This document shows positions 1 to 64,000 of a stretch of 64,000 nucleotides of DNA, piece after piece. The stretch spans positions 96,001 through 160,000 of the forward strand of contig OZ250186.1 of the NCBI GenBank assembly GCA_965238275.1, in the 5' to 3' direction. The first letter of the stretch is position 1. Every line of letters begins with the position of its first letter. The DNA comes from Nitrosopumilus sp. GTDB lineage: Archaea; Thermoproteota; Nitrososphaeria; Nitrososphaerales; Nitrosopumilaceae. The translations under genes and the position numbers were made by a program. The notes under the pieces were generated by a model that did not search any database, was not told the DNA's origin, and saw nothing but the letters and a program-made list of their open reading frames with translations.

Positions 1-606
1 TCACGCTGCTCAAGGAACGCCCCATGCCGTTTGGAAAGTGGGAGGAGGCGATGCACGATCCGGATCTGCCAGAATCAGACAGGTGCCACCCCTTCGTCGA
101 CCGCGGCTACCAGGGAATCGCAGACCACCTGCCCGGCACCACGCCGGAGATCCCGCACAAGAAGACCAGGGACACGCCGCTGACGCCGGAGCAAAAAAAG
201 CACAACCACAGGATCAACTCCACCCGGGTGTTGGTGGAGCACGCCATAGGCAGGCTCAAGCGCTACGCGCGTCTTGCCGACCCGTACGACGGCAACGCGG
301 CGCAGTTCAACCGGGAGTTCAACGTGATCACCGGGCTGGTAAACCTGAACCTTTTGTGGGACTGCATGGAAAAGGGCCCGCCACCACCGGGGCAGTGGAA
401 GACGTCAGTAGACTGGGACAGGGCCTGCTCCCAAGCTCCGGTCAAGTAGAATTCAGGGCACGATGAAGTGCTGCAAGGCTGCGCACGTCATTTTGGATTT
501 TGGGGTGAACGGACTTGCCACATACCAGACACGACTAGTTTTAGGCCGTATTTTTCCGGTTTTTTATGGCCGGGTTGGCAAAATGGGTGGATTACGCATA
601 TCTTCT
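1..606 (+). mobile_element. IS5-like (DDE_Tnp_4-type) element, right part; transposase C-terminus ends at 449
   Basis: Nearly identical to the 3' part of the complete copy at 50944-52540. Has FVDRGYQG and RVLVEHAIGRLK DDE motifs. Right TIR ...GGATTACGCATATCTTCT ends at 606, followed by AAT. Confidence 0.92.
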
Positions 607-608
607 AA

Positions 609-1028
609 TGGGAACAATCAAAAATTGAAGAATCCGAAAAAGAAAAATCAAAAGATCAAATAATAACAGAATTAGAAAATGCTTCATCAAAAGACCCGGA
701 ATTAACTAAAGTTAATGGAATAACCTACAAGCGATATAATAAAACTACGGTGCTACTAAAACTACTTCACAACTTTAAATGTCAAATTTGTGGAATTACG
801 ATTCAGAAGAAGAATGGTGGTTTTTACATAGAATCTGCACACATTAAGGAGAAAAGCAAGGCAGGGCCAGAGACTCCTGATAACATTTTGATCCTATGCC
901 CAAATCACCACAAAGAATTTGATTATGGTGATCGCAATATTGTGAAACATTCAGAAAAAGAGATAATTGTTAAGATGAATGGAGAACAGTATACAATTAA
1001 TCTTGAACCAAAAAACAGGCACCGTTAG
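609..1028 (+). pseudogene. HNH endonuclease (McrA-like), 5' part cut off by the IS
   Basis: CQICG...ESAHI...DNILILCPNHHKEFD HNH motif. The frame stays open upstream of the GTG at 750 back to the IS junction (WEQSKIEESEK...). Confidence 0.8.
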
Positions 1029-1399
1029 ATTAGACTTATAGTGATAATTACGTATAACTCGCTCGTTGAACAGTGGTGTACACGGTATCATTCCACACCA
1101 TCTTGTGGACGCACTTGATTGTATAGCTGTCTTCCGCGAGTCCAGCGTACCGCTCGACGAACCCGTCCATGCCACCCAAAAGCATCATGGCTAGTTTGAT
1201 GTCATCCGGGCCCCGTTGCTGGATGACGCCACCGTTTCCACCATTTCCCTGGCCAGCTTGTGCGGCGTGTGTCCGTCGTCGAAGGTCGCCATATCCAGGC
1301 ATTCTTGGAGGGTAGGACACTAGTCCATCATTTTTGCGGGGAAGAATTGGTATATAAGCGCCAAGAATCGGGAATGGTAAGGAAGGTTGCCATGATGGG

Positions 1400-1600
1400 T
1401 TCCCCCACACCAAATTGTTTCTCGCCTTATGACATCTTGGAAGATTTTATTATATACTACAACGAGAGGCAACTGCACTGGTTGCTTGACATGGATAATC
1501 GTCAGACTTCTCTCAAGGTGTTCCATGACAAGGCAGCAGACGAATCCATAAAAATTCCAATCCGAACTGGATGGGGGTAGATATCCATGGATAAGCAGCA
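1400..1600 (+). pseudogene. IS481 transposase 3' remnant (approximate limits)
   Basis: YYNERQLHWLLDMDNRQTSLKVF matches YYNERRLHFSLDMANRETPLRAF of the IS481 transposase at 33146-34114. Confidence 0.7.
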
Positions 1601-1634
1601 AACAAAAGGGGGTGGGCATGATTCTGTTATAATA

Positions 1635-2885
1635 TACCAAGAATTAAAAATTCATATCAAAATTGCCCATAAATGACTGATGCGACAACCGTCTCCCAAA
1701 ATTATGGCGTATGCCGAATACTCAAATTGCAGAAAATGGCATTCCAAACATCCGAGATCGTGGAGATTTGGAGTGCCGTGCATGGCACACGCTAGATGTG
1801 TATCCCATGACTTGATGTTGTCTCAGATGGCCCTGTACAGAAAGTTTTCAACGACGAGGTTTGGTTTTTTGTACCTCGTGTATCGGGTAATCGCCTCTCG
1901 AAGCTTGCTCAGGTTGGTATACGGCACGTCGAGGACGGTCCTCTTGAGATCCCTCCAGTACGTCTCTATGGCGCTCAGGTCCGGGGTCGCAGTCGGCAGG
2001 AAGACTATCTCCAGACCGTCGGTGTCCCCTACGAGTTTGCGTATGTTTTTTGCCCTGTGCTGGGAGGCCTTGTCCATGATGAGGCAGATCTTCTTGAACC
2101 TGTATGCTGCCTGTTTTAGAAAGTCTTCAAACGTGTCCTTGGTAAACGCGTCGTACTGCCGGAACATGCCCCTGCCGTCCGTGGTGATCAGTCCGTGGAT
2201 TATCGTCTTGGAGTGTGAGCCGGTGTACGTGAAAAACGCCCGTATTCCCTTCCTGGTGTAGCCACGCCTCCGCGGCCGCGCATCGGAGATTACTATGGAC
2301 TCGTCTTGTATGGCTACGACTGCTCCTTCGTCGTTCTTTTTTTTATGAGATCCTGTATTTCTTTCTGGAATTCCCTGATCTCCTCGTCGGATGCCCTGCG
2401 CGCGTGCCTTCCCACGGGAACCTTCTGGGAATAGCCCCAGCTCCGTAGCAGGTAGCGTACGTGCATGATGTTGTACTTTATTCCGGTCTTTTGTTGGATG
2501 TATTCTTGCATCTCCCTGCCGGTCCACACCGTCTTCCCGCGTGCATTCTTTCTGATCTTTTTCATGTCTGCCCTTTCTACCAATGGCGGCCGGCCAGAAC
2601 GAGGAAGGTCGCCCAATCGGTCAAAGCCGACCTGCCGATAGCGCTCAAACCACTTGTAGCCCCACCTGGCGCTCTTTCCAAGGGATTTGGCAGCATCGCC
2701 CATGGTCGCTCCTTCATGTACAACTTTTATGACCAGCATCATGCGATCCTTGGTCTTGCAGTCTGTCTCAGCAGCATATCTTTTCAACATCGTCTTGTGT
2801 TTCATTGACTATTCTATTTGAGGCAGGTATAACCTTGGATGCGTTAAAATTTTTTCATAATTGCATGAATTTTTCCTTCTTGGTA
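1635..2885 (-). mobile_element. IS630-family element, copy 1 (orfA 2805-2314, orfB ending 1823)
   Basis: Imperfect TIRs starting TACCA with flanking TA. HTH orfA (DLPRSGRPP) plus DDE orfB (IQDES, MDKASQH, PDLSAIE). A8G at the overlap. Confidence 0.9.
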
Positions 2886-2942
2886 TACATGTTGAAAGAC
2901 AGAGTTCAACACTTTTATCCAGCGACTTTCTAAAGCACTATT

Positions 2943-5804
2943 GTGTCTTTTGATGAACTCATAAAGATCACATATGATGATAGTGAGGTCAAAGTGTTTC
3001 ACAAGCACATAGAAGCATTGTTAATCGATTATTTACGGGAAAACACATTAGAGTCGCGCTATGAGGTGCTACACCACCCTAGTGACGTGGTGGGAACAAT
3101 TCCAGATTTTGTCATTGTAGACAAGCTCAGTAAAAAATGGGTGTATGTGATCGAGATCAAAAGAACACCTGGCAGCGTACGTTCGATTCGTTCATGGAAT
3201 CAAGCCAGAGATTATGTGCGTAACAACTATGATGTGCATTGGCTGTCCACATCAAAACCATATTTTTTATTGAGCAACATCGAAAAAAATCTTTTTTTCT
3301 GCAATCACCCTACTGAATCCACACAATTTTGTTTGTTACAGAATGGCGAAGAATCCTGTTCCAAATTTGGCGATGATGCGACAAAAACATTAACAGAATT
3401 TAAAACAAAAGTACTACCAAAAATATTTAAACAATTAGAAACGCAAGACGTAGCATATGCTAACAACTTATTGGTCATACTAAACTCATTAGTTGGTTTT
3501 CAATTCGAATTGACATCGCATATACTGAACAATATGCTAAGTCAAGTTGAACACAACCCACAGATCTTTGGATTTTCGGATGTGGAGGGGTACACTAATA
3601 GACGTAAGCAGTGGTTTATGCTAAACGAGCCTAGATCAAAAAATACCCCTATTGAGAAATTTGCAAGAGCCATAGCTAGAGATTGCCTTTTAAGAGTTTT
3701 TATATATGAATACAATCGGGAATTTTTTCAGATCATCGGCACTCACACGCTTCTTAGACCTATAAATTTCGCCCACAATAAACTAAAAAACAGTATGCAT
3801 TTGTCGCTGGAAGATTTGGAAAAAATTGATTTTATACAAATAATTCGAACTCGGTTAATTGATTTTGTTCCAGAAAATATGGATGAAAAAACACTGCTGA
3901 TTTTTTCAAGGTTCTTGCAAAAAGTTCAATCCAGAATTTCTGAAGCAATAAAAGAATCGGGTTCTGTGATCCAACTCATGAATTCAATCATGGAAAACGA
4001 AGATCTGTATCCACGAGATGAAATCCACACAAATGGCAAAATTATGACGGATCCGGAATTGGCAGACTTAGCCACATTCCTGTGTTTTAGCGTAGCAGGA
4101 GAACATCATCCACCTCAGTCCATATTTGATCCCTGCATGGGAACAGGCAATTTATTAAATAGCTGCTATGATAGGATTAAATCAAAGTTTCCCTACTCCC
4201 ACAACGAGATACTCTCTCATCTTCACGGTAGCGAATCTGATGAATTTCTTGGAAAATTGGGCATATTTGGACTCATAATGCGCTCCCCAAAAGAAATTAC
4301 CACCAAAACTAGCATTGACATACAACTGCACGATTTTTTCGAAATTGCTAGTAGGCATATCAAGAAACACGACATGGTGATCATGAATCCTCCGTTTCTG
4401 CGGAATGATAGTAAAGTGGCGCCGTTGGAGCGGCATATAATCGAAGAGAAAATAAAAAAATCTTTTGGGATGGAATCATTCATGAAAACCGTGAGTCAGC
4501 CCAATTTGTTTTTTTACTTTGTTGAGTCAGCTACGCAAACAATAAAAGAAAATGGAGTTTGCGGATATTTCGTCATGCAGTCTGTACTAAATACAGAAAA
4601 TGGTGCTTTCTTTAAAAAATTTCTTCTTGAAAATTTTGAGATAAAATATATTGTAATGTGTCCACAGATATTCTTTGAAGAGCATCAAGTTTCGCCCTGC
4701 ATCATTGTGGGAAAACGTACAAATCAACCTGACTTAAAAAATCAGATCAAGTTTGTACAAATTTCTTCGCAAAGTTTCTCTACTCTGGATTATGATATAC
4801 TTATAGAAGAACAAAATGTACAATATGGCGGCCTTACAATCAATTTGGTGCATCAGAAGCTTATGAAACCGAATGATGATTGGAAAGAAATTCTTCTAGA
4901 CAAGGCAGACCATTACTCCATATTTCAGACATCGGACAAATTTGCACCCATAGGCGATGTGTTCACGACAGGAAAAAGAGGGGAATTAGGAAACGAAGGT
5001 AATGGTAGTATATTCTTTTTTCCATGGTCCAAAAACTCTACCAACAGGACAATCAAAGTTGCCAGAGATAGTATTGAGCCACAATTCAAAAAAATGGGTT
5101 TGGAACATTCTGATGTACAAAATAATTACGTCCTTACTACGGAAGATCTTACGAAAGAACCCTGTTTGTCGATTCCCAAATCTACGAAAGTTAGCGATTA
5201 CAGCGGCTTAACTAATTTTATCAATGAATTCAACTTAATATACAAACGGCCTCGAAAATGGCATACTGATGGGATGATAAATAACGCGCAAATTATCATC
5301 CCCAGATCATCGAGAAAAGTGTATTCAATTTTATTAAATCCGTATTGGGATGAATTAGATGTATATTTTTCTACTAATTTTGTGTGTTTCAACGATTGCC
5401 AAATATCTATTGATGGTGTCACTCCTGATGAAATGATATATTTTATAGCCGGATACCTTAACTCCTCATTTGGTCAAATGTTCTTTGAAGTGAACGGTCA
5501 GAATCGAGAAGGAATGCGAAAAATAGAAACCAAGCAGATAAAGAAAATGGTTCGCGTTCCAATCACAGGTCTTGAAGTATGTGTTGAAGAACTTAAAGAT
5601 GTAATGGTCAAATTTTGCCGATTAGACTATGGTATAACTGGATTGATGAATAACGAATCGAGGCATAATCTTGATCTAGCTGTGGCCAAAATTCTTTGGA
5701 TCATAGAACCCCGTTTCCATACGGTTGCATCTTCTCCAGAAGATCTTGCCAATAAATCACGTTGTTTACTTCAGCGATTACTTCGAACCAGGTTTGATGA
5801 GTAG
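2943..5804 (+). CDS. Type IIG-like fused restriction endonuclease / N6-adenine methyltransferase
   Basis: N-terminal PD-(D/E)xK (IPDFVI...VIEIKR), SAM-binding FDPCMGTG, catalytic NPPF, and a TRD-like C-terminus (YLNSSFGQ). AT-rich. Confidence 0.85.
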   Translation: MSFDELIKITYDDSEVKVFHKHIEALLIDYLRENTLESRYEVLHHPSDVVGTIPDFVIVDKLSKKWVYVIEIKRTPGSVRSIRSWNQARDYVRNNYDVHWLSTSKPYFLLSNIEKNLFFCNHPTESTQFCLLQNGEESCSKFGDDATKTLTEFKTKVLPKIFKQLETQDVAYANNLLVILNSLVGFQFELTSHILNNMLSQVEHNPQIFGFSDVEGYTNRRKQWFMLNEPRSKNTPIEKFARAIARDCLLRVFIYEYNREFFQIIGTHTLLRPINFAHNKLKNSMHLSLEDLEKIDFIQIIRTRLIDFVPENMDEKTLLIFSRFLQKVQSRISEAIKESGSVIQLMNSIMENEDLYPRDEIHTNGKIMTDPELADLATFLCFSVAGEHHPPQSIFDPCMGTGNLLNSCYDRIKSKFPYSHNEILSHLHGSESDEFLGKLGIFGLIMRSPKEITTKTSIDIQLHDFFEIASRHIKKHDMVIMNPPFLRNDSKVAPLERHIIEEKIKKSFGMESFMKTVSQPNLFFYFVESATQTIKENGVCGYFVMQSVLNTENGAFFKKFLLENFEIKYIVMCPQIFFEEHQVSPCIIVGKRTNQPDLKNQIKFVQISSQSFSTLDYDILIEEQNVQYGGLTINLVHQKLMKPNDDWKEILLDKADHYSIFQTSDKFAPIGDVFTTGKRGELGNEGNGSIFFFPWSKNSTNRTIKVARDSIEPQFKKMGLEHSDVQNNYVLTTEDLTKEPCLSIPKSTKVSDYSGLTNFINEFNLIYKRPRKWHTDGMINNAQIIIPRSSRKVYSILLNPYWDELDVYFSTNFVCFNDCQISIDGVTPDEMIYFIAGYLNSSFGQMFFEVNGQNREGMRKIETKQIKKMVRVPITGLEVCVEELKDVMVKFCRLDYGITGLMNNESRHNLDLAVAKILWIIEPRFHTVASSPEDLANKSRCLLQRLLRTRFDE

Positions 5805-6076
5805 GAAACATTAGCCATCTTTCTAAATCCCAAACCATCTTCATTTTTAATCGTAGTATTCTATGCTGTCTATGGGCTGGCCATAACTGATCATATTCAT
5901 GCATAAGCATCGAGTTCTATAGACTATGGAGATAATTTTTTAGGATTAGTGTCGTATGCACTCAGATTCCTTATAAACACAGGTATAATTCATTGCAAAT
6001 TCATGCCTAGAATCGTATTGGCGAGTACATACTTTGTCGCGTATAATTTTAATATGGGTATTAATGTTAATCAATA

Positions 6077-6198
6077 CCCAAGCTAGCTCAGCCTGGTAGA
6101 GCTCCCGGCTGTAGATGTCGGCTTGAGGCTGACAATAACAGCATATCAGGCATACAGAAACCGGGTTGTCGAAGGTTCAATTCCTTCGCTTGGGACCA
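6077..6198 (+). tRNA. tRNA-Tyr(GTA) with a 45-nt intron (6115-6159) and encoded CCA
   Basis: Acceptor stem CCCAAGC/GCTTGGG-A-CCA; D arm GCTC..GAGC; anticodon stem CCCGG/CCGGG with CT-GTA-G. Intron at 37/38 with a CTGT/ACAG central helix. T arm GAAGG-TTCAATT-CCTTC. C1:G72 is archaeal Tyr identity. Confidence 0.95.
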
Positions 6199-6203
6199 TT
6201 CTT

Positions 6204-7361
6204 TTATCCATGAAATGGAAGTTTTGTTCTTGCTATTTTTCTACGATGGGGCCTGAGTTCTGGGATCTCTTTCCTAAGTGTTTCAGCCAACAAAAATCCA
6301 ATCAGTGGCGGAACAGCATTTCCCACTACATTATACTGTGCTGTCTTTGACAACCCGTCGGGTAGAACAAAATCATCCCTGAATGATTGAAGTCTCATTC
6401 CTTCACGTATCGTAATCAGTCGATCTTCGGAAAAGTGTATGTTGCATCCAACGTTTGGTCTGGAAAAATATGTGTTGATGGTATATGCGGGCATCTCCCT
6501 GTGAAGCCGCCCATATGTGGTCGTTCGCCCACCGGTTTTCTTATAATTACGTATTCTACGGGATGGTATGGATTCTGGAACGTCTCTGTAGTTTCCTCCT
6601 TCCGTGATGTACATAATTATCTGACGATCTAGTTCGCTCATGGTTGGTATTGCATGGTTATAAACGCCATCCGAACTCCCTCTTACCCATTGTGAATAGA
6701 TCGAAGTGTTGTTTTTTGTGTACGCTAGCATCCGATCGTCTTTTTGAGGATTTGGCAAATCTCCTATGGCATCATTTGATGATACCCATTGCAATAGATT
6801 ATCGCGCCTGATCTCATCCTTGTTTCCAGTGTGTGTTCTTGGTAAAGGTGTAATCATAGACTTATTGCGGGTTCCAAACAAAAACAGTCTTTTTCTTCTT
6901 TGCGGAACCCCATAGTCTGCCGCGTTCAGTAGTAGAGGTGTTACTGTATATCCTAGATCTTCAAACCTCTTTATGAGCAATTGCAGAACGTTTCTTCCAT
7001 TCATGTCCTTTGCCGATCGTAACCCCGGAACGTTTTCCATTACAAACGCGTGCGGAACTTTGGCTTTTATGGCTCGTAAAAATTCCCATATCATTACAAA
7101 ATTCTCATCTGTTGGATCACGCTTTCCTACAAGTGAGAATGCTTGGCATGGTGGCCCTCCTATCACTACATCACAATCCGGCACGCTGTCAAAGTTGATA
7201 GCACGAATGTCTTCACAGACAATTTCATTTCCCACGTTCTTCTTGTACGTACTATACGCCTCCTTGTATCGATCTACTGCCCATTTTATGTCAAATCCAG
7301 ACCACTTGAATCCAATATCCATTCCTCCACAACCTGAGAACAGACTAATCACGCTAGTCAT
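6204..7361 (-). CDS. dcm: DNA (cytosine-5)-methyltransferase
   Basis: Motifs FSGCGG, GGPPCQ, ENV, QRRKR and GNAVPP. Confidence 0.95.
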   Translation of the reverse strand: MTSVISLFSGCGGMDIGFKWSGFDIKWAVDRYKEAYSTYKKNVGNEIVCEDIRAINFDSVPDCDVVIGGPPCQAFSLVGKRDPTDENFVMIWEFLRAIKAKVPHAFVMENVPGLRSAKDMNGRNVLQLLIKRFEDLGYTVTPLLLNAADYGVPQRRKRLFLFGTRNKSMITPLPRTHTGNKDEIRRDNLLQWVSSNDAIGDLPNPQKDDRMLAYTKNNTSIYSQWVRGSSDGVYNHAIPTMSELDRQIIMYITEGGNYRDVPESIPSRRIRNYKKTGGRTTTYGRLHREMPAYTINTYFSRPNVGCNIHFSEDRLITIREGMRLQSFRDDFVLPDGLSKTAQYNVVGNAVPPLIGFLLAETLRKEIPELRPHRRKIARTKLPFHG

Positions 7362-9229
7362 TTCCCATCTCCTTGGAGGTCTTGTCGGGATCTTTGTAGT
7401 CTGTTCTCCGCTAGCATTTTTTCCATCAGCATCACGTCGCTACAATGTAGCCCAATATTTAAAAACTGATGAACACATTTATCTATTTCGGCAATGATTT
7501 CTTTGACAACGGAGTCATCAAATGAACAGTGTGAAAGCTTCTCCGCTGCATGTTTAATCTCGTCTCTGACAGCACAATCCATTAATTTGGGATCGGGTAT
7601 GCCCATGTTTTTTAGTTCATATGCCTGAATCTTAAGAACACCGTTGCCATACCTTCTTCCTGTTGTCTCCAAACTCAGTTTGGTTAGAGATGAATTTAGA
7701 ATTCCAAACAGTAGCATTTTATCAATTTCTGATTTTGGGGTGATAATATAAAAATTATCTCTCACGTTATATCTTTTTTCATTCAAAATAAAGTTTTTTG
7801 CTTTACGTATGACGTAATTGAAAATTATCGGACCAGATTTTTCCTTTATTGCCGTGTACCACAAATCGGGGTTTTCTTTTCTCAGTTTTTCTATTGCAAG
7901 CGGTAGTTTATGATTCTTAGAAACAAGATGGATGTGCCGCTTGACGCTTTCAACAGAATCTGTATCTTTTACGGCCTCATTGAGAAGTAACATGTGTGAA
8001 ATATTGGGTTCGATGGAGGTATTAAATCCCCTTAGATCTTTCGGCGAATTGATAATTGGAACATAAAATCTACTGTTTATACTCAGGCGACTTGAATTCA
8101 GATCTGATGTTACAAAGAACTTGTTCCAAAGAGTAGTGGTTCCCCGGACAACATCGGCGATTTGTGATAATGGAACCATCTTCTTACATGCCAGTGCAGA
8201 AATGATCTTGGGTGGAATATGTAAAAATTTACCCCATTTTGCATCACGCAGCAAGGTTGTACGATCGACAGGCACTATTTTGACCACGTCATCCTCAAAA
8301 CCATTTAGATTGTTAAGTTTTTTTACGATCGTTACAACATCCGTTTTTTTCTTTATGTGAGCAAATAGCGTGGTTAGTTTTTTTTTATTGGTATTATTTT
8401 TTTTGACGATTAGTATACAATCTTCAACCATTGCGGAAGAAAATGTATCATCACCAAAATCCAATATATATTGTATGTCGTAATTATCCAGTAGAAATTT
8501 TTGAAGAGAACACCCATATTCGGAATCTAGCCAAACTTTTGGTATTATTGCGGACATTATTCCCGAATGGTTCAGAAATTGGGTTAAATACACTATAAAG
8601 TATGAGTACAGATTAGATCTGGAAGAAACTGGAACCTTTCCTATCGATTCAGATATTTTTGATATGATTGTTTTTTTATCAATACCACTACCGAATAATT
8701 CTTCTTGTCTTATATATGGCGGATTCATTATGACAACGTCAAATTTTTTAGGTTTTAAATCAAAGATACTTCCGTTGTATAGATTGGTTTTTATAATATT
8801 CTTACTTGTTTTTATACAGTTTACTGCACCTCTTGCAAACAACACGGGATCAAGTTCTATGCCTGTTATTTTTGTATTTTTTTTTGAATTCGCTGTCTTG
8901 ATTTTTTTATGAACTGAGGTCAAAAAAGCCCCATCACCGAAGCATGGATCAAGGATGGACCTGCCTGGAACAATATTTGACATCTCTGTCATAAGATCTG
9001 CCGTCCATTCTGGGGTTGTTATCTGTCCCAATTTTTTCTTTATTGATGTGTCATCCATTGTAAATAGTTCCAAGTTGGTCTCGCCCACCTGGTAATCATA
9101 GCCAAGAAAAATTTTCAGTTCAGATTGTATGCTCTTGATCATCCCAGCACTTCTCGGCATTCTGGCAAGATCTTCGATCCTATTTCCAAGACATGCTTTC
9201 TCTAAATCTGCATCTGTTTTTACGAGCAT
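7358..9229 (-). CDS. N6-adenine DNA methyltransferase (Eco57I/TaqI-like, with TRD)
   Basis: GQITTP, LDPCFGDG, ELD, NPPY, ILNSSL. Stop overlaps the dcm start (ATGA). Confidence 0.9.
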   Translation of the reverse strand: MLVKTDADLEKACLGNRIEDLARMPRSAGMIKSIQSELKIFLGYDYQVGETNLELFTMDDTSIKKKLGQITTPEWTADLMTEMSNIVPGRSILDPCFGDGAFLTSVHKKIKTANSKKNTKITGIELDPVLFARGAVNCIKTSKNIIKTNLYNGSIFDLKPKKFDVVIMNPPYIRQEELFGSGIDKKTIISKISESIGKVPVSSRSNLYSYFIVYLTQFLNHSGIMSAIIPKVWLDSEYGCSLQKFLLDNYDIQYILDFGDDTFSSAMVEDCILIVKKNNTNKKKLTTLFAHIKKKTDVVTIVKKLNNLNGFEDDVVKIVPVDRTTLLRDAKWGKFLHIPPKIISALACKKMVPLSQIADVVRGTTTLWNKFFVTSDLNSSRLSINSRFYVPIINSPKDLRGFNTSIEPNISHMLLLNEAVKDTDSVESVKRHIHLVSKNHKLPLAIEKLRKENPDLWYTAIKEKSGPIIFNYVIRKAKNFILNEKRYNVRDNFYIITPKSEIDKMLLFGILNSSLTKLSLETTGRRYGNGVLKIQAYELKNMGIPDPKLMDCAVRDEIKHAAEKLSHCSFDDSVVKEIIAEIDKCVHQFLNIGLHCSDVMLMEKMLAENRLQRSRQDLQGDGK

Positions 9230-9889
9230 CTAGCTAGACAACCCCTCTAACGTTAATATTCTGTTCGCACATTACTCTAACCCTCCACTGATTTAGTTTT
9301 TTGTGAACATTAGTGTTGTACATCTCCACTAAAAGGGCATGCTTTTGAGAAGACACTATGTGTTGCCGTTATAGCGACTACTGCGGTATTCCCTATGTTG
9401 GATCCGAGAGTTGAGAGAGCACTGCCAAGGACGCTGGCCGAAAACGCCGACATCCACTCTGAAATGCGCGTCGAAGAGATGTACGTAGCGATGGCGGTGG
9501 ACTCGCCCTTGCTGCCCGATCCTCGGAAGGATGTACGCCTTCCACCAGATGCTCACAAACCCGGATGAGGACGAACAGCTGCTGGACGATCCAAAATTTT
9601 TGCGGTACGTCTGGGAGCAGGAACGCGCGCGCCTCAAGCCGGTCTTTGACAACATGCGCAAGACCGACACATGATTCGTTGCACGCTCGGCCATCGGACC
9701 ATGCCTTCGGCCCCGCATGTGTCATTTTCAGGACATGTGATACAACAGAATGTCGTCTCTTGTGTGATTGGAGACCTCCCCATGCACCCTGCACCATCTC
9801 CGAGTTCTGACGCCTGCGTGCACGCCTCGTTCCGGCCACGTAACCACGCAGACGCACTCCTAAATACCCAGCATGCAAAAGGCCATTGC

Positions 9890-10648
9890 ATGAAATCGTA
9901 CGGAAAAGTGGACGCATCTTGGGATGACGCAAGGTTCCAAACCTTGATAGAAGACGCGTTCCAGATGGCCAAGAAGCACGAAAAGACGTTTGTAGTAGTC
10001 CAAGACGTGGACGGCAATGCCCTAGTGGGTGAATACGAACATGAACATCCCTACGTGTGCGCATGCTGGGCAAGTGCGCACAAGGACAAGGAGTCTTCGG
10101 AATGCGAGATAGAATTGGTGGACAACGTAGAATGGCACCGGTATACAGTGGATAAGATGGTTCCGAGGGTGCGTGGTGTTCTGACGAAAGGAATCGTAGA
10201 GTACGGTGACTTGGGGTTCCTGTCAGAAGGGCGATTGCAGCTAAGCGTGGCCATCAGATGCGCGCAGAGATTGAGCAACATTCATCACAAACCGTTCATC
10301 GTGGGTATGGCCGAGCGCGAGATAACGGTGGCGCCGGTGTCCGCAAGGCAATCTCCAGCAGTCGGTGACGCCACGCTTGTTAATCCAAGTGAGATAACGG
10401 TGGCGCCGGTGTCCGCAAGGGAATGCTTTGTAGAACAGGCAGCATGTGTGGTGACCAGACACGAATGCTGGAGCCTGCCGGACAATCTTCCGGACACAAA
10501 GATATACCGCTATTGGGGGCTAGACGTGCCGGCCAACCTGAAAGACACGATCGTGTCAGACCTGCGCTCAATAAGACTGTCAGATCCGGTAGGACTCATT
10601 TACGAATCCATATTGGAGCACTGGAAGCAGAAGCGCCAGAATGCATGA
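9890..10648 (+). CDS. hypothetical protein, paralog of 19658-20383
   Basis: Aligns end to end with the 19658 ORF (MKSYGK.DASW.D..F...IEDA, MVPRVR..LT.GI, IVSD.RSIRL). Start taken at the shared Met. Confidence 0.8.
   Translation: MKSYGKVDASWDDARFQTLIEDAFQMAKKHEKTFVVVQDVDGNALVGEYEHEHPYVCACWASAHKDKESSECEIELVDNVEWHRYTVDKMVPRVRGVLTKGIVEYGDLGFLSEGRLQLSVAIRCAQRLSNIHHKPFIVGMAEREITVAPVSARQSPAVGDATLVNPSEITVAPVSARECFVEQAACVVTRHECWSLPDNLPDTKIYRYWGLDVPANLKDTIVSDLRSIRLSDPVGLIYESILEHWKQKRQNA
10319..10420 (+). repeat. 30-bp perfect direct repeat (10319-10348, 10391-10420) inside a CDS
   Basis: GAGATAACGGTGGCGCCGGTGTCCGCAAGG twice, 42 bp apart, in frame (EITVAPVSAR x2). Confidence 0.9.
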
Positions 10649-10757
10649 GCGCCGATTTGTATACGTCAGTTTAACAACAGTATCTCAAACACGATGCACA
10701 CCATCTGGATTCATAGCCTGTTTTGAGGCGTGCCGCGCGCAACACCTCATACAGATT

Positions 10758-12439
10758 AGATCTCATGCAGAATGTGCCTGATTTAAAAAACTGAATTAAA
10801 TTGGGTTATTCCCACGTGCGGCACCACATGCGGCCGAATATCCACAGAATCGTAAAGCATGCCAATCCAAGAAGGATAACCGAAACGTTAAGATCGGTGA
10901 TTTTTACGCCACACCGTGATGGCAATGCTAGTCGATCCAACGGTGCAGAGATTACGGCAGGAAAACGAGGCGCTCAGGGAGTCGGATGAATCCTGCCGGC
11001 AGAGGATCAGGGCCCTCAGGGAAGCACGCAGGACAGACCGACAGAAGTGCGAGGCGCTCAAGGAACGCCTGACTGATCACTGGACCGTCACGTCGAGGGT
11101 TCTCGACGACATCATAAAATATCCGGAATTACTGCACGCCATGACGCTGCGCACCCCGGAAAAGTTTGGCCACACGCTGAACCGCCTCGAGGAGCTTTTG
11201 GAGCGGAACGGGGAGACTGCGCTCTTCCGGGAAATCGAGAACAGATCGAAAAACTCCGGGAGCAGGCGCATCCTGCCCCTGAGGCACGCGTACCTGCTGT
11301 GGCTGTTTCGGACAAGGCTGAGCATACCGCAGGAAGCCCTTGCCGCGATGTTTGGCGTCGACCAGGCCACCGTCTCCAGGTATCTCCCGTTGATGACCAG
11401 GCTGCTAGGCGAGACAGGCACGGCGCCGCGCAAAATCAGCGAGGCTGTACAAAAGGCCAAGACACTCGAGGAGAGCAAGAAGATAATACCCGGCAGGAGG
11501 GGAGGAGAACTGATGGTGGACGGCACGCACAACCGGGTCAGAAGGTCCGCGGACAAGGAGAGACGCAAAAAGACGTACTCTGGCAAGAAGAAGGCGCACA
11601 CGTACAATACCAACATCGTGATCAACAAGCGCCGCGTGATAGTGGCGATAAGCAAGACCGTTCCGGGCAGCGTCCACGACAAGACCCTGCTCAACGAGGA
11701 TCCGCCAAACCTTGGAATCATTACGGCAAGGATGGGCCAGAAGGACGTGCCCGAAAAAGAAAAGCCTGACGTCCTGATGGACAAGGGCTACCAAGGGACA
11801 AGAGAGGAATATCCCGGATGGCACATCAGGCACCCGCACAAGAAAAAGCGTGGAGCCGACAAAAAGACCGGCGGCCTGACAAAGAAGCAGCGCGCCTACA
11901 ACAAGAGGGTAAACAGCTCCCGTGTGGCCATAGAGCACGTTATCGGAAGCCTGAAACAGTACAAGAGGCTGACTGACCCGTACGACGGCACCGAGGAGGA
12001 GTACAACGACGAGCTCAACGCGATTGCGGGAATGGTAAACCAGGATCTGATGTGGGACGAAATAAAACTCAGGGACGCGGACCTTCTCAAAAGGCTGGCC
12101 GAAAAAAGGGCGCGCCTCTGAGACAGGGCGGCACGAGCCGCCTGACGGAGTGAAAGACAGGTGGCATCAGGCAGTGCAGGAATGTCGCGCACGGCATCCA
12201 ATATTTGTGCAAATTCCCCCACCATTCCCCATGAAACAACCTGCCGCCCCGGGGACGGATGCCGCACATCCACAGAACGTGCCTTATTTTCCAATACTGG
12301 AAACTGGATTTTTCACATGGACGTGCAAGACAAATTTGTAAAATATACGGCAGACGAGATTTTCAAATATGGCCACGGCTAGCGCAGTTCTGATATGATT
12401 TTATGATTTGCCACGTCAGGCACATTCTGCATAGGATCT
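10758..12439 (+). mobile_element. IS5-like (DDE_Tnp_4-type) element; transposase 10916-12121
   Basis: TIRs AGATCTCATGCAGAATGTGCCTGA / AGATCCTATGCAGAATGTGCCTGA and 3-bp TSD ATT. Motifs VDGT, YSGKKK.H, GSVHD, DKGYQG, RVAIEH. Confidence 0.93.
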
Positions 12440-12489
12440 ATTATATACCGCGTGCGAGATTTTTTTCCGTGACACCGCAACTTTTCCCG

Positions 12490-12927
12490 ATGACTCCGGC
12501 CAGGATCCGCTTGCAGAACCGCTGGTTCGAAGAGTCGAAGACGGCCAGTGCCCAAGACCAAGAGCAAGAAATAACCGAGCACGGCATGGTATACTTCAAG
12601 CAGGACGGTGAAATACAGGTAAAAGAAGAGCCAGTCGATTTTCTCAAGGCAAAATCAGAGATCGAGTCTCTGGGTCACGGGGAATACAACCACTATATCG
12701 GATTCATAAACCAAAAAACCCGCGAGTTGCTCCAGTTTGCAAGATATGATGCAGACGGTTGGTACGCTGAAGTGCCGGTTCCGTATGGCAAATCTTGGAA
12801 CGGCTACGTCTGGGGGTGCAGGACAAACACCGAGTCGGTCATCTCCATATCCAAACTGTTCATCGAAGAGTTGTCCTGGTTCGACACGCTCCCATTCACC
12901 ATGCGGCGGTACGACAATAATTCGTGA
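12490..12927 (+). CDS. hypothetical protein
   Basis: Globular-looking ORF just outside the IS end. Start uncertain (12490 or 12586). Confidence 0.55.
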   Translation: MTPARIRLQNRWFEESKTASAQDQEQEITEHGMVYFKQDGEIQVKEEPVDFLKAKSEIESLGHGEYNHYIGFINQKTRELLQFARYDADGWYAEVPVPYGKSWNGYVWGCRTNTESVISISKLFIEELSWFDTLPFTMRRYDNNS

Positions 12928-13069
12928 CGTGACGCATGGATTTGGAGCACCCAGATGTTATACACATCAGACCACCGTGCTATTGGGGGTTCTGAACTAT
13001 TACAAGCACAAGCAAACCGGCGTCTGGCAAGGTACAAATACGTAGCCTGTCGGCAAAGAGGGAGTTAAA

Positions 13070-15013
13070 ATGGCTTTGGACGAAGATCTGCCCGCACCCA
13101 TACGGGATATCGCAGCAACCGACGCGAGGAGATTGCGCGTCATGGCCGGTCCCGGCACGGGCAAGTCATGGGCGCTCAAGGAACGCGTGAAGCGGCTGGT
13201 AGGGGAAGGACAGGATCCGTCTCGCATCTGGGCCGTCACGTTCACCCGCAACGCCGCCAAGGAGCTTGCCGACGATCTTGCCGACCCGGGAATCGTAGGT
13301 GGCAATCTCATACGGGTCAGCACGCTCCACTCATACTGCTTTGGCCTTTTGAGAGATCATGCGGCCCGTACCGGCCGCATCCCCCGCATAGTCATGAGGG
13401 TTTCATCGTTCAATCCCTTGGGGTTTGAGAGCGGCATGCTGGTAAGTGATCTGATCAACGAGAATCCGGAGTTTGGTGATGAAAAGAGATGCTCTGAACG
13501 CATAAAGAAGTTTGAGGCGGGCTGGGCGGAGATGGAATCAGACATGCTTGACGACCCGGTCAACCAGTCGCTTGAAAAGCGCCTGGGCGCATGGCTTGGT
13601 TTCCACAGGGCGATGCTCATGAATGAGCTCGTGCCGGAATCTTTGCGTTTTCTTCGCAACGGCAAGGCATCCGGCGCGCTTGCCGATTTTGATCACGTGA
13701 TAGTAGATGAGTACCAAGATTTGAACAAGGCAGATCAGGAGATTATCAATCTCGTATCAGGGAATGGATCCTTGACAATAGTGGGCGATGGCAACCAGTC
13801 AATCTATGGCTTCCGTCACGCGCATCCAAAAGGAATAGAAGATTTTCAAAACAGGTATCATGACGCGTGCAACGTGTCGCTTGCGGAATGTCAAAGGAGT
13901 CCGGTCCGGGTCGTGGAGATGGCCAACAACCTGATTGCCCTCAATCACCCGTCCGGCACGCCGCCCGGCTTGCGGCCCAAGCCTGGCAATCCTGATGGAG
14001 AAGTGCACACAGTCCGTTGGAACACAAGGGATGAAGAGGCAGAGGGCATAGCCAAATACGTAAGGCACCTGACAGACAGCCGCGCTTGCAGGCCAGAAGA
14101 CATACTGATCATGGCCCCGTGGAAAAAGCTGGGCCGCAAGATACATGACGCGGTAAGTGACCAAGGCGTCTCCGTGCACAACTTTGATCAGGACGTGCTG
14201 GCAAAAGACGCGGCACAGCGTGCATTCGCGCTGCTCACATTATTGGGCAACGGCGAAGACAGGGTGATGCTCAGGTGGTGGCTGGGGCATGATGATTCAG
14301 GACGACTCAACGGTCCATACCGAAAGCTTCGCGAGCATTGCGAAGCCAACGGCAAGTCGCCACGATCCGTTCTTGAGGACATGATGCATGGCAGAACGGT
14401 TTTGCCCGACGCGTCGCCCCTGCTGGCGCCGTTTGGGAATCTGGTTGGGGAGACTGACCGTCTGTCCAAACTGGGCCTGCGTGACTTGGTCGACGACCTG
14501 TTGCCAGAAGACAATGAAGACTGTGCGGTTTTGAGGAAGATTGCAGAACGCGCGCTTACAAACAGCGAAAGCGTCCAACAAATGTACGAGCGCGTATTGG
14601 AAGACGTCATCCAGCCCGAAGATCCAAGCGGCAATTCCGTGCACGTAATGACCATGCACAAAACCAAGGGCCTGTCCAGCAAGGTCGTAATTGTGGCCGG
14701 CTGTTGTGACGGACTGGTTCCTTACAGAAACAGCAGGCTTGCTGACGATGAACGCAGTGCCGCAATGCGCGAATCCCGCAGGCTGTTCTATGTTGCAATC
14801 ACTAGATGCAAGAAGATTCTTGTGCTTTCTTACTTTGCCGCCCTCAGCCCATCCGAATACTCCAATATGCGCATTCCGCTCAGAGGACAGGATCAAAGCA
14901 AACAACGATACTATACCCTGCCAAGCCCGTTCATAGGCGAACTGGGTCCGGACACTCCTTCTGCAATGGAGGGGAAGGCGTGGCAGGCTGCCAAGTATGC
15001 TGAACAGCCTTGA
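13070..15013 (+). CDS. UvrD/Rep-family SF1 helicase
   Basis: AGPGTGKS, TFTRNAA, STLHS, VDEYQD, GDGNQSIYGFR, MTMHKTKGL, ESRRLFYVAITR. Confidence 0.93.
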   Translation: MALDEDLPAPIRDIAATDARRLRVMAGPGTGKSWALKERVKRLVGEGQDPSRIWAVTFTRNAAKELADDLADPGIVGGNLIRVSTLHSYCFGLLRDHAARTGRIPRIVMRVSSFNPLGFESGMLVSDLINENPEFGDEKRCSERIKKFEAGWAEMESDMLDDPVNQSLEKRLGAWLGFHRAMLMNELVPESLRFLRNGKASGALADFDHVIVDEYQDLNKADQEIINLVSGNGSLTIVGDGNQSIYGFRHAHPKGIEDFQNRYHDACNVSLAECQRSPVRVVEMANNLIALNHPSGTPPGLRPKPGNPDGEVHTVRWNTRDEEAEGIAKYVRHLTDSRACRPEDILIMAPWKKLGRKIHDAVSDQGVSVHNFDQDVLAKDAAQRAFALLTLLGNGEDRVMLRWWLGHDDSGRLNGPYRKLREHCEANGKSPRSVLEDMMHGRTVLPDASPLLAPFGNLVGETDRLSKLGLRDLVDDLLPEDNEDCAVLRKIAERALTNSESVQQMYERVLEDVIQPEDPSGNSVHVMTMHKTKGLSSKVVIVAGCCDGLVPYRNSRLADDERSAAMRESRRLFYVAITRCKKILVLSYFAALSPSEYSNMRIPLRGQDQSKQRYYTLPSPFIGELGPDTPSAMEGKAWQAAKYAEQP

Positions 15014-15023
15014 TGTCCTAATC

Positions 15024-15430
15024 AGAACCCATATGCCCAATCCACCCATTTTACCGGCTTTCATAAAAAACTGGGAAAATGTGGTTTAAAACTCACCATG
15101 TCGAACATGCGGTAAACCTGTTTACCCCAAATCCAGAATAATATGCGCGGTCTTACAGCACTTTATCGTACCCTGAAAATCCTACTTGACCGGAGCTTGG
15201 GAGCAGGCCCTGTTCCAGTCGGCTGACGCCTTCCATTGTCCCGGCGGCGGACCCTTTTGCACGCGATCCCACAAAAGGTTCAGGTTCACCAGCCAAGTAA
15301 CCACTTTGAACTCCCTGTTGAACTGCGCCGCGTTGCCGTCGTACGGGTCAGTAAGACGCGCGTAGCGCTTGAGCCTGCACATGGCGTGTTCTGCTAGCAC
15401 CCTGGCGGAGTTGATCCTTCCGTTGTGCCC
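15024..15430 (-). pseudogene. degenerate 3' remnant of the IS5-like element (1-606/50944 family)
   Basis: RLKRYARLTDPYDG...ACSQAPVK plus an eroded right end. Confidence 0.85.
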
Positions 15431-15550
15431 AAGTCAGATTCCTCTGAGACTGACATGACAAAATCAGTGCTTGCGTATCACAAGTCTGAACGGATTTCAA
15501 TCCAAAGATTATATGTGGTTTTTACAAGTTGGTAAGGCGGCTAGCCTAAA

Positions 15551-16309
15551 TTGAGAATCAAGACTATTAGAAACATTTCTGATGACTGTCAGATTTCGTT
15601 ATCCACAGATCGTACAAAGAACATTAATTTCATAGTGGGTGAAAATACAGCTGGCAAAACCACCTTGTTTAATAAAATCCGGTCATGTCTTTCAAACTCG
15701 GAAAAAAACAGCGGCATTGAGTTAGAATTAACTGAAAAAGGAGATTACGAGACCGATTATATTTTTGTAGATAGTTATGCACGTATTGACGAACTTTTAA
15801 AACATTTGAATGAGTTGGGGCTTGCAGACGATATTTTGGTAGATGTCATTAAACGAACCGAACGGATGCTGCAGAAAATTCACGGCGTGTTTGACGATAA
15901 AAAATGTTTGTTAAAACTGGAAAAAGGTAAAGTCATCATGCCAACTTCCCTCGCGCATGCCCCAAATCGTATTCTCTATTTTGCGGTGCTTATTGCACTC
16001 AGGGAACAGAGGGGAGTTGAACTGCCGTTGATAGCTGATTGTCCTCTTCTCAGCCAATACCTTATGTTTAGCAAGCGTCTTGTTCAAATGATTGCAGATA
16101 ATACTGCCCAGGCCTTGTTTTTTGAATTGCCTTTTAGTGTTACTGGCACTGCCCAGGACAATTGGTGGGATGACGATGCCCCAGATGTTTCATTATATGA
16201 CGATATGAAAAATAACGGTACGCTAGGTTCATTATATGTATTGAACAGGGATAGAAGTAAGGGGTCACGGTCACGCTTGAATCAGTTTTCTGCAACCGGA
16301 ATGATCTAA
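15551..16309 (+). CDS. small ABC/SMC-like (Rad50/DndD-like) ATPase
   Basis: Walker A GENTAGKTT and Walker B-like LPLIADCP. Degenerate signature and no long coiled coil. AT-rich. Confidence 0.7.
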   Translation: MRIKTIRNISDDCQISLSTDRTKNINFIVGENTAGKTTLFNKIRSCLSNSEKNSGIELELTEKGDYETDYIFVDSYARIDELLKHLNELGLADDILVDVIKRTERMLQKIHGVFDDKKCLLKLEKGKVIMPTSLAHAPNRILYFAVLIALREQRGVELPLIADCPLLSQYLMFSKRLVQMIADNTAQALFFELPFSVTGTAQDNWWDDDAPDVSLYDDMKNNGTLGSLYVLNRDRSKGSRSRLNQFSATGMI

Positions 16310-16329
16310 ATCGCAAGCGGTCCAACGAT

Positions 16330-16640
16330 TCCCATTGTCAAACCCGGAAACCAAGATACTGCGCGACGAGCTGGCCAGAATCATTGCCAAGGTCAAGGCG
16401 AGGGATTCTGTCACAGACGAATTAATACGCACGCAGGATGAAATGCGCCGGACCGTCATGGAGAAAGACATGTAGATTGACTCCCTCCTGAGACTCCTGA
16501 AAATCTACGAGAACGCACATGCCCCTCCATCTCACGGCAGCGTGTCTGCACAGCAGGAGAAAGCACGCGTTTCGGGCAGAACCAAACGTGACGATTCGTC
16601 AAAAAATCGGAAGTCGGGGCGCAGGCACACGGCCACGCCG
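16330..16640 (+). pseudogene. IS66-like transposase N-terminal remnant
   Basis: SKPETKILRDELAR...LKIYENAHAPPS resembles SKSEISLLRRELAR...LRKYENPNMSSS at 17001. Internal stop. Confidence 0.6.
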
Positions 16641-16659
16641 GCGTGCCACATCCCAGGAG

Positions 16660-18660
16660 ATCCAGCACGACCGTGTGTCACGTGTCCGACAGGTGCGGCT
16701 GCTGCGACGGGTTGGTTCTTTTCAGGAACAACGGATGTGCCCGTGACAAGAACTATGCCAAAATGCGCGAATCTCGCAGGCGGTTCTATGTCGCAGTTAC
16801 CAGCTGCAAGGAGGTTCTCGTGATCTTCTACTTTGGCACCCTCGGACAATCCGGACTCTGTCATGCGCATCCCATGCAGGCGAGACGAAATCAGTCAGAG
16901 GCACCATATGGTATGGACTCAGGTCCGTGCCTAGATTTTAATCGCTTGTGCATCAAATTAGACCATGCCGATTTATTGATCTCGGAATCCGCGAACCCAC
17001 GTGAGCAAATCAGAGATATCGCTCCTACGCAGGGAGCTGGCAAGGGTAGTGACGGAGTTCGAGAAGTTTAAGAAAACGATGTACAAGACAAATGCCGAAC
17101 TCACCAAGAAGGTGACGCTGCTCGAGATTGAAAACGACCGCCTGACCCTGGAAAACGCGGGGTACCGCAGGAGGCTCCGCAAGTACGAGAACCCCAACAT
17201 GTCCTCGTCCACATATTCGTTGTACAACTCGGACCGCACGGCATTCAGGAAGCGGATGGACATGGAGGCCAAGATGGAGTCCGATGGCAGCGGGCCCAAG
17301 GAAGGAGAAAAGTCCGAATCGGAAGGCGGACCTGAATCAGAAGGCGAAGGCGCCGGAGACAAGACCCGCAAGGGACCGCCGGCAGGACACGCCGGCGCCT
17401 CGCACAAGAACAAGGCCGAGAGGACCGAGAGTCTGCCAGTGTGCAGGTGCGAAAAGTGCGGACGCGGACACCTGGTCCGGATGCCGTCCATTGTCAAGAT
17501 GGTGTATGATTTTCCCGACGACGGCGCCATGAGGATCGAGCGCGTCGCGTACCTGGTGGGACAGGGGTTGTGCAAGAGGTGCAATCACGTCAGCTCTGCC
17601 GTGCCTCCCACGATCCCCGGCACGTCGCTTGGCCCCAAGGCCCTGGGGTTTGTGGAGGAGTACTACGACAAGAGGAGCACGGACTACACCGTATCATACT
17701 ATTTCAAGGCGCTGTACGGGTTTGGCATATCGCCAAACGCCATATGGAACGCGCGCAAGGCCCTCAAAAAGATCCTCAAGGGCGCGTACGAGGGCATACT
17801 GGCCCACATCGCCGAGGCCGCGTTCGTGCAGTTTGACGAGTCCCACATGAAGATGAACGGGAAGAAGGGGTACGTGTGGCTGGTCACCGCCGGGGACGCC
17901 ACGTATCTGGTGGCCGCCCCGAGCAGGGCGGCCCTCGTGATAAACGCGCATTTTGCCCGGCTGCTTGGCAAGCCGGTGGTGGTGGATGGGTACACCGTCT
18001 ACAACATGTTCCCAGTCAAGCAGAGGTGCTGGGTGCACCTGCTGCGCGCCGCAGAAGAGTACGCCATCAAGAACGGCGGCAACGATCTTGCCTGCTACCG
18101 CAGGCTGCTTGCCCTGTACCGGTCAGTCAAGGACAGGGAATCTGCCGGATCCGGCGAGTGCCTGGACCTGGAAAGGACGGTGCTCCAAATCGCCTCGGAC
18201 TACGGGGAGTCCCACGACTTCCGCACGACGCTTGAGAACGCGGCCCCGTGCATGTTCACGTTCCTCAGGCATCCGGGCATGCCGCCGCATAACAACGCAG
18301 CAGAGTTGGAGATACGCGACACTGCGGTGCTGCACAGGAACGTGCGGCACCAGCTGTCCGAACCCGAGGGGCGGGAGGTCTTCTCGGTGCTGATATCAGT
18401 GGCGCGCACCTGCCACAAGCAGGGCATCTTCCCGCGCCAAGCAGTCGAGAACATCATCATGGATCCTGGCTGGAGCATATTCAAGCCACCCGAACAATAT
18501 CAGAAGGTTTCTGTACCCGCAGTGGCAGCGTAGCGCAGTTTGGCGACCTGAGTCCATACACCATATGTTGCCAAACCTATTCATTGGCGAACCGGGCCAG
18601 CCGCTCCTGCAACGGACGGGACGACATGGCAGGCTGCCCAATATGCTGAACAGCATTGAT
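16660..18660 (+). pseudogene. degenerate second copy of the UvrD 3' end, split by IS66
   Basis: GCCDGLV...MRESRRRFYVAVT before 16911, and LPNLFIGE...WQAAQYAEQH after 18567. Both match the C-terminus of 13070-15013. Confidence 0.85.
16911..18559 (+). mobile_element. IS66-family element type A, intact; transposase 17001-18533
   Basis: TIR GTATGGACTCAGGTC and 8-bp TSD ACCATATG. Coiled coil, Zn finger, FDES, QRCWVHLLR, NNAAELEIR. Confidence 0.95.
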
Positions 18661-18840
18661 GGTCTAATTTGGCCAACCCGCCAAAAACTCCCCAGACTGA
18701 ACGCGTCTTGGTGGTTTTACAGGCTATGGTAAATTTTGGTAATCAGATTACCATGATTGGACAGACCATCTCACTAGAATTTACCGGAGCCCAAGTTCAA
18801 ACTTGCTATATTTTGATTTTATGATTTGTTTTGTCAGATT

Positions 18841-19074
18841 TTATACTTTAAGCCCTAATTGATATTTGGTGGACTTTGATTCTATGATTTGTTTGTCTTG
18901 GAGCAGTTTGGACTTTATTTTGTCGGCTATGTCTTGTAGGTTGCATTCGTCTATGTCACCCCTCCATTTGAGGACGTGTTGGACTGTAACATCGATATCG
19001 GCAGTCGTGCGCGGCCCGTATTTATCCAAATGGCGTTGAAAAAATTTTTCCAATTGCTCTAAGGTGTATGGCAT
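18841..19074 (-). CDS. small hypothetical protein (77 aa, possible winged helix)
   Basis: AT-rich ORF MPYTLEQLEKFF... with a TATA-like TTATTA about 29 nt upstream. Fold is a guess. Confidence 0.55.
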   Translation of the reverse strand: MPYTLEQLEKFFQRHLDKYGPRTTADIDVTVQHVLKWRGDIDECNLQDIADKIKSKLLQDKQIIESKSTKYQLGLKV

Positions 19075-19220
19075 GATGCACAATATGCGGTTCTGGTAAT
19101 AATCCTTGGGTTCTGTCGGTGGGAGGCAGACCCGGGTAAATTTTGGCAATCAGATCATGTGGTCGCCATGATTGAACGGAGCCGTTTTGTGGTGCGGTGG
19201 GGAACGGTTCCGTTGTTAAT

Positions 19221-19270
19221 AACGGTAAAAAACGGTTAGTAACGGTTAGTAACTGTTAACAACAGGTTAA
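19221..19270 (+). repeat. degenerate 10-bp tandem array, consensus AACGGTTAGT, 5 units
   Basis: AACGGTAAAA AACGGTTAGT AACGGTTAGT AACTGTTAAC AACAGGTTAA. Confidence 0.75.
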
Positions 19271-19657
19271 GCGCACGCCAGCACCTACAAATTTTTCTGA
19301 CACGCGTCATTCCCAATGTCTTTCAGGCAAAGACTTGACGCCAAGATCCTCCAAACGGGGTTAGGATTTGGAGTCCTCGGGCGTTTTCCTGCGCGGAAAT
19401 TCCTCACATCATCGAACAGAATAAGTTCTCCCGCAGTGTTCAGCCCTTGTCCGATTCTTGGACTCTTGCCTTGATCTCGTCATGGATGAAAATCACATGA
19501 TCTGCCAATTCGATCCCGTCAAAGACATGCCGAATCCATGCGCCCACTTCTTTGCAGTCTGCGCATGCTAATGGTTACCACCCAAGGAGGTTGTCAAACG
19601 TGTCTGTTTTGTGTGACAGCATAGCGTTTTAACCCACCGCAGGCAAAACGCTGTGGC

Positions 19658-20383
19658 ATGAAGTCGTACGGAAAACCTGACGCGTCCTGGAACGACACAA
19701 AGTTCCGAGGCATAATAGAGGACGCGCTCGGGATGGCCAAGGAAAACAAGAAGGATATTGCGGTGGGCCAGGACGCACACGGCAACGTCGTGGTCGTCGA
19801 GGCCAAGCGGGATCATCCCCACATATGCGTGTGCTGGGTATACATGTACAAGAACAAAAAATTGCAAGACGAACCGGAACTGGGGGATCATGTGGGATAT
19901 GCCACCTATTCGGTCGAACAGATGGTTCCAAGGGTGCGCAACGCCCTGACTAGGGGGATAATGGATTTTGGCGGCCTGAGATTCCTCTCGGAAGGCAGGG
20001 TACATCTGGGGTTTGTCTTCGGATACGCTGGAAAGTTGATCAAGCTGCACGGCGGACCGTTCATCGTGGGCTGGACGGACAAGGAGGTTGTGAAACAGTC
20101 GGGAAAAGACGGCCTTGTCGGCTTGAAGACGCATGCTTCCATTGTAGTGGCACCCGTATCGGAAAGAGACTACTTTGTGGAACACGCGTCGTGTGTGACG
20201 GCTAGGCGCGGGGCGTGGAGCCTGCCGGACAGGCTTTCGGATACACGCGCATACCAGTACGAGACGCAGAGGGATCTGGAGGCCACGATCGTTTCAGACA
20301 GGCGCTCAATAAGGCTGGCAAGTCCAGTGGACTTGATCTATATGGCCATACTTGAAACCAACAACCCGAAACACTGGGAATAG
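19658..20383 (+). CDS. hypothetical protein, paralog of 9890-10648
   Basis: Full-length similarity to the 9890 ORF. Confidence 0.8.
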   Translation: MKSYGKPDASWNDTKFRGIIEDALGMAKENKKDIAVGQDAHGNVVVVEAKRDHPHICVCWVYMYKNKKLQDEPELGDHVGYATYSVEQMVPRVRNALTRGIMDFGGLRFLSEGRVHLGFVFGYAGKLIKLHGGPFIVGWTDKEVVKQSGKDGLVGLKTHASIVVAPVSERDYFVEHASCVTARRGAWSLPDRLSDTRAYQYETQRDLEATIVSDRRSIRLASPVDLIYMAILETNNPKHWE

Positions 20384-20552
20384 TTTGTGTCGGACCAGCG
20401 TACCGTGAACTGGACTAGGTGTCGCATTCGGCCTCACATGAGGCCACTGGGATGAAGAATTCCATGAATGCAGAGATGGATGAAAGACTCTGGTATGTTT
20501 GCGTGTTCTGATCCCCGAGGCGGACCAGAACCCAAGTGCCACAACCACCCGT

Positions 20553-20741
20553 CTAGATCTTTTGCCTTCCCCATTCGTGGTCGCAGGAATTGCATTCCCA
20601 ACGACGCGGGTCGGGGGGAATACAGCACCCGCCCAAGACCACCTTGCCCGAATCCACGTCCTTCTCCCAATCCCAACTGGGATATCCATAGACTATCTTC
20701 GCTACCTTGGCGCTTCCGCACTCTGGACATTTCCTGGTCAA
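20553..20741 (-). CDS. small zinc-ribbon protein
   Basis: CPECGS..IVYGYP..LGGC..WECNSCDHEW, two CxxC pairs. Confidence 0.75.
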   Translation of the reverse strand: MTRKCPECGSAKVAKIVYGYPSWDWEKDVDSGKVVLGGCCIPPDPRRWECNSCDHEWGRQKI

Positions 20742-20807
20742 CCATGTCTGTCCTGCGTGCTTGGCAATAAGTTATCCTGATTGGTCAAATTCACAACCGC
20801 GAACCCC

Positions 20808-21032
20808 ATGCAGAATCCATTTATCCCGCGGCGCCGTCACTATTCCATCATGGACTGTGAAGAAGGCCTGCGCACGGTGGCGTATCTGCGCCGATCCGCC
20901 GACGAGGACGAAAAGAACGGCAGGCCAAGGTCGGCCAAGACCTTGAGGGACGTGGCGCTCGCCATGGAGTGCGTGGACTACGGCGTCTACTTGTTCGAAT
21001 ACAAGTACGGGATCAAATTGTGTAATGACTAG
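20808..21032 (+). CDS. 74-aa hypothetical protein, paralog of the interrupted gene at 32787
   Basis: Near-identical 225-nt paralog exists (QNPF.PRRR..SIMDCEEGLR...AMECVDYG.YLFEYKYG). Confidence 0.75.
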   Translation: MQNPFIPRRRHYSIMDCEEGLRTVAYLRRSADEDEKNGRPRSAKTLRDVALAMECVDYGVYLFEYKYGIKLCND

Positions 21033-21254
21033 CGGTCGGCCCTTTCGGCAGATCGGCATCCGCATGGCCGACTTTGAGGTGACGGGGCGCTCGATAGCGC
21101 GCGCGATGGGGCACGACGGGGAATCCGTGGGGAGGTACCGCGAGACCATGTCAGGATCTCCCCGCTGAATTTGTGTCTGCGAGGCCGTGATAGACGATGT
21201 ACTTCCAGAATATGGGCGGATCATGTATTGACAGCCACAACAGTGTGTCATCTG

Positions 21255-23446
21255 GTAAGAGGTCGCCTTTGCGAAGCGATTCCGTGCCTGATCTGTTCCG
21301 ATTAATTACCAACTGAGCTACGTTTTTGACCATAAATACCAGATTAATTGCACGTTATCAACACGGTCCTCAGGCAGGGCGGTTTTCGGATCAAGGCTCT
21401 TCCGGTTGGATCTTTTGCGCCGCATTTTCCGGCAGGCGCTGCGTGCCCAAAAGCTTTATGGATCATGCCTTCCCGTGTTATGGCGTGGCGCCTGTAATCG
21501 ACCTGGAAAAGATTGACTGGAACTCCGTAACCGACACCAAGTCCCTCTTCGAATCCGTCTTGGACATGCTCAAATCCAAGGACGAGGAGAGCATGGCACT
21601 GAGAAAAGACATCGAGCAGCTGAAGGAGGAGGCAGAGGCCTTCTCAGGGGAACATGCGATGCTGACGGAGATGGATGCCAGGATCAAACTGCTGGAAGAA
21701 GAGAATGTGCAAAAGGACTCCGAGATAGAGAAGCTGAGGGCAGAAAACGCCGCCCTCCTGCAGGGATGCGACGTCTCGCAGGCAGTCATGGACAGGATAG
21801 CCCGCCTGGAACGGCAGGCATCAGAGCATGCCTCTCAGTTAAGGGAGGCGCGCGCGGCCAACTCGGCGCTGGCAGCCGAGAATCTGGGCATCAAAAGCCG
21901 CCGCTCCCAGAAGCGGCTCCGGGAATCACCCGGGCCTGCACCAGACCCGTTCAGGAAGGTCGTCTGCCTGCGCACCGGCCGTGATCCTCCCCCGATATCC
22001 GAAAAAAAGCTAGTCGACATGCCCGCCTGCCCGCACGGCCATGCCCTCTCGAAGGAGCCCACCGAGGTGACCATCCGGGTAGTCGAGGAGATTATCGACG
22101 GGAAGCTGACCGGCATCCAGTATACCGTCGTCCGCAGGTACTGCAGGGAATGCGGCAGGCAGTTTGCCCCCGAGATCCCAGGGGTCGTCCCCGGTGGACG
22201 GTTCGGCGCCAGCCTGACATGCCTTGAGACGACGATGAGGATGTACAACATTCCCTACGAACCCATCCGCAAGCTGATCAACATAATCTACCACACGGAC
22301 CTTGCAAAGTCGACTGTCATCGGCCACGTGGATGCCGTGACAGGATCCCTCCACCCGCTCTACGAGGAGATGCTCGAGGAGATATTCTTCTCAGAGCATG
22401 TCTTCGGGGACGAGACCAGCTGGAGGGTAGCCGGTGTGCTGTACTGGCTGTGGATACTAGTCGGTGACAACTCGACTGTCTTTTACGTGGACAAGCGCCG
22501 GGGAGGAGACGTGCTGGAGACCCTGCTTGGAGGGTACGCAGGCCACGTCACCTCTGATTCACACTCCGCGTGGAACCGCATCGGCAGGACCCACCAAAAG
22601 TGCCACTACCACTACCTCCGCGAGATCATCCGCACCCTGACCATGAAAAACCCGGGGCCAGAATTCAAAAAGTTTGCCAAGGCCCTAAAGGGGATAATCA
22701 TCGATTCCTGGCACGCAGAGAAGGGACTCAACCCGAACGACGATGCGGCCGCGCGAAACCTCAAGGTGCGCAACCTCCTGGCCCGGGTGAGGCGCCTGAT
22801 GTCTGGCAGCTACACCGAACCCCACTGCAAGCGGTTTGTCAAGCGGCTGCGGCGCGAGATCACCCACCTGTTCCCATTCATCCGCCTCAACACAAAGTGC
22901 CATAACAACGATGCCGAGCGCCCCCTGCGGCCCAGCGTCGCATCCCGGAAGGTCTCAGGCGGCAGCAAGAGCCTTGCCGGCGCATACAACCACGCCGTCC
23001 TGGCCAGCATCCGCGAGACGTGCAGGATGCGCGGCGTCAACCCGCACGACTTTTTGGTCGACTACATGCGAGGCATGGTCGAAAAAATACCGGCAGCAGC
23101 AGCAGCGGCAGCAACGGTATAAATCCTGCAAAATCCATCCATGGCTGCCCTGCATGTCCTGCGCGACCCCCACAGCACCGGTTGCCTGACACATGTCAGG
23201 CCGCCGTGCCGGCCCGCCACCCGATTCGGGCACAACGCACCACGCCCGACAGCACCAAAAAAGGCCCACTTCGCAAGTCCGATCACCGGATCGGCCAAAA
23301 TGCAGCTCAGCCGAGCCTCATCCCCGCCCGGAAAAAACCCTGAATAATGCCAATTAAATGGGCATTTATGGCCGAAAACGTAGCTCAGTTGGTAATTAAT
23401 CGGGGCAGATCAGGCACGAAATCGCTTCGCAAAGGCGACCTCTTAC
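21255..23446 (+). mobile_element. IS66-family element type B, copy 1; transposase about 21485-23122
   Basis: About 70-bp TIRs starting GTAAGAGGTCGCCTTTGCGAAGCG and 8-bp TSD GTCATCTG. Motifs GDETSW, QKCHYHYLRE, NNDAERPLR. Confidence 0.95.
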
Positions 23447-23605
23447 GTCATCTGGCATTTCGTGGCATGATGGGTATTTTACGCCATGCGCGGATCAAAA
23501 TTGCACACGAGGCTTGAAGGTTGTTTTGGCTGATTTCTGAATTTTCAACTAATTGTAAAGGTAAGCGGAAGCAAAGTTTGAATATGACCATTTTGTAACA
23601 AAATC

Positions 23606-23914
23606 ATGAATTTTCAAGAATTTTGGGAAAAATTACACCAGAAACTAAAACGCAAGAAAGAACACAGGACGTTAAAACGTTTAAAATTATTTGAAGCCGT
23701 TGTTATAGACTCCAAAACCATAATCGTAAAACCTGATTCAAAAAAAATTAGACCAATTACAATCGATGAATTTCAAGGCATGTGGGACATTATGAAAAAC
23801 GACGTTAGAAATGAAAGATACGTCAATACTAAAAAACGATACTACTCCTATTGGAGCTCATCATACATCTGTGCATTGATTGACTGTGTTGTATCTGATC
23901 AAAATATGGAATAA
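23606..23914 (+). CDS. hypothetical protein
   Basis: AT-rich 102-aa ORF with an upstream TATA-like element. Followed directly by a C13 run (23915-23927). Confidence 0.65.
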   Translation: MNFQEFWEKLHQKLKRKKEHRTLKRLKLFEAVVIDSKTIIVKPDSKKIRPITIDEFQGMWDIMKNDVRNERYVNTKKRYYSYWSSSYICALIDCVVSDQNME

Positions 23915-24369
23915 CCCCCCCCCCCCCGAAATTATTTAGAGTTAGCAGTCATTCTCACACCGGAACCGTCCATCTCTGTACATCGCCTCTGCTTGTCCAG
24001 TTTTGCGTCGCGCAGTATGGCGGTACTCTCCACAATGTCGATCATTATAGTATTGTCTGCGGCGTTGTAGCCGCCTCCACGGTTCAGAGGAGATCATACA
24101 CTATCATTTCCCACTTCACATCATGTTGACACCTAAAAGACGGACAAGGAATATCAGAATGTTCAATGCGTGTACAGAGATGCCCCTTCAACAGTCTGGA
24201 TATTTTGCTCACAAACGCAGGGAAGGCATACCCTGACGAGGTGATGAAAAGGCTCTCCAAAGAATCCCGGAAACGCGGGGCTGAAGCCAAACGCAGTCAC
24301 TCAAATTCACTGCTGCATTAGGGTTGATTCTGGGCAGACTTGTTCAACAAGCTACACGTAACTGAGAGT

Positions 24370-25278
24370 TTAACTGCCGAATGACTTGGTAAGTGCCCAT
24401 AGCCGGTTGCACCTGTTCTTCGGTAGCGAGCCGAGGAACTTCCACGCTTCGTCTTTTTCCAGTCCTCCGTCAAGTTCGTCGTCGTAGCAGTTGCCAATGC
24501 ACGTGCATGAGAACGAGCTGCCGTCGTTGGAGCCGCATTGGCAGTAGCAGTCCAGTATTGCTGCCCAGAAGAACGCCTTTATCGCGGTGCCCGCGTTTGG
24601 CATGCCGTTCACGGCACACTCACGCACGGTCCCCGCCAGATCGCCGGCGTCCTCCAGCACGGCGATGCACGATCCCCCGGCAAGGTATTCCAGCGCACCA
24701 CCTTTTTTTTGCCATCCCACGTTAACGCCACCGAGTAATCTGCCGACGAACTTAGCCGTAAGGTTGCGCCGTTCGTAGTATTGCTTGCGCGCCGAGCACG
24801 CTCTGCCGGCGCCACATTCGGCATTCGTGGCGGTGCGCAGCATAGTGTCTTCTGTCATGAGGTCGACGTTGGCGGTGTTGGATACAGCGTAGAGCAGGTA
24901 GCAGTCTTCAAATGACAGCGGGACGCCGTCACTGTTGACGTATTCTTTTTTGGCGTACATGGCATCCACTACTGGCAGTATGCCTTCTGGCAAATGCGCC
25001 CACTCCACCGGCACGCCGATGGCCTCGATGCTCGTGATGAAGTCGTCTAAGATGCCTTCCTGCTTGTCCCACAACTTGTCGCTCAATTCCTTGTATTTGC
25101 CGACAGATTCCCAGATCACGTCGGAAACCACCACCAGCGTCCTTCCGTCAAGCGCGGCGCGCACGTCGTCTATGATGTCTGGTACGCCGCGGTGTATGTC
25201 AACCACATCCATGGTGTCAATGAGGCAGTACCGCTTGCTGGCGTCAAGCGTCGTTCACGACGCGTAGATGTCTGACAT
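24370..25278 (-). pseudogene. PIN-domain protein with Cys-rich C-terminus; in-frame TGA at codon 8
   Basis: ATG 25278, TGA 25257-25255, then YCLIDT, IWES, SFEDC and MTEDT, the four PIN acidic positions. Confidence 0.65.
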
Positions 25279-25504
25279 GTACGTGGGTTGTTGGCACGTG
25301 GTTATATCATGTCTCCTACAGCATTCAGGCAACCGCATCAAAGCAGCTACCGTTTTCATGGTAGTCGTCACACGGTAGCCACCACGCGCATGAAGATCCT
25401 ACCCGTCTTCGCCAACCCTCCGTCTCTACATTGCTCTCATTCGGGGGACTCGTTACTAATTTTGCATGCATGGCTTGCGCGGATTGTCGGTCATCAATTA
25501 CCAT

Positions 25505-25715
25505 GACCCGACCTACGCGTTTTCCAGCACGTAAACCAGCGCCGCGACAAACTCATCCAGCATGACCTCTCCCTTGGCCGCCGGCGGCTCCGGACGCCTC
25601 GTCGCCAGACATGGGATGCACGGATGACGCCAGTCAGGCGCCCCTTGCCAGCAGGTCGTTGACGGCAGCAGAGTAGCTGTACGCCTTGTTGCCCTCCAGC
25701 ATCTTCTTGGACTGG
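25505..25715 (-). pseudogene. transposase remnant (IS66-like), homologous to 36810-37250
   Basis: Shares GACCTCTCCCTTGGCCGCC...GCCAGACATGGGATGCACGGAT with the 36900 region. Family call is tentative. Confidence 0.5.
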
Positions 25716-25717
25716 TA

Positions 25718-26972
25718 TACCAAAGATGAAAAATTGATGTGATTGTAAAATATTTTAACTCCATGTGAAATTATGCTTATTTCACGTAGCATAGTCAATG
25801 AAGATCAAGACGATGTTGAAAAGATACGCCGCTGAGACAGACTGCGATACCAAGGACCGCATGATGCTGATCATCAGAGTCAAACGTGACGGGATAACCA
25901 TGAGGGATTCTGCAAAATCCCTGGGAAAGTCAGCCTCGTGGGGCTACAAGTGGCACGAGCGCTACCTGGAAGTCGGATTTGACAGGCTGGGAAACATGCC
26001 GCGTTCCGGCAGGCCGACCAAGGCGAGCAAGGCAGACATGAAGAAGATCAGAAAGGCCGCATGCAGGAAACCTGTCTGGACGGGCATGGAGATGCAGCAA
26101 TACATCCAACAGAAGACCGGAGTAAGGTACGAACTCGGATATGTGCGCCAGATACTGCGCGGGTGGGGCTATTCCCAGAAGGTTCCCGTAGGAAAACATG
26201 CAAGAAGGGCGCCTGACGAGGAGATCAGGAAATTCCAAAAAGAGATGCCAGAGCTTATAAAAAAAAGAACAGCGAAGGAACAGTCGTAGCGATACAGGAC
26301 GAGTCCATAGTAATCTCCGATGCGCGGCCGCGAAGACGCGGCTACACCAGGAAGGGAATACGGGCGTTTTTCACGTACACCGGCTCACACTCCAAGACGA
26401 TAATCCATGGACTGATCACCACGGACGGCAGGGGCATGTTCCGGCAGTACGATGCGTTTACCAAGGACACCTTTGAGGACTTTCTAAGGCAGGCGATGTA
26501 CAGGTTCAAGAAGATCTGCCTGATCATGGACAAGGCCTCCCAGCACAGGGCATCAAACATACGCAAACTGCTTGATGGCACAGACGGCCTGGAGATAGTC
26601 TTCCTGCCAACTGCGACCCCGGACCTGAGCGCCATAGAGACGTACTGGAGGGATCTCAAGCGGGCAGTGCTTGACGTGCCGTACACCAGCCTGAGCATGC
26701 TCCGCGAGGCGATCACCAGGTACACGAGGTACAAAAAACCGAATCTGGTCGTTGAAAACTTTCTGTACAGGGCCATCTAGAACGACATCAAACCGCACCG
26801 GATCCACGCCGCCTAGCGTGTGCCATGCACGGCGCACCAGAGCATGCAATGTCTAATGTTCGGGGCGTCTTTTCTCGTCATTTGGGAATTCAACGCACCT
26901 CGTAATTTCCAGAGACGGCTGTTGCATCAAAAATTTATGAGCGATTTTGATATGAATTTTTCATTGCTGGTA
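25718..26972 (+). mobile_element. IS630-family element, copy 2 (orfA 25798-26289, orfB ending 26780)
   Basis: Diverged homolog of 1635-2885 with TACCA TIRs, flanking TA and the same A8G overlap. Confidence 0.9.
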
Positions 26973-26974
26973 TA

Positions 26975-27507
26975 CCTCACAAAGAAGTCCTTCCCGTCAG
27001 AGGTGATCAGCCCGAACACGACGGCCCTGGAGTGCGTCCCGGTGTACGTGTATACTGACGATCAAAAGTCCTTGCACAGCATCTCATATTTTCGGCTGGT
27101 AAATTTGAGAAGATCAAGCTTGAATCTGACGGTTCGATAATACAGCGAAACTGCCCGGTGCATGTCTCGGAATGTCTTGTAATATTCTGAGACTAGCAGG
27201 ACGCGCTTTCCCTGGTGCCAGCACTCTTCCATCGCGTTGAGGTACGGCGAGCCCTTGGGGAGAATACGTGATTCCCCTTCGTCATCACGGCCCAGCCTGT
27301 TGCAGACTCAGTTTGGGTTACGTCCTTGGATGTCGACAGTATCCTCCATGGACATGTTGCGCACGCGCACCATGCGTACCGCGACCATTCTAGCCCGAAC
27401 CTTGTGATCCTTTTTCTTTTTGCACGCCTTTTCGAGCTCTTCCCGTTTGGTGTCGTCCATGTCTTACTGAAAGAAGATCTGATCTACAAACTTTTCGATT
27501 ATCTGTA
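26975..27507 (-). pseudogene. IS630 remnants: short orfB fragment plus an internally deleted element (about 27053-27507)
   Basis: YTYTGTHSRAVVFGLITSDG fragment. MDDTKREELEKACKKEKD N-terminus joined directly to a PKGSPYLNAMEECW C-terminus. Confidence 0.7.
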
Positions 27508-27515
27508 TTATCTGC

Positions 27516-28391
27516 TCACGAACTTCGGCGTGTCGCTATGTATTTTACAAGGTGAGATATTTTAGGAATTTTTAGTTTATCGCTGAAAAACAAAATTTCT
27601 TCTCCTTGGTGCACATTATAAGCAGTATGAATTAGCAAGTATTCTTTTCTGTTGCAGTCCCAATACAGTTTCTTTATCTCGGAAACATTGTCATATGAAA
27701 CAATCCATCTTGATTTTTTGATTTTTTTAATCTGGGATGCCACCTTTCTGTGATCATCGGATTCGTAATGATTCATGTATAGTGATGGTCCTTTCTGATA
27801 GTAAGGAGGATCAAAATAAAAGACGGTGTTTTCATTTTCTGACCTTCGCTGAATTTTTTCAATTAGAGACAGGGCATCAAGATTGTGCACATGAATTTGT
27901 TTCTTATATCTGCCAATCTGTTTAATCCTTCTGATTAGTTCTTCCTTGTTAAAACGGCAACCAATTGTATATTTTCCATTCTGTCTCACTCCCCCGATCA
28001 TCCCTGCATCCAAAATTCCAGAGTGGTTGGTCCTGTTCATGAAGAACGTCGCAAACCCCAGCTCGAATAACGATGCCTGTTTTTTACGTTGATGAATTTT
28101 TCTGAATTTATACCAGTTTTTGGGCGACACCTCCACATCATCAACATAGTCGCAAAACTTGTGATTGTAATTCAGCACCGAATGCCAGAAAGCATAAACC
28201 GACCGGTCAAGATCATTTATTGTGATTTCTTTTACATATCCATTCAATAATAAGTATAATGCAACCGCTGCTCCCCCTGCATAAGGTTCAACATAATGTC
28301 CAGTTATATTATTTTTTTCACAGATTAAGGCGATAAGCCTTGCTAGCCTGTTTTTTCCTCCAGGATACCGCAGCGGTGAATTAAAATCCAT
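27516..28391 (-). CDS. D12-class (Dam-like) N6-adenine DNA methyltransferase
   Basis: SPLRYPGGK, EPYAGGA, NDLD, NRT, DPPYY, WIVSYD. Confidence 0.93.
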   Translation of the reverse strand: MDFNSPLRYPGGKNRLARLIALICEKNNITGHYVEPYAGGAAVALYLLLNGYVKEITINDLDRSVYAFWHSVLNYNHKFCDYVDDVEVSPKNWYKFRKIHQRKKQASLFELGFATFFMNRTNHSGILDAGMIGGVRQNGKYTIGCRFNKEELIRRIKQIGRYKKQIHVHNLDALSLIEKIQRRSENENTVFYFDPPYYQKGPSLYMNHYESDDHRKVASQIKKIKKSRWIVSYDNVSEIKKLYWDCNRKEYLLIHTAYNVHQGEEILFFSDKLKIPKISHLVKYIATRRSS

Positions 28392-29054
28392 TTCAATATG
28401 TTAGATAAACTGTTCTATACGTTTTTCCATAAGATTTCAAAAAACTCCTGCAGATTGTCCCATTTTGCCTTCAGATCTTCCGGCTCCGGTCTAATGTTCT
28501 CACTGTGGACAAAATTATGGAAATGTTCTATGCTGAGAATGCTCGAATCTCCACTACCAGCAGTTTTTCGAACCGATGCTAATTGATTTCTACTGGCAAT
28601 GCGGTTCTCTGACATGTGGTTTGCGGTTTTATTGATCTTGTCTTTTATTTTTGGATTTTCAGCAAGGAAAGTGATTTTTTTTACTTTGATGTAGTAATCA
28701 ATACTTGTTTCAAAAAATACTCTAAACAAAACACCGATTGCGTTGGGGGTTCCGCGTTTACCCTCCAAAACCAAATCAGTTTTTAATTCTAAGAAAATAT
28801 TGTTTATTTTTGATGGTGCTATTGCTAAATCACATTCTTTCGGTATGAGTTTCTTTCTGTCTGTAGATTTTTTGGTTTTGTTAGTCTTGGATGTAGTTGT
28901 ATTTGTTTGTGTTGCATTCTCAGATTGATCTTTTGTAGATGTTGCAGTTCCAATTAAGTCATCAATCCATACCTCCCTTTGTTTTTTAGTGTAAATGTCT
29001 CCGACTTTAAACTCATTTTCGGACATTTTTGCGAAAAATTTTTTGAGATTTTTT

Positions 29055-31356
29055 GTAAGAGGTCGCCTTTGCGAAGCGATTCCGTGCCTGATCTGCCCCG
29101 ATTAATTACCAACTGAGCTACGTTTTCGGCTGTAAATGCCCATTTAATTGGCATTATTCTGGGTTTTTTCCGGGCGGGGAGGAGGGTCCGGCCGAGCTAT
29201 GTTTTGGCCGATCCGGTGATCGGGTTTGCGAAGTGGCCTTTTTTGGCGCGGCCGGGGCGCTGAGTTGTGCCGGGATCGGGTGACAGCCGGTACGGCAGCC
29301 TGACATGCGCCAGACTGCCGGCGCGACGGGTCTGCGTGGGGCAGTCAGGATGGCGGGTTTTGCAGGATTTATGCGACTGTTGCTGCTGCTGCCGGAATTT
29401 TTTCGACGAGGCCGTGCATATAGTCGACCAAAAAGTCGTGCGGGTTGACTCCGCGCCTCCTGCACGTCTCGCGGACGGTGGCCAGGACGGCGTGGTTGTA
29501 TGCGCCGGCAAGGCTCTTGCTGCCGCCTGAGACCTTCCGGGATGCGACGCTGGGCCGCAGGGGACGCTCGGCATCGTTGTTATGGCACTTTGTGTTGAGG
29601 CGGATGAATGGGAACAGGTGGGTGATCTCGCGCCGCAGCCGCTTGACAAACCTCTTGCAGTGGGCGTCTGTGTAGCTGCCCGAGATCAGGCGCCTCACCC
29701 GGGCCTGGAGGTTGCGCACCTTGAGGTTTCGCGCGGCCTTGTCGTCGTCCGGGTCAAGCCCCTTGTCCGGGTACCATGAATCGATGATTATCCCCTTCAG
29801 GGCCTTGGCAAACTTTTTGAATTCGGGTCCGGGGGATTTCATGGTCAGGGTGCGGAGGATCTCGCGGAGGTAGTGGTAGTGGCACTTTTGGTGGGTCTTG
29901 CCGATGCGGTTCCACGGGGCGTGGGAGTCGGAGGTGACGTGGCCGCCGTACCCTCCAAGCAGCGACACCAGGACGTCGCCTCCCCGGCTCTTGTCCACGT
30001 GAAAGACAGTCGAGTCGTCACCTACCAGCACCCACAGCCAGTACAGTATCCCGGCTATCTTCCAGCTCGTCTCGTCGCCAAAGACATGCTCTGAGAAGAA
30101 TATCTCCCCGAGCATCTCCTCGTAGAGGGGGTGGAGGGATCCCGTAACGGCGTCCACGTGGCTGATGACTGTCGACTTGGCAAGGCCTGCGTGGTGGATT
30201 ATGTTGATCAGACTGCAGATGATGCCGTAGGGGATGCCGTGCATCCTCATGGTAGTCTCCAGGCACGTCAGGCTGGCACCGAACCGCCCCCCTGGGACGA
30301 CCCCGGGGATCTCGGGGGCAAACTGCCTGCCGCATTCCCTGCAGTACCTGCGGACGACTGTATATTGGATGGCAGTCAGTTTCCCGTCGATGATCTCCTC
30401 GACTACCCGGAAGGTCACCTCGGTGGGCCCCGTCGAGAGGGCGTGGCCGTGCGGGCAGGAGTGCAGGTCGACTAACCTCTTTTCAGATATCGGGGGAGGG
30501 TTCCGGCCGGTGCGCAGGCAGACGACCTTCCTGAACGGGTCCGGCGCAGGCCCGGGCGACTCCCGGAGCCGCCTCTTGGAGCGGCGGCTTTTGATGTCCA
30601 GGTTCTCTGCTGCCAGCGCCGAGTTGGCCGCGCGCGCCTCCCTTAGCTGCGAGGCATGCTCGGCTGCCTGCCGTTCCAGGCGGGCTATCCTGTCCATGAC
30701 TGCCTGCGAGACGTCGCATCCCTGCAGGAGGGCGGCGTTTTCTGCCCTCAGCTTCTCTACCTCTGCACTCAAATTCTCCACATCTGTTCCCAGATTCTCT
30801 ATCTCGGAGTCCTTTTGTTCTATCTCGGAGTCCTTTTGTTCTATCTCGGAGTCCTTTTGTTCTATCTCGGAGTCCTTTTGTTCTATCTCGGAGTCCTTTT
30901 GCACGTTCTCTTCTTCCAACAGTTTGATCCTGGTATCCATCTCCGTCAGCATCGCGCGTTCCCCTGAGAAGGCCTCTGCCTCCTCCCTCAACTGCTCGAT
31001 GTTTTTCCTCAGCGCCACGCTCTCCTCGTCCCGGGATTTGAGCATGGCAAGGACGGATTCGAAGATGGACTTTGTGTCGGTTACGGAGTTCCAGTCAATC
31101 TTTTCCAAGTCGATTACAGGCACCATGCCACAACACTGGAAGGCATGATCCATAAAGCTTTTGGACACGCAGCGTCTGCCGGGAAATGCGGCGCAAAAGA
31201 TCCGGCAGGTGAGCCTTGATTTGAAAACTGTCCTGCCTGCGGACCGTACTGATAACGTGCAATTAAATCGGGTATTTATGGTCGAAAACGTAGCTCAGTT
31301 GGTAATTAATCGGGGCAAATCAGGCACGGAATCGCTTCGCAAAGGCGACCTCTTAC
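29055..31356 (-). mobile_element. IS66-family element type B, copy 2; transposase about 31126-29369
   Basis: Same long TIRs as 21255-23446; 8-bp TSD GATTTTTT. Confidence 0.95.
30798..30901 (-). repeat. 21-bp tandem repeat x5 (QKDSEIE heptad) in the transposase coiled coil
   Basis: TCTATCTCGGAGTCCTTTTGT five times; copy 1 has a single unit. Confidence 0.95.
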
Positions 31357-32654
31357 GATTTTTTACAATTTCCGTTTTTCGTTTAATTATGTCAATCTGA
31401 CTGTTTGAAAATGAGATACCTATGACATCACAAACATGGGGCGTTGAAATTAAACGTTCAACGCTAGTTGAATCCACATTCTTCCTATCAATATTATTTT
31501 CGTCTGCAAAGTCATAAAGTGAAAGTAATTTTGTGCCAGTTTGACGAAATCGGGCTTGTTGCTCCGTATTCCATCTAACTACTCCCCTGCCCTCGTTTTC
31601 ACCTGAGTGTTCCAACGATATCCAATGACGTGCATCATCTTTATTTGCAAATACAACACAATCAACAGAATCAGGAATGTCGTTAGAACGGTTGCCAGAC
31701 ATTTTGTTAAAAAATTCACGAAATCCAAGATTTTCTGTTTTTGTAGGATCGTTTAATAACTTTATAACGATAGTTCTTCTGTTTCCTTCCAATACTAGAA
31801 ATTTATCTTTCTGAGACTCGGTCACTATCAAATTTTTGGATGGATTCACACCGTTCATCATAATATCTTCTGTCAATTTCTTGATTTTGTCCCCCTGCTC
31901 ACCAAGCATTAATTCTATTGCCTTTTTTTGATTCCTTACGGGTTCAAAACGCGGATTTTTTGAATTAATTAAGAGTTGAGAAATGTTTATTGTTTTTAAT
32001 ACAGGTTTTTCCATATTTTGAGGCCAATTATCATATTTAAATAGTTTTGTTTTTAAGGATCTGGTAAATTTTGATGATCTCTACTGTTTGTCGTTTAAAA
32101 GTGTGTTTTAGGATTTTCTCCAGATTCAATCCCACCGCACTTCATTACGGTGTTCAAAAGTGTGGTGCCTTCCACCACAAGTTCTGTTGAATTATAGCTG
32201 TTTGCGTCCCATAGTTAGCATGATTTCCACAAAATCCCCTAAAATAAAAAACAGTGGGCAACCACTCTTCCTGTTTTAATGGGCATGGAAATTCAAAATT
32301 ATGGTGGTTTCAAACCACAGTACTTCTCTCTGTAGTCCTCGTACGGTATAATACTAAAGTTAGGCTTATCTTTGGGAGGCGTGCTCATTTTGTATATGTG
32401 CTGACATCTCTCATCTTCACTGTCAAATGTTATTCCCGTACATCGTTCATTGTCGGCGATGGCTTCCTTTAGTCCGTCTGATGCTCCCGGTCGCCGCATC
32501 ATCAGCCATCCACGTTGAGGATGACTGCTGGTCTTATCTGCATAATTGCCGAGTTGTCCGCGAGCATCCCCCGCGCTTCGGACGCAGACATGCACGCAGG
32601 CGTGCCGTCGGGCACAATTACCAAATGCAGCATGTCCTCGCACAGTACCTCAAA

Positions 32655-32735
32655 GGGCAGCGTCCCCCATCATGTTGATCGTGTCCATGCCCCTGACGTT
32701 GTGCCTCCTGGCGAATTCATCGATATAGCGAGATC
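32655..32735 (-). pseudogene. possible IS1595 transposase 3' remnant
   Basis: RYIDEFARRHNVRGMDTINMM resembles the IS1595 C-terminal motif. Short. Confidence 0.45.
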
Positions 32736-32969
32736 TTGGCAATGCCAAAACGCCGCCGGCCAACGCACGTGCCACGACCAACCCCCGTGCAGAATCCATT
32801 CGTTCCACGGCGCCGTTACCATTCCATCATGGACTGTGAAGAGGGCCTGCGCGTCATAGCATATTTTCGCCGGATCGCCGACGAGGACGAAAGGAACGGC
32901 AGGCCAAAGTCTGCCAAGGCCTTGAGGAACGTCGCGCTAGCCATGGAGTGCGTGGACTACGGCCTGTAC

Positions 32970-35394
32970 CAGTAATCCCAGATGTGCCATCTAGCACCTG
33001 ATGCAAACAGATCAATGGGGGCACGCCCAGACGATCCTTATGTACCACCAAAAAGATCGCCTGAGACGCGATATGATGAACAATGGCAAAATATATGAAT
33101 CTGTTGAGAAGGTGCTGAGAGTGTAGTATACCGAAATAATGTCGCCTACTCATCAGTGTCTACCTCCATCCATTGGGGGTTGTCTTTTCTGATCTCATCT
33201 GTGGCCTTTCTTGCGGAAAACGCTCTGAGCGGTGTCTCACGGTTTGCCATGTCAAGTGAAAAGTGCAGCCTTCGCTCATTATAGTATTGGACATAGTCGG
33301 ACAGCGACTCGTAATGGTAAATCTCTTCCTCTATGCTGCGGTGGAACCGCTCCAGCTTTCCGTTGGTCTGTGGATGGTACGGCCGGGTGTTTATCAGTTC
33401 AATTCCGCGGTCCAGCAGCTCGGCCTCAAAGGCGGTGGGCTGCCATGATCCTGCAGCTGCCTTCCTTCTCCGGCCATCTTTTCCTTTCTTGTGCCTGCCT
33501 GCCGCGCCTACAAAGCATGAGCCGTTGTCAGACAGTATGGTGGCAGGTGTTCCAAACGTCTCGATCGCCTTTCGCAGCACGGCCACCGCGTTCTCAGAGG
33601 TGGCCTCGGTGAACATCTGTGCTGCTGCTATGCATCTGGATGAGTCATCCAGGTACGTTATCAGGTTGAGGCCCCTGAAGCGCGGATCCTTCATGACGTG
33701 CCAGTCCACATGCCACATTGCGTTCGAGTATTTCCTCTCAAAACGGACCCACTTTCTCTTCTTTGACTTTGCAGCCGAGGGCGTTACCAAACCATGCTCT
33801 TTCATGATCCTGTATGCCCGTCTGTAGCTTATATCGCAGTCTGTTTTGAGATTTCCTACCGTGCGCAGCACGCCTACCGGTTCCCGTGCGTGCATGTCCA
33901 GAACCCGCCGTATCTCGTCTTCGGTGGCCCGTATGGGCTTTCTTCCCGCTGGCATTGGAACGTGGTGGGATTCTGTCCTGCAGAACCGGGCGTACAGTCG
34001 CTGAACGTGCCTTTGTGAGACTCCTATCTCTTTGGCAATCTGGGACGTCTTTTGGCCTTTCCTGCACTGTGTGACTGCGTATCTGATTGTCTTTGCAGTC
34101 AGGCGTTTTATCAACGGTTTTCTTGACCGATAAAGGACAAAGTATTCCTTTGCAGTACGTCTAAAATTAGGACGACCTAATTTCGGTACAATAGAAGAAG
34201 GTGCTGAGAGAAAGCATCGTGCCGTCCGCCGAGGTCTCCAAAAGGTACAACGCGACATATGGCGCAAGCGACTTTAACGTCGGCATGCTGCATGCCGCGA
34301 TGCTTGACACTTCGGTCGGCGGATGCAGCTTCGCCATGAGAGAAATCACGGCGCAGTCCATCGAGAATCCAAGATATTCACGTCATTCTCCAAGCGACGA
34401 GTGGTTTCGCGATATCCTGTCCAAGACGGACGAGGGTAAGGCGCTTGAGACTTTTAACCAGGCGGTAAGGGCACAGCTGGATGAGCTTTACCTGTTTGGC
34501 AGGCTGCCTGATGTGCTTGATGTGGCCATCGACATGCACCTGATACCGTGCCACAGCAAGAAACTTGGCTCTGACCTGAGAGGCGGAGAGCGCAAGAGCG
34601 GCACCAACAGATTCGAGGCGTACATCACGGCGCAGTGCGTCAACTCCAAATCGCGGCTTATCCTTGCGGCCCTATACGTGGACAAGTCCTCATCCGTGCA
34701 CGAATCCCTGCGTGAAATCCTCAATTCGTGCCTAGAAAACGTCTCCGCCGTCGGATCCAGGCTGGGACTGATCCTGGTTGACAGGGGCTTCTTTTCAGTG
34801 AACTCAATATCCGAGATTGAGCGTCTTAGCCTTGAGTACCTGATGCCGTGCACCAGAACCAGTAGGGTGAAAGACTCGCTGCGCAAGTTCGTGGCCAAAA
34901 CGCTCGGCCCCATCTCAAAATCCGACATGACGAATTCTGACAAGGCAACGGTTCAGTACCACATGATCATAGCAGAGAAGAAGAGAGTAAGGAAGGAAAG
35001 TGAGGGGGCGAAGAACGGGGACAAGAAGGCAGGTGCGCCGGAAGATCGATACATTGCGTTTGCCACCAATGCCCCGTGGATGGATGTAGAGGAATATTCC
35101 AAAAGGTGGACCATCGAGACATGCTACAGACTGGTAGAGAATGCCAGGGCGAAATCGTTCGGCAGCAGTAGGCCTGCCCGGCTTTTCTGCTTTCTGTACT
35201 CGCTGATGCTATTCAATGCGTGGGTGCTGGTAAACGCGCAGCTGGCCAGCTTTCTGAAGCTGCGTGACGGAGTCCTTCCGGTGACGCAGCTGTATATGAA
35301 AATTGTCACGCTAATAGCAATCTATCGGAATATTACGATTCAGCCCGAGCCACCGCCAGATCCCGTGGCTCCGTGAGCACATCTGGGATTACTG
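32970..35394 (+). mobile_element. ISH3-family (IS4-like) element; transposase 33001/33040-33121 + 34211-35376, interrupted by IS481
   Basis: 18-bp TIR CAGTAATCCCAGATGTGC and 5-bp TSD TGTAC. Motifs AIDMH, VDRGFF, YSKRWTIETCYR. Confidence 0.92.
33122..34195 (-). mobile_element. IS481-family element; transposase about 34114-33146
   Basis: Imperfect TIRs TGTAGTATACCGAAAT / TCTATTGTACCGAAAT and 15-bp TSD AGAAGGTGCTGAGAG. Integrase core WHVDW, SDNG, PQTNGKLERF. Confidence 0.92.
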
Positions 35395-35525
35395 TGTACC
35401 TGTTCGAGTACAAGTACGGGATCAAGACGCGTAATGATTAGTAACCGAGAATTTTTGGTTATCTCAAACCACAAGCAACCGAGGCCGCCAGACTGGGATG
35501 AAGATCCCGTGCTGTGTCCCCGCAG

Positions 35526-35750
35526 CTAAGTGCTAGAAGGCTTGCACCATTTACAGTCTCTGTAATTCATACGGTATTCTCTAGCTAGTCTTTGAGCTGT
35601 ACTTGTAGCCGCTTGCAGGTTTGGTGCGGTATGCCAATCAGAATTTTCAGCTAAAGGATCCCTGCCCGCATATGCAGTACAATCAATATGGTGAATCTTA
35701 ATGTCTGATGCTTTTGGAATGTTGTGATAAATTGCAAATCTATCTGGCAT
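35526..35750 (-). CDS. small hypothetical protein, possible metal binding
   Basis: IHHIDC ... CKWCKP; AT-rich upstream promoter-like region. Confidence 0.65.
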   Translation of the reverse strand: MPDRFAIYHNIPKASDIKIHHIDCTAYAGRDPLAENSDWHTAPNLQAATSTAQRLAREYRMNYRDCKWCKPSST

Positions 35751-35997
35751 GAAATATGAACACCAAACTTGTTAAAAAATTAAACTATTCAATGATATGA
35801 ACACGTTGGTGGTTAACCCGGTTCGTATCCATGCAAGTTTAACTGATTTATGGGCGTGCCGGACGGCCCAGCAAATATCCTATCATTGCATCGCCGTTTT
35901 TGCCGTTTTCTGACTTGGATGCCAATACTTGCATCTGCCATCATTACGGAAACGGCAGAATTCAAAGTATAAAAACCACCTTTGCCGTTTGTATTTC

Positions 35998-36336
35998 ATG
36001 TTTGTTGGCACCGCATGGAACAACGGTTCTCCAAGAATGAGTGGCGTAGGTTATGGGATCAAACTGAAGCCAGAAGATCGTGACAGATATTTTGACAGAA
36101 GGTTGAGATGTGTGGCTTTGAGGCTTGAAGGTCAGACAAGGGATATACTTGTCAATACGGACAAGCCGTCCTTTTGGAACGGTACGTGCAGGGAACTGAT
36201 CAGCAAGGAGATAGGACTTTGGTTCATAAGTAACTACTTGGCCTCGTGGGTAAAGGGCCACCCACCGAAACTACAGTTAGAACCGGCAGGCGATCAGAGA
36301 TTCAACGTTACCATCTTGCCAGAACCAGTGTCATGA
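35998..36336 (+). CDS. hypothetical protein
   Basis: TATAAAAA 30 nt upstream; ATGA overlap with the next gene. Confidence 0.7.
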   Translation: MFVGTAWNNGSPRMSGVGYGIKLKPEDRDRYFDRRLRCVALRLEGQTRDILVNTDKPSFWNGTCRELISKEIGLWFISNYLASWVKGHPPKLQLEPAGDQRFNVTILPEPVS

Positions 36337-36614
36337 CAAAGATCCTGTTGGATGTCATGTACGAGGACTTGGAGGCATTGTTGGGAGACTTGGGACGGAA
36401 CGTGGAAACCGTGACAAAGCATCTGGGTGTTACACAGCAGGACAGGGATGACGGAGCGATATTGCGGTATGCAAGGGAGAATGGCATGGTTGTCGTCACG
36501 GCAGATAAAAAATTCATAGAGCGTCTCAAGGTCAGCGGAGTCAGCGTGGTCACAGTAGATGCCGGGGATAAAGCAAGAATTGTCCATGAAAAAATAGGTA
36601 ATGGTTCTACCTGA
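36333..36614 (+). CDS. PIN-like protein (DUF5615 / Mut7-C type)
   Basis: KILLDVM ... DDGAILRYA ... VVVTADKKF. Confidence 0.8.
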   Translation: MTKILLDVMYEDLEALLGDLGRNVETVTKHLGVTQQDRDDGAILRYARENGMVVVTADKKFIERLKVSGVSVVTVDAGDKARIVHEKIGNGST

Positions 36615-36809
36615 GTATGAAGCTTGTCTGATTACACGAAAGACTGATGTGTCCTGTTACAGATATGTTAATTTCGTCTTCCCGCTTTGTGCGACGGTTC
36701 TAATTCCTCGCGCATGGACGGCCAGGGAACTTGGCGCCGTTGAGGGGCCAGCATGGCTTACCAGAGTTACCGCCTCTTGGATGCGTGTCAATCAATACGT
36801 CTGAATTCC

Positions 36810-37250
36810 CGTAACAACTTGGAAAGACAGGCATGCAGACCGACCAGTCACTGATTCTCCAGCACGCACACCAGCGCCACGGCAAATTCGTCCATCGTGA
36901 CCTCTCCCTTGGCCGCCGGCGCATCCGGACGCGTCACCGCCAGACATGGGATGCACGGATAACATCCGTCAGACTCCTTGCCAGCAGGTCGTTTACGGCA
37001 TCAGAGAAGCTGTACGCCTTGTTGCCCTCCAGTATCTTCCTGGCCTGGTATTCCCTTATCCTGCGGTCCAGCCCGTCATCAACCAGGATTGTGGCACGTT
37101 TGGCCAATTCCTAGGCGCCCCCCGGCAGCACGTATTCCAGCATCGCGATAAACTTGTCCATGGTGACCTCTCCCTTGGCCGCCAGCGGCCCCAGCTCCGT
37201 CATCATCCAGCCCGGCATGTCGGCTCCGACGGGTTCAGTTTCCGCCAATC
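36810..37250 (-). pseudogene. transposase remnants (IS66-like) with an internal repeated fragment
   Basis: Two copies of GTCCAT(C/G)GTGACCTCTCCCTTGGCCGCC; homologous to 25505-25715. Confidence 0.5.
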
Positions 37251-40200
37251 TAGATGACGGCCTCGAAGGCATCCAATACCTGCATGGTCAGTATCGACCG
37301 GTTGGCATCCGACGTCCGGGCCACGATGTGGGTCAGATCCATGGCATCTGCAAACGTGATCCCAAACGTGATCACCTGCACGTTCCCGTCGGCGTCGATC
37401 GTGACTGCGGAGGATTCGACAAGATCGTGCGGATCGGTCACCGTGACGCTGCCCCGGTCGTACCTGACGTACGTGTCGCTGTCATAATATTGGTCGTCTG
37501 CACCGTGCAGGTTCAGGTACATAGTAAAGACTTCTATCGGCATGTCGCCATACACAGCAAAGCTGATGCTAGTCTCGTCCCCGACGCGCACTGTCTGCGG
37601 CTCGAGCGTGTTTCCGGTGCCAGTCAGCAGGTACCCGTAACCGTTTATCGATATGGGAAAGTCAAGCGCGCCGTCCATGATTATCGACGGGATGGGGGCG
37701 TTCGGGTCGTCAGCATAGTCGACGGGCTCGGGCGGGTGGATGCCCCACGCCCGCAGTATCCGGAGTTCGGACTCGTCAAAGTCGTCGGGATCCTGAAGTG
37801 TCATCTCGTCGGCCGGCGCGTCTAAAACGGCGGTCGCGGTGGTGGCAGATCCGGGATCCTCCAGGGATTCAGGCGCAGCGTGTCCGGGATACTCCCATGA
37901 CTCGATCGCCACAAAGTATTCCAAGGCGTTGACGAGCGTCTGCCTGTCCAGCGTGCCGTCTATGAACCACTTTGCGATATTCCTGAAGTAGTCGGGTACC
38001 GTCGTCCCCTGGAATCCGAACGCGCCCAGAAATTCCGCGTCATCGGCATATTCGGGGGAATAGCCGCCCCATGCCTTGAGTGTCTGGATTTCGGATGCGC
38101 CAAAGCCTCCCGCGGCGGGCTTCGGATCCGCCGTGATTTCTGCCGGTTCCGGTTCGGCGTCCGGTTCCGGCTCGACTGCCGGTTCTGTCAACGCCGTCGC
38201 CTCTGCCGGCATCGGCTCCGGCTCGACTGCCGCCTCCACCACCTCAAAGGCGTCGAGGACCTGCACCGTCAACAATGACAGGTCGGCGTTCCACAGCCGG
38301 GCCACCATGTTGGTCAGATCCATCTCGCCTGCAAACGTGATCTCAAACGTGATTACCTGCTTGTCCCCTCCGTCGGCCCGGATCGTGACTGTGGCAGACT
38401 CGATGAGACCGTGCGGGTCGACTATTTGGATGGTGCCGGCATCGTACCTGACGTAGGTGTCGCTGTCAGAATATTGGTCGTTTTCGCCGTGCAGGTTCAT
38501 GTACAGCGTAAAGTGCACTATCTGGACGCGGTCGTACACGGTAAATGAGATGGTGACGTTGTGTCCCGGGTGGATCGTCTGCGGCTCGAGCGTGTTCTTA
38601 ATGCCGCCAAGCAGGTACCCGTAGCCGTTTATCTCCAGGGGAAAGTCAAGGGAATCGTCTGCGGGCATGGGCGGGATGGGGGCGTCGGGATCGTGCGAAG
38701 TGGCGGTGTCTCGTATCTCCTGGGGGATCGACTGGAGGTACGATGCTATCGCGGAGTGGATGTCCAGTACCGGGACCGACGATTGCCGGGACTTGCTGGA
38801 TGAGGGATGGCTGACGGTTATGTTGTCGACTGTCCCAAGGGAATTGCCCGCAAGGTCCCGTATTCCAGAACCGGTGTATTCCAGGGTGAGCGCGGGCTTG
38901 CCGTCCGGGATGTCGCCGGAGAGGCCGAGCGTTATGGAGCTGCTGCCGGAGGGATCGGGGGCGTCGTCTACCGTTATGCTGTTGCCGCCATCGCCATCGC
39001 CGACGATGGATACTGACCAGTCAGCAGCGCCGGTGCTGCCGGTGACCCTCTCGGAGAACGACACCACGATTCCATCATTCCCGGACACCCGGGCAGACGA
39101 CACCGCCGGGTCAGTCAGGTCGACAGTCACGCTCGCGCTTGCGGCCCTAAACGTGTCGCCTTCCAGGGTGGTGACCGTGCGGGTCGGGATTGACACGGTC
39201 TGCCTGCCTTCTGAAAGGTTGTTCACGGTAACATCATACGAGGCAGCATTAGAGGACGGGGTTATGGCACCCACCGTTCCGCTGGTGGCGGTTACGGCAG
39301 AGACGAGCGTGCCGCGGTCAATGTCCCTGCCAAAGGAAAAGCCAAAGGATACAGTCTGGGAGTTTGTGACGGGAACGTCTGCGGTGATGTTGGCCGTAAG
39401 CGTTTGCGTGGGTATGCGGACCGTCACGGAGTCGGTGCCGGTGTTTTCCTCAGCACTGTTGTCAGTTACCGTGAGCCGGAAGGTCAGCGGGGTGGCAGAC
39501 GCCATTTCTGGCGTGAAGGTCGCGACTGCGCTGTTGACGTTGCTCAGGAATACCGTGCCTCCGCGGATCTGCTCCCACAAGTATGTCAGGGTGTCGCCGG
39601 GGTTTGGATCAAAGGAGGCAGAGCCGTCAAGGGTAACCGTTACGTCGGAGAGCGGGCGGTCCCTGACTGTCTGGTCGGGTCCGGCGCGCGCGACGGGACT
39701 GTTCCCGGTGGGCGGGGGAACGTCGTCTACCGTGATCGTGACGGTATCCGTGTCGGTGCCGCCGTTGCTGTCGTCTACGGTGAGGGTGAGCGTCACAGAG
39801 CCGCCTGACGTTTCCACGTCGGGTGCGGTAAACGTCGGGGACGCGGTGTTGGCGTTGTTCAGCGTAACTGACAGGCCGCCGGTTCGCGCCCACGAGTATG
39901 ACAGGGTGTCGCCGTCCGGATCAGAGGAGTCGGTGCCGTCAAGGGTGACCTGTTCCCCCTCGTTCACGGCCTGGTCGGGCCCGGCGTCCGCATTGGGGGC
40001 CTGGTTGGCGACCACGTTGTTTACCGTGATCGTGACGGTATCCGTGTCGGTGCCGCCGTTGCTGTCGTCTACGGTGAGGGTGAGCGTCACAGAGCCGCCT
40101 GACGTTTCCACGTCGGGTGCGGTAAACGTCGGGGACGCGGTGGTCGGACCGTTCAGGATGACTGGCAGGCCGCCGGTTCGCGCCCACGAGTATGACAGGG

Positions 40201-42727
40201 TGTCGTTGTCCGGATCAGAGGAACCGGTGCCGTCAAGGGTGACCTGTTCCCCCTCGCTCACGACCTGGTCGGGCCCGGCGTCGGCGTCGGGGGCCTGGTT
40301 GGCCTGGCCCGTCACGGTAATATCAAAGGCGGAGCTCAGCGCGTACTCGTTGACGTCGTTCCCGTCGGTTCCCGCCACGAACATCTTGTCGCCGTCAGAA
40401 GAAAACGCGAGGCCGACGGGGGAGGTATCCTGGTCACTGACTGAAAACGAGTCCGTAAAGTTGGCAGTGGTGATGCTAAAGGGAGTAGACAGCGCGTACT
40501 CGTTGACGTCGCTCCCGGTGGCTCCCACCACGAACATCTTGTCGCCGTCAGAAGAAAACGCGAGGCCGACGGGGGAGGTATCCTGGTCACTGACTGAAAA
40601 CGAGTCCGTAAAGTTGGCAGTGGTGATGCTAAAGGGAGTAGACAGCGCGTACTCGTTGACGTCGCTCCCGGTGGCTCCCACCACGAACATCTTGTCGCCG
40701 TCAGAAGAAAACGCGAGGCCGACGGGGGAGGTATCCTGGTCACTGACTGAAAACGAGTCCGTAAAGTTGGCAGTGGTGATGCTAAAGGGAGTAGACAGCG
40801 CGTACTCGTTGACGTCGCGCCCGAAGAGTCCCGCCACGAGCATCTTGTCGCCGTCAGAAGAAAACGCGAGGCCGGCGGGGAAGGTATCCTGGCCACTGAC
40901 TGAAAACGAGTCCGTAAAGTTGGCAGTGGTGATGCTAAAGGGAGTAGACAGCGCGTACTCGTTGACGTCGCTCCCGGTGGCTCCCACCACGAACATCTTG
41001 TCGCCGTCAGAAGAAAACGCGAGGCCTCGGGGGAGGTCATCTTGGGCACTGACTGAAAACGAGTCCGTGAATACTGCCGTAGAGACGTCAAAGGTGGCCG
41101 CAAACGCGGTGCCGGACGTGTCCTGGACTGCACCCGGATCGATCGTGAGTTCGGGAGTGGTCAGCGCGTTCACGGCGGCGAGTTTGGCAGTAGTCAGCGT
41201 AAAGGAAACGGTGGCCGAGCCCGAAGTGGTGCCAAGCTCCGCTGCAGACAGCGTGACGCCGCCGGTGGACGTGTTTTTCTCCCTTATGTGGAACTTTGTC
41301 GGGTCTATGTCCGTAGACGGCGTGGCGTCTATGATTTCGCTGAACGTTACCGCCAGCACGCCGGTGCCGCGGTCAAGCGTGGCAGAGACAAACGTGGGCG
41401 GCTGGTTGGCCTGGCCCGTCACGGTAATATCAAAGGCGGAGCTCAGCGCGTACTCGTTGACGTCGCGCCCGGTGGCTCCCACCACGAACATCTTGTCGCC
41501 GTCAGAAGAAAACGCGAGGCCGACGGGGGAGGTATCCTGGTCACTGACTGAAAACGAGTCCGTAAAGTTGGCAGTGGTGATGCTAAAGGGAGTAGACAGC
41601 GCGTACTCGTTGACGTCGCGCCCGGTGGCTCCCACCACGAACATCTTGTCGCCGTCAGAAGAAAACGCGAGGCCGACGGGGGAGGTATCCTGGTCACTGA
41701 CTGAAAACGAGTCCGTAAAGTTGGCAGTGGTGATGCTAAAGGGAGTAGACAGCGCGTACTCGTTGACGTCGCTCCCGGTGGCTCCCACCACGAACATCTT
41801 GTCGCCGTCAGAAGAAAACGCGAGGCCGACGGGGGAGGTATCCTGGTCACTGACTGAAAACGAGTCCGTAAAGTTGGCAGTGGTGATGCTAAAGGGAGTA
41901 GACAGCGCGTACTCGTTGACGTCGCGCCCGAAGAGTCCCGCCACGAGCATCTTGTCGCCGTCAGAAGAAAACGCGAGGCCGGCGGGGAAGGTATCCTGGC
42001 CACTGACTGAAAACGAGTCCGTAAAGTTGGCAGTGGTGATGCTAAAGGGAGTAGACAGCGCGTACTCGTTGACGTCGCTCCCGGTGGCTCCCACCACGAA
42101 CATCTTGTCGCCGTCAGAAGAAAACGCGAGGCCTCGGGGGAGGTCATCTTGGGCACTGACTGAAAACGAGTCCGTGAATACTGCCGTAGAGACGTCAAAG
42201 GTGGCCGCAAACGCGGTGCCGGACGTGTCCTGGACTGCACCCGGATCGATCGTGAGTTCGGGAGTGGTCAGCGCGTTCACGGCGGCGAGTTTGGCAGTAG
42301 TCAGCGTAAAGGAAACGGTGGCCGAGCCCGAAGTGGTGCCAAGCTCCGCTGCAGACAGCGTGACGCCGCCGGTGGACGTGTTTTTCTCCCTTATGTGGAA
42401 CTTTGTCGGGTCTATGTCCGTAGACGGCGTGGCGTCTATGATTTCGCTGAACGTTACCGCCAGCACGCCGGTGCCGCGGTCAAGCGTAGCAGAGGAGAAC
42501 GTGGGCGGCGTCTGGGCGTGCGCTTCCATTGGGTAGTCGATGAAGATTATGTCGGCTGCGAGGAATGCCACGGCCACGCATGCCAACGCGACATGCAGCC
42601 AAGCCCTGCGCCTGGTAGAAGATCCTCGTTCCGGATGGGTTGCTGCATAATTTTTATGCCGAAAACTGATATCATAATGGCTATTATGCACCGTAGTTTC
42701 GACGTTATAATGAATCCGGGCGCCCAA
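37250..42727 (-). CDS. giant secreted/surface protein: signal peptide, two beta-propeller modules, PKD/Ig-like domains, thaumarchaeal surface motif
   Basis: RRRAW plus a hydrophobic stretch and AHA cleavage site. 47-aa GLAFSSDG repeats; NQAP.ADAGPDQ domains; VPDYFRNIAKWFIDG motif. True start is probably at or near 42691, inside the inversion site. Confidence 0.9.
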   Translation of the reverse strand: MGARIHYNVETTVHNSHYDISFRHKNYAATHPERGSSTRRRAWLHVALACVAVAFLAADIIFIDYPMEAHAQTPPTFSSATLDRGTGVLAVTFSEIIDATPSTDIDPTKFHIREKNTSTGGVTLSAAELGTTSGSATVSFTLTTAKLAAVNALTTPELTIDPGAVQDTSGTAFAATFDVSTAVFTDSFSVSAQDDLPRGLAFSSDGDKMFVVGATGSDVNEYALSTPFSITTANFTDSFSVSGQDTFPAGLAFSSDGDKMLVAGLFGRDVNEYALSTPFSITTANFTDSFSVSDQDTSPVGLAFSSDGDKMFVVGATGSDVNEYALSTPFSITTANFTDSFSVSDQDTSPVGLAFSSDGDKMFVVGATGRDVNEYALSTPFSITTANFTDSFSVSDQDTSPVGLAFSSDGDKMFVVGATGRDVNEYALSSAFDITVTGQANQPPTFVSATLDRGTGVLAVTFSEIIDATPSTDIDPTKFHIREKNTSTGGVTLSAAELGTTSGSATVSFTLTTAKLAAVNALTTPELTIDPGAVQDTSGTAFAATFDVSTAVFTDSFSVSAQDDLPRGLAFSSDGDKMFVVGATGSDVNEYALSTPFSITTANFTDSFSVSGQDTFPAGLAFSSDGDKMLVAGLFGRDVNEYALSTPFSITTANFTDSFSVSDQDTSPVGLAFSSDGDKMFVVGATGSDVNEYALSTPFSITTANFTDSFSVSDQDTSPVGLAFSSDGDKMFVVGATGSDVNEYALSTPFSITTANFTDSFSVSDQDTSPVGLAFSSDGDKMFVAGTDGNDVNEYALSSAFDITVTGQANQAPDADAGPDQVVSEGEQVTLDGTGSSDPDNDTLSYSWARTGGLPVILNGPTTASPTFTAPDVETSGGSVTLTLTVDDSNGGTDTDTVTITVNNVVANQAPNADAGPDQAVNEGEQVTLDGTDSSDPDGDTLSYSWARTGGLSVTLNNANTASPTFTAPDVETSGGSVTLTLTVDDSNGGTDTDTVTITVDDVPPPTGNSPVARAGPDQTVRDRPLSDVTVTLDGSASFDPNPGDTLTYLWEQIRGGTVFLSNVNSAVATFTPEMASATPLTFRLTVTDNSAEENTGTDSVTVRIPTQTLTANITADVPVTNSQTVSFGFSFGRDIDRGTLVSAVTATSGTVGAITPSSNAASYDVTVNNLSEGRQTVSIPTRTVTTLEGDTFRAASASVTVDLTDPAVSSARVSGNDGIVVSFSERVTGSTGAADWSVSIVGDGDGGNSITVDDAPDPSGSSSITLGLSGDIPDGKPALTLEYTGSGIRDLAGNSLGTVDNITVSHPSSSKSRQSSVPVLDIHSAIASYLQSIPQEIRDTATSHDPDAPIPPMPADDSLDFPLEINGYGYLLGGIKNTLEPQTIHPGHNVTISFTVYDRVQIVHFTLYMNLHGENDQYSDSDTYVRYDAGTIQIVDPHGLIESATVTIRADGGDKQVITFEITFAGEMDLTNMVARLWNADLSLLTVQVLDAFEVVEAAVEPEPMPAEATALTEPAVEPEPDAEPEPAEITADPKPAAGGFGASEIQTLKAWGGYSPEYADDAEFLGAFGFQGTTVPDYFRNIAKWFIDGTLDRQTLVNALEYFVAIESWEYPGHAAPESLEDPGSATTATAVLDAPADEMTLQDPDDFDESELRILRAWGIHPPEPVDYADDPNAPIPSIIMDGALDFPISINGYGYLLTGTGNTLEPQTVRVGDETSISFAVYGDMPIEVFTMYLNLHGADDQYYDSDTYVRYDRGSVTVTDPHDLVESSAVTIDADGNVQVITFGITFADAMDLTHIVARTSDANRSILTMQVLDAFEAVI
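39729..40300 (-). repeat. two near-identical PKD-like domain units, 294-bp period
   Basis: GGTTCGCGCCCACGAGTATGACAGGG at 39881 and 40175. Confidence 0.9.
40295..42500 (-). repeat. 1107-bp tandem duplication, each unit with five 141-bp blade repeats
   Basis: Identical shadow ORFs offset by 1107 bp; blade repeats are nearly identical at DNA level. Confidence 0.95.
42661..42700. other. putative recombination site, left
   Basis: GAAAACTGATAT-CATAA-TGGCTA-TTATG-CACCGTAGTTTC: dyad arms around an asymmetric 6-bp spacer. 31/40 identical to the reverse complement of 42828-42867. Confidence 0.75.
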
Positions 42728-42800
42728 AATGCCAAAGAACCGGTCATTTTTGCCATATTTGGGGCCTCAAGGCACCATTTTAGGATGTTTTTTATCACAT

Positions 42801-42839
42801 TATTAATATATATGAGTAACATTAAATGAAATCACGTTG
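42801..42839 (+). promoter_or_regulatory. TATA box and TTG start inside the putative invertible segment
   Basis: TATTAATATATATG at 42801-42814, about 30 nt upstream of TTG 42837, which is archaeal leaderless spacing. Confidence 0.6.
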
Positions 42840-42867
42840 CGTAATAGCCATTATGCAGTCACATTTC
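42828..42867. other. putative recombination site, right, inverted relative to the left site
   Basis: GAAATCACGTTG-CGTAA-TAGCCA-TTATG-CAGTCACATTTC. Spacer TAGCCA is the reverse complement of TGGCTA. Confidence 0.75.
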
Positions 42868-42917
42868 GTGATATTGTTACAAACATGGCGCGTTTGGGGG
42901 CAGGCAGGCACCTTGCA

Positions 42918-43003
42918 GGGCAGGTTTGGGGCAGGTTTGGGGCAGGTTTGGGGCAGGTTTGGGGCAGGTTTGGGGCAGGTTTGGGGCAGGTTTGGGGCAG
43001 TTT
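42918..43003 (+). repeat. 11-bp tandem repeat GGGGCAGGTTT, about 8 units
   Basis: Six perfect units plus shortened first and last units. Confidence 0.95.
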
Positions 43004-43074
43004 CGGGCCCGGCACCCGGCGCGCCGGGGCACCGGTTTTGATGCGGATTAAATATCTAAAGCAGGTTATGGATA

Positions 43075-44616
43075 GTGATGGGCAGCTGCTATAAGATGCT
43101 GCGCCCCGTGAATGATGACGATTTGGACAAGGCGGATCCAGACGTCGCCACGATCCTGAAGAAACTGCCGCCCGAGGGCCACCTGGACGCGAGCCGGATG
43201 GAACCACGCGGCCGCGACGCGCTTGCGTGGGCGTGTTCCCGCGGCATAATGCGCAGGACAGACTCCGGGGACTGCATGATGAGATTCGAGAGCGTGAAAT
43301 TCTGGATCGCGCAGCTCAACTCGCCGGGCGCCAAGAACATCCGCATCCGCAGGGGCACCAGGCAGTCATACGCGGCCGCGCTCGGGACCTTTGACGAGTG
43401 GTTGCGGGGCCGGAAATTCCCGGTAACGCGGGACGGTGCCGGAGGAGGAGGAGATGGAAAGGCAGGGAATGCGGAGGCGTCATTTTCTGACGTGGGGGAG
43501 ATGCTGCGCTTCTGCCAGAATTCCATCCACGGCGCCCGCGCCGCAAAGCGCGTCGTGCGGGAGTACCTTGCCCACCTTGCGTCTGCCGGATATTCCAAGT
43601 CCACCGCGACGGTGCGCTGCTCTGCGATAAAGTCGTACTTTGCGGTGCACGACGTGCCAGTCGACGTGAAGGTGGGCAAATTCAGGTACGCCCAGGACAA
43701 CGGGAACCCCGAGCTGAGCCTGTCGGACTTTTACAAGATGGTGTATTCGGGAAGCATGGGCCCCATGATGAGGGCCATAACGCTGGTAAAGTTCCAGGCC
43801 GGGCTGGATTCCTCGACGCTTGCCGACCGCTTCAACTTCGAGGCGTACCCCCAGATAGTGAGGCACTTTGGCGTGGAGGACTATGACTCCTGGGACCTGG
43901 ACAAGTGCCCGGTCCCGATAAAACTGACAAGGCTGAAGACCGGCATGCCGTACACCACCTTCATAGACCGCGATGCCGTGTCGCAGCTGCGGGACTACCT
44001 GAGGTGGAAGGAGTCCAGGCACGGCAAGCACGACGGGACGGGGCCGCTGTTCGTGACGCGGCGCGGCACGCCGGTCAGCCCGATCTGGATATCGGTCCGC
44101 TTCTCCAAGGCCGCATCAGACGCGGGCGTGCAAAAAAAGTTCTCGCGCGGCTACTACAGGGTGCGCGCCCACGAGGTGCGCGACCTGTTAAAGTCGACGC
44201 TGGTGGCCGCCGGGTGCGCGCAGTACGCCGCAGACCACGTGCTCGGGCACGCCCCCAAGGACTCCTACGAGAAGCAGGCCACGCTGTACCCCGAGGCGCT
44301 CAGGCGGGAATACTCCAAGGCGTCGGGGTACCTCAACGTGTTTACCAGTTTTGAGAGGTACCTGGAGATGGTGTCGGGCCCGCCGCGGGAAGGTGCTGGC
44401 GGCGGCGGCGGCGGCGGCGGCGGCCAGCCTGCCACAATGCAGCAGCAGCAGCAGCAGCAGCAGCCGCAGGACGCGCAGGCCGCATTCCAGGGGATGGCCT
44501 CTGCCATGTCAGGCATGGCCAGGATAATGCTGCAAAGTCCGGACGTGCCAGACGATCTTGCGCGCGTGCTCAGGGACCTGGAAGGCATCGGGGGACGGGA
44601 CGGCAAACAAGGATGA
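43075..44616 (+). CDS. tyrosine recombinase/integrase
   Basis: SAM-like domain (YSKSTA...AIKSYF), RLKTG, GPLFVT, RAHEVR, LGH and DSY. Box I reads QAGLDSST rather than TGxRxxE. Poly-G/poly-Q tail. Alternative start at 43096. Confidence 0.88.
   Translation: MMGSCYKMLRPVNDDDLDKADPDVATILKKLPPEGHLDASRMEPRGRDALAWACSRGIMRRTDSGDCMMRFESVKFWIAQLNSPGAKNIRIRRGTRQSYAAALGTFDEWLRGRKFPVTRDGAGGGGDGKAGNAEASFSDVGEMLRFCQNSIHGARAAKRVVREYLAHLASAGYSKSTATVRCSAIKSYFAVHDVPVDVKVGKFRYAQDNGNPELSLSDFYKMVYSGSMGPMMRAITLVKFQAGLDSSTLADRFNFEAYPQIVRHFGVEDYDSWDLDKCPVPIKLTRLKTGMPYTTFIDRDAVSQLRDYLRWKESRHGKHDGTGPLFVTRRGTPVSPIWISVRFSKAASDAGVQKKFSRGYYRVRAHEVRDLLKSTLVAAGCAQYAADHVLGHAPKDSYEKQATLYPEALRREYSKASGYLNVFTSFERYLEMVSGPPREGAGGGGGGGGGQPATMQQQQQQQQPQDAQAAFQGMASAMSGMARIMLQSPDVPDDLARVLRDLEGIGGRDGKQG
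44398..44463 (+). repeat. GGC and CAG trinucleotide runs encoding poly-Gly and poly-Gln
   Basis: A GGC run followed by a CAG run in the recombinase tail. Confidence 0.9.
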
Positions 44617-44704
44617 GGCAGTTGTTGATATCGCCGGGCCGAATGACACGGGGGGGTTTGAAGCAGTAGCGGCAACGGCGGCGCCTTCAGGCTCCGGCGT
44701 CGTG

Positions 44705-45058
44705 TCAGCGGAGGGGCTGTTTCGCGCAGTCCCGGCGGCCAAACAAAGCGCCGATCCCCGGATCTTGCAGTTTTGCCGGAACCGGGCCGCCGGGCGCTAG
44801 GCTGTTGCCTTTCAGGCGCACGGATTCGCGCATCAGCCAGGTCATGATCGCCGCAGACTGGAGCGTGTCCATTTCTTCTGCGTCAAGGGAGTCCTGCTCC
44901 AGCGCGTCGGCTGCAAGCTGGAATGACTTTCTCATGACCAGGTCGTACTCGCGCCTTCCCATGTCCTTGCCCCTGCAGAACGAGTCGGCGTCGTCCTCGT
45001 ACCCGGGATCGTCGGCGTCGGCGTGCCGCATGATCATGGCCACGTACCGCATCGTCAT
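44705..45058 (-). CDS. hypothetical protein
   Basis: Helical-looking acidic ORF with GC-rich third positions. Confidence 0.55.
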   Translation of the reverse strand: MTMRYVAMIMRHADADDPGYEDDADSFCRGKDMGRREYDLVMRKSFQLAADALEQDSLDAEEMDTLQSAAIMTWLMRESVRLKGNSLAPGGPVPAKLQDPGIGALFGRRDCAKQPLR

Positions 45059-45581
45059 GCCGTAATTCCAGATTTCATGTCCCACACATTTTACGAAATT
45101 TTGGCAGATTTAAACATGACACGTCACCGCGGCGGCATGGTGCTGTGGCAGGCCTAGTAAATCGACAGTGCCGGAGAGTTTCGCGTCCGGCTCCAAATTC
45201 CGCCTATCTCCGGACGTCATGGGGCAGGCGCACGGGCGTTGCGCGCCGCTTGTCGTCATGGCACCGGCCGCGTGCAGGCATTTCTCTGCGGGTTCAAGGG
45301 GCTGTCCGTGACGGGACGTCCGGCAGACGATATGAGACCGCCCCTTCAGGCGCGACGTGGGCACGCATGTACATGGGGCGCAAGCTGTAAAATTTCCAAA
45401 ACGACTAACGTCATGCTGGCTTGACCCGCATGTAACGACGACCTGGCCATAATTGTTTAAAAACTGCAAGCCCGTGTGGTACGCAATGACCGCAACCTTG
45501 CCGGATCCGGCTGCCAAAATTATAAAAAACTCCGTGAAAAAACAGTGGAAAAACTACGTTTAAACCAAAGGAATGCCAGGA

Positions 45582-46088
45582 ATGATCGTGCACAAATCCG
45601 GCATCGTACTAGTGGGCTCCGGAATGGCAATCATAGCAGGACTGGTTCTCATAACTGTGGGAAACCAGATAGTGTTGGACGGGGTCATTCAGGGCGAGGC
45701 AGACGTCAGTATCGGGGAGCCCCTGATCGTGCAGGGCGGGTTTGACCCGGAGGACGGGCAGAAGGGAATCTTTGCACTGCAGATAATGGAGTTTCAGGAC
45801 GGCGTGTTTCACGCAAGGGTGATTGACCCGCACGGCACCGAGATTGTATCAGAGGAGATCGGCGGCGAGTCCCTCGAGATGGAGTTTGACGTGACAGGTG
45901 ACGGGGAGTACAGGCTGGTCGTGGAGGGGACCAACAGCGTACAGACGCACGTGTTTGGCGCCATAGGACCGCTTCCGGATGCAGGCAAGAAGGCACTCGG
46001 GTTCGTGTCAGTGTACGTGCTGCTTGCAGGCATGGCGGGGCTTGTCGGGGGAGGAGCATACACCCTTTGGAAGAGAAGATCAGTTTAG
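45582..46088 (+). CDS. membrane protein (two TM helices flanking a beta domain)
   Basis: N- and C-terminal hydrophobic helices; resembles conserved thaumarchaeal hypotheticals. Confidence 0.8.
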   Translation: MIVHKSGIVLVGSGMAIIAGLVLITVGNQIVLDGVIQGEADVSIGEPLIVQGGFDPEDGQKGIFALQIMEFQDGVFHARVIDPHGTEIVSEEIGGESLEMEFDVTGDGEYRLVVEGTNSVQTHVFGAIGPLPDAGKKALGFVSVYVLLAGMAGLVGGGAYTLWKRRSV

Positions 46089-46397
46089 GTAGCTGTCCAT
46101 CTTTTCAAGGCCGCTTACGGCCCCATCAAAGTTGTCGCCGTCCTCTATTATGCCGGTGAGTTTTTCGGTGTCTGCAGAGAGGAGATGACTGCCGTCGCCG
46201 TCTGATGATTCCTCGTTTATGAACCCGTGGGCAATCAGGTATGAGAGTCTGTCAAGTACCTCGGACTCGGGGACAGATGCGTGCTCTGCCAGAACGCTGC
46301 ACTCCTTTGCCCCGTCCTCAAGCTCTGCAAGAATTGAGGATGTCACAGGATCAAACATGCAGTTGACCACCTTTTCCCTATCAAAGGACTCGTCCAT
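46080..46397 (-). CDS. winged-helix (ArsR-like) protein
   Basis: FDPVTSSILAELEDG.K....LAE......SEVLDRLSYLIAHGFI. Confidence 0.8.
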   Translation of the reverse strand: MDESFDREKVVNCMFDPVTSSILAELEDGAKECSVLAEHASVPESEVLDRLSYLIAHGFINEESSDGDGSHLLSADTEKLTGIIEDGDNFDGAVSGLEKMDSYLN

Positions 46398-46969
46398 TCC
46401 AAAGCGGGCTTTTGTGAAATGTATATTTCTTTTCGTTTTTTTCCGGATTTTTTCTAAAATCGGCAGCCGGATCCGGCACGGTTGCAGTCATCGTATCACA
46501 GTTGCTCCGAGGATCTAAAACGTTGGGCGATTGAACCGCGGCAACCTGTCCGATCTTTCCAGCGGTAATTCGCTGCTGGAATCCAGACGCCTTTATGAAT
46601 GCAAATTTGGAAGGCATTGGCTCTGGCATGCCATGCAAGCCACCTCCGCAGCGGTACCAAGTTCGTGCCGTTTCAGGCCATGGCAAGCCACATTCCAAGA
46701 CAATATCCCTGCGACAAATTTTATCGTAAAAACCCTTCAGCGACTTGATGACGTACAGGGATTACAACGCCACGACTCCCGCGGATCCACGTGCTGGAAT
46801 ACATGGTGCGGCTCTTTTTTTTTTCAAAAAACTTTGGCAATCCCTCAGGCACGCACCTGATCTTTTTGTACGCCTATGAGTTCCTCCCGTTTTGTTTGAT
46901 CCATGTCGCATCAAAAAACCTACATGGCTTGGTTTGGCCGGTTCAATTTGAAGGAATTTTTTCGTGCCG

Positions 46970-47641
46970 CTATAGGTTAAGCACGAACTCAGAGATGACT
47001 GCCGTAACGAAACCGTGAAACATATTCCCCGCATACATGATCAGTATCGCCAGCACCAAGACCACTGCGGATCTGGCGTACCCGAATCCGTTCAGTATCC
47101 GGATCGCTTTTGCCTGTAGCAGGAGCGTCCACCCGATAAAGAGGAACCCGATGGCAAACTGGAACAAGGAGAAAGGTATACCGTCTCCAGACGTCAGGAT
47201 CAGCCCATCAGAAAGGACAATATCTGGAACTGCGAGGCTGTATAGGCTTTCTGCTGCTGTGACCGCCAGAACCCCCAGTATGCTAGGAACCAAACAGTAC
47301 ACCAATGCCGGAAACGCCCTTCGAAAACTGCGGTTCCCTCCCCACCTTCTTCCAACCCAAAAGATTCCCATAATGGGCAGCATGCCTAGAACGAACCTGA
47401 TAATCAAGCTGTATAGAGTGTCATCCCATGTGATGTCGTTCATCTGATATCCGACGTAGCCCCATGGGAGCAGCACCCCCAGGACAACTGTGGTTGCAAA
47501 TACCGCCACAGACGGCACAAGGTACATGCCAGGATTATCGGATATGCGGCAAAGCGTTGTTCCGGGCCGCGCTATCATGCCGTAAAGTGCCAAGACTGCG
47601 TTTTGCATGCCCCGCCCATTCATGCCAACTGTCATCCACAC
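46970..47641 (-). CDS. Yip1-domain membrane protein, copy 1
   Basis: MIARPGTTL, GRRWGGNRSF and Y..VP motifs; about five TM helices. Confidence 0.8.
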   Translation of the reverse strand: MWMTVGMNGRGMQNAVLALYGMIARPGTTLCRISDNPGMYLVPSVAVFATTVVLGVLLPWGYVGYQMNDITWDDTLYSLIIRFVLGMLPIMGIFWVGRRWGGNRSFRRAFPALVYCLVPSILGVLAVTAAESLYSLAVPDIVLSDGLILTSGDGIPFSLFQFAIGFLFIGWTLLLQAKAIRILNGFGYARSAVVLVLAILIMYAGNMFHGFVTAVISEFVLNL

Positions 47642-47919
47642 ATCACAGCCATCACCGCTTCCCCATGCGCCATGACCGTATAAAGAGTGCCTGTTCCCAA
47701 AAGCGTAACTTCTGGGAATAATGGAACACCAAACAGAAGGGTGGTGTCATATCCGTAATCCATAGATATGATGCTGAAATCACGAAGTCGACTATCTTGA
47801 GACTACGATCTTGACTAACGGTTCTAAATTTAGCGTGTAACCAACATGACTGCGACTAATTTGTTTTTTATTTGAATCGTATTTTTCATCTGCACAAACT
47901 TTTGCTTTTAGCCATATGC

Positions 47920-48098
47920 TTGTTTTATGCACACAAACCATGTGTACTGCAAGCATTCTTGCACGCACCCGGCAGTCCTTTTCCTTTTTGCACGTCTTTT
48001 CAAGTTCTTCCCGTTTTGTTTGGTCCATGTCGCATCAAAAAATCCACATAGCTTGGTTTGGCCGGTTCAATTTGAAGGAATTTTTTCGTGCCGCTATA
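47920..48098 (-). pseudogene. IS630 left-end remnant (second copy about 46800-46972)
   Basis: MDQTKREELEKTCKKEKDCRVRARMLAV matches the remnant at 27460. Confidence 0.7.
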
Positions 48099-48101
48099 GG
48101 T

Positions 48102-48764
48102 TCAAAGCACGAATTCCAGTATGGCTACCGTAACGGTGCCGTGAAACATATTCCCCGCATACATGATCAGTATCGCCAGCACCAGGACTACTGCGGATCT
48201 GGCGTATCCGAATCCGTTCAGTATCCGGATCGCTTTCGCTTGTAGCAGGAGCGTCCACCCGATAAAGAATAACCTGATGAGAAGCTGGATCGCGGGGAAA
48301 AATATACCGTCTCCAAGCGTCAGGCCCGGTCCATCAGAAAGGACGATCTCTGGAACTGTGAGATGGTATATGCTTCCTGCTGCAGTGGCTGCCAGAACCC
48401 CCAGCATGCTAGGAACCAAGCAGTACGCCAATACCGGAAACGCCCTCCGAAAACTACGGTTTCCGCCCCACCTTCTTCCAACCCAAAAGATTCCCATAAT
48501 GGGCAGCATGCCCAGTACGGAGTTGATAATCAAGGCGTATATCGTGCCATCCCATGTGATGTCGTTCATCGGATATCCAGCGTAGTCAGAGGGGAACAGC
48601 ACGGCCAGGGCAACTGTGGTTGTTGCAAATACCACCACAGACGGCACAAGGTACATGCCAGGATTATCGGATATGCGGCAAAGCGTTGTCCCGGGCCGCA
48701 CTATTATGCCGTAAAGTGCCAAGACTGCGTTTTGCATGCCCCGTCCATCCATACCGACTGTCAT
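48102..48764 (-). CDS. Yip1-domain membrane protein, copy 2
   Basis: Close tandem paralog of 46970-47641. Confidence 0.8.
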   Translation of the reverse strand: MTVGMDGRGMQNAVLALYGIIVRPGTTLCRISDNPGMYLVPSVVVFATTTVALAVLFPSDYAGYPMNDITWDGTIYALIINSVLGMLPIMGIFWVGRRWGGNRSFRRAFPVLAYCLVPSMLGVLAATAAGSIYHLTVPEIVLSDGPGLTLGDGIFFPAIQLLIRLFFIGWTLLLQAKAIRILNGFGYARSAVVLVLAILIMYAGNMFHGTVTVAILEFVL

Positions 48765-48814
48765 CCACGTATCACAACCATTACCGCTTCCCCATGCGCC
48801 ATAACTGTATAAAG

Positions 48815-49022
48815 AGTACCTGCTCCCAAAAGCGTAATTTCCGGGAATAATAAAACTCCAAACAGAAGGCCGGTGTCATATCCGTAACCTGTAGTGAATT
48901 ATACGAAAATTAGGTGGAAGTACCTGCTCCCAAAAGCGTAATTTCCGGGAATAATAAAACTCCAAACAGAAGGCCGGTGTCATATCCGTAACCTGTAGTG
49001 AATTATACGAAAATTAGGTGGA
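48815..49022. repeat. perfect 104-bp tandem duplication
   Basis: 48815-48918 equals 48919-49022. Confidence 0.93.
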
Positions 49023-49211
49023 AGAAAACAAAAATAACCTAAAACTATTCAAATTGTATGATTCTTTTGTATTTCCGGTGCTGAGATTGCCCAAGGACAA
49101 TTCTGCCTGAGAAATTCAAGAGGCACATTCAGAGTGGCAAATACACCAGCATTTGGAGAAAAACTGCCCGGATATCACAGTTATAAGCGACATCACGACA
49201 TACGCTTCGTA

Positions 49212-50618
49212 TTGAAGTACCTGGTTCTGTTTTTGATCATAGCCGCATCCCTTGCAGTATCGCAGTCATACGCTGCATTCGAGTCCCCCCTAAAACAGAC
49301 GCAGGCAGGTGTTCCATCAGACGAGATACGATGCAATGACGACCGGGTTCTGGTAATCTTCCAAAGCGGCCGCCCTGCGTGCATATTTGAGACCACTGCA
49401 CAAAGACTTGGATTGGACCCCATAGAACCCAGTACCAATAGTCTCCTTGCCAATGCCACGGTCATACACGCAGCTGATGCAGACCCGGTAACCCCGCCTG
49501 AAATTGCGACTGCAAACAACAATTTTGCAGTGGATTTTTACAGTCAGATCTCAGACGGGGATGACAACATGTTCTTTTCACCCATCAGCATGTATACTGC
49601 ATTTTCAATGCTGTATGAGGGCGCCCAAAACAACACCGCAGAGGAGATGCAACAGACATTTGCCTTTGAGCCTGATCAAATCCCACGTCACAACTCCACT
49701 GCCCACCTCATATCATCCATAAACCGCGACGATCCGGATGCCACACTCGATATGGCAAACTCGCTGTGGCTTGCCGACTGGTTTGTTCCCTACGAGTCGT
49801 ACACGGACGTGGTACGCAGTACGTATCTTGCAGAAATAGAGAGTGTTGACTTTTTAGATGCCAGTGATGCGGGCGGGGTACCGCGAATAAACGCATGGGC
49901 CAATGAAAAGACACACGGCAAGATACCGAAGGTTCTGAAGGCTGATGATGTGAAGGAATCCACCGCAGCCGTGCTTCTAAACGCCATATACTTCAAGGGT
50001 ACCTGGAAGACGCAATTCTTCGAGGAGAGCACGCTGGAATCCGACTTTTGGACAAGCCCTGCGCAGAGCGTCAGGACAGATTTCATGAACATGAAAGGAT
50101 TTTTTGACATGGCGCAATTGGACAATCTTCAAGTCCTGAAACTCCCATACAAAGGAGACAGACTGTCCATGCTGATAATACTGCCATCGGACAGGGACGG
50201 CATACAAAAGATAGAAGAGACGCTCGCATCAGAGCAGATAGGGCAATGGAGACAGAGTATGCAGAATACCGAAGTCGAGATAAAAATGCCAAAATTTGAG
50301 ATGAAAACACATTATGACCTCATACCTCATCTTAAGAATCTCGGGATGGCAGATGCCTTTGATATGTTTGATGCGGATTTCTCAGGGATACAGGATGTCT
50401 CATCTGGGAATCTGTTCGTGTCAAAGGCAATCCAGGATGCATATGTAAAGGTAAACGAGGAAGGAACAGAGGCAGCTGCCGTAACTACCATTGTGCAGGA
50501 CCAAATGATGTTGCCAGAAGTTGCATCATTTGTTGCAGATCACCCATTCCTGTTTGTAATACAGGACGATGAGAGCGGGATGGTTCTATTCATGGGAAGG
50601 GTCTCTGATCCGTCATAA
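49212..50618 (+). CDS. secreted serpin (serine protease inhibitor)
   Basis: Signal peptide, SPLKQ..GV..EI.C N-domain, NMFFSPIS, LLNAIYFKGTW, hinge EEGTEAAAVT, FVADHPFLF. TTATAA 31 nt before TTG 49212. Confidence 0.95.
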   Translation: MKYLVLFLIIAASLAVSQSYAAFESPLKQTQAGVPSDEIRCNDDRVLVIFQSGRPACIFETTAQRLGLDPIEPSTNSLLANATVIHAADADPVTPPEIATANNNFAVDFYSQISDGDDNMFFSPISMYTAFSMLYEGAQNNTAEEMQQTFAFEPDQIPRHNSTAHLISSINRDDPDATLDMANSLWLADWFVPYESYTDVVRSTYLAEIESVDFLDASDAGGVPRINAWANEKTHGKIPKVLKADDVKESTAAVLLNAIYFKGTWKTQFFEESTLESDFWTSPAQSVRTDFMNMKGFFDMAQLDNLQVLKLPYKGDRLSMLIILPSDRDGIQKIEETLASEQIGQWRQSMQNTEVEIKMPKFEMKTHYDLIPHLKNLGMADAFDMFDADFSGIQDVSSGNLFVSKAIQDAYVKVNEEGTEAAAVTTIVQDQMMLPEVASFVADHPFLFVIQDDESGMVLFMGRVSDPS

Positions 50619-50943
50619 GAATCCGTGTGTAATGGATCAAATTAAAAAAATTATGTCATTTCAAATAAATTCGTGGCAGATCAGAATTATAAAATGAATT
50701 TTAAAATTCGGTTCAAAGACAGTTTTATCCATACTGCATTAAATGTGCCAACGATGAAAAATTCCTATTGAAATTTCCCATGGCTTTCTTATCTGGTAGC
50801 TGCCTCCAGAAATTATGGTGCATGTCTGCCCAATGTACAGGCCGAGAATTTCTTGATACATGATAGCAGGGACATTTTGACCATTAATTGATTTTGCAGA
50901 ATGATTGGCAATGCCCAAATGGATAATAGCTGGAGGGCACAAT

Positions 50944-52540
50944 AGAGAATATGCGTAATCCCCCTGTCCACATCGATAAATTTAGATCAGGCACGATCGT
51001 GTCTCACATCAAATGCCAGACTCGCCTGATCAGATCATATACAAGTTGCAGCAGGAAAACAAAAGACTAAAAAATATTCTAAAGCAGAAAGACAAAAAGC
51101 TGGAGCAGAAAGACAAAAAGCTGGAGCAGGAAAACAAAAGCCTAAAAAATATTCTAAAGCAGAAAGACAAAAAGCTGGAGCAGAAAGACAAAAAGCTGGA
51201 GCAGGAAAACAAAAGCCTAAAAAATATTCTAAAGCAGAAAGACAAAAAGCTGGAGCAGAAAGACAGGGAGCTGGGCCTTGAGCGCGGCCTGTGGAAGAGC
51301 AGGGACGATGGCTGGAACCCCGGCAAGGGGCCCGCGCTGCATCTGCTAGAGGTGCTAGACGACATAATACGCGACGGGGACAAGCTCCGCCATGCCACGC
51401 TGGCAGACGGGGAACAGTTCCGGTACATGCTGGAGCGGGCCAAGGTGTTTCTGACGCATTCGGGCCAGATGCCGCTGTTCTGCGATAACGCATCCCGGGC
51501 CTCCGATCCCGGAAACCGGTGCAAGCTGCACCTGAGGCACGCGCTGCTCATGGCGCTGATGCACAAAAAGGAAAACATCACGCAGGGAACGCTTGCCGCG
51601 TTCTTCGGGATAGACCAGTCCACCGTGTCCCGGTACTTTCCTGTGATGGACGCGATGCTGGCAGGAATACTTCCGACGGCAGACAACATATCCGAGGAGG
51701 TAGCTGCTGCCCCGACCAGGGAAGATTTCAAGAAGATCGTGCCCGGATCGGATGGGGGCGAGATCTTCATAGACGGCACGCACTGCCCCATACAGCGCCC
51801 GTCCGTAAAGTCAGTCCGGCGCATGAAATACTCCGGCAAGAAGAAAAAGTTTACCAACAATACCAACGTGTACACCAACCGGAACGGGGTGGTGATCGGC
51901 ATATCAAAAAGCACCGTCGGGTCAGTCGGCGACATCACGCTGCTCAAGGAACGCCCCATGCCGTTTGGAAAGTGGGAGAAGGCGATGCACGATCCGGACC
52001 TGCCAGAATCAGACAGGTGCCACCCATTCGTCGACCGCGGCTACCAGGGAATCGCAGACCACCTGCCCGGCACCACGCCGGAGATCCCGCACAAGAAGAC
52101 CAGGGACACGCCGCTGACGCCGGAGCAAAAAAAGCACAACCACAGGATCAACTCCACCCGGGTGTTGGTGGAGCACACGATAGGCAGGCTCAAGCGCTAC
52201 GCGCGCCTCACCGACCCGTACGACGGCAACGCAGCCGGGTTCAACAGGGAGTTCAACGTGATCACAGGGCTGGTAAACCTGAATCTTTTGTGGGACTGCA
52301 TGGAAAAGGGCCCGCCACCACCGGGGCAGTGGAAGACGTCAGTAGACTGGGACAGGGCCTGCTCCCAAGCTCCGGTCAAGTAGAATTCAGGGCACGATGA
52401 AGTGCTGCAAGGCTGCGCACGTCATTTTGGATTTTGGGGTGAACGGACTTGCCACATGCCAGACACGAGTAGTTTTAGGCCGTATTTTTCCGGTTTTTTA
52501 TGACCGAGTTGGCGAAATGGGCGGATTACGCATATCTTCT
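50944..52540 (+). mobile_element. IS5-like (DDE_Tnp_4-type) element, complete; transposase 51013-52383
   Basis: TIRs AGAGAATATGCGTAATCC / AGAAGATATGCGTAATCC, 3-bp TSD AAT, DDE motifs. Confidence 0.95.
51051..51264 (+). repeat. 75-bp tandem repeat, about 3 units, with nested 21-bp QKDKKLE heptads
   Basis: Units start at 51051, 51126 and 51201. Confidence 0.93.
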
Positions 52541-52542
52541 AA

Positions 52543-52857
52543 TTGGACACCGTGTACGAAGAAAAAACCAGAAGTAATAGGTATTTTTTACTGCCAATAT
52601 TTATCGGAATATTTGGAGGGATTGTTGCATATTTTGTACTGAGGCATGATGATCCAGAAAAGGCAAGGAACTGCCTGTATCTGGGTGCCATCCTTACCGG
52701 AACGAATCTGGCATTCAGCACGGTGTTTGGGATGGGCGTGATTGACATTTCAGGGTCCTTTCCTGACTTGGCTTCTTTGTCCAGACTCAACATACTACTC
52801 TGGCTGGCCGTGATTGACACCATCGTTGACGGATTTCGTGCCATGCTTGGCCTTTAG
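52543..52857 (+). CDS. small membrane protein
   Basis: RS..YFLLPIFIGIFGGIVAYFVLRHDDPEKARNCLYLG, a motif recalled from thaumarchaeal membrane proteins. Confidence 0.75.
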   Translation: MDTVYEEKTRSNRYFLLPIFIGIFGGIVAYFVLRHDDPEKARNCLYLGAILTGTNLAFSTVFGMGVIDISGSFPDLASLSRLNILLWLAVIDTIVDGFRAMLGL

Positions 52858-53035
52858 GGTCAACATGGTTTGGGCCTGGGCGTGATGGACATGGTGTCAG
52901 CATGCCCCCTGAATTCCGGGCGGGCACACGATGCGAAAATTATGACAGCCAACATCAAGCACGGCGTAAAGGAACGCTTGGGGGCGTTGCCTGTGGCAGG
53001 CAGCAGCAGCATCAGGCGCACCGCTCCCCGACAGG

Positions 53036-54481
53036 CTAGGAGTATCCTTCAGGTACCGGAATTTCATGGAAGACAGAGTGCGATGCGATCTCTATGGATT
53101 TTCCCTCGACCACACCATACACGGCTACAGTATACACTCCCGAACCGTGCTGCTTCAGCTGGTTAATGATGTTGGCCTTGATCTCAAAGTGATCCCCTAG
53201 GACGGTCCAGTGGTTTGTGGTGGTTGCTGGCACGCTGAATGTGACTGGGATCTTGGTTTTTTTCGCCTCCTCCCAATTCCTGGTGGCTTCTTCAGGTGAG
53301 GACGGCGCTGGCAGCGACTCGGAGAGATCGTAAGGGTCGGGACATTTTTGGGTGTTCCAAGTCCAGACATTATCTGCATACTTCCACCCACTTTGCAGTA
53401 TGGGCCGGACATAGACGACAGGTTCGCCGTAGTTGTAGCAGTACGTGCGAGATGTCTGACCCGCCGTGAGGCTGTGCGGTGGCGGATCGTAATAAAGAAT
53501 GACTGAATATTCGTCAAATTCCCAAGGATGTTTTATCGTGGCAGAAAAAGAGGCTATCCCTTTGCTTATCTCCGGAAGGGTTTCAAACTGCACAATGTCA
53601 TACTCGAAATGCTGGACGACCATCGTGTTGTACCCGTCATTGGCTATGCCGATGTTTATCAGGGCGTGGTTGGGATCGAGTACGTTGTCCCTGTGACCCG
53701 GGCTTGCCATAAACCCCCACATTGCTTGTCGGACGCCCTCGTTGGGAGTTTCGGGAGAGAGACCGGTGCCTGCGCAGTATCTCGCCCCATGGACATTCTC
53801 AGCGTTGGATTGGTATCCGCCATCCAGCGTGTACCGCATGTACGGCTTTAGGCCGTCCGGTCCCCAGTGGCCGGCAGAGCACTCTTCCAGTATGTTGTCT
53901 GCATGGATTTGGGCGGCGCTGTTATTGCCCATGGCCACCAGGCCCAATCCGGCCCGGGCACGCTCCCCGTTTATCAGTTCCAGCATGAGCAACCTGCTCT
54001 CTTCCATGGCAGACTGCGGCTCGTCTCCGGCAGAGACATCATCCGAGTCAGGCGATGCATCTAGATCTGCATCAGGCAGAATCAATTCTTCATCATCGGC
54101 CGGATCTGGATTGTCCGCCAGTAGTTCGTTGTATAACTCTACCAGCATGTCGTATTCTTGGTGTAACTGCTCGTAGTTCTTGTTCGTCTCAATGGAATGA
54201 TTCCGCAGATCCACGCTTAACTGATGTAGTCTTGCGATCTCCTCCAGGTCGGCAGCAGAGTGGACAGATATCACGCCCGCGTTTGCAAGGTACGCGACGG
54301 CCTCGATCAGTTCGTCGTCTGTTATACTGCCTTCTGCCCAATACCCAAACACGGTCCTTACCCATGGGGGTATCGATTCGCTCTGCGAATACGCATAATC
54401 TATACCGGAGAACGCTATGATCAATCCGAGTGCCATACAGCAAAGTCCTCTACAATTCACACGTATGGAGAACCACGCCAT
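53036..54481 (-). CDS. secreted CAP/SCP-domain protein
   Basis: Signal peptide, IPPWVRTVFGYWAEG surface motif, LINGERARAGL, AAQIHA, AENV, MASPGHRDNVL. Confidence 0.88.
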   Translation of the reverse strand: MAWFSIRVNCRGLCCMALGLIIAFSGIDYAYSQSESIPPWVRTVFGYWAEGSITDDELIEAVAYLANAGVISVHSAADLEEIARLHQLSVDLRNHSIETNKNYEQLHQEYDMLVELYNELLADNPDPADDEELILPDADLDASPDSDDVSAGDEPQSAMEESRLLMLELINGERARAGLGLVAMGNNSAAQIHADNILEECSAGHWGPDGLKPYMRYTLDGGYQSNAENVHGARYCAGTGLSPETPNEGVRQAMWGFMASPGHRDNVLDPNHALINIGIANDGYNTMVVQHFEYDIVQFETLPEISKGIASFSATIKHPWEFDEYSVILYYDPPPHSLTAGQTSRTYCYNYGEPVVYVRPILQSGWKYADNVWTWNTQKCPDPYDLSESLPAPSSPEEATRNWEEAKKTKIPVTFSVPATTTNHWTVLGDHFEIKANIINQLKQHGSGVYTVAVYGVVEGKSIEIASHSVFHEIPVPEGYS

Positions 54482-54708
54482 CTTTATCAATATTCATGCC
54501 AAACATATTCCAATATCCTAGGATCGGGCGTCGGTAAGGCTGCCGGAATCGAATCGCCTGCATGCATCACCAGTACATGTCACCGACACACGCAGTACAT
54601 TACACGTGAGATTGTGACACATTGGCAAGACCAGACATGTCTGTTCTGCCAGACGGCATTCCGGTATACGCCCAACAAGCTAATTAGGATACGGGCGCAC
54701 ATGATACC

Positions 54709-54861
54709 ATGCAGGGACTGTGCATGAAGGATCCGTCAGGCAAGGGCGAGCACTGCTTCTGCACAGGGATAGATCCACAGCGGGGAATCAAAAGGTGCTG
54801 CAGATGCGGCCAGTGGAATGTGCAGGGGAAGAACTGGACAAGCAACGAGGACTTTAGGTAA
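54709..54861 (+). CDS. 50-aa Cys-rich protein (below the ORF-track cutoff)
   Basis: [50 protein letters not shown]; codon style matches the neighbouring core genes. Confidence 0.6.
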
Positions 54862-54964
54862 GGCTGTCCATGGAGACAGGCAGCATCTGCCTCACCTGCC
54901 AGGACATTGTTGCACCTGGCACCTAGCATGGTTTTTATCGGGGTTTCTTCGAATCTTGGAGTAC

Positions 54965-55447
54965 TTGAGCAGCCAGGAATACAGACACATCGTAAGGATA
55001 GTCGGCAACGACATTCCCGGAGAGAAGAAGACGCTTGTGGGACTGACCCAGGTAAAGGGAATAGGCCAGAGTTTTGCAACCGCAGTCATCGACACTCTGG
55101 GAATCAACCCGAACTCGAACATCGGGGATCTCACCGACAGCCAAGTGGAGTCGATTGAGAGGGTGATTACGGATCCCATCGCTGCAAACTTTCCAATATG
55201 GTTCTTCAACAGGCGCAAGGACATAGAGACAGGAAAGGACATGCACCTGCTCACATCAGACATTCCGTTTACGCTTAGAAATGACATTGAAAGGGAGCGA
55301 ATCATCGCAAGCTGGAGGGCTTACCGCCATCTCAGCGGCCTGAAGGTAAGGGGACAGAGGACCAGGACCTCAAGCAGAAGGGGCGGCGCAGTCGGCGTTG
55401 CAAAGGGCGGCCTGACATCCACTGCAAAGAAGGGTTCCGGGAGTTAA
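54965..55447 (+). CDS. rps13: 30S ribosomal protein S13 (uS13)
   Basis: [42 protein letters not shown] start. Confidence 0.97.
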
Positions 55448-55460
55448 CAGGTGAGGCACG

Positions 55461-56021
55461 ATGGGAGATCCAAAATATCCACGAAGGGCATGGAGGAAGC
55501 CAAAGAGGCCCCTCAACTACGACCTGAAGATGAGCGAACTTGAGACGCTGGGCACGTTTGGGCTCAGGACCAAGAGGGAGCTGTGGAAGGCCCATACCGA
55601 GCTGTCCCGGGTAAGGCACCAGGCAAGGTCGCTGCTTGCACTCAGGCAGGAGGTCAGGATTGAAAAGGAACCAATCCTGATGAGATCGCTTGCAAAGATA
55701 GGGCTGGTCAGCCAGGATGCGACGCTTGATGACGTCCTTAACCTAAATGTCAAGGATCTGCTTGCGCGAAGACTGCAGACGATCGTCACAAAGAAGCTCG
55801 GGTTCAAGACCCCGTACCAGGCAAGGCAGGCAGTGGTGCACGGCCACATCATGGTAGGGGAGAGAAGGGTCGACATTCCATCATATACAGTCACCATATC
55901 AGAGGAGGACAGCGTAAGGTTTGCACCAGAGTCAAAGATCTCAGAGATGTTCAAAAAGGTAGAACCTGATGGTGATGGTGATGCCCCGGCGACCGTACCA
56001 GATGAATCCAAAGAGTCATAG
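55461..56021 (+). CDS. rps4: 30S ribosomal protein S4 (uS4)
   Basis: MGDPK, GLRTKRELW, RRLQTIV, QARQAVVHGHI. Confidence 0.97.
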   Translation: MGDPKYPRRAWRKPKRPLNYDLKMSELETLGTFGLRTKRELWKAHTELSRVRHQARSLLALRQEVRIEKEPILMRSLAKIGLVSQDATLDDVLNLNVKDLLARRLQTIVTKKLGFKTPYQARQAVVHGHIMVGERRVDIPSYTVTISEEDSVRFAPESKISEMFKKVEPDGDGDAPATVPDESKES

Positions 56022-56060
56022 GCACAAGCCGGCCAAGGGACTGTCCGCGGGAGAATTTTC

Positions 56061-57815
56061 ATGTGTTCCATCATAGGGTACAGCGGGGACGGTGCGGCCG
56101 CGCCAATCATGGTAAAGGGATTGGAGAGGATGGAGTACCGCGGGTATGACAGCGTCGGACTGGCAACCGGGTTCGGGGGAAAGATCGAGACAAGAAAGGG
56201 CGTCGGAAGGGTCGGCCAGGTCAACGCAAAGGTCAGGCTGGATGTCATGCCCGGAAGGACAGGCATAGGCCACACCAGGTGGGCCACCCACGGCATGGTT
56301 ACAGACATCAACGCCCATCCGCACCCGAGCAACTCCGGAGAGATCGCCATAGTCCACAACGGGGTGGTGGAGAATTTTGAGGACCTCAAGGAGATGCTCA
56401 AGGGCGAGGGATACGTCTTCAAAAGCGAGACTGACAGCGAGGTGATTGCAAACCTGCTCCAGAGGAGCTACGAGTCGACAAGAGACATCGTAAAGGCAGT
56501 CGCAATGACTGTCCGGGAGCTCAAAGGGCATTACGCGTTTGTGGCCATGTTTGCCGACGGCACCCTGGCGGCTGCAAAGTTTCACGAGCCCCTGATAATA
56601 GGGATCGGCTCAGGCGGGCTGTTCCTCTCAAGCGACGTCCTTGGATTCATAGAGTACGCAGACGATGCCATATACATGGAAAACGGCAGTTTCGCAATAG
56701 TCAGCGACGGGGTGCCTGCAATCTTTGGGTTTGACCAGAGCCCCATAAAACATGCCATCACCAAGGTCTCAAGGGAGTTCGGGGATGTCTACAAGGGGGA
56801 CTATGCGCACTTTACCCTCAAGGAGATATGCGAGCAGGACAGGACCATACCAGAATCCGGCATGACTGCCCCAGAAGAGATTGCAGAGGCAGCAAAATGC
56901 ATCAGGGATGCCAAAGAGGTCTACATTACCGGAAGCGGCACCAGCTATAATGCGGCGCTGGTTGCAAGGCAGATCCTCTCAAGGCACGCCAAAATCAAGA
57001 CAGAGCCCATAGTGTCAAGCGAGTTTGGGTTTGTGGCAGACGGCATCGGGAAGGATCCGGTCCTGATCGCCATATCGCAAAGCGGCGAGAGCGCAGACGT
57101 GCTTGAGGCAGTGGGCATCGCAAAAAGGGCAGGCTGCCGCATAGTATCCATCGTCAACCTGCCAATGTCATCCCTGGCGCGCGAGTCTGACGTGGTAATC
57201 GGGATGAACTGCGGGCCGGAGATAGGGGTGGCTGCGACAAAGAGCTTTACATCGCAGCTTGCCATACTGTACAGGATAGTCCAGGAGATAACGGGCACGG
57301 GGATCGACTTTGCAGAGATCTCCCGGGCGGCAGCAGAGGTGCTCAGGGATCATGCAGGGATCCAAAGGATTGCAGAGGAGATGAGGGATGTCGCAGACAT
57401 CTACATACTTGGAAGGGGGATTCATTATCCGATTGCCAAGGAGGCGGCACTGAAGCTAAAGGAGCTGACGTACATTCACGCAGAGGGGGTCCCGGGAGGC
57501 GAGATGAAGCACGGGACGCTGGCCATGATGGATTCGGACATACTGGTTATAGTGATCAATCCGGACGACTCGACGCATGCAGACACCCTGATCGGGGCAA
57601 GGGAGATCAAGGCCAGGGGCGCAAGGATAATCGGGATATCCGATCTCAAAAGCGACGTGTACGACTACTGGATTGAGGTTCCCAGGGCAGGCAGGGCCGC
57701 ATACCCCATGGCAGAGATAATTCCAATCCAGCTGCTGGCATACTATGCTGCGCTTGGGAGGAACGCAGACCCCGACCACCCCAGGAACCTTGCAAAGTCA
57801 GTCACAGTCAAGTAG
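56061..57815 (+). CDS. glmS: glutamine--fructose-6-phosphate aminotransferase
   Basis: MCSI, EYRGYDS, GHTRWATHG, SQSGES, PRNLAKSVTVK. Confidence 0.97.
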   Translation: MCSIIGYSGDGAAAPIMVKGLERMEYRGYDSVGLATGFGGKIETRKGVGRVGQVNAKVRLDVMPGRTGIGHTRWATHGMVTDINAHPHPSNSGEIAIVHNGVVENFEDLKEMLKGEGYVFKSETDSEVIANLLQRSYESTRDIVKAVAMTVRELKGHYAFVAMFADGTLAAAKFHEPLIIGIGSGGLFLSSDVLGFIEYADDAIYMENGSFAIVSDGVPAIFGFDQSPIKHAITKVSREFGDVYKGDYAHFTLKEICEQDRTIPESGMTAPEEIAEAAKCIRDAKEVYITGSGTSYNAALVARQILSRHAKIKTEPIVSSEFGFVADGIGKDPVLIAISQSGESADVLEAVGIAKRAGCRIVSIVNLPMSSLARESDVVIGMNCGPEIGVAATKSFTSQLAILYRIVQEITGTGIDFAEISRAAAEVLRDHAGIQRIAEEMRDVADIYILGRGIHYPIAKEAALKLKELTYIHAEGVPGGEMKHGTLAMMDSDILVIVINPDDSTHADTLIGAREIKARGARIIGISDLKSDVYDYWIEVPRAGRAAYPMAEIIPIQLLAYYAALGRNADPDHPRNLAKSVTVK

Positions 57816-58875
57816 AGAGCCGCTCGTACTCGGATTCTGCCAGTGCCAGAAACCTTGACGAATCGATGCCGGACTTTATCATCGAGGATATGACAGCGCC
57901 GCCTGCGCCTGCCCCCTCCTTTGCAAATCCCTGCGAGAATGCCTTCAGGCCCGGATACGCGGATCTCTCCAGGTGCATGTCGACTGAGATGGCAGGAACG
58001 TCCCCCACCGACTTTACCAGGCCTGCAAAGTTGGCGCTTGGATCGTCTGCCACATACGACGTGGTTCCGATGACGGTGTTTTCCACGTTAAAGCCGACTT
58101 CGGATGCAAATGCAAGCACGGCAGCCATCTGGGTTCCGCCTGCCAGCATGACCCGGGATACCTCGGAGGCGGAGCTGAGCATTCCGGCCACAAACGGAAT
58201 CATCGGATCCCCGGCCTGGGCCACTATCCGGTAGGGAAGATCCGAGTCTATTCGTGCAATCGCGGCTGCCACTACCTGGTCCTTGAGCTGGACGGGATTT
58301 GTGGGGATGCTGGAGCTGGTCTGGGCATCAAACCCCATGGCGCGCAGTACGGCAAGCGCAGTGGTGGTTCCGCCCGGAATGCTCTCGCCCACGACCAGGC
58401 AGTCAGTCAGGGATGCCAGGCTTCTGCCTACAATCCGGCCATAGTCCACGGCACTGGATACTGTCGCGTCAGTCATTGCGTTTTGGACTGATATGTCCAT
58501 TCCAAACGGAAGGCCCGTATTGATGAATGGCAGCATCGGGGGGATCTTGGAGCCGGCATTGATGGTAAGGTGCGGGATGCTTGAGGACTCCAGCGCAGTC
58601 TTGGTCAGCAGCGCCGGCGTCGGCATGCCGTCAGGGGTCATTGGAATCGCATCCATGCTTTTGCAGTAGCCGTAGTGGAGGTATTCGGCATCTGCAGGCG
58701 GGGTAAACTGCATCAGATCCCTGTTGGCGCCGGCAATGGTAATTCCGGGAATCCTGCATGTCTCAGTGTAGGAGAGGGCAAGGGAGAAGAGGAACCTGCC
58801 GGACTTTAGGGAGTCCATGAATTCCCGGGCCCTGCCGGCGTTTCCAATAATGGTAAGATCATCCAAGGGTGTCAC
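57808..58875 (-). CDS. cobT: archaeal nicotinate-nucleotide--dimethylbenzimidazole phosphoribosyltransferase
   Basis: IPGITIAG, TPPADAE, PTPALLT, GESIPGGTTTA, LAGGTQM, KEGAGAGG. Confidence 0.9.
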   Translation of the reverse strand: MTPLDDLTIIGNAGRAREFMDSLKSGRFLFSLALSYTETCRIPGITIAGANRDLMQFTPPADAEYLHYGYCKSMDAIPMTPDGMPTPALLTKTALESSSIPHLTINAGSKIPPMLPFINTGLPFGMDISVQNAMTDATVSSAVDYGRIVGRSLASLTDCLVVGESIPGGTTTALAVLRAMGFDAQTSSSIPTNPVQLKDQVVAAAIARIDSDLPYRIVAQAGDPMIPFVAGMLSSASEVSRVMLAGGTQMAAVLAFASEVGFNVENTVIGTTSYVADDPSANFAGLVKSVGDVPAISVDMHLERSAYPGLKAFSQGFAKEGAGAGGAVISSMIKSGIDSSRFLALAESEYERLST

Positions 58876-59486
58876 TGGCCGCCCATCATCCTGACAAACT
58901 GAAGCTCGGTCCGCATCTGCATTACCGGATTGGTTGCCTTCTCGTGTCCGATGGTGGATGTCTTTGAGGAGCCGTAGTTGTGCCCGGGGTAGACAACCAG
59001 GCTGTCATCCATGACGTACAGGGTCTCAAAGAGCGCATGGTACAGATCCCGGGCACTGCCTCCGGGAAGATCCACGCGGCCGCAATTGCCTACAAACAGG
59101 GTATCGCCTGAGAAGATCTTACCGTCCCCGACCAGGCATATGCTGTCCTTGGAGTGGCCCGGGGTGTGTACCACCCTGAGCCGGGAGTTGCCAAACTCGA
59201 TATGATCACCGTCATTCACGGAGATGTCGTGGTCCAGCCCGGAGGCCTCGTGCTGTACAATCCTGGCCAGAGTTGACTCTGCCATTGCCCTGTTTCCCAG
59301 GGTATGATCAAAATGGTGGTGCGTATTTACAATGTACTGCACGGCAAGATCGTTGCGCTTTATGATGAGATCCAGCTCTGCCAGATCCCATGACGGATCA
59401 ATGACTACTGCCTTGCCGGTCTCCTCGTCCTCGACGACATAGGTAAAGTTCTGCATGCTGCCGACCGGAACCTGATGGACCTTCAC
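58872..59486 (-). CDS. MBL-fold metallo-hydrolase (glyoxalase II-like)
   Basis: THHHFDH, TPGHS, SGDTLF, YPGH. GTG start overlaps the nnrE stop. Confidence 0.92.
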   Translation of the reverse strand: MKVHQVPVGSMQNFTYVVEDEETGKAVVIDPSWDLAELDLIIKRNDLAVQYIVNTHHHFDHTLGNRAMAESTLARIVQHEASGLDHDISVNDGDHIEFGNSRLRVVHTPGHSKDSICLVGDGKIFSGDTLFVGNCGRVDLPGGSARDLYHALFETLYVMDDSLVVYPGHNYGSSKTSTIGHEKATNPVMQMRTELQFVRMMGGQ

Positions 59487-60127
59487 AGGATGTCCTCCTC
59501 GGCCTCGGGCGGAATTCCAATCTTCTCGACGTGTACGGGGCCGGTCAGATCCCTCCTTTTTGGAATTCCCTGCTTCATCTTGTGAAAGGTCACTGTCATG
59601 TCGCATTTGACAGAGATGTTTGCGGTGCTGCCCGTCTGAGGATCCAATCCCGAGGGCACATCCACTGCAACCTTGTAGCATGTGGTCTGGTTGATGTGGT
59701 TTATTGCAGAGGAGTATGGTTCGCGAATCTCCCCGGATATTCCGGTGCCAAGAATTCCGTCAATCATGATATCCGGGGAGCGGGCGTAATCAGCCAGGTC
59801 TTGGAGCAGTTCCACAGACGGCATCTTTTCCAGGATGGACCAGTTCCACCGGCTCTCATCAGTCTTGATATCCTGCGGATCCCCCAAAAGCACCACGGAT
59901 ACCTTGGCCCCGCGGCCTGCAAGGTGCCTTGCCATGACCATGCCGTCTCCGCCGTTGTTTCCCAGTCCGGCAAGAACCAGCACGTTCTTGGACTCTACCG
60001 TACCAAACTGTTCCACCAGCCTTCGGACGGCAGCCGCGCCGGCGTTTTCCATCATGAATTTTTTCAGGAATCCCATGGCATGGCCCTTGTTTTCAATGGC
60101 ATACATCTGGCTTACGGTAATCTCCAT
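59483..60127 (-). CDS. nnrE: NAD(P)H-hydrate epimerase
   Basis: MMENAG, GLGNNGGDG, IDGILGTG, AVDVPSG, TVTF, IGIP. Confidence 0.95.
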   Translation of the reverse strand: MEITVSQMYAIENKGHAMGFLKKFMMENAGAAAVRRLVEQFGTVESKNVLVLAGLGNNGGDGMVMARHLAGRGAKVSVVLLGDPQDIKTDESRWNWSILEKMPSVELLQDLADYARSPDIMIDGILGTGISGEIREPYSSAINHINQTTCYKVAVDVPSGLDPQTGSTANISVKCDMTVTFHKMKQGIPKRRDLTGPVHVEKIGIPPEAEEDIL

Positions 60128-60178
60128 GATCTACTGGAACATTGGAACCAAAATAAGAGTTATGTGCATGAAATCCGG

Positions 60179-61828
60179 GTATGGACTCAGGTCGCCAAAC
60201 TGCGCTACGCTGCCACTGCGGGTACAGAAACCTTCTGATATTGTTCGGGTGGCTTGAATATGCTCCAGCCAGGATCCATGATGATGTTCTCGACTGCTTG
60301 GCGCGGGAAGATGCCCTGCTTGTGGCAGGTGCGCGCCACTGATATCAGCACCGAGAAGACCTCCCGCCCCTCGGGTTCGGACAGCTGGTGCCGCACGTTC
60401 CTGTGCAGCACCGCAGTGTCGCGTATCTCCAACTCTGCTGCGTTGTTATGCGGCGGCATGCCCGGATGCCTGAGGAACGTGAACATGCACGGGGCCGCGT
60501 TCTCAAGCGTCGTGCGGAAGTCGTGGGACTCCCCGTAGTCCGAGGCGATTTGGAGCACCGTCCTTTCCAGGTCCAGGCACTCGCCGGATCCGGCAGATTC
60601 TTTGTCCTTGACTGACCGGTACAGGGCAAGCAGCCTGCGGTAGCAGGCAAGATCGTTGCCGCCGTTCCTGATGGCGTACTCTTCTGCGGCGCGCAGCAGG
60701 TGCACCCAGCACCTCTGCTTGACTGGGAACATGTTGTAGACGGTGTACCCATCCACCACCACCGGCTTGCCAAGCAGCCGGGCAAAATGCGCGTTTATCA
60801 CGAGGGCCGCCCTGCTCGGGGCGGCCACCAGGTACGTGGCGTCCCCGGTGGTGACCAGCCACACGTACCCCTTCTTCCCGTTCCATCTTCATGTGGGACT
60901 CGTCAAACTGCACGAACGCGGCCTCGGCGATGTGGGCCAGTATGCCCTCGTACGCGCCCTTGAGGATCTTTTTGAGGGCCTTGCGTGCGTTCCATATGGC
61001 GTTTGGCGATATGCCAAACCCGTACAGCGCCTTGAAATAGTATGATACGGTGTAGTCCGTGCTCCTCTTGTCGTAGTACTCCTCCACAAACCCCAGGGCC
61101 TTGGGGCCAAGCGACATGCCGGGGATCGTGGGAGGCACGGCAGAGCTGACGTGATTGCACCTCTTGCACAACCCCTGTCCCACCAGGTACGCGACGCGCT
61201 CGATCCTCATGGCGCCGTCGTCGGGAAAATCATACACCATCTTGACAATGGACGGCATCCGGACCAGGTGTCCGCGTCCGCACTTTTCGCACCTGCACAC
61301 TGGCAGACTCTCGGTCCTCTCGGCCTTGTTCTTGTGCGAGGCGCCGGCGTGTCCTGCCGGCGGTCCCTTGCGGGTCTTGTCTCCGGCGCCTTCGCCTTCT
61401 GATTCAGGTCCGCCTTCCGATTCGGACTTTTCTCCTTCCTTGGGCCCGCTGCCATCGGACTCCATCTTGGCCTCCATGTCCATCCGCTTCCTGAATGCCG
61501 TGCGGTCCGAGTTGTACAACGAATATGTGGACGAGGACATGTTGGGGTTTTCGTACTTGCGGAGCCTCCTGCGGTATCCTGCATTCTCCAGGGTCAGGCG
61601 GTCGTTTTCAATCTCGAACAGCGTCACCTTCTTGGTGAGTTCGGCATTTGTCTTGTACATCGTTTTCTTAAACTTCTCGAACTCCGTCACTACCCTTGCC
61701 AGCTCCCTGCGTAGGAGCGATATCTCTGATTTGCTCACGTGGGTTCGCGGATTCCGAGATCAATAAATCGGCATGGTCTAATTTGATGCACAAGCGATTA
61801 AAATCTAGGCACGGACCTGAGTCCATAC
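60179..61828 (-). mobile_element. IS66-family element type A, copy 2; transposase frameshifted near 60884
   Basis: TIR GTATGGACTCAGGTC and TSD AAATCCGG. 1650 bp versus 1649 bp for copy 1 (ATGGAACGG versus ATGAACGG). Confidence 0.95.
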
Positions 61829-61879
61829 AAATCCGGCATATGGCGACTGCAGATCAATTAATTATGATAGTTATTTTAT

Positions 61880-62380
61880 GCAATACCCATTCAAGATGAT
61901 GCCCGCTGGGAGGGCCGCTTTACCTCAACTGTTCCTTGTGGGGGGTGCCGTCGCGATTCATGAAGATGATGTGCACGGCCAGATCAGGCATCAGCCTGCA
62001 TCATCACCACCAGCAGCAGCGCCGGCTTCAAGATAGTTTATGCCGTCATTGCTCAAGTCGTCGATGTTTGCAACAGAGAAGCCGAACCGGCCTTCGCCGG
62101 CCAGATCAGACAAGCCGGTGGCGGTGGTGGGAGGAGAACCATCCATTGCGGTGACGGGTGTAAAATATTGATCATGGCCTGCCGCCTGAACAGTCACCCC
62201 ATAGGCGTTATTGTCATGCCCACTTATGATCTGGGATGCCAATGGTTCGTAGACGCCGGGTTCAGCATCATGCCCAACGGAGTCAATGTAGATGCCGACA
62301 GAACAGATTGCAAGTAGGGATAGGTGGACTGCAGATATGCGCATATAGGTAACAGTGGACGGTTTGCAATTATCGATCAT
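61880..62380 (-). pseudogene. FG-GAP / integrin-alpha repeat protein remnant
   Basis: RFGFSVANIDDLSNDGI...GA, a stop, then AVHIIFMNRDG in another frame. Confidence 0.7.
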
Positions 62381-62775
62381 GTTATTGGGTGCTACATATA
62401 ATTATATAGCAATTGATAACGACTTGCGGTATGCCTTTGAATGACACATCTGTGTATTGTAACTTGATGCAGTACAGGTTCTGCGTCAGGCCGGAAGCAC
62501 GCAGGCTGCACGGTAACACCAGATGACGAGGCGCAAAGAATGCAACAGGCGTCATAATTGCAACAAGCCGTCAAAAAATAAACCATAATTTATTGTTGCT
62601 TTTTGCAGATGAATATTATTTTAGCGATAATTTTTTTTTTTTGGACATGTCAGGAATGTAAAAGTCAGGATGACAAAAACATTCCGAAAAAAAGGGGCCG
62701 GCGTAAAAAATACAGCATTTGCCGAGGGCTAAAAGGTAGGCATAAATACGAACAGGAAAAAAACAGGTCTGGCCG

Positions 62776-63285
62776 ATGTTCCTTGACAACGACAGACTCG
62801 TGGAGTTTCTTGAGCACATAGACGGCGAGCTCCGGTGCGGGGTTGTGCTTGCTGCAGTTGACGACACGGCAATGGTCCTTACAGGAATAAGGGCATTCAC
62901 CAAGAGCGTATGGTTTACCCTGCCAAGCAGGCACTATAGTGAATTCGTACGGGCAAAAAAGATCGTCAATCCAAGATTTTCCGTGGACGTTTTTCAGGAC
63001 GGGGCCGTATCCATAAACATCCTGCCTGCAGACTATCTGAGCCGCAGCAAAATTGTCAAGACGGATTTTAAAAATATTGAGCTGAGGGTGCTGCATCCGG
63101 TCGACCTGGTCATTACAAAAATTAGCAGGCGGGACTACGACGGACAGGACATACGGTCATGCATCAGGGCACATTCCATTGCGGCACAGGAGATTGAGGA
63201 TCGCGCAAAAGATGTAAATTATTTTGGCAGCGATGCGGTATTTACAAATAATTTAAGAGTGCTGCTGGCCGAATTTGGCAAATAG
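62776..63285 (+). CDS. nucleotidyltransferase-like protein (DUF6036-like), degenerate active site
   Basis: LHPVDLVITKISR...QDI C-terminal motif. N-terminal VDDTAM...TKSV in place of GG.A...T.D.D. Confidence 0.6.
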   Translation: MFLDNDRLVEFLEHIDGELRCGVVLAAVDDTAMVLTGIRAFTKSVWFTLPSRHYSEFVRAKKIVNPRFSVDVFQDGAVSINILPADYLSRSKIVKTDFKNIELRVLHPVDLVITKISRRDYDGQDIRSCIRAHSIAAQEIEDRAKDVNYFGSDAVFTNNLRVLLAEFGK

Positions 63286-63579
63286 TATGGCAGAATTGGC
63301 ACCGTCTGCAGTTTCCCCGTACAATCAGGGGATCACGGCAGGGAGCCATTAATCACGGAACCCAGGCGCACCGGCACCCGGGGCATACAAAGCATGGCGA
63401 TGGGGCCATGCCGGCAGGAGCTGTAAAATGCGTAATTTTGCAGACACGGCGCAAGCAATTTAACAAGGATTACAGCACAGCACACCGTTGTACAGACCCA
63501 AGTCATATCCGAAACAGCATATTCATCAAGGTGACCGAATCTACATTAGTGCAGAATCATGCAGGATGCCTGTTGCACA

Positions 63580-64000
63580 ATGACGACGCTGCAAAATGCC
63601 ATACCCGCACTTGGCAGGATTGAAAAACATCTGGAGAAGGTTCAGGACGCAAGGGAGTTTCTTTTGGGGAACACCAGGGGGGTGATCTCCCTGTGCAGCA
63701 AGGCGATAATTGCCATCCACAAGGGCGACTTTCAGGAGGGGCAGGAGGGTCTGAAGAAGGCAGATGCGCTGTTAGCCGAGTACAGAAAAAGGGCGACAGG
63801 GGAGCTCAGGAGGTACCTTATCACCCCCGAGCAGGAGCTTGTAGAGGCATCATGCCTTCTGGCCATAGCCCGGGGAAAAAAAATCCCCACGGACAAGAGC
63901 CTCAAGGTAATGCCAGAGTCATACGTGCTGGGCCTGCTGGACTGCGTCGGGGAGCTCAAGAGGATGATCCTGGACAGCATTCGGACCGGCAAGGTGGATG
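63580..64000 (+). CDS. translin/TRAX-family protein (runs off the window)
   Basis: Translated by hand: DAREFLL..TR..I..CSKAI..IH, EQELVEA, YVLGLLDCVGELKR. Confidence 0.9.
   Translation, partial: MTTLQNAIPALGRIEKHLEKVQDAREFLLGNTRGVISLCSKAIIAIHKGDFQEGQEGLKKADALLAEYRKRATGELRRYLITPEQELVEASCLLAIARGKKIPTDKSLKVMPESYVLGLLDCVGELKRMILDSIRTGKVD

Follow-up and report, generated by a model that had tools for sequence, protein, structure and literature searches.

What function should be assigned to the short stretch of DNA that separates a giant surface-type gene from a tyrosine recombinase gene in this Nitrosopumilus genome, and why does it carry two inverted, dyad-shaped sites? The organism carries archaeal amoA, which fits an ammonia-oxidising archaeon. 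The original prediction, made on the 64,000-nt stretch of DNA analysed here (hereafter the window), saw in this region an ON/OFF switch driven by the recombinase. The present analysis indicates that the region is probably a site-specific inversion switch, or 'inverton', in which the segment 42678–42850 is the part that flips.

The two sites and their sequence statistics

The two 40-bp sites on which the prediction was built are present in the sequence. Site 1, on the gene side (42661–42700), consists of an outer arm (42661–42677), the spacer TGGCTA (42678–42683) and an inner arm (42684–42700) that carries a GTG codon on the minus strand (42691–42689). Site 2, on the recombinase side (42828–42867), consists of an inner arm (42828–42844) carrying a TTG codon (42837–42839), the spacer TAGCCA (42845–42850) and an outer arm (42851–42867). 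Both sites are dyads built around an asymmetric 6-bp spacer, and the spacer of one is the exact reverse complement of the other's. The reported 31/40 identity as inverted repeats, with a perfect core of 14 nt, was reproduced: partner arms differ at 9 of 34 positions and spacers at none of six, while the pair read as direct repeats is alike at 25/40 positions (hand count). A further dyad, GCATAA-TTT-TTATGC (42645–42659, 3-bp spacer), was likewise found 2 nt from site 1 and is possibly an accessory binding site.

A degenerate pattern of the full site, allowing up to two mismatches, matches twice in the window, at these two sites; 100 shuffles gave a mean of 0.00 matches, and none reached two. 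At the scale of the whole genome (2,216,668 bp), the 16-nt core pattern with at most one mismatch matches these two sites only, the reversed-pattern control giving 0 matches. In a repeat search, too, the two sites ranked first among the inverted repeats, as a 46-nt pair with 76% complementarity whose arms lie 127 nt apart. The proposed invertible segment, 42678–42850 (167 bp from spacer start to spacer start), is GC-richer in its left part and holds an AT-rich putative promoter module at its right, so that inverted sites with identical crossover regions flank a short segment, as in an inverton.

Predicted promoter element and start codons

Promoters were scored with a matrix learned on the organism's own genome. 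The sole strong promoter-like site between the giant and the recombinase genes is a palindromic BRE/TATA-like element (42797–42814). Read on the plus strand, it scores 9.5, 8.7 and 8.3 bits for a predicted leaderless start at 42832–42839, which includes the TTG at 42837 and agrees with the TATA box earlier placed upstream of that codon. On the minus strand it scores 10.6 bits, with a predicted start at 42779–42776 that would leave an 87-nt leader up to GTG 42691. Because the element is palindromic, it is not simply directed away from the surface gene: the match on the plus strand stands as predicted, but the score towards the surface gene is at least as good.

The absence of a correctly spaced TATA box for GTG 42691 was borne out, no well-placed minus-strand match exceeding 4 bits, and in-silico inversion does join the TTG in frame to the surface gene, giving an open ORF of 1813 codons. 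The view that the assembly represents the OFF state, which fits the GTG without a properly spaced promoter, is a soft call since the palindromic TATA element scores at least as well in the direction of the gene. In the assembled orientation the inner-arm TTG opens an 85-codon ORF (42837–43094, plus strand), which passes through 11-nt repeats and ends 17 nt beyond the recombinase ATG; it is probably a by-product, or part of a transcript that reads on into the gene of the recombinase.

The flanking genes

The giant secreted or surface-type protein is encoded on the minus strand by an intact maximal ORF of 1825 aa (37250–42727), in which Pfam recognizes K319L-like PKD, PKD_4, Big_9, Cadherin_5 and REJ domains; no membrane anchor was found at the C-terminus. 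As assembled, its usable starts are GTG 42691 or TTG 42727, and no in-frame ATG lies ahead of the signal peptide (RRRAWLHVALACVAVAFLAA...AHA-Q).

On the other side, a divergent tyrosine recombinase of 512 aa is encoded on the plus strand from ATG 43078 to 44616 (the ORF list starts at GTG 43075), and its start is 211 nt from site 2, a proximity typical of invertons. The fold attributed to it is supported by Pfam, NCBIfam, PHROGs and a structure model. Phage_int_SAM_1 is matched with 24.6 bits (cut-off 22.3) and Phage_integrase with 21.4 bits, under its cut-off of 27.1; the NCBIfam matches, to XerA and XerC, are weak, and those in PHROGs are to integrase families. The AlphaFold2 model (pLDDT 69.9, pTM 0.39, poor around residues 392–403) gave 20 Foldseek matches in the PDB at E ≤ 0.001, with XerA (5hxy, E 5.3e-6) at the top and lambda Int, IntI, XerD, XerH and Tn1549 Int among the further top matches. 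The protein shows the two-domain fold (SAM-like core-binding domain plus catalytic domain) of the tyrosine recombinase superfamily. In an alignment of 20 homologues, residues K287, H365, R368, H391 and Y397 are invariant, and the canonical first catalytic arginine (GLR) is replaced (GLD) in 20/20; R251, nearly invariant in the same alignment, might substitute for that arginine.

Upstream of the recombinase, a TATA-like element TTAAATAT (43041–43062, plus strand) is placed for a leaderless ATG 43078, with matrix matches of 5.8 bits (start 43076–43079) and 8.5 bits (start 43084–43087), and similar TATA-like elements occur in the upstream regions of its paralogues. A tandem array of about eight copies of the 11-nt unit GGGGCAGGTTT (42918–43005, plus strand) lies between the switch and the recombinase; its copy number is variable, since a contig of the public sequencing run X1 skips 66 nt (six units), from 42917 to 42984.

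Search for inverted molecules

The check for inverted reads proposed with the original prediction returned no inverted junction: strand-changing joints were absent from the Logan contigs of four public runs, among which X1 alone included the switch (depth ~9–17). The coexistence of both orientations in one population, by which invertons are recognized, was therefore not seen in these contigs, and an X1 contig (42498–42781) spans site 1 as assembled. The missing joint is nevertheless weak evidence, since rare variants are lost from contigs and coverage was low (about 10x), so that a minority form could have escaped notice. X1 also contains a second strain, with seven differences inside the segment (42782–42832), of which two fall in the TATA element; site 1 is without differences, neither site shows a change in its conserved blocks, and the last base of the 42645–42659 dyad differs (42659 C>T). 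At the DNA level, 0/40 relatives match this exact locus, so orientation is not comparable between strains.

Comparable loci in this and other genomes

The search of the genome and its relatives for similar site pairs beside homologous recombinases, also suggested earlier, uncovered five more loci with this architecture. One is in this genome, three are spread over two congeneric species, and the fifth belongs to a different genus. All five adjoin a paralogue or homologue of the divergent recombinase, and four of the five are situated at a homologous giant gene's 5′ end. Below, P1 designates the switch at 42678–42850 and P2 the locus of the closest recombinase paralogue in the same genome. The P2 recombinase (60% identity to that of P1) is followed by two giant-gene paralogues of 745 and 1909 aa, and between recombinase and paralogues lies a second inverted pair (spacer AATGTA/TACATT) whose inner arms are similar to those of P1 and whose spacer is different. 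A scan for N6+TTAYG ... CRTAA+rc(N6) within 40–600 bp gave two hits in 2.2 Mb, namely P1 and P2. In the other genomes, two pairs were found in G145 (G145-a and G145-b, spacers GGATCA/TGATCC and TGCCCA/TGGGCA), one in G129 (TTAAGA/TCTTAA) and one in G363, from the other genus, where a 25-nt perfect inverted repeat contains AGGACA/TGTCCT; these pairs lie 36 nt to 1.05 kb from the recombinase homologue.

In the five tabulated pairs the partner spacers agree throughout (0/30 mismatches), whereas the arms mismatch at 61/170 positions overall and at 7/50 of the positions next to the spacer; Fisher's test gives p = 7.5e-6 for spacers versus all arm positions and 0.04 for spacers versus proximal ones. 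The 0/30 figure is partly built in, because four of the five extra pairs came from methods that demand an exactly matching seed or spacer. Each of the six loci has a different spacer, and the spacers of the tabulated loci have 0–4 of 6 bases in common. A general detector of inverted dyad-site pairs with a 6-nt spacer, run over 91 partly overlapping loci (549,600 bases), found four distinct pairs, all beside recombinases of the subclade, and gave five hits in this genome against 0 in three shuffled genomes. Arms are degenerate (31/40 between P1 partners, and P2 has one poor outer arm), and such a pair is absent from at least eight loci of the same recombinase subclade (G145 L073, G129 L076, L079, G061, G017, G006, G363 L095 and L097).

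The predicted promoter and start-codon features recur with the sites. The TATA centre lies 34–43 nt from one spacer at 6/6 loci (by matrix in five, by eye in G363). When facing the gene, the inner-arm start codon is in frame and stop-free into the outside gene at 5/6 loci, the open frame reaching 1813 codons for P1 flipped, 656 for P2 as assembled, 1993 for G145-b flipped, 162 for G129 as assembled and at least 2789 for G363 as assembled; the single exception is G145-a, where the start is out of frame. Assembled orientations are gene-facing at three of the six loci and away-facing at three, P1 among the latter. The P1 and P2 segments align in gene-relative opposite orientation with a z of 3.5 (3/300 shuffles as good), against 0.85 in the other orientation (56/300 as good).

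Weighing the alternative explanations

Spacers that are perfect within a pair and differ between loci, together with the linkage to recombinases, the conserved promoter geometry and the in-frame inner-arm starts, are what partner sites of recombination predict, and not what transcription-factor operators predict. An arrangement in which the dyads are operators, bound by the recombinase or another DNA-binding protein that perhaps loops the DNA and co-regulates the divergent genes without rearrangement, is accordingly judged fairly unlikely. Such operators would be well placed, site 2 covering the predicted plus-strand start at 42832–42839 and site 1 covering GTG 42691; half-site copies are also found elsewhere, in the 42645–42659 dyad and as additional CCGGCATAA arms within the G145-a segment, a small HTH gene is 3 kb away (46080–46397), and the missing inverted junction in the contigs of the four runs is in keeping with static sites. 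But operators need no spacers that are exact reverse complements within pairs (0/30) and share 0–4 of 6 bases between loci, nor the perfect repeat of the sixth pair (G363), and they leave unexplained both the distal inner-arm start that comes into frame only after inversion (P1, G145-b) and the promoter module that is gene-proximal in three loci and distal in three.

It is unlikely that the switch is a relic, that is, an element once inverting and now frozen as assembled through arm decay or an inactive recombinase. In favour of a relic are the 9/34 differences between the P1 arms, the unseen inverted contigs, the seven differences of the second X1 strain, of which the TATA element has two, and the GLD motif; that motif, however, is common to the whole family, including perfect-repeat loci such as G363. 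The recombinase ORF is moreover intact, with HxxR, H and Y conserved, the 1825 codons of the giant ORF are uninterrupted, the spacers with their adjacent bases form a perfect 14 nt, and the second strain has no change in the conserved blocks of either site.

The third alternative, very unlikely in our judgement, holds that the two sites are the termini of a small, non-autonomous MITE or foldback element, or else attachment sites that remain from a mobile element carrying the integrase-like gene. The recombinase family is indeed multicopy and patchy (seven copies in this genome, a match in 15/61 genomes of the genus), transposase genes occur nearby (29369–31168, 34201–35376, 51013–52383), and the giant gene together with the recombinase gene makes up a GC-rich island (60–64% versus 52.7% for the genome). 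Against mobility, the 241-bp region finds only itself and 13–17-nt chance matches in the genome, without the copies expected of a MITE, no target-site duplication was seen beside the arms, no tRNA gene is present in the window and the recombinase lies outside the repeat pair. Attachment sites of integrated elements are direct repeats, but those found here are inverted and 167 bp apart. A functionless chance resemblance is scarcely credible: inverted-repeat pairs of similar length do arise in GC-rich or low-complexity intergenic DNA, where several were observed, but shuffles predict 0 matches, the sites are unique in the genome and five other loci linked to recombinases show this architecture as well.

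Relation to known inversion systems

In E. coli fimS, the genes of the recombinases FimB and FimE lie beside a short invertible segment with inverted repeats at its ends and the promoter of a surface structure. The archaeal locus shares the tyrosine recombinase gene beside a short segment, with a predicted promoter, between inverted repeats, and G145-a, like fimS, has two tandem recombinase genes adjoining the switch. It differs in having complete dyads as sites (17-bp arms around a 6-bp spacer), a predicted promoter of the archaeal BRE/TATA type, and a recombinase of ~510 aa that is extended by a further N-terminal domain and resembles known integrases only marginally in sequence. The predicted archaeal mRNA is leaderless, with the start codon inside the recombination site, so that crossover would fall within the coding frame. 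In the vsa/HvsR system of M. pulmonis and the vpma/Xer1 system of M. agalactiae, inversion by a tyrosine recombinase links a single expression site, made up of a promoter and a gene's 5′ end, to a surface-protein ORF. As in the archaeal locus, the recombination site lies in or beside the 5′ coding region, but these bacteria have leadered mRNAs and shuffle several silent genes, whereas the archaeal switch would have one target and two states.

A related surface-antigen inversion system is that of Ureaplasma mba (PMC3047005, PMC3599477). Invertons called with PhaseFinder/PhaVa include 12 putative archaeal ones, from a survey of 42 archaeal genomes (36 Euryarchaeota and 6 Crenarchaeota) with no ammonia oxidisers among them (PMC10028968). 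Like the present locus, these invertons are inverted repeats around a short segment, often with a promoter beside a surface gene, but they are called from reads of both orientations, whereas the present switch is proposed from assembled sequence. For XerA, the best structural match of the recombinase, the cited sections of PMC8371274 describe a dif core site which, like the sites here, has two inverted arms and a 6-bp spacer, and where XerA resolves dimers at one site per chromosome, and integrases of archaeal mobile genetic elements acting on direct att repeats. The same sections give phase variation as a bacterial role only, and archaeal inversions as large chromosomal events or assay outcomes (PMC8371274).

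Proposed mechanism and implications

The claim of a recombinase-driven ON/OFF switch is thus partly supported, by the recurrent architecture and the recombinase fold, with no inverted junction seen in the contigs of the four runs. In the inversion reading, the adjacent recombinase (43078–44616), the presumed enzyme of the reaction, would occupy the four 17-bp arms; by exchanging strands between the inverted sites, inside their identical 6-bp spacers, it would flip the ~167-bp segment. We infer that this exchange occurs today. The segment's one predicted archaeal BRE/TATA promoter, ~39 nt away from the site 2 spacer, would start transcription in the site 2 inner arm, at TTG 42837, and yield a leaderless mRNA running through the recombination site, the start positions being predicted ones. 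In the assembled state, the promoter module would face the recombinase gene and leave the giant gene with a GTG lacking a correctly spaced promoter (low or OFF); in the inverted state, presumably the one that expresses the giant gene, promoter and TTG would be joined in frame to the 1813-codon ORF with its PKD/Ig domains (ON).

A broader reading, put forward tentatively, is that the six loci belong to a family of self-contained archaeal invertons in one ammonia-oxidising archaeal family. Each would combine a dedicated tyrosine recombinase with a flippable cassette of ~150–190 bp that holds a leaderless promoter and a start codon, with crossover inside the reading frame, and each recombinase paralogue would have arms and a spacer that evolved along with it; one and the same promoter would drive a giant adhesin-like gene in one state and read towards the recombinase gene in the other. 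Ammonia-oxidising archaea are not known to have surface phase-variation mechanisms of this kind. If the reading is true, the switch would be a self-regulating toggle for surface phase variation.

Giant gene, recombinase and paired sites

Archaeal amoA is carried in the genome, so the organism is an ammonia-oxidising archaeon, as the original prediction had supposed. The locus discussed here (P1) comprises a giant-protein ORF on the minus strand (37250–42727; up to 1825 aa) and, on the plus strand, a gene for a divergent tyrosine recombinase (43078–44616). The giant protein has a signal-peptide-like N-terminus with PKD, Ig-like and cadherin-like domains, and no anchor was found at its C-terminus. 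TTG 42727 and GTG 42691 are its only starts, there being no in-frame ATG before the signal peptide. The gene also contains a recent internal duplication (41093–41431 versus 42200–42540, 92% identical, the second copy ~1.1 kb downstream) that covers the N-terminal domain, residues 64–176.

Matches of the recombinase to Pfam, NCBIfam and PHROGs are marginal, and a search of the PDB with its sequence returned low-complexity matches only, with no homologue. The assignment as a tyrosine recombinase was borne out by a structure model built on 20 homologues (pLDDT 69.9), the fold of which matches XerA, lambda Int, IntI, XerD, XerH and Tn1549 Int. HxxR, H and Y are invariant across the homologues, and the position of the canonical first arginine reads GLD throughout the family. 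This family is patchy and multicopy, with seven copies in the own genome and matches in 15 of 61 genus genomes (E ≤ 1e-20) and in 23 of 401 order genomes (E ≤ 1e-60), every one within a single family. In one homologue (G061, L037 105–1643), residue 438 is followed by an internal TAG, with a conserved C-terminal region beyond it, and this homologue may be a pseudogene or a truncated form.

The two predicted 40-bp sites are present between these genes. Site 1 (42661–42700) consists of an outer arm, the spacer TGGCTA (42678–42683) and an inner arm that includes GTG 42691 of the giant gene; site 2 (42828–42867) consists of an inner arm, the spacer TAGCCA (42845–42850) and an outer arm. The arms of the partners mismatch at 9 of 34 positions and the spacers at 0 of 6. 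A degenerate site pattern allowing ≤2 mismatches matched just these two sites in the 64-kb window, with none expected from 100 shuffles, and the 16-nt core has no further match in the complete single-contig genome of 2,216,668 bp. A reading of the pair as a MITE was rejected, the 241-bp region around the sites having no second copy in the own genome, and a reading as att sites was likewise rejected.

Between the proposed switch and the recombinase promoter, an 11-nt unit, GGGGCAGGTTT, is repeated in ~8 tandem copies (42918–43005), forming G-runs with 7-nt gaps. In a contig from the sequencing run X1, 66 nt are missing, equivalent to six units, and the frame of an 85-codon ORF (42837–43094) is kept.

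Promoters and start codons

Promoters were modelled with a matrix learned from 1098 crude gene calls of the own genome. AT content upstream of these genes is highest between −36 and −24 relative to the ATG, and an EM motif search yielded the BRE/TATA consensus AAAAAATTTAAATC, which mostly starts 35–38 nt before the start codon; many mRNAs of this genome are therefore leaderless. In the P1 intergenic region, the sole strong matches lie on an AT-rich palindrome at 42797–42814. The TATA box had been described as pointing away from the giant gene, which is right for the plus strand (9.5, 8.7 and 8.3 bits; predicted start 42832–42839, with TTG 42837) but incomplete, since the palindrome also scores 10.6 bits on the minus strand. 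The latter match predicts a start at 42779–42776, where an ATG opens a 3-codon ORF. The recombinase has a TATA-like element of its own, placed for ATG 43078.

The same duality qualifies the proposal that the assembly shows the OFF state. No matrix match fits GTG 42691, which thus lacks a correctly placed promoter as had been claimed, but transcription towards the giant gene, with a leader, might also start from the palindromic element, and ‘OFF’ may then stand for ‘low’. In haloarchaea, leaderless TTG and GTG starts have been reported as weak. The predicted effect of inversion was reproduced in silico, TTG 42837 being brought in frame with the giant gene.

A second pair in the own genome

The closest recombinase paralogue (P2, G000:1235723–1237507, 60% identity) precedes two giant-gene paralogues (745 and 1909 aa), which are about 50% identical. 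The top inverted repeat upstream of the first of these is a site pair built as in P1, with similar inner arms and a different spacer (AATGTA at 1237988–93, TACATT at 1238176–81). Here the promoter-like match within the segment faces the giant gene, and its predicted start (1238165–71) coincides with an ATG GTG in the inner arm, in frame with the signal peptide of the giant paralogue. When the whole own genome was scanned for N6+TTAYG followed within 40–600 bp by CRTAA and the reverse complement of N6, exactly two matches were obtained, P1 and P2. The upstream regions of the other recombinase paralogues in this genome hold no comparable pair, those of P3, P4, P6 and P7 sharing the leaderless promoter motif only. 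CCTG-type repeats occupy the place in the P2 locus that matches the 11-nt array of P1.

Repeats of other kinds were also observed. A MITE-like element of ~90 bp with terminal inverted repeats GAGACRTAATCCGTAAT...ATTACGGATTAYGTCTC is present in at least 11 copies in the own genome, at G000:615471–615544 and 10 more places outside the window, one of them just downstream of the recombinase paralogue P7. A nearly perfect inverted repeat (G000:1948241–1948606; arms of about 45–55 nt, ~300 bp apart) is intergenic and adjoins a 456-aa gene. Within the window, three transposase genes (29369–31168, 34201–35376 and 51013–52383; IS66 family, DDE_Tnp_1 and DDE_Tnp_4) were found, copies of the last, at 89–91% identity, occurring near the recombinase paralogues P5 and P6, together with tandem genes for Yip1-domain membrane proteins (46970–47641 and 48102–48764, mutually 81% identical) and a serpin gene (49134–50618; 494 aa; Pfam Serpin, E 1e-116) whose product has a signal-peptide-like N-terminus.

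Pairs in other genomes

The suggested search for site pairs beside homologous recombinases in this genome and its relatives yielded five further loci, P2 included. Close recombinase homologues (E ≤ 1e-120) occur in 6 of all 151 genus genomes, counting the own genome, and a sample of 401 order genomes added one more, G363, from another genus. In G145, another species of the genus, one pair (G145-a; spacers GGATCA/TGATCC) lies between a giant gene, at least 1963 codons long and continuing beyond the retrieved stretch, and two subclade recombinase genes in tandem (L074 9142–12781), an arrangement that recalls the fimB/fimE pair. The second pair of this species (G145-b; TTACAA-TGCCCA-TTGTAA / TTACAA-TGGGCA-TTGTAA) is flanked by a giant gene (1985 aa) and by a divergent recombinase. 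In G129, a further species, the pair (spacers TTAAGA/TCTTAA) is just upstream of the recombinase, with a divergent HTH-like ORF of 162 aa, and in G363 a perfect 25-nt inverted repeat with GACAA-AGGACA-TTATC separates the recombinase from a giant gene encoding at least 2789 aa. The spacer-to-spacer distances at the six loci are 167, 188, 148, 148, 167 and 168 bp, and the giant genes at these loci are homologous to each other.

A general detector of dyad sites that have a 6-nt spacer and occur as inverted pairs, applied to 91 loci (549,600 bases, partly overlapping), returned four distinct pairs, each beside a subclade recombinase; three are loci already counted. The fourth (G129:C100), a perfect 19-nt pair in inverted orientation, is counted only as a possible seventh locus; 1.2 kb and another gene separate it from the recombinase, and the contig ends 80 nt away. 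On the own genome, the detector gave five matches, P1 among them, against 0 in three shuffles; the other four were set aside as intragenic or away from recombinases. At least eight subclade recombinase loci were searched with no pair found, a result that counts against the switch. A 30-nt inverted repeat in G145 (L073, 77%) was rejected as apparently inside an ORF. In the genome G006, a 2868-aa giant gene that has no recombinase nearby is preceded by an 11-nt inverted repeat with TGCGTAA (L064 5017–5134), and the ~100 bp between the repeat arms contain a TATA-like element. This repeat was left uncounted because its putative spacers mismatch.

Recombination sites or operators

An inversion switch is the best explanation of P1 and a probable one, on a basis that is comparative (six loci in four genomes and two genera) rather than an observed inversion. 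Strand exchange within the matching 6-nt spacers would flip the segment, and a leaderless mRNA would have its start codon inside the recombination site. In the less favoured alternative, the sites are operators contacted by a protein. Across five of the pairs, partner spacers mismatch at 0 of 30 positions against 61 of 170 in the arms, a contrast that is partly ascertainment, because most pairs were found by methods needing an exact seed or exact spacer match; the five spacer-proximal arm bases mismatch at 7 of 50, and the sixth pair is perfect throughout. Spacers of different loci have just 0–4 of 6 bases in common, whereas a spacer-contacting protein would hold them constant. Identity within pairs combined with freedom between pairs therefore argues for strand exchange in the overlap region, which demands both.

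Further evidence for inversion comes from the segment between the spacers. A TATA-like element lies 34–43 nt from one spacer at all six loci (by matrix in five, by eye in G363), with a start codon in the TATA-side inner arm, a few nucleotides from the predicted leaderless start. When the module faces the outside gene, the inner-arm start opens an uninterrupted frame into that gene at 5/6 loci. For P1 and G145-b, this holds after in-silico inversion only, and such a frame, meaningless unless inversion occurs, counts against operators. The exception is G145-a, where a 66-codon ORF stops 8 nt before the ATG of the giant gene. The leader between this switch and the ATG contains a run of 12 G (L074 13960–13975), and a change in its length, or an error in the assembly at this place, would shift the inner-arm ATG relative to the frame of the gene.

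As assembled, the module faces its target gene in P2, G129 and G363 and faces away in P1, G145-a and G145-b. The interiors of P1 and P2 align only in opposite orientations relative to the target gene (z 3.5, 3/300 shuffles as good, versus z 0.85, 56/300), an alignment to which a common base-composition polarity may contribute.

Orientation in sequencing runs

Six sequencing runs, with no RNA run recorded, were considered, and Logan contigs of the four that hold part of the window (X1–X4) were compared with it. The inverted orientation looked for in reads did not appear: these contigs contain no strand-changing joint, X1 alone covering the switch at a depth of ~9–17 and X2–X4 having no cover over 42671–42938. 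One X1 contig (42498–42781) bridges site 1 in the assembled orientation. A second strain in X1 shows seven differences at 42782–42832, two of them in the TATA element, and the conserved blocks of both sites unchanged. DNA of 42540–43080 matched in 0/40 relatives, the 40-nt site pattern had no match in metagenome and genome contigs, from which records close to this genome may be missing, and 592 pattern matches to the recombinase in metagenome contigs included no relative by tblastn. P1 has the sequence-level features of an inverton. The feature that defines one, both orientations within a single population, was not seen at P1 on these thin data.

Relation to known systems and significance

Promoter-inversion phase variation is characteristic of host-associated bacteria. 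The P1 switch would be functionally like fimS with FimB/FimE, and it resembles the expression-site inversions of mycoplasmas in that crossover would occur at the 5′ end of the coding region. To our knowledge, a leaderless start codon placed within the recombination site is undescribed for bacterial invertons and, if the reading is true, would constitute a new inverton design.

For Archaea, only a handful of computational calls of promoter-inversion phase variation, from Euryarchaeota and Crenarchaeota, appear in the consulted portion of the PhaVa report, with 12 putative invertons among 42 genomes of these groups (PMC10028968). In the consulted portions of two further sources, a review of archaeal tyrosine recombinases names phase variation as a bacterial role only (PMC8371274), and ‘inversion’ has 0 occurrences in a survey of thaumarchaeal mobile elements (PMC6563490). 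No such switch was found in the literature on ammonia-oxidising archaea; the archaeal inverton list (PMC10028968, Data S2) might bear on novelty.

If the switch is real, recombinase/site pairs with differing spacers and arms could offer orthogonal tools for archaeal genetics. For the organisms themselves, it would mean that ammonia-oxidising archaea become heterogeneous, heritably and reversibly, in their giant adhesin-like surface proteins, with a bearing on attachment, symbiosis and virus evasion.

Follow-up and report, generated by a model that had tools for sequence, protein, structure and literature searches.

A G-rich 11-bp tandem repeat of variable length between an inverted repeat and a tyrosine recombinase gene in Nitrosopumilus sp.

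The window, a stretch of 64,000 nucleotides from Nitrosopumilus sp., contains a short region lying between a giant gene encoding a surface protein and a divergent gene encoding a tyrosine recombinase. The features discussed in this work are the following:

37250..42691, minus strand: giant gene for a surface protein with PKD-like, Ig-like and beta-propeller-like repeats; it and the recombinase gene diverge
42655..42700, minus strand: left arm of an inverted repeat; it contains a site (42671-90) and, at 42691, the GTG that probably starts the surface-protein gene
42803..42813, plus strand: TTAATATATAT, TATA-like element inside the segment enclosed by the repeats, roughly 30 nt upstream of TTG 42837
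42828..42873, plus strand: right arm of the inverted repeat; it contains the palindromic site TGCGTAATAGCCATTATGCA of 20 bp (42838-57) and the TTG that opens an ORF
42837..43094, plus strand: 85-codon ORF, from the TTG start through the array to TAA 43092-94, judged not to be a gene
42899..42910, plus strand: (GGCA)3 microsatellite remnant GGCAGGCAGGCA, 7 nt 5' of the array
start 42917, plus strand: imperfect unit AGGGCAGGTTT, 5' end of the 11-bp array
starts 42928 to 42983, plus strand: six perfect units GGGGCAGGTTT
start 42994, plus strand: degenerate unit GGGGCAGTTTC, last of the array
43048..43055, plus strand: TTAAATAT, very likely the recombinase gene's TATA box, beginning 30 nt upstream of ATG 43078
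43078..44616, plus strand: tyrosine recombinase/integrase gene, 512 aa from ATG 43078

The array occupies 42917..43004 on the plus strand and consists of six perfect copies of the unit, with an imperfect one on the 5' side and a degenerate one on the 3' side. This confirms the approximately eight G-rich 11-bp copies described in a sequence-only reading of this DNA; TRF assigned to it a period of 11, 8.4 copies and 97% matches. When the whole genome (2,216,668 bases) was scanned, the 11-mer was restricted to this locus, and the array was the top-scoring tandem array among those having a period of 4-40 that is not a multiple of three and at least 4 copies; the unique 11-mer and the top score indicate that it is not random. 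Interior units are perfect and end units are decayed, which is the pattern expected from slippage. The array lies 70-160 nt upstream of the recombinase start, close to a promoter as tandem repeats of the contingency type do, and its G-rich strand is sense with respect to the recombinase gene and non-template for rightward transcription.

The number of repeats had been suspected to vary, and in nature it does: the assembly carries 8 units, whereas metagenome run X1 carries 2. The X1 contig, 226 nt long, joins 42917 to 42984 and skips 66 nt (six units), and the X1 flanks are otherwise identical to the assembly over 42833-43500. A difference in copy number with invariant flanks, as in contingency-type tracts, is therefore found between samples. 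It should be noted that the population evidence consists of k-mer contigs rather than reads, and that the variation is one between samples only. The 2-unit contig has a depth of 11.8, with flanks at 11.4-11.9, and it does not represent a collapsed 8-unit form, since the assembly lacks 13 of the 196 31-mers of this contig. Within the array, X1 reaches a depth of 26.8 in the bin 42956-42996; this excess could come from longer alleles or from unrelated low-complexity contigs. If the contigs were built with k=31, a cyclic unitig with an 11-nt period would be 41 nt long. A contig of exactly this length, entirely inside the perfect repeat, is present in run X3, which comes from a second study; the number of perfect units there would then be about three or more.

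The gene downstream of the array encodes one of seven recombinase paralogues of the genome, and its family matches are weak. Its structure model (pLDDT 89.4) matches XerA, lambda Int, IntI, XerH and Cre in Foldseek with probability 1.00, and H365, R368, H391 and Y397 are conserved in 59-60 of the 69 aligned rows, the remainder being mostly gaps; the modelled fold, together with the His-x-x-Arg, His and Tyr residues, identifies the protein as a tyrosine recombinase. A search of the sequences of solved structures, using the protein and a 6-row profile, returned no recombinase, but the fold search did find them. The first catalytic Arg is less clear: the protein has Ala where most relatives carry Arg241, and we take Asp244 to occupy the motif position, judging by the TGLRxSE box I motif. 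This family is otherwise found at the edges of integrated elements.

From the family alignment, the recombinase most likely starts at ATG 43078 and not at ATG 43096, which is its codon 7. In the column of codon 7, 37 of the 53 rows have V, 6 have I and 4 have M (V, I or L in 45/53). Two codons before M7 there is a Tyr that is shared by 42/53 rows, and 3-6 residues precede this Tyr in 38/53; a start at 43096 is disfavoured because the conserved Tyr would be lost. The same conclusion is suggested by P2, the closest paralogue, in which a GTG aligns with ATG 43078 and an Ile with the 43096 codon. As for the promoter, 13% of 1132 long ORFs in the genome have a TATA-like hexamer that starts at -31 to -27; at most other offsets the share is 0-0.7%, with isolated values of 1.1-1.9% at -37, -32 and -19. 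TTAAAT begins at -30 from ATG 43078, inside this genome-wide peak. P2 has the same TAAATAT-to-start spacing (29 nt), and P3, P4, P6 and P7 have TTTTAA 27 nt before the ATG. The idea that TTAAATA at 43048 is the recombinase's own promoter thus gains from the 30-nt spacing, the genome-wide peak and P2; it is very likely correct, and the promoter would produce a leaderless mRNA from ATG 43078.

This start changes the meaning of the ORF that crosses the array. The ORF list confirms the 85-codon frame from TTG 42837 to TAA 43092-94 that had been noticed earlier, and also that the TAA is followed by one base and then by ATG 43096-98, in the recombinase frame. What does not stand is 43096 as the start of the gene: with ATG 43078 as the most likely start, the TAA falls 14-17 nt inside the recombinase coding sequence, and a stop one base before a start is no longer telling. 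Furthermore, all six frames of the repeat unit are free of stop codons, and an open frame across the array therefore arises automatically; other-frame ORFs of 71, 118 and 51 aa cross it as well. The frames predicted for a gain or loss of one or two units were right for the stop ending at 43041 (TGA 43039-41) and wrong for the one ending at 43059, the real stop being TAA 43049-51; TAA 43057-59 shares its frame with TGA 43039-41 and is never reached.

It had been proposed that this ORF acts as a leader, translated from a leaderless TTG and followed, after TAA 43092-94, by re-initiation on the recombinase, so that changes in unit number would tune switching. The elements of such a device are there: the ORF, its stop, two in-frame ATGs close to it (43078, 14 nt upstream, and 43096, 1 nt downstream) and a TATA-like element at -30 of TTG 42837. 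The 8- and 2-unit alleles also share a frame, both keeping the ORF open to 43092-94, for which the chance expectation is 1/3. As in leader peptides and uORFs with termination-reinitiation, the upstream ORF ends near starts of the next gene; unlike in coupled leaders, the gene that follows is served by a leaderless promoter of its own and begins ahead of the stop of the ORF, and the ORF is unconserved and open by construction. Its stop does not abut or overlap the true downstream start, as coupling would need, and we found no sign of conservation or coding: it has no match in Pfam, no counterpart in 150 genomes of the genus, and no ORF occupies the leader position at the P2 locus. Moreover, UUG is a poor start on leaderless mRNAs. 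Translational coupling thus finds no backing in these data, ATG 43096 being codon 7, and we regard it as very improbable; in all likelihood the 85-codon ORF exists by accident, because of the repeat, and does not work as a means of control.

The repeated runs of G in the array had also been said to give it G-quadruplex potential, and this claim proved correct. The array satisfies the sequence rule for G-quadruplexes (at least four runs of at least 3 G, loops of 1-7 nt, high G4Hunter score), and no other motif in the genome combines four runs of at least 4 G with loops of at most 7. Its G4Hunter score is 2.0 for a 25-nt, 1.84 for a 50-nt and 1.78 for an 80-nt window, the last being the top 80-nt window of the genome. 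By these predictions it is the strongest G-quadruplex candidate of the genome. In the 2-unit allele, G-runs are present only as a long-loop set.

Transcription could reach this tract from the inverted repeat. In the assembled orientation the TTAATATATAT element (TATATA) faces the array and the recombinase gene, and transcription into the array from this cassette is plausible because TATATA lies 30 nt before TTG 42837; a transcript from the element would then enter the tract. A consensus scan found no terminator-like signal between 42837 and 43078. An insulating GC hairpin at 42995-43045 was considered and rejected, folding being no better than in shuffles (z 0.29), and an RNA family scan of 42300-43400 gave as sole match a chance-level snoRNA inside the recombinase gene (E 0.9). 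With no terminator signal and a hairpin at shuffle level, read-through to the recombinase gene is possible.

These observations are the basis for considering the array as a tunable barrier to transcription, in which transcripts from 42803-13 would meet the tract, a G-quadruplex or R-loop would attenuate read-through, and the number of repeats would set its strength. The singular G-quadruplex potential of the tract, its G-rich non-template strand, a TATATA whose 30-nt distance from 42837 matches the genome-wide spacing and the lack of any other terminator-like signal between the two promoters all agree with such a barrier, and the alleles would differ in strength, the 2-unit one having only long-loop G-runs. 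Variable G-quadruplex-forming repeats are also known in bacteria, according to the excerpted text of PMC4692102. However, the tract is not conserved in any relative (0/40, and 0/150 for genomes of the genus), P2 has the same promoter and no such tract upstream, and a neutral repeat of equal composition would score alike. For these reasons we consider a tunable barrier rather unlikely.

The cassette upstream of the array deserves attention in itself. Its inverted repeat arms are 46 nt long, 76% complementary and 127 nt apart, and share an identical 14-bp core that is found nowhere else in the genome. GTG 42691 and TTG 42837 occupy mirror positions of the repeat, and GTG 42691 is the probable start of the giant surface-protein gene, as judged from the homologous start of its paralogue at the P2 locus. 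Inverted repeats bracketing a promoter-like element, with a recombinase gene adjacent, reproduce the layout of an inverton. A multi-copy MITE as the source of the inverted repeat was rejected, as no other copy is present in the genome. Homology of the DNA beyond the repeat arms did not rise above shuffles, and the palindromic site gave single matches in 4 of the 150 genomes of the genus, about the hand-estimated expectation for a pattern of such length. No direct repeat of the unit, as would mark an att duplication, was found at the edges of the high-GC island. A strand-changing joint, the mark of inversion, was seen in none of the contigs of four runs; since k-mer contigs drop rare forms, the missing inverted form says little.

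In an ambitious version of this layout, the inverted repeat would be a working fim-like switch for the giant surface protein, and its OFF-state promoter would fire through the G-quadruplex tract, which would serve as an evolvable attenuator of recombinase feedback and set the switching rate. We give this scheme only a slim chance. A different role would assign to the tract itself the stimulation of recombination, a quadruplex formed during transcription provoking breaks that lead to inversion of the cassette or rearrangement of the giant gene; the model for such an element is the G4 upstream of pilE in Neisseria. The surface-protein gene does carry large internal duplications, the candidate G-quadruplex is about 230 nt from its start, and a promoter-like element reads into the tract. 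But the contigs of the four runs, which would drop rare forms, contain neither rearrangement nor inversion, and by this analogy the chance that the tract promotes recombination appears to us minimal.

Concerning the origin of the tract, the intergenic part had no DNA match in any of 40 relatives and no counterpart in the 150 genomes of the genus. A 22-mer from it occurs elsewhere only in unrelated bacterial hairpin-like contexts (2 metagenome and 5 genome stretches), with no related alleles. The (GGCA)3 remnant GGCAGGCAGGCA is, by its sequence, the probable seed of the repeat. CAGG/CCTG-type microsatellites of at least 16 nt are present at eight other loci of the genome, together with CAGG-derived arrays of period 10-12, and the tract may well derive from this common type of microsatellite. 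Period-11 arrays with at least 3 copies number three in the genome, and two of these three are beside the closest recombinase paralogues, P1 and P2; both have a CCTGCC/GGCAGG core and each lies between a recombinase gene and a surface-protein gene.

Such arrays near integrase genes could also be read as protein-binding sites, the 11-mers, one per helical turn, being arm-type sites of the integrase or operators of a regulator of the divergent promoters. Tandem direct repeats do adjoin the integrase gene here, P6 has an array of 33 nt x 3.2 immediately 5' of its TATA box and P2 a CCTGCC array of 11-nt period just 3' of the stop codon, and the model gives the recombinase, with high confidence, an additional domain at its N-terminus (residues 1-61). 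The use of arm sites by lambda Int is described in PMC8371274. Arm-type or iteron-like arrays should recur in related elements and at a fixed number; this one does not: an array within 200 nt upstream was found at only 2 of the 24 places that encode a homologue, and in DNA with no other difference the copies vary between 2 and 8, which does not resemble a fixed set of sites. There is also no second arm, because the genome has no further occurrence of the 11-mer, and no arm-binding family was matched. Binding sites are therefore improbable in our opinion.

On balance we favour a simpler explanation, somewhat better than even in our estimation, according to which the tract is a young, lineage-specific and slippage-prone 11-bp minisatellite in non-coding DNA. 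The minisatellite would gain and lose units by replication slippage; it would sit between a copy of the surface-gene promoter and start that points outward (the right arm) and the recombinase's own TATA box, which would drive a leaderless mRNA from ATG 43078; and the 85-codon ORF would be a by-product of the stop-free unit, with its stop inside the recombinase coding sequence. Quite probably, the tract has no consequence that is under selection. A possible though unlikely variant of the minisatellite is that it forms, with its G-rich non-template strand, a length-variable obstacle or spacer prone to G-quadruplexes or R-loops, and would then set the share of upstream transcription that reaches the recombinase promoter.

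Some observations are counterpoints to neutrality. The strongest G-quadruplex candidate lies exactly between the candidate invertible promoter cassette and the recombinase gene, and for a neutral repeat this location is suggestive. Both alleles seen preserve the frame, which happens by chance in 1/3 of cases, two of the three period-11 arrays are beside P1 and P2, and read-through to the recombinase gene is possible.

Several known systems can be compared with this locus. The 7-bp repeats before hmw1A/hmw2A in Haemophilus influenzae and the TAAA tract upstream of nadA in Neisseria meningitidis belong to phase-variable surface genes. Like the array, they are tandem repeats between or upstream of promoter elements whose length changes by slippage; there, however, a graded effect on expression was measured and a surface gene is controlled, whereas here the nearest downstream gene is that of an integrase and the evidence is sequence. 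In fimS, of E. coli type 1 fimbriae, an invertible promoter has tyrosine recombinase genes adjacent to it. The cassette resembles it in having inverted repeats around a short promoter segment, beside a tyrosine recombinase gene and a surface-protein gene. It differs because its arms are 76% alike with a 14-bp perfect core, because the recombinase belongs to a family of integrated-element edges and because the inverted form was not seen in the contigs of four runs, which drop rare forms; moreover, the fim switch has no repeat tract. For archaea, the excerpted text of PMC10028968 reports 12 putative invertons in 42 genomes, with 0 from ammonia oxidisers, and the one preprint on archaeal invertons covers only Euryarchaeota and Crenarchaeota. 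In the literature we found no demonstration of repeat- or inversion-based phase variation in ammonia-oxidising archaea.

Considering the repeat alone, the closest likeness is with the GGGNATC repeats of Xanthomonas and Nostoc, described in the excerpted text of PMC4692102 as variable, G-quadruplex-forming and intergenic, with 2-26 copies. Both are short G-rich tandem units in non-coding DNA that satisfy the G-quadruplex rule and vary in copies (2-26 there, 2 and 8 here). Nevertheless the GGGNATC repeats are, in that text, 7-mers at many loci per genome, common to related strains and under-represented between divergent genes, while the array is an archaeal 11-mer confined to one locus, between divergent genes, and none of 150 genomes of the genus has a counterpart of it. 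G-rich short tandem repeats idiosyncratic to single organisms, such as (GGGCT)n in a Nitrosocosmicus strain, are reported for archaeal genomes in the excerpted text of PMC8044849, and the array is like them in being archaeal, in its G-quadruplex pattern and in belonging to one organism and being absent from close relatives. That survey, in the same excerpt, leaves the context of the repeats unanalysed, whereas the array described here is polymorphic and placed between two promoter-like elements.

The array is thus a further example of an unstable G-rich repeat in prokaryotic intergenic DNA, and its value is that of an archaeal case with length variation at the population level; its study also corrects the start of the neighbouring integrase gene. 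The inverted repeat with its mirrored start codons is the more interesting feature of the two. The tract would gain in importance if it modulated transcription in the interval from the inverted-repeat cassette to the integrase gene. The locus lends itself to testing as a compact system, made of two sites and one each of promoter, recombinase and repeat.

The host genome is complete (2,216,668 bases, 52.7% G+C); its AmoA (386 bits) and SSU rRNA are both archaeal, which identifies the organism as an ammonia-oxidising archaeon. The G-rich array lies in a spacer of about 500 nt between two divergent genes. A segment with roughly 60% G+C (about 36.9-45.3 kb of the window) includes both, in a part of the window that carries several transposase genes of the IS66, rve and DDE families. 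The features of the locus are the following:

37250..42691, minus strand: giant surface-protein gene with PKD-like, Ig-like and beta-propeller-like repeats, on one side of the spacer, divergent from the recombinase gene
42655-42700 and 42828-42873: inverted repeat, 46 nt, 76%, with a 14-bp perfect core, enclosing 127 nt
42671-90 and 42838-57: 20-bp near-palindromes, one per arm
42917: imperfect unit AGGGCAGGTTT, start of the array
42928 to 42993: six perfect GGGGCAGGTTT units, middle of the array
after the six perfect units: GGGGCAGTTTC, end of the array
43078..44616, plus strand: tyrosine recombinase gene, on the other side of the spacer

The giant gene also holds two nearly identical blocks (40337-41068 and 41444-42175, each with 4.8 copies of a 153-nt repeat) that form a segmental duplication of about 1.1 kb. 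Beyond the recombinase gene, a 56-nt inverted repeat (80%; 45486-45541 and 46436-46491) flanks 894 nt containing a 171-aa ORF without family match and a small HTH_20 gene.

The tandem 11-bp array is present as the sequence-only reading had described it, and its 11-mer is confined to this place in the genome. Genome-wide, tandem arrays with periods of 4-40 nt and at least four copies almost always have a period divisible by three; among the 11 exceptions, this one has the top score. Another short-period non-coding array, intergenic, lies at 19215-19270 (about 5.5 copies of a 10-nt GTTAATAACG-like unit). The proposed G-quadruplex potential is borne out at the level of predicted motifs: no other motif in the genome combines four G4 runs with loops of at most 7, and the array is also the genome's top 80-nt G4Hunter window. 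That such a quadruplex would promote recombination we regard as most improbable.

The recombinase had been assigned a start at ATG 43096, one base after the stop of a leader ORF. The genome holds seven paralogues of this gene, and the closest, P2 (59% identity), has an aligned GTG at ATG 43078 and Ile at ATG 43096. A search of 1.84 billion representative proteins gave 483 family members at E <=0.001, and in an alignment of 69 rows (the window protein and 68 of 150 listed members) the N-terminal segment is present in 53. In 38 of these 53 rows, 3-6 residues stand ahead of a conserved aromatic position (Y in 42 of the 53); in the column of Met7, encoded by ATG 43096, 37 rows have V, 6 have I, 4 have M and 2 have L. 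Of 1132 long ORFs, 13% have a TATA-like hexamer beginning at -31 to -27 from their first ATG; most other offsets give 0-0.7%, with isolated values of 1.1-1.9% at -37, -32 and -19. Leaderless transcription is therefore common in this genome. TTAAAT at 43048 falls at -30 of ATG 43078; TAAATAT begins 29 nt ahead of the start in both P2 and the window recombinase, and TTTTAA precedes each ATG of paralogues P3, P4, P6 and P7 by 27 nt. Together, the alignments and this spacing point to a recombinase that probably starts at ATG 43078 under its own promoter; the suggestion that TTAAATA at 43048 is that promoter fits, while ATG 43096 is disfavoured and the leader stop at 43092-94 would lie inside the gene. 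In run X2, a contig over 43027-43089 matches this promoter and start with 5 differences and is unrelated upstream of 43027, so that a related recombinase gene without the array exists in another sample. Ahead of paralogue P6 (L013:2649-2754, same genome), 3.2 copies of a 33-nt unit extend as far as the TATA box, between P6 and a divergent ArsR-type HTH gene.

The 85-codon ORF itself, from TTG 42837 to TAA 43092-94, does exist, as does ATG 43096; of the stops foreseen for shifted frames, 43041 is correct, but the second shifted frame ends at 43051 and not at 43059. All six frames of the repeat unit are free of stop codons and, since 11 is not a multiple of three, every frame stays open across the tract; three further ORFs (71, 118 and 51 aa) cross it. 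A Pfam search of the ORF gave no match, and the spacer DNA had none among 40 relatives and among 150 genomes of the genus. Codons 1-13 do mirror the beginning of the giant gene (MRNSHYAVTFRD vs MHNSHYDISFRH), because TTG 42837 and GTG 42691 occupy mirror positions of the 46-nt inverted repeat. Translational coupling of the leader to the recombinase is therefore very unlikely: the stop falls inside a gene with its own putative promoter, and the open frame follows from a stop-free unit in an ORF without Pfam match and a spacer without relatives. In G017, the genome with the closest orthologue, a G-rich insertion of about 44 nt (L018:1440-1503) follows codon 3 of the conserved N-terminus (MGI) and gives rise to an upstream ORF of 15 codons, the TGA of which overlaps the ATG opening the remaining recombinase (ATGA); this is either a frameshifted recombinase gene or a true small leader.

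Parts of the window DNA were found in four metagenome runs from two studies, as k-mer contigs throughout. In run X1, a 226-nt contig lacks six units (66 nt), 42917 being followed directly by 42984; its depth (11.8) equals that of its flanks, and from 42833 to 43500 there is otherwise identity. If the Logan contigs were built with k=31, as we assume, it represents a real two-unit allele and not a collapsed long form, since 13 of its 196 31-mers are missing from the assembly. In X3, from the other study, a 41-nt contig lies entirely inside the perfect repeat; this is the length expected at k=31 for a cyclic unitig of 11-nt period, and would imply about three or more perfect units. Array copy number is therefore polymorphic between natural samples, in line with the repeat-number variation suspected earlier (two units in the X1 contig, eight in the assembly). 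X1 also contains, over 42752-42862, two contig variants of equal length (depths 6.3 and 5.6) with identical flanks, differing at 7 positions from 42782 to 42832 in the AT-rich, promoter-like part of the cassette between the arms; they look like two haplotypes within one sample.

We consider it probable that the tract is a non-coding minisatellite prone to slippage, by which its length would change, and that the ORF is incidental. If the array has any effect, the best-supported one, although unlikely, is that of a length-variable G-rich non-template tract between an outward-facing cassette promoter and the recombinase promoter.

As to origin, (GGCA)3 lies 7 nt 5' of the array, CCTG/CAGG microsatellites of at least 16 nt occur at eight other loci, and CAGG-built variants with periods of 10, 11 and 12 are also found in the genome. 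The P2 locus is a paralogous island whose surface-protein genes share 70-80% DNA identity with the giant gene and have, relative to the recombinase gene, the opposite orientation to that in the window. Between its recombinase and surface-protein genes stands (CCTG)6 followed by copies of the 11-nt TGCCTGCCTGA, a stretch that TRF scores as a whole as 3.7 copies of TGCCTGCCTGA. Both large surface-protein genes there have a (CCTG)n microsatellite upstream (L043:11067-11112 and 13682-13697), the first continuing into the TGCCTGCCTGA copies. Two of the three period-11 arrays with at least three copies adjoin the window recombinase (P1) and P2, which fits a putative shared origin from one microsatellite in that spacer and could also hint at a function. 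Protein binding sites would be one such function, a reading we hold to be quite unlikely.

The inverted repeat may form a promoter inverton serving the giant surface protein, in which case the assembled orientation would be OFF. A TATA-like element stands at -30 on the right-hand copy only (42803-13), with GC-rich DNA at the equivalent position of the giant gene. Exact matches to TGCRTAA-N6-TTAYGCA number two genome-wide, one at 42838 and the other where the P2 surface-protein gene starts; three control patterns had no genome matches when 0-1 mismatch was allowed. Of the 25 nt around GTG 42691, 20 agree with that P2 start, a borderline likeness (score 25, shuffle maximum 26). A dead inverted duplication would have the same sequence features, and the inverted orientation was not seen in the k-mer contigs of the four runs; a working switch is possible, with the balance somewhat against it.

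The predicted fold (pLDDT 89.4; Foldseek matches to XerA, lambda Int, IntI, XerH, Tn1549 Int and Cre) identifies the protein as a true tyrosine recombinase. The expected position of the first catalytic Arg (within 43798-43809, residues 241-244), which we place by motif from the canonical TGLRxSE box I, is Asp in 60 of the 61 rows with a residue; three residues before it, Arg stands in 42 of 62 family rows and Ala in the window protein and its paralogues (FQAGLD). The family is otherwise found at borders of integrated elements, beside housekeeping genes, in agreement with the integrases of cryptic integrated elements that PMC6563490 describes for the host's phylum.

Bacteria are known to carry variable G4-capable repeats (PMC4692102), and G-rich repeats of an idiosyncratic kind have been described from archaeal genomes (PMC8044849). 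Putative archaeal invertons are reported for Euryarchaeota and Crenarchaeota only (PMC10028968), and literature listings on repeat- or inversion-based archaeal phase variation yielded nothing for ammonia oxidisers; supplementary tables of the cited papers may list further cases. The significance of the array is modest unless the switch proves real.
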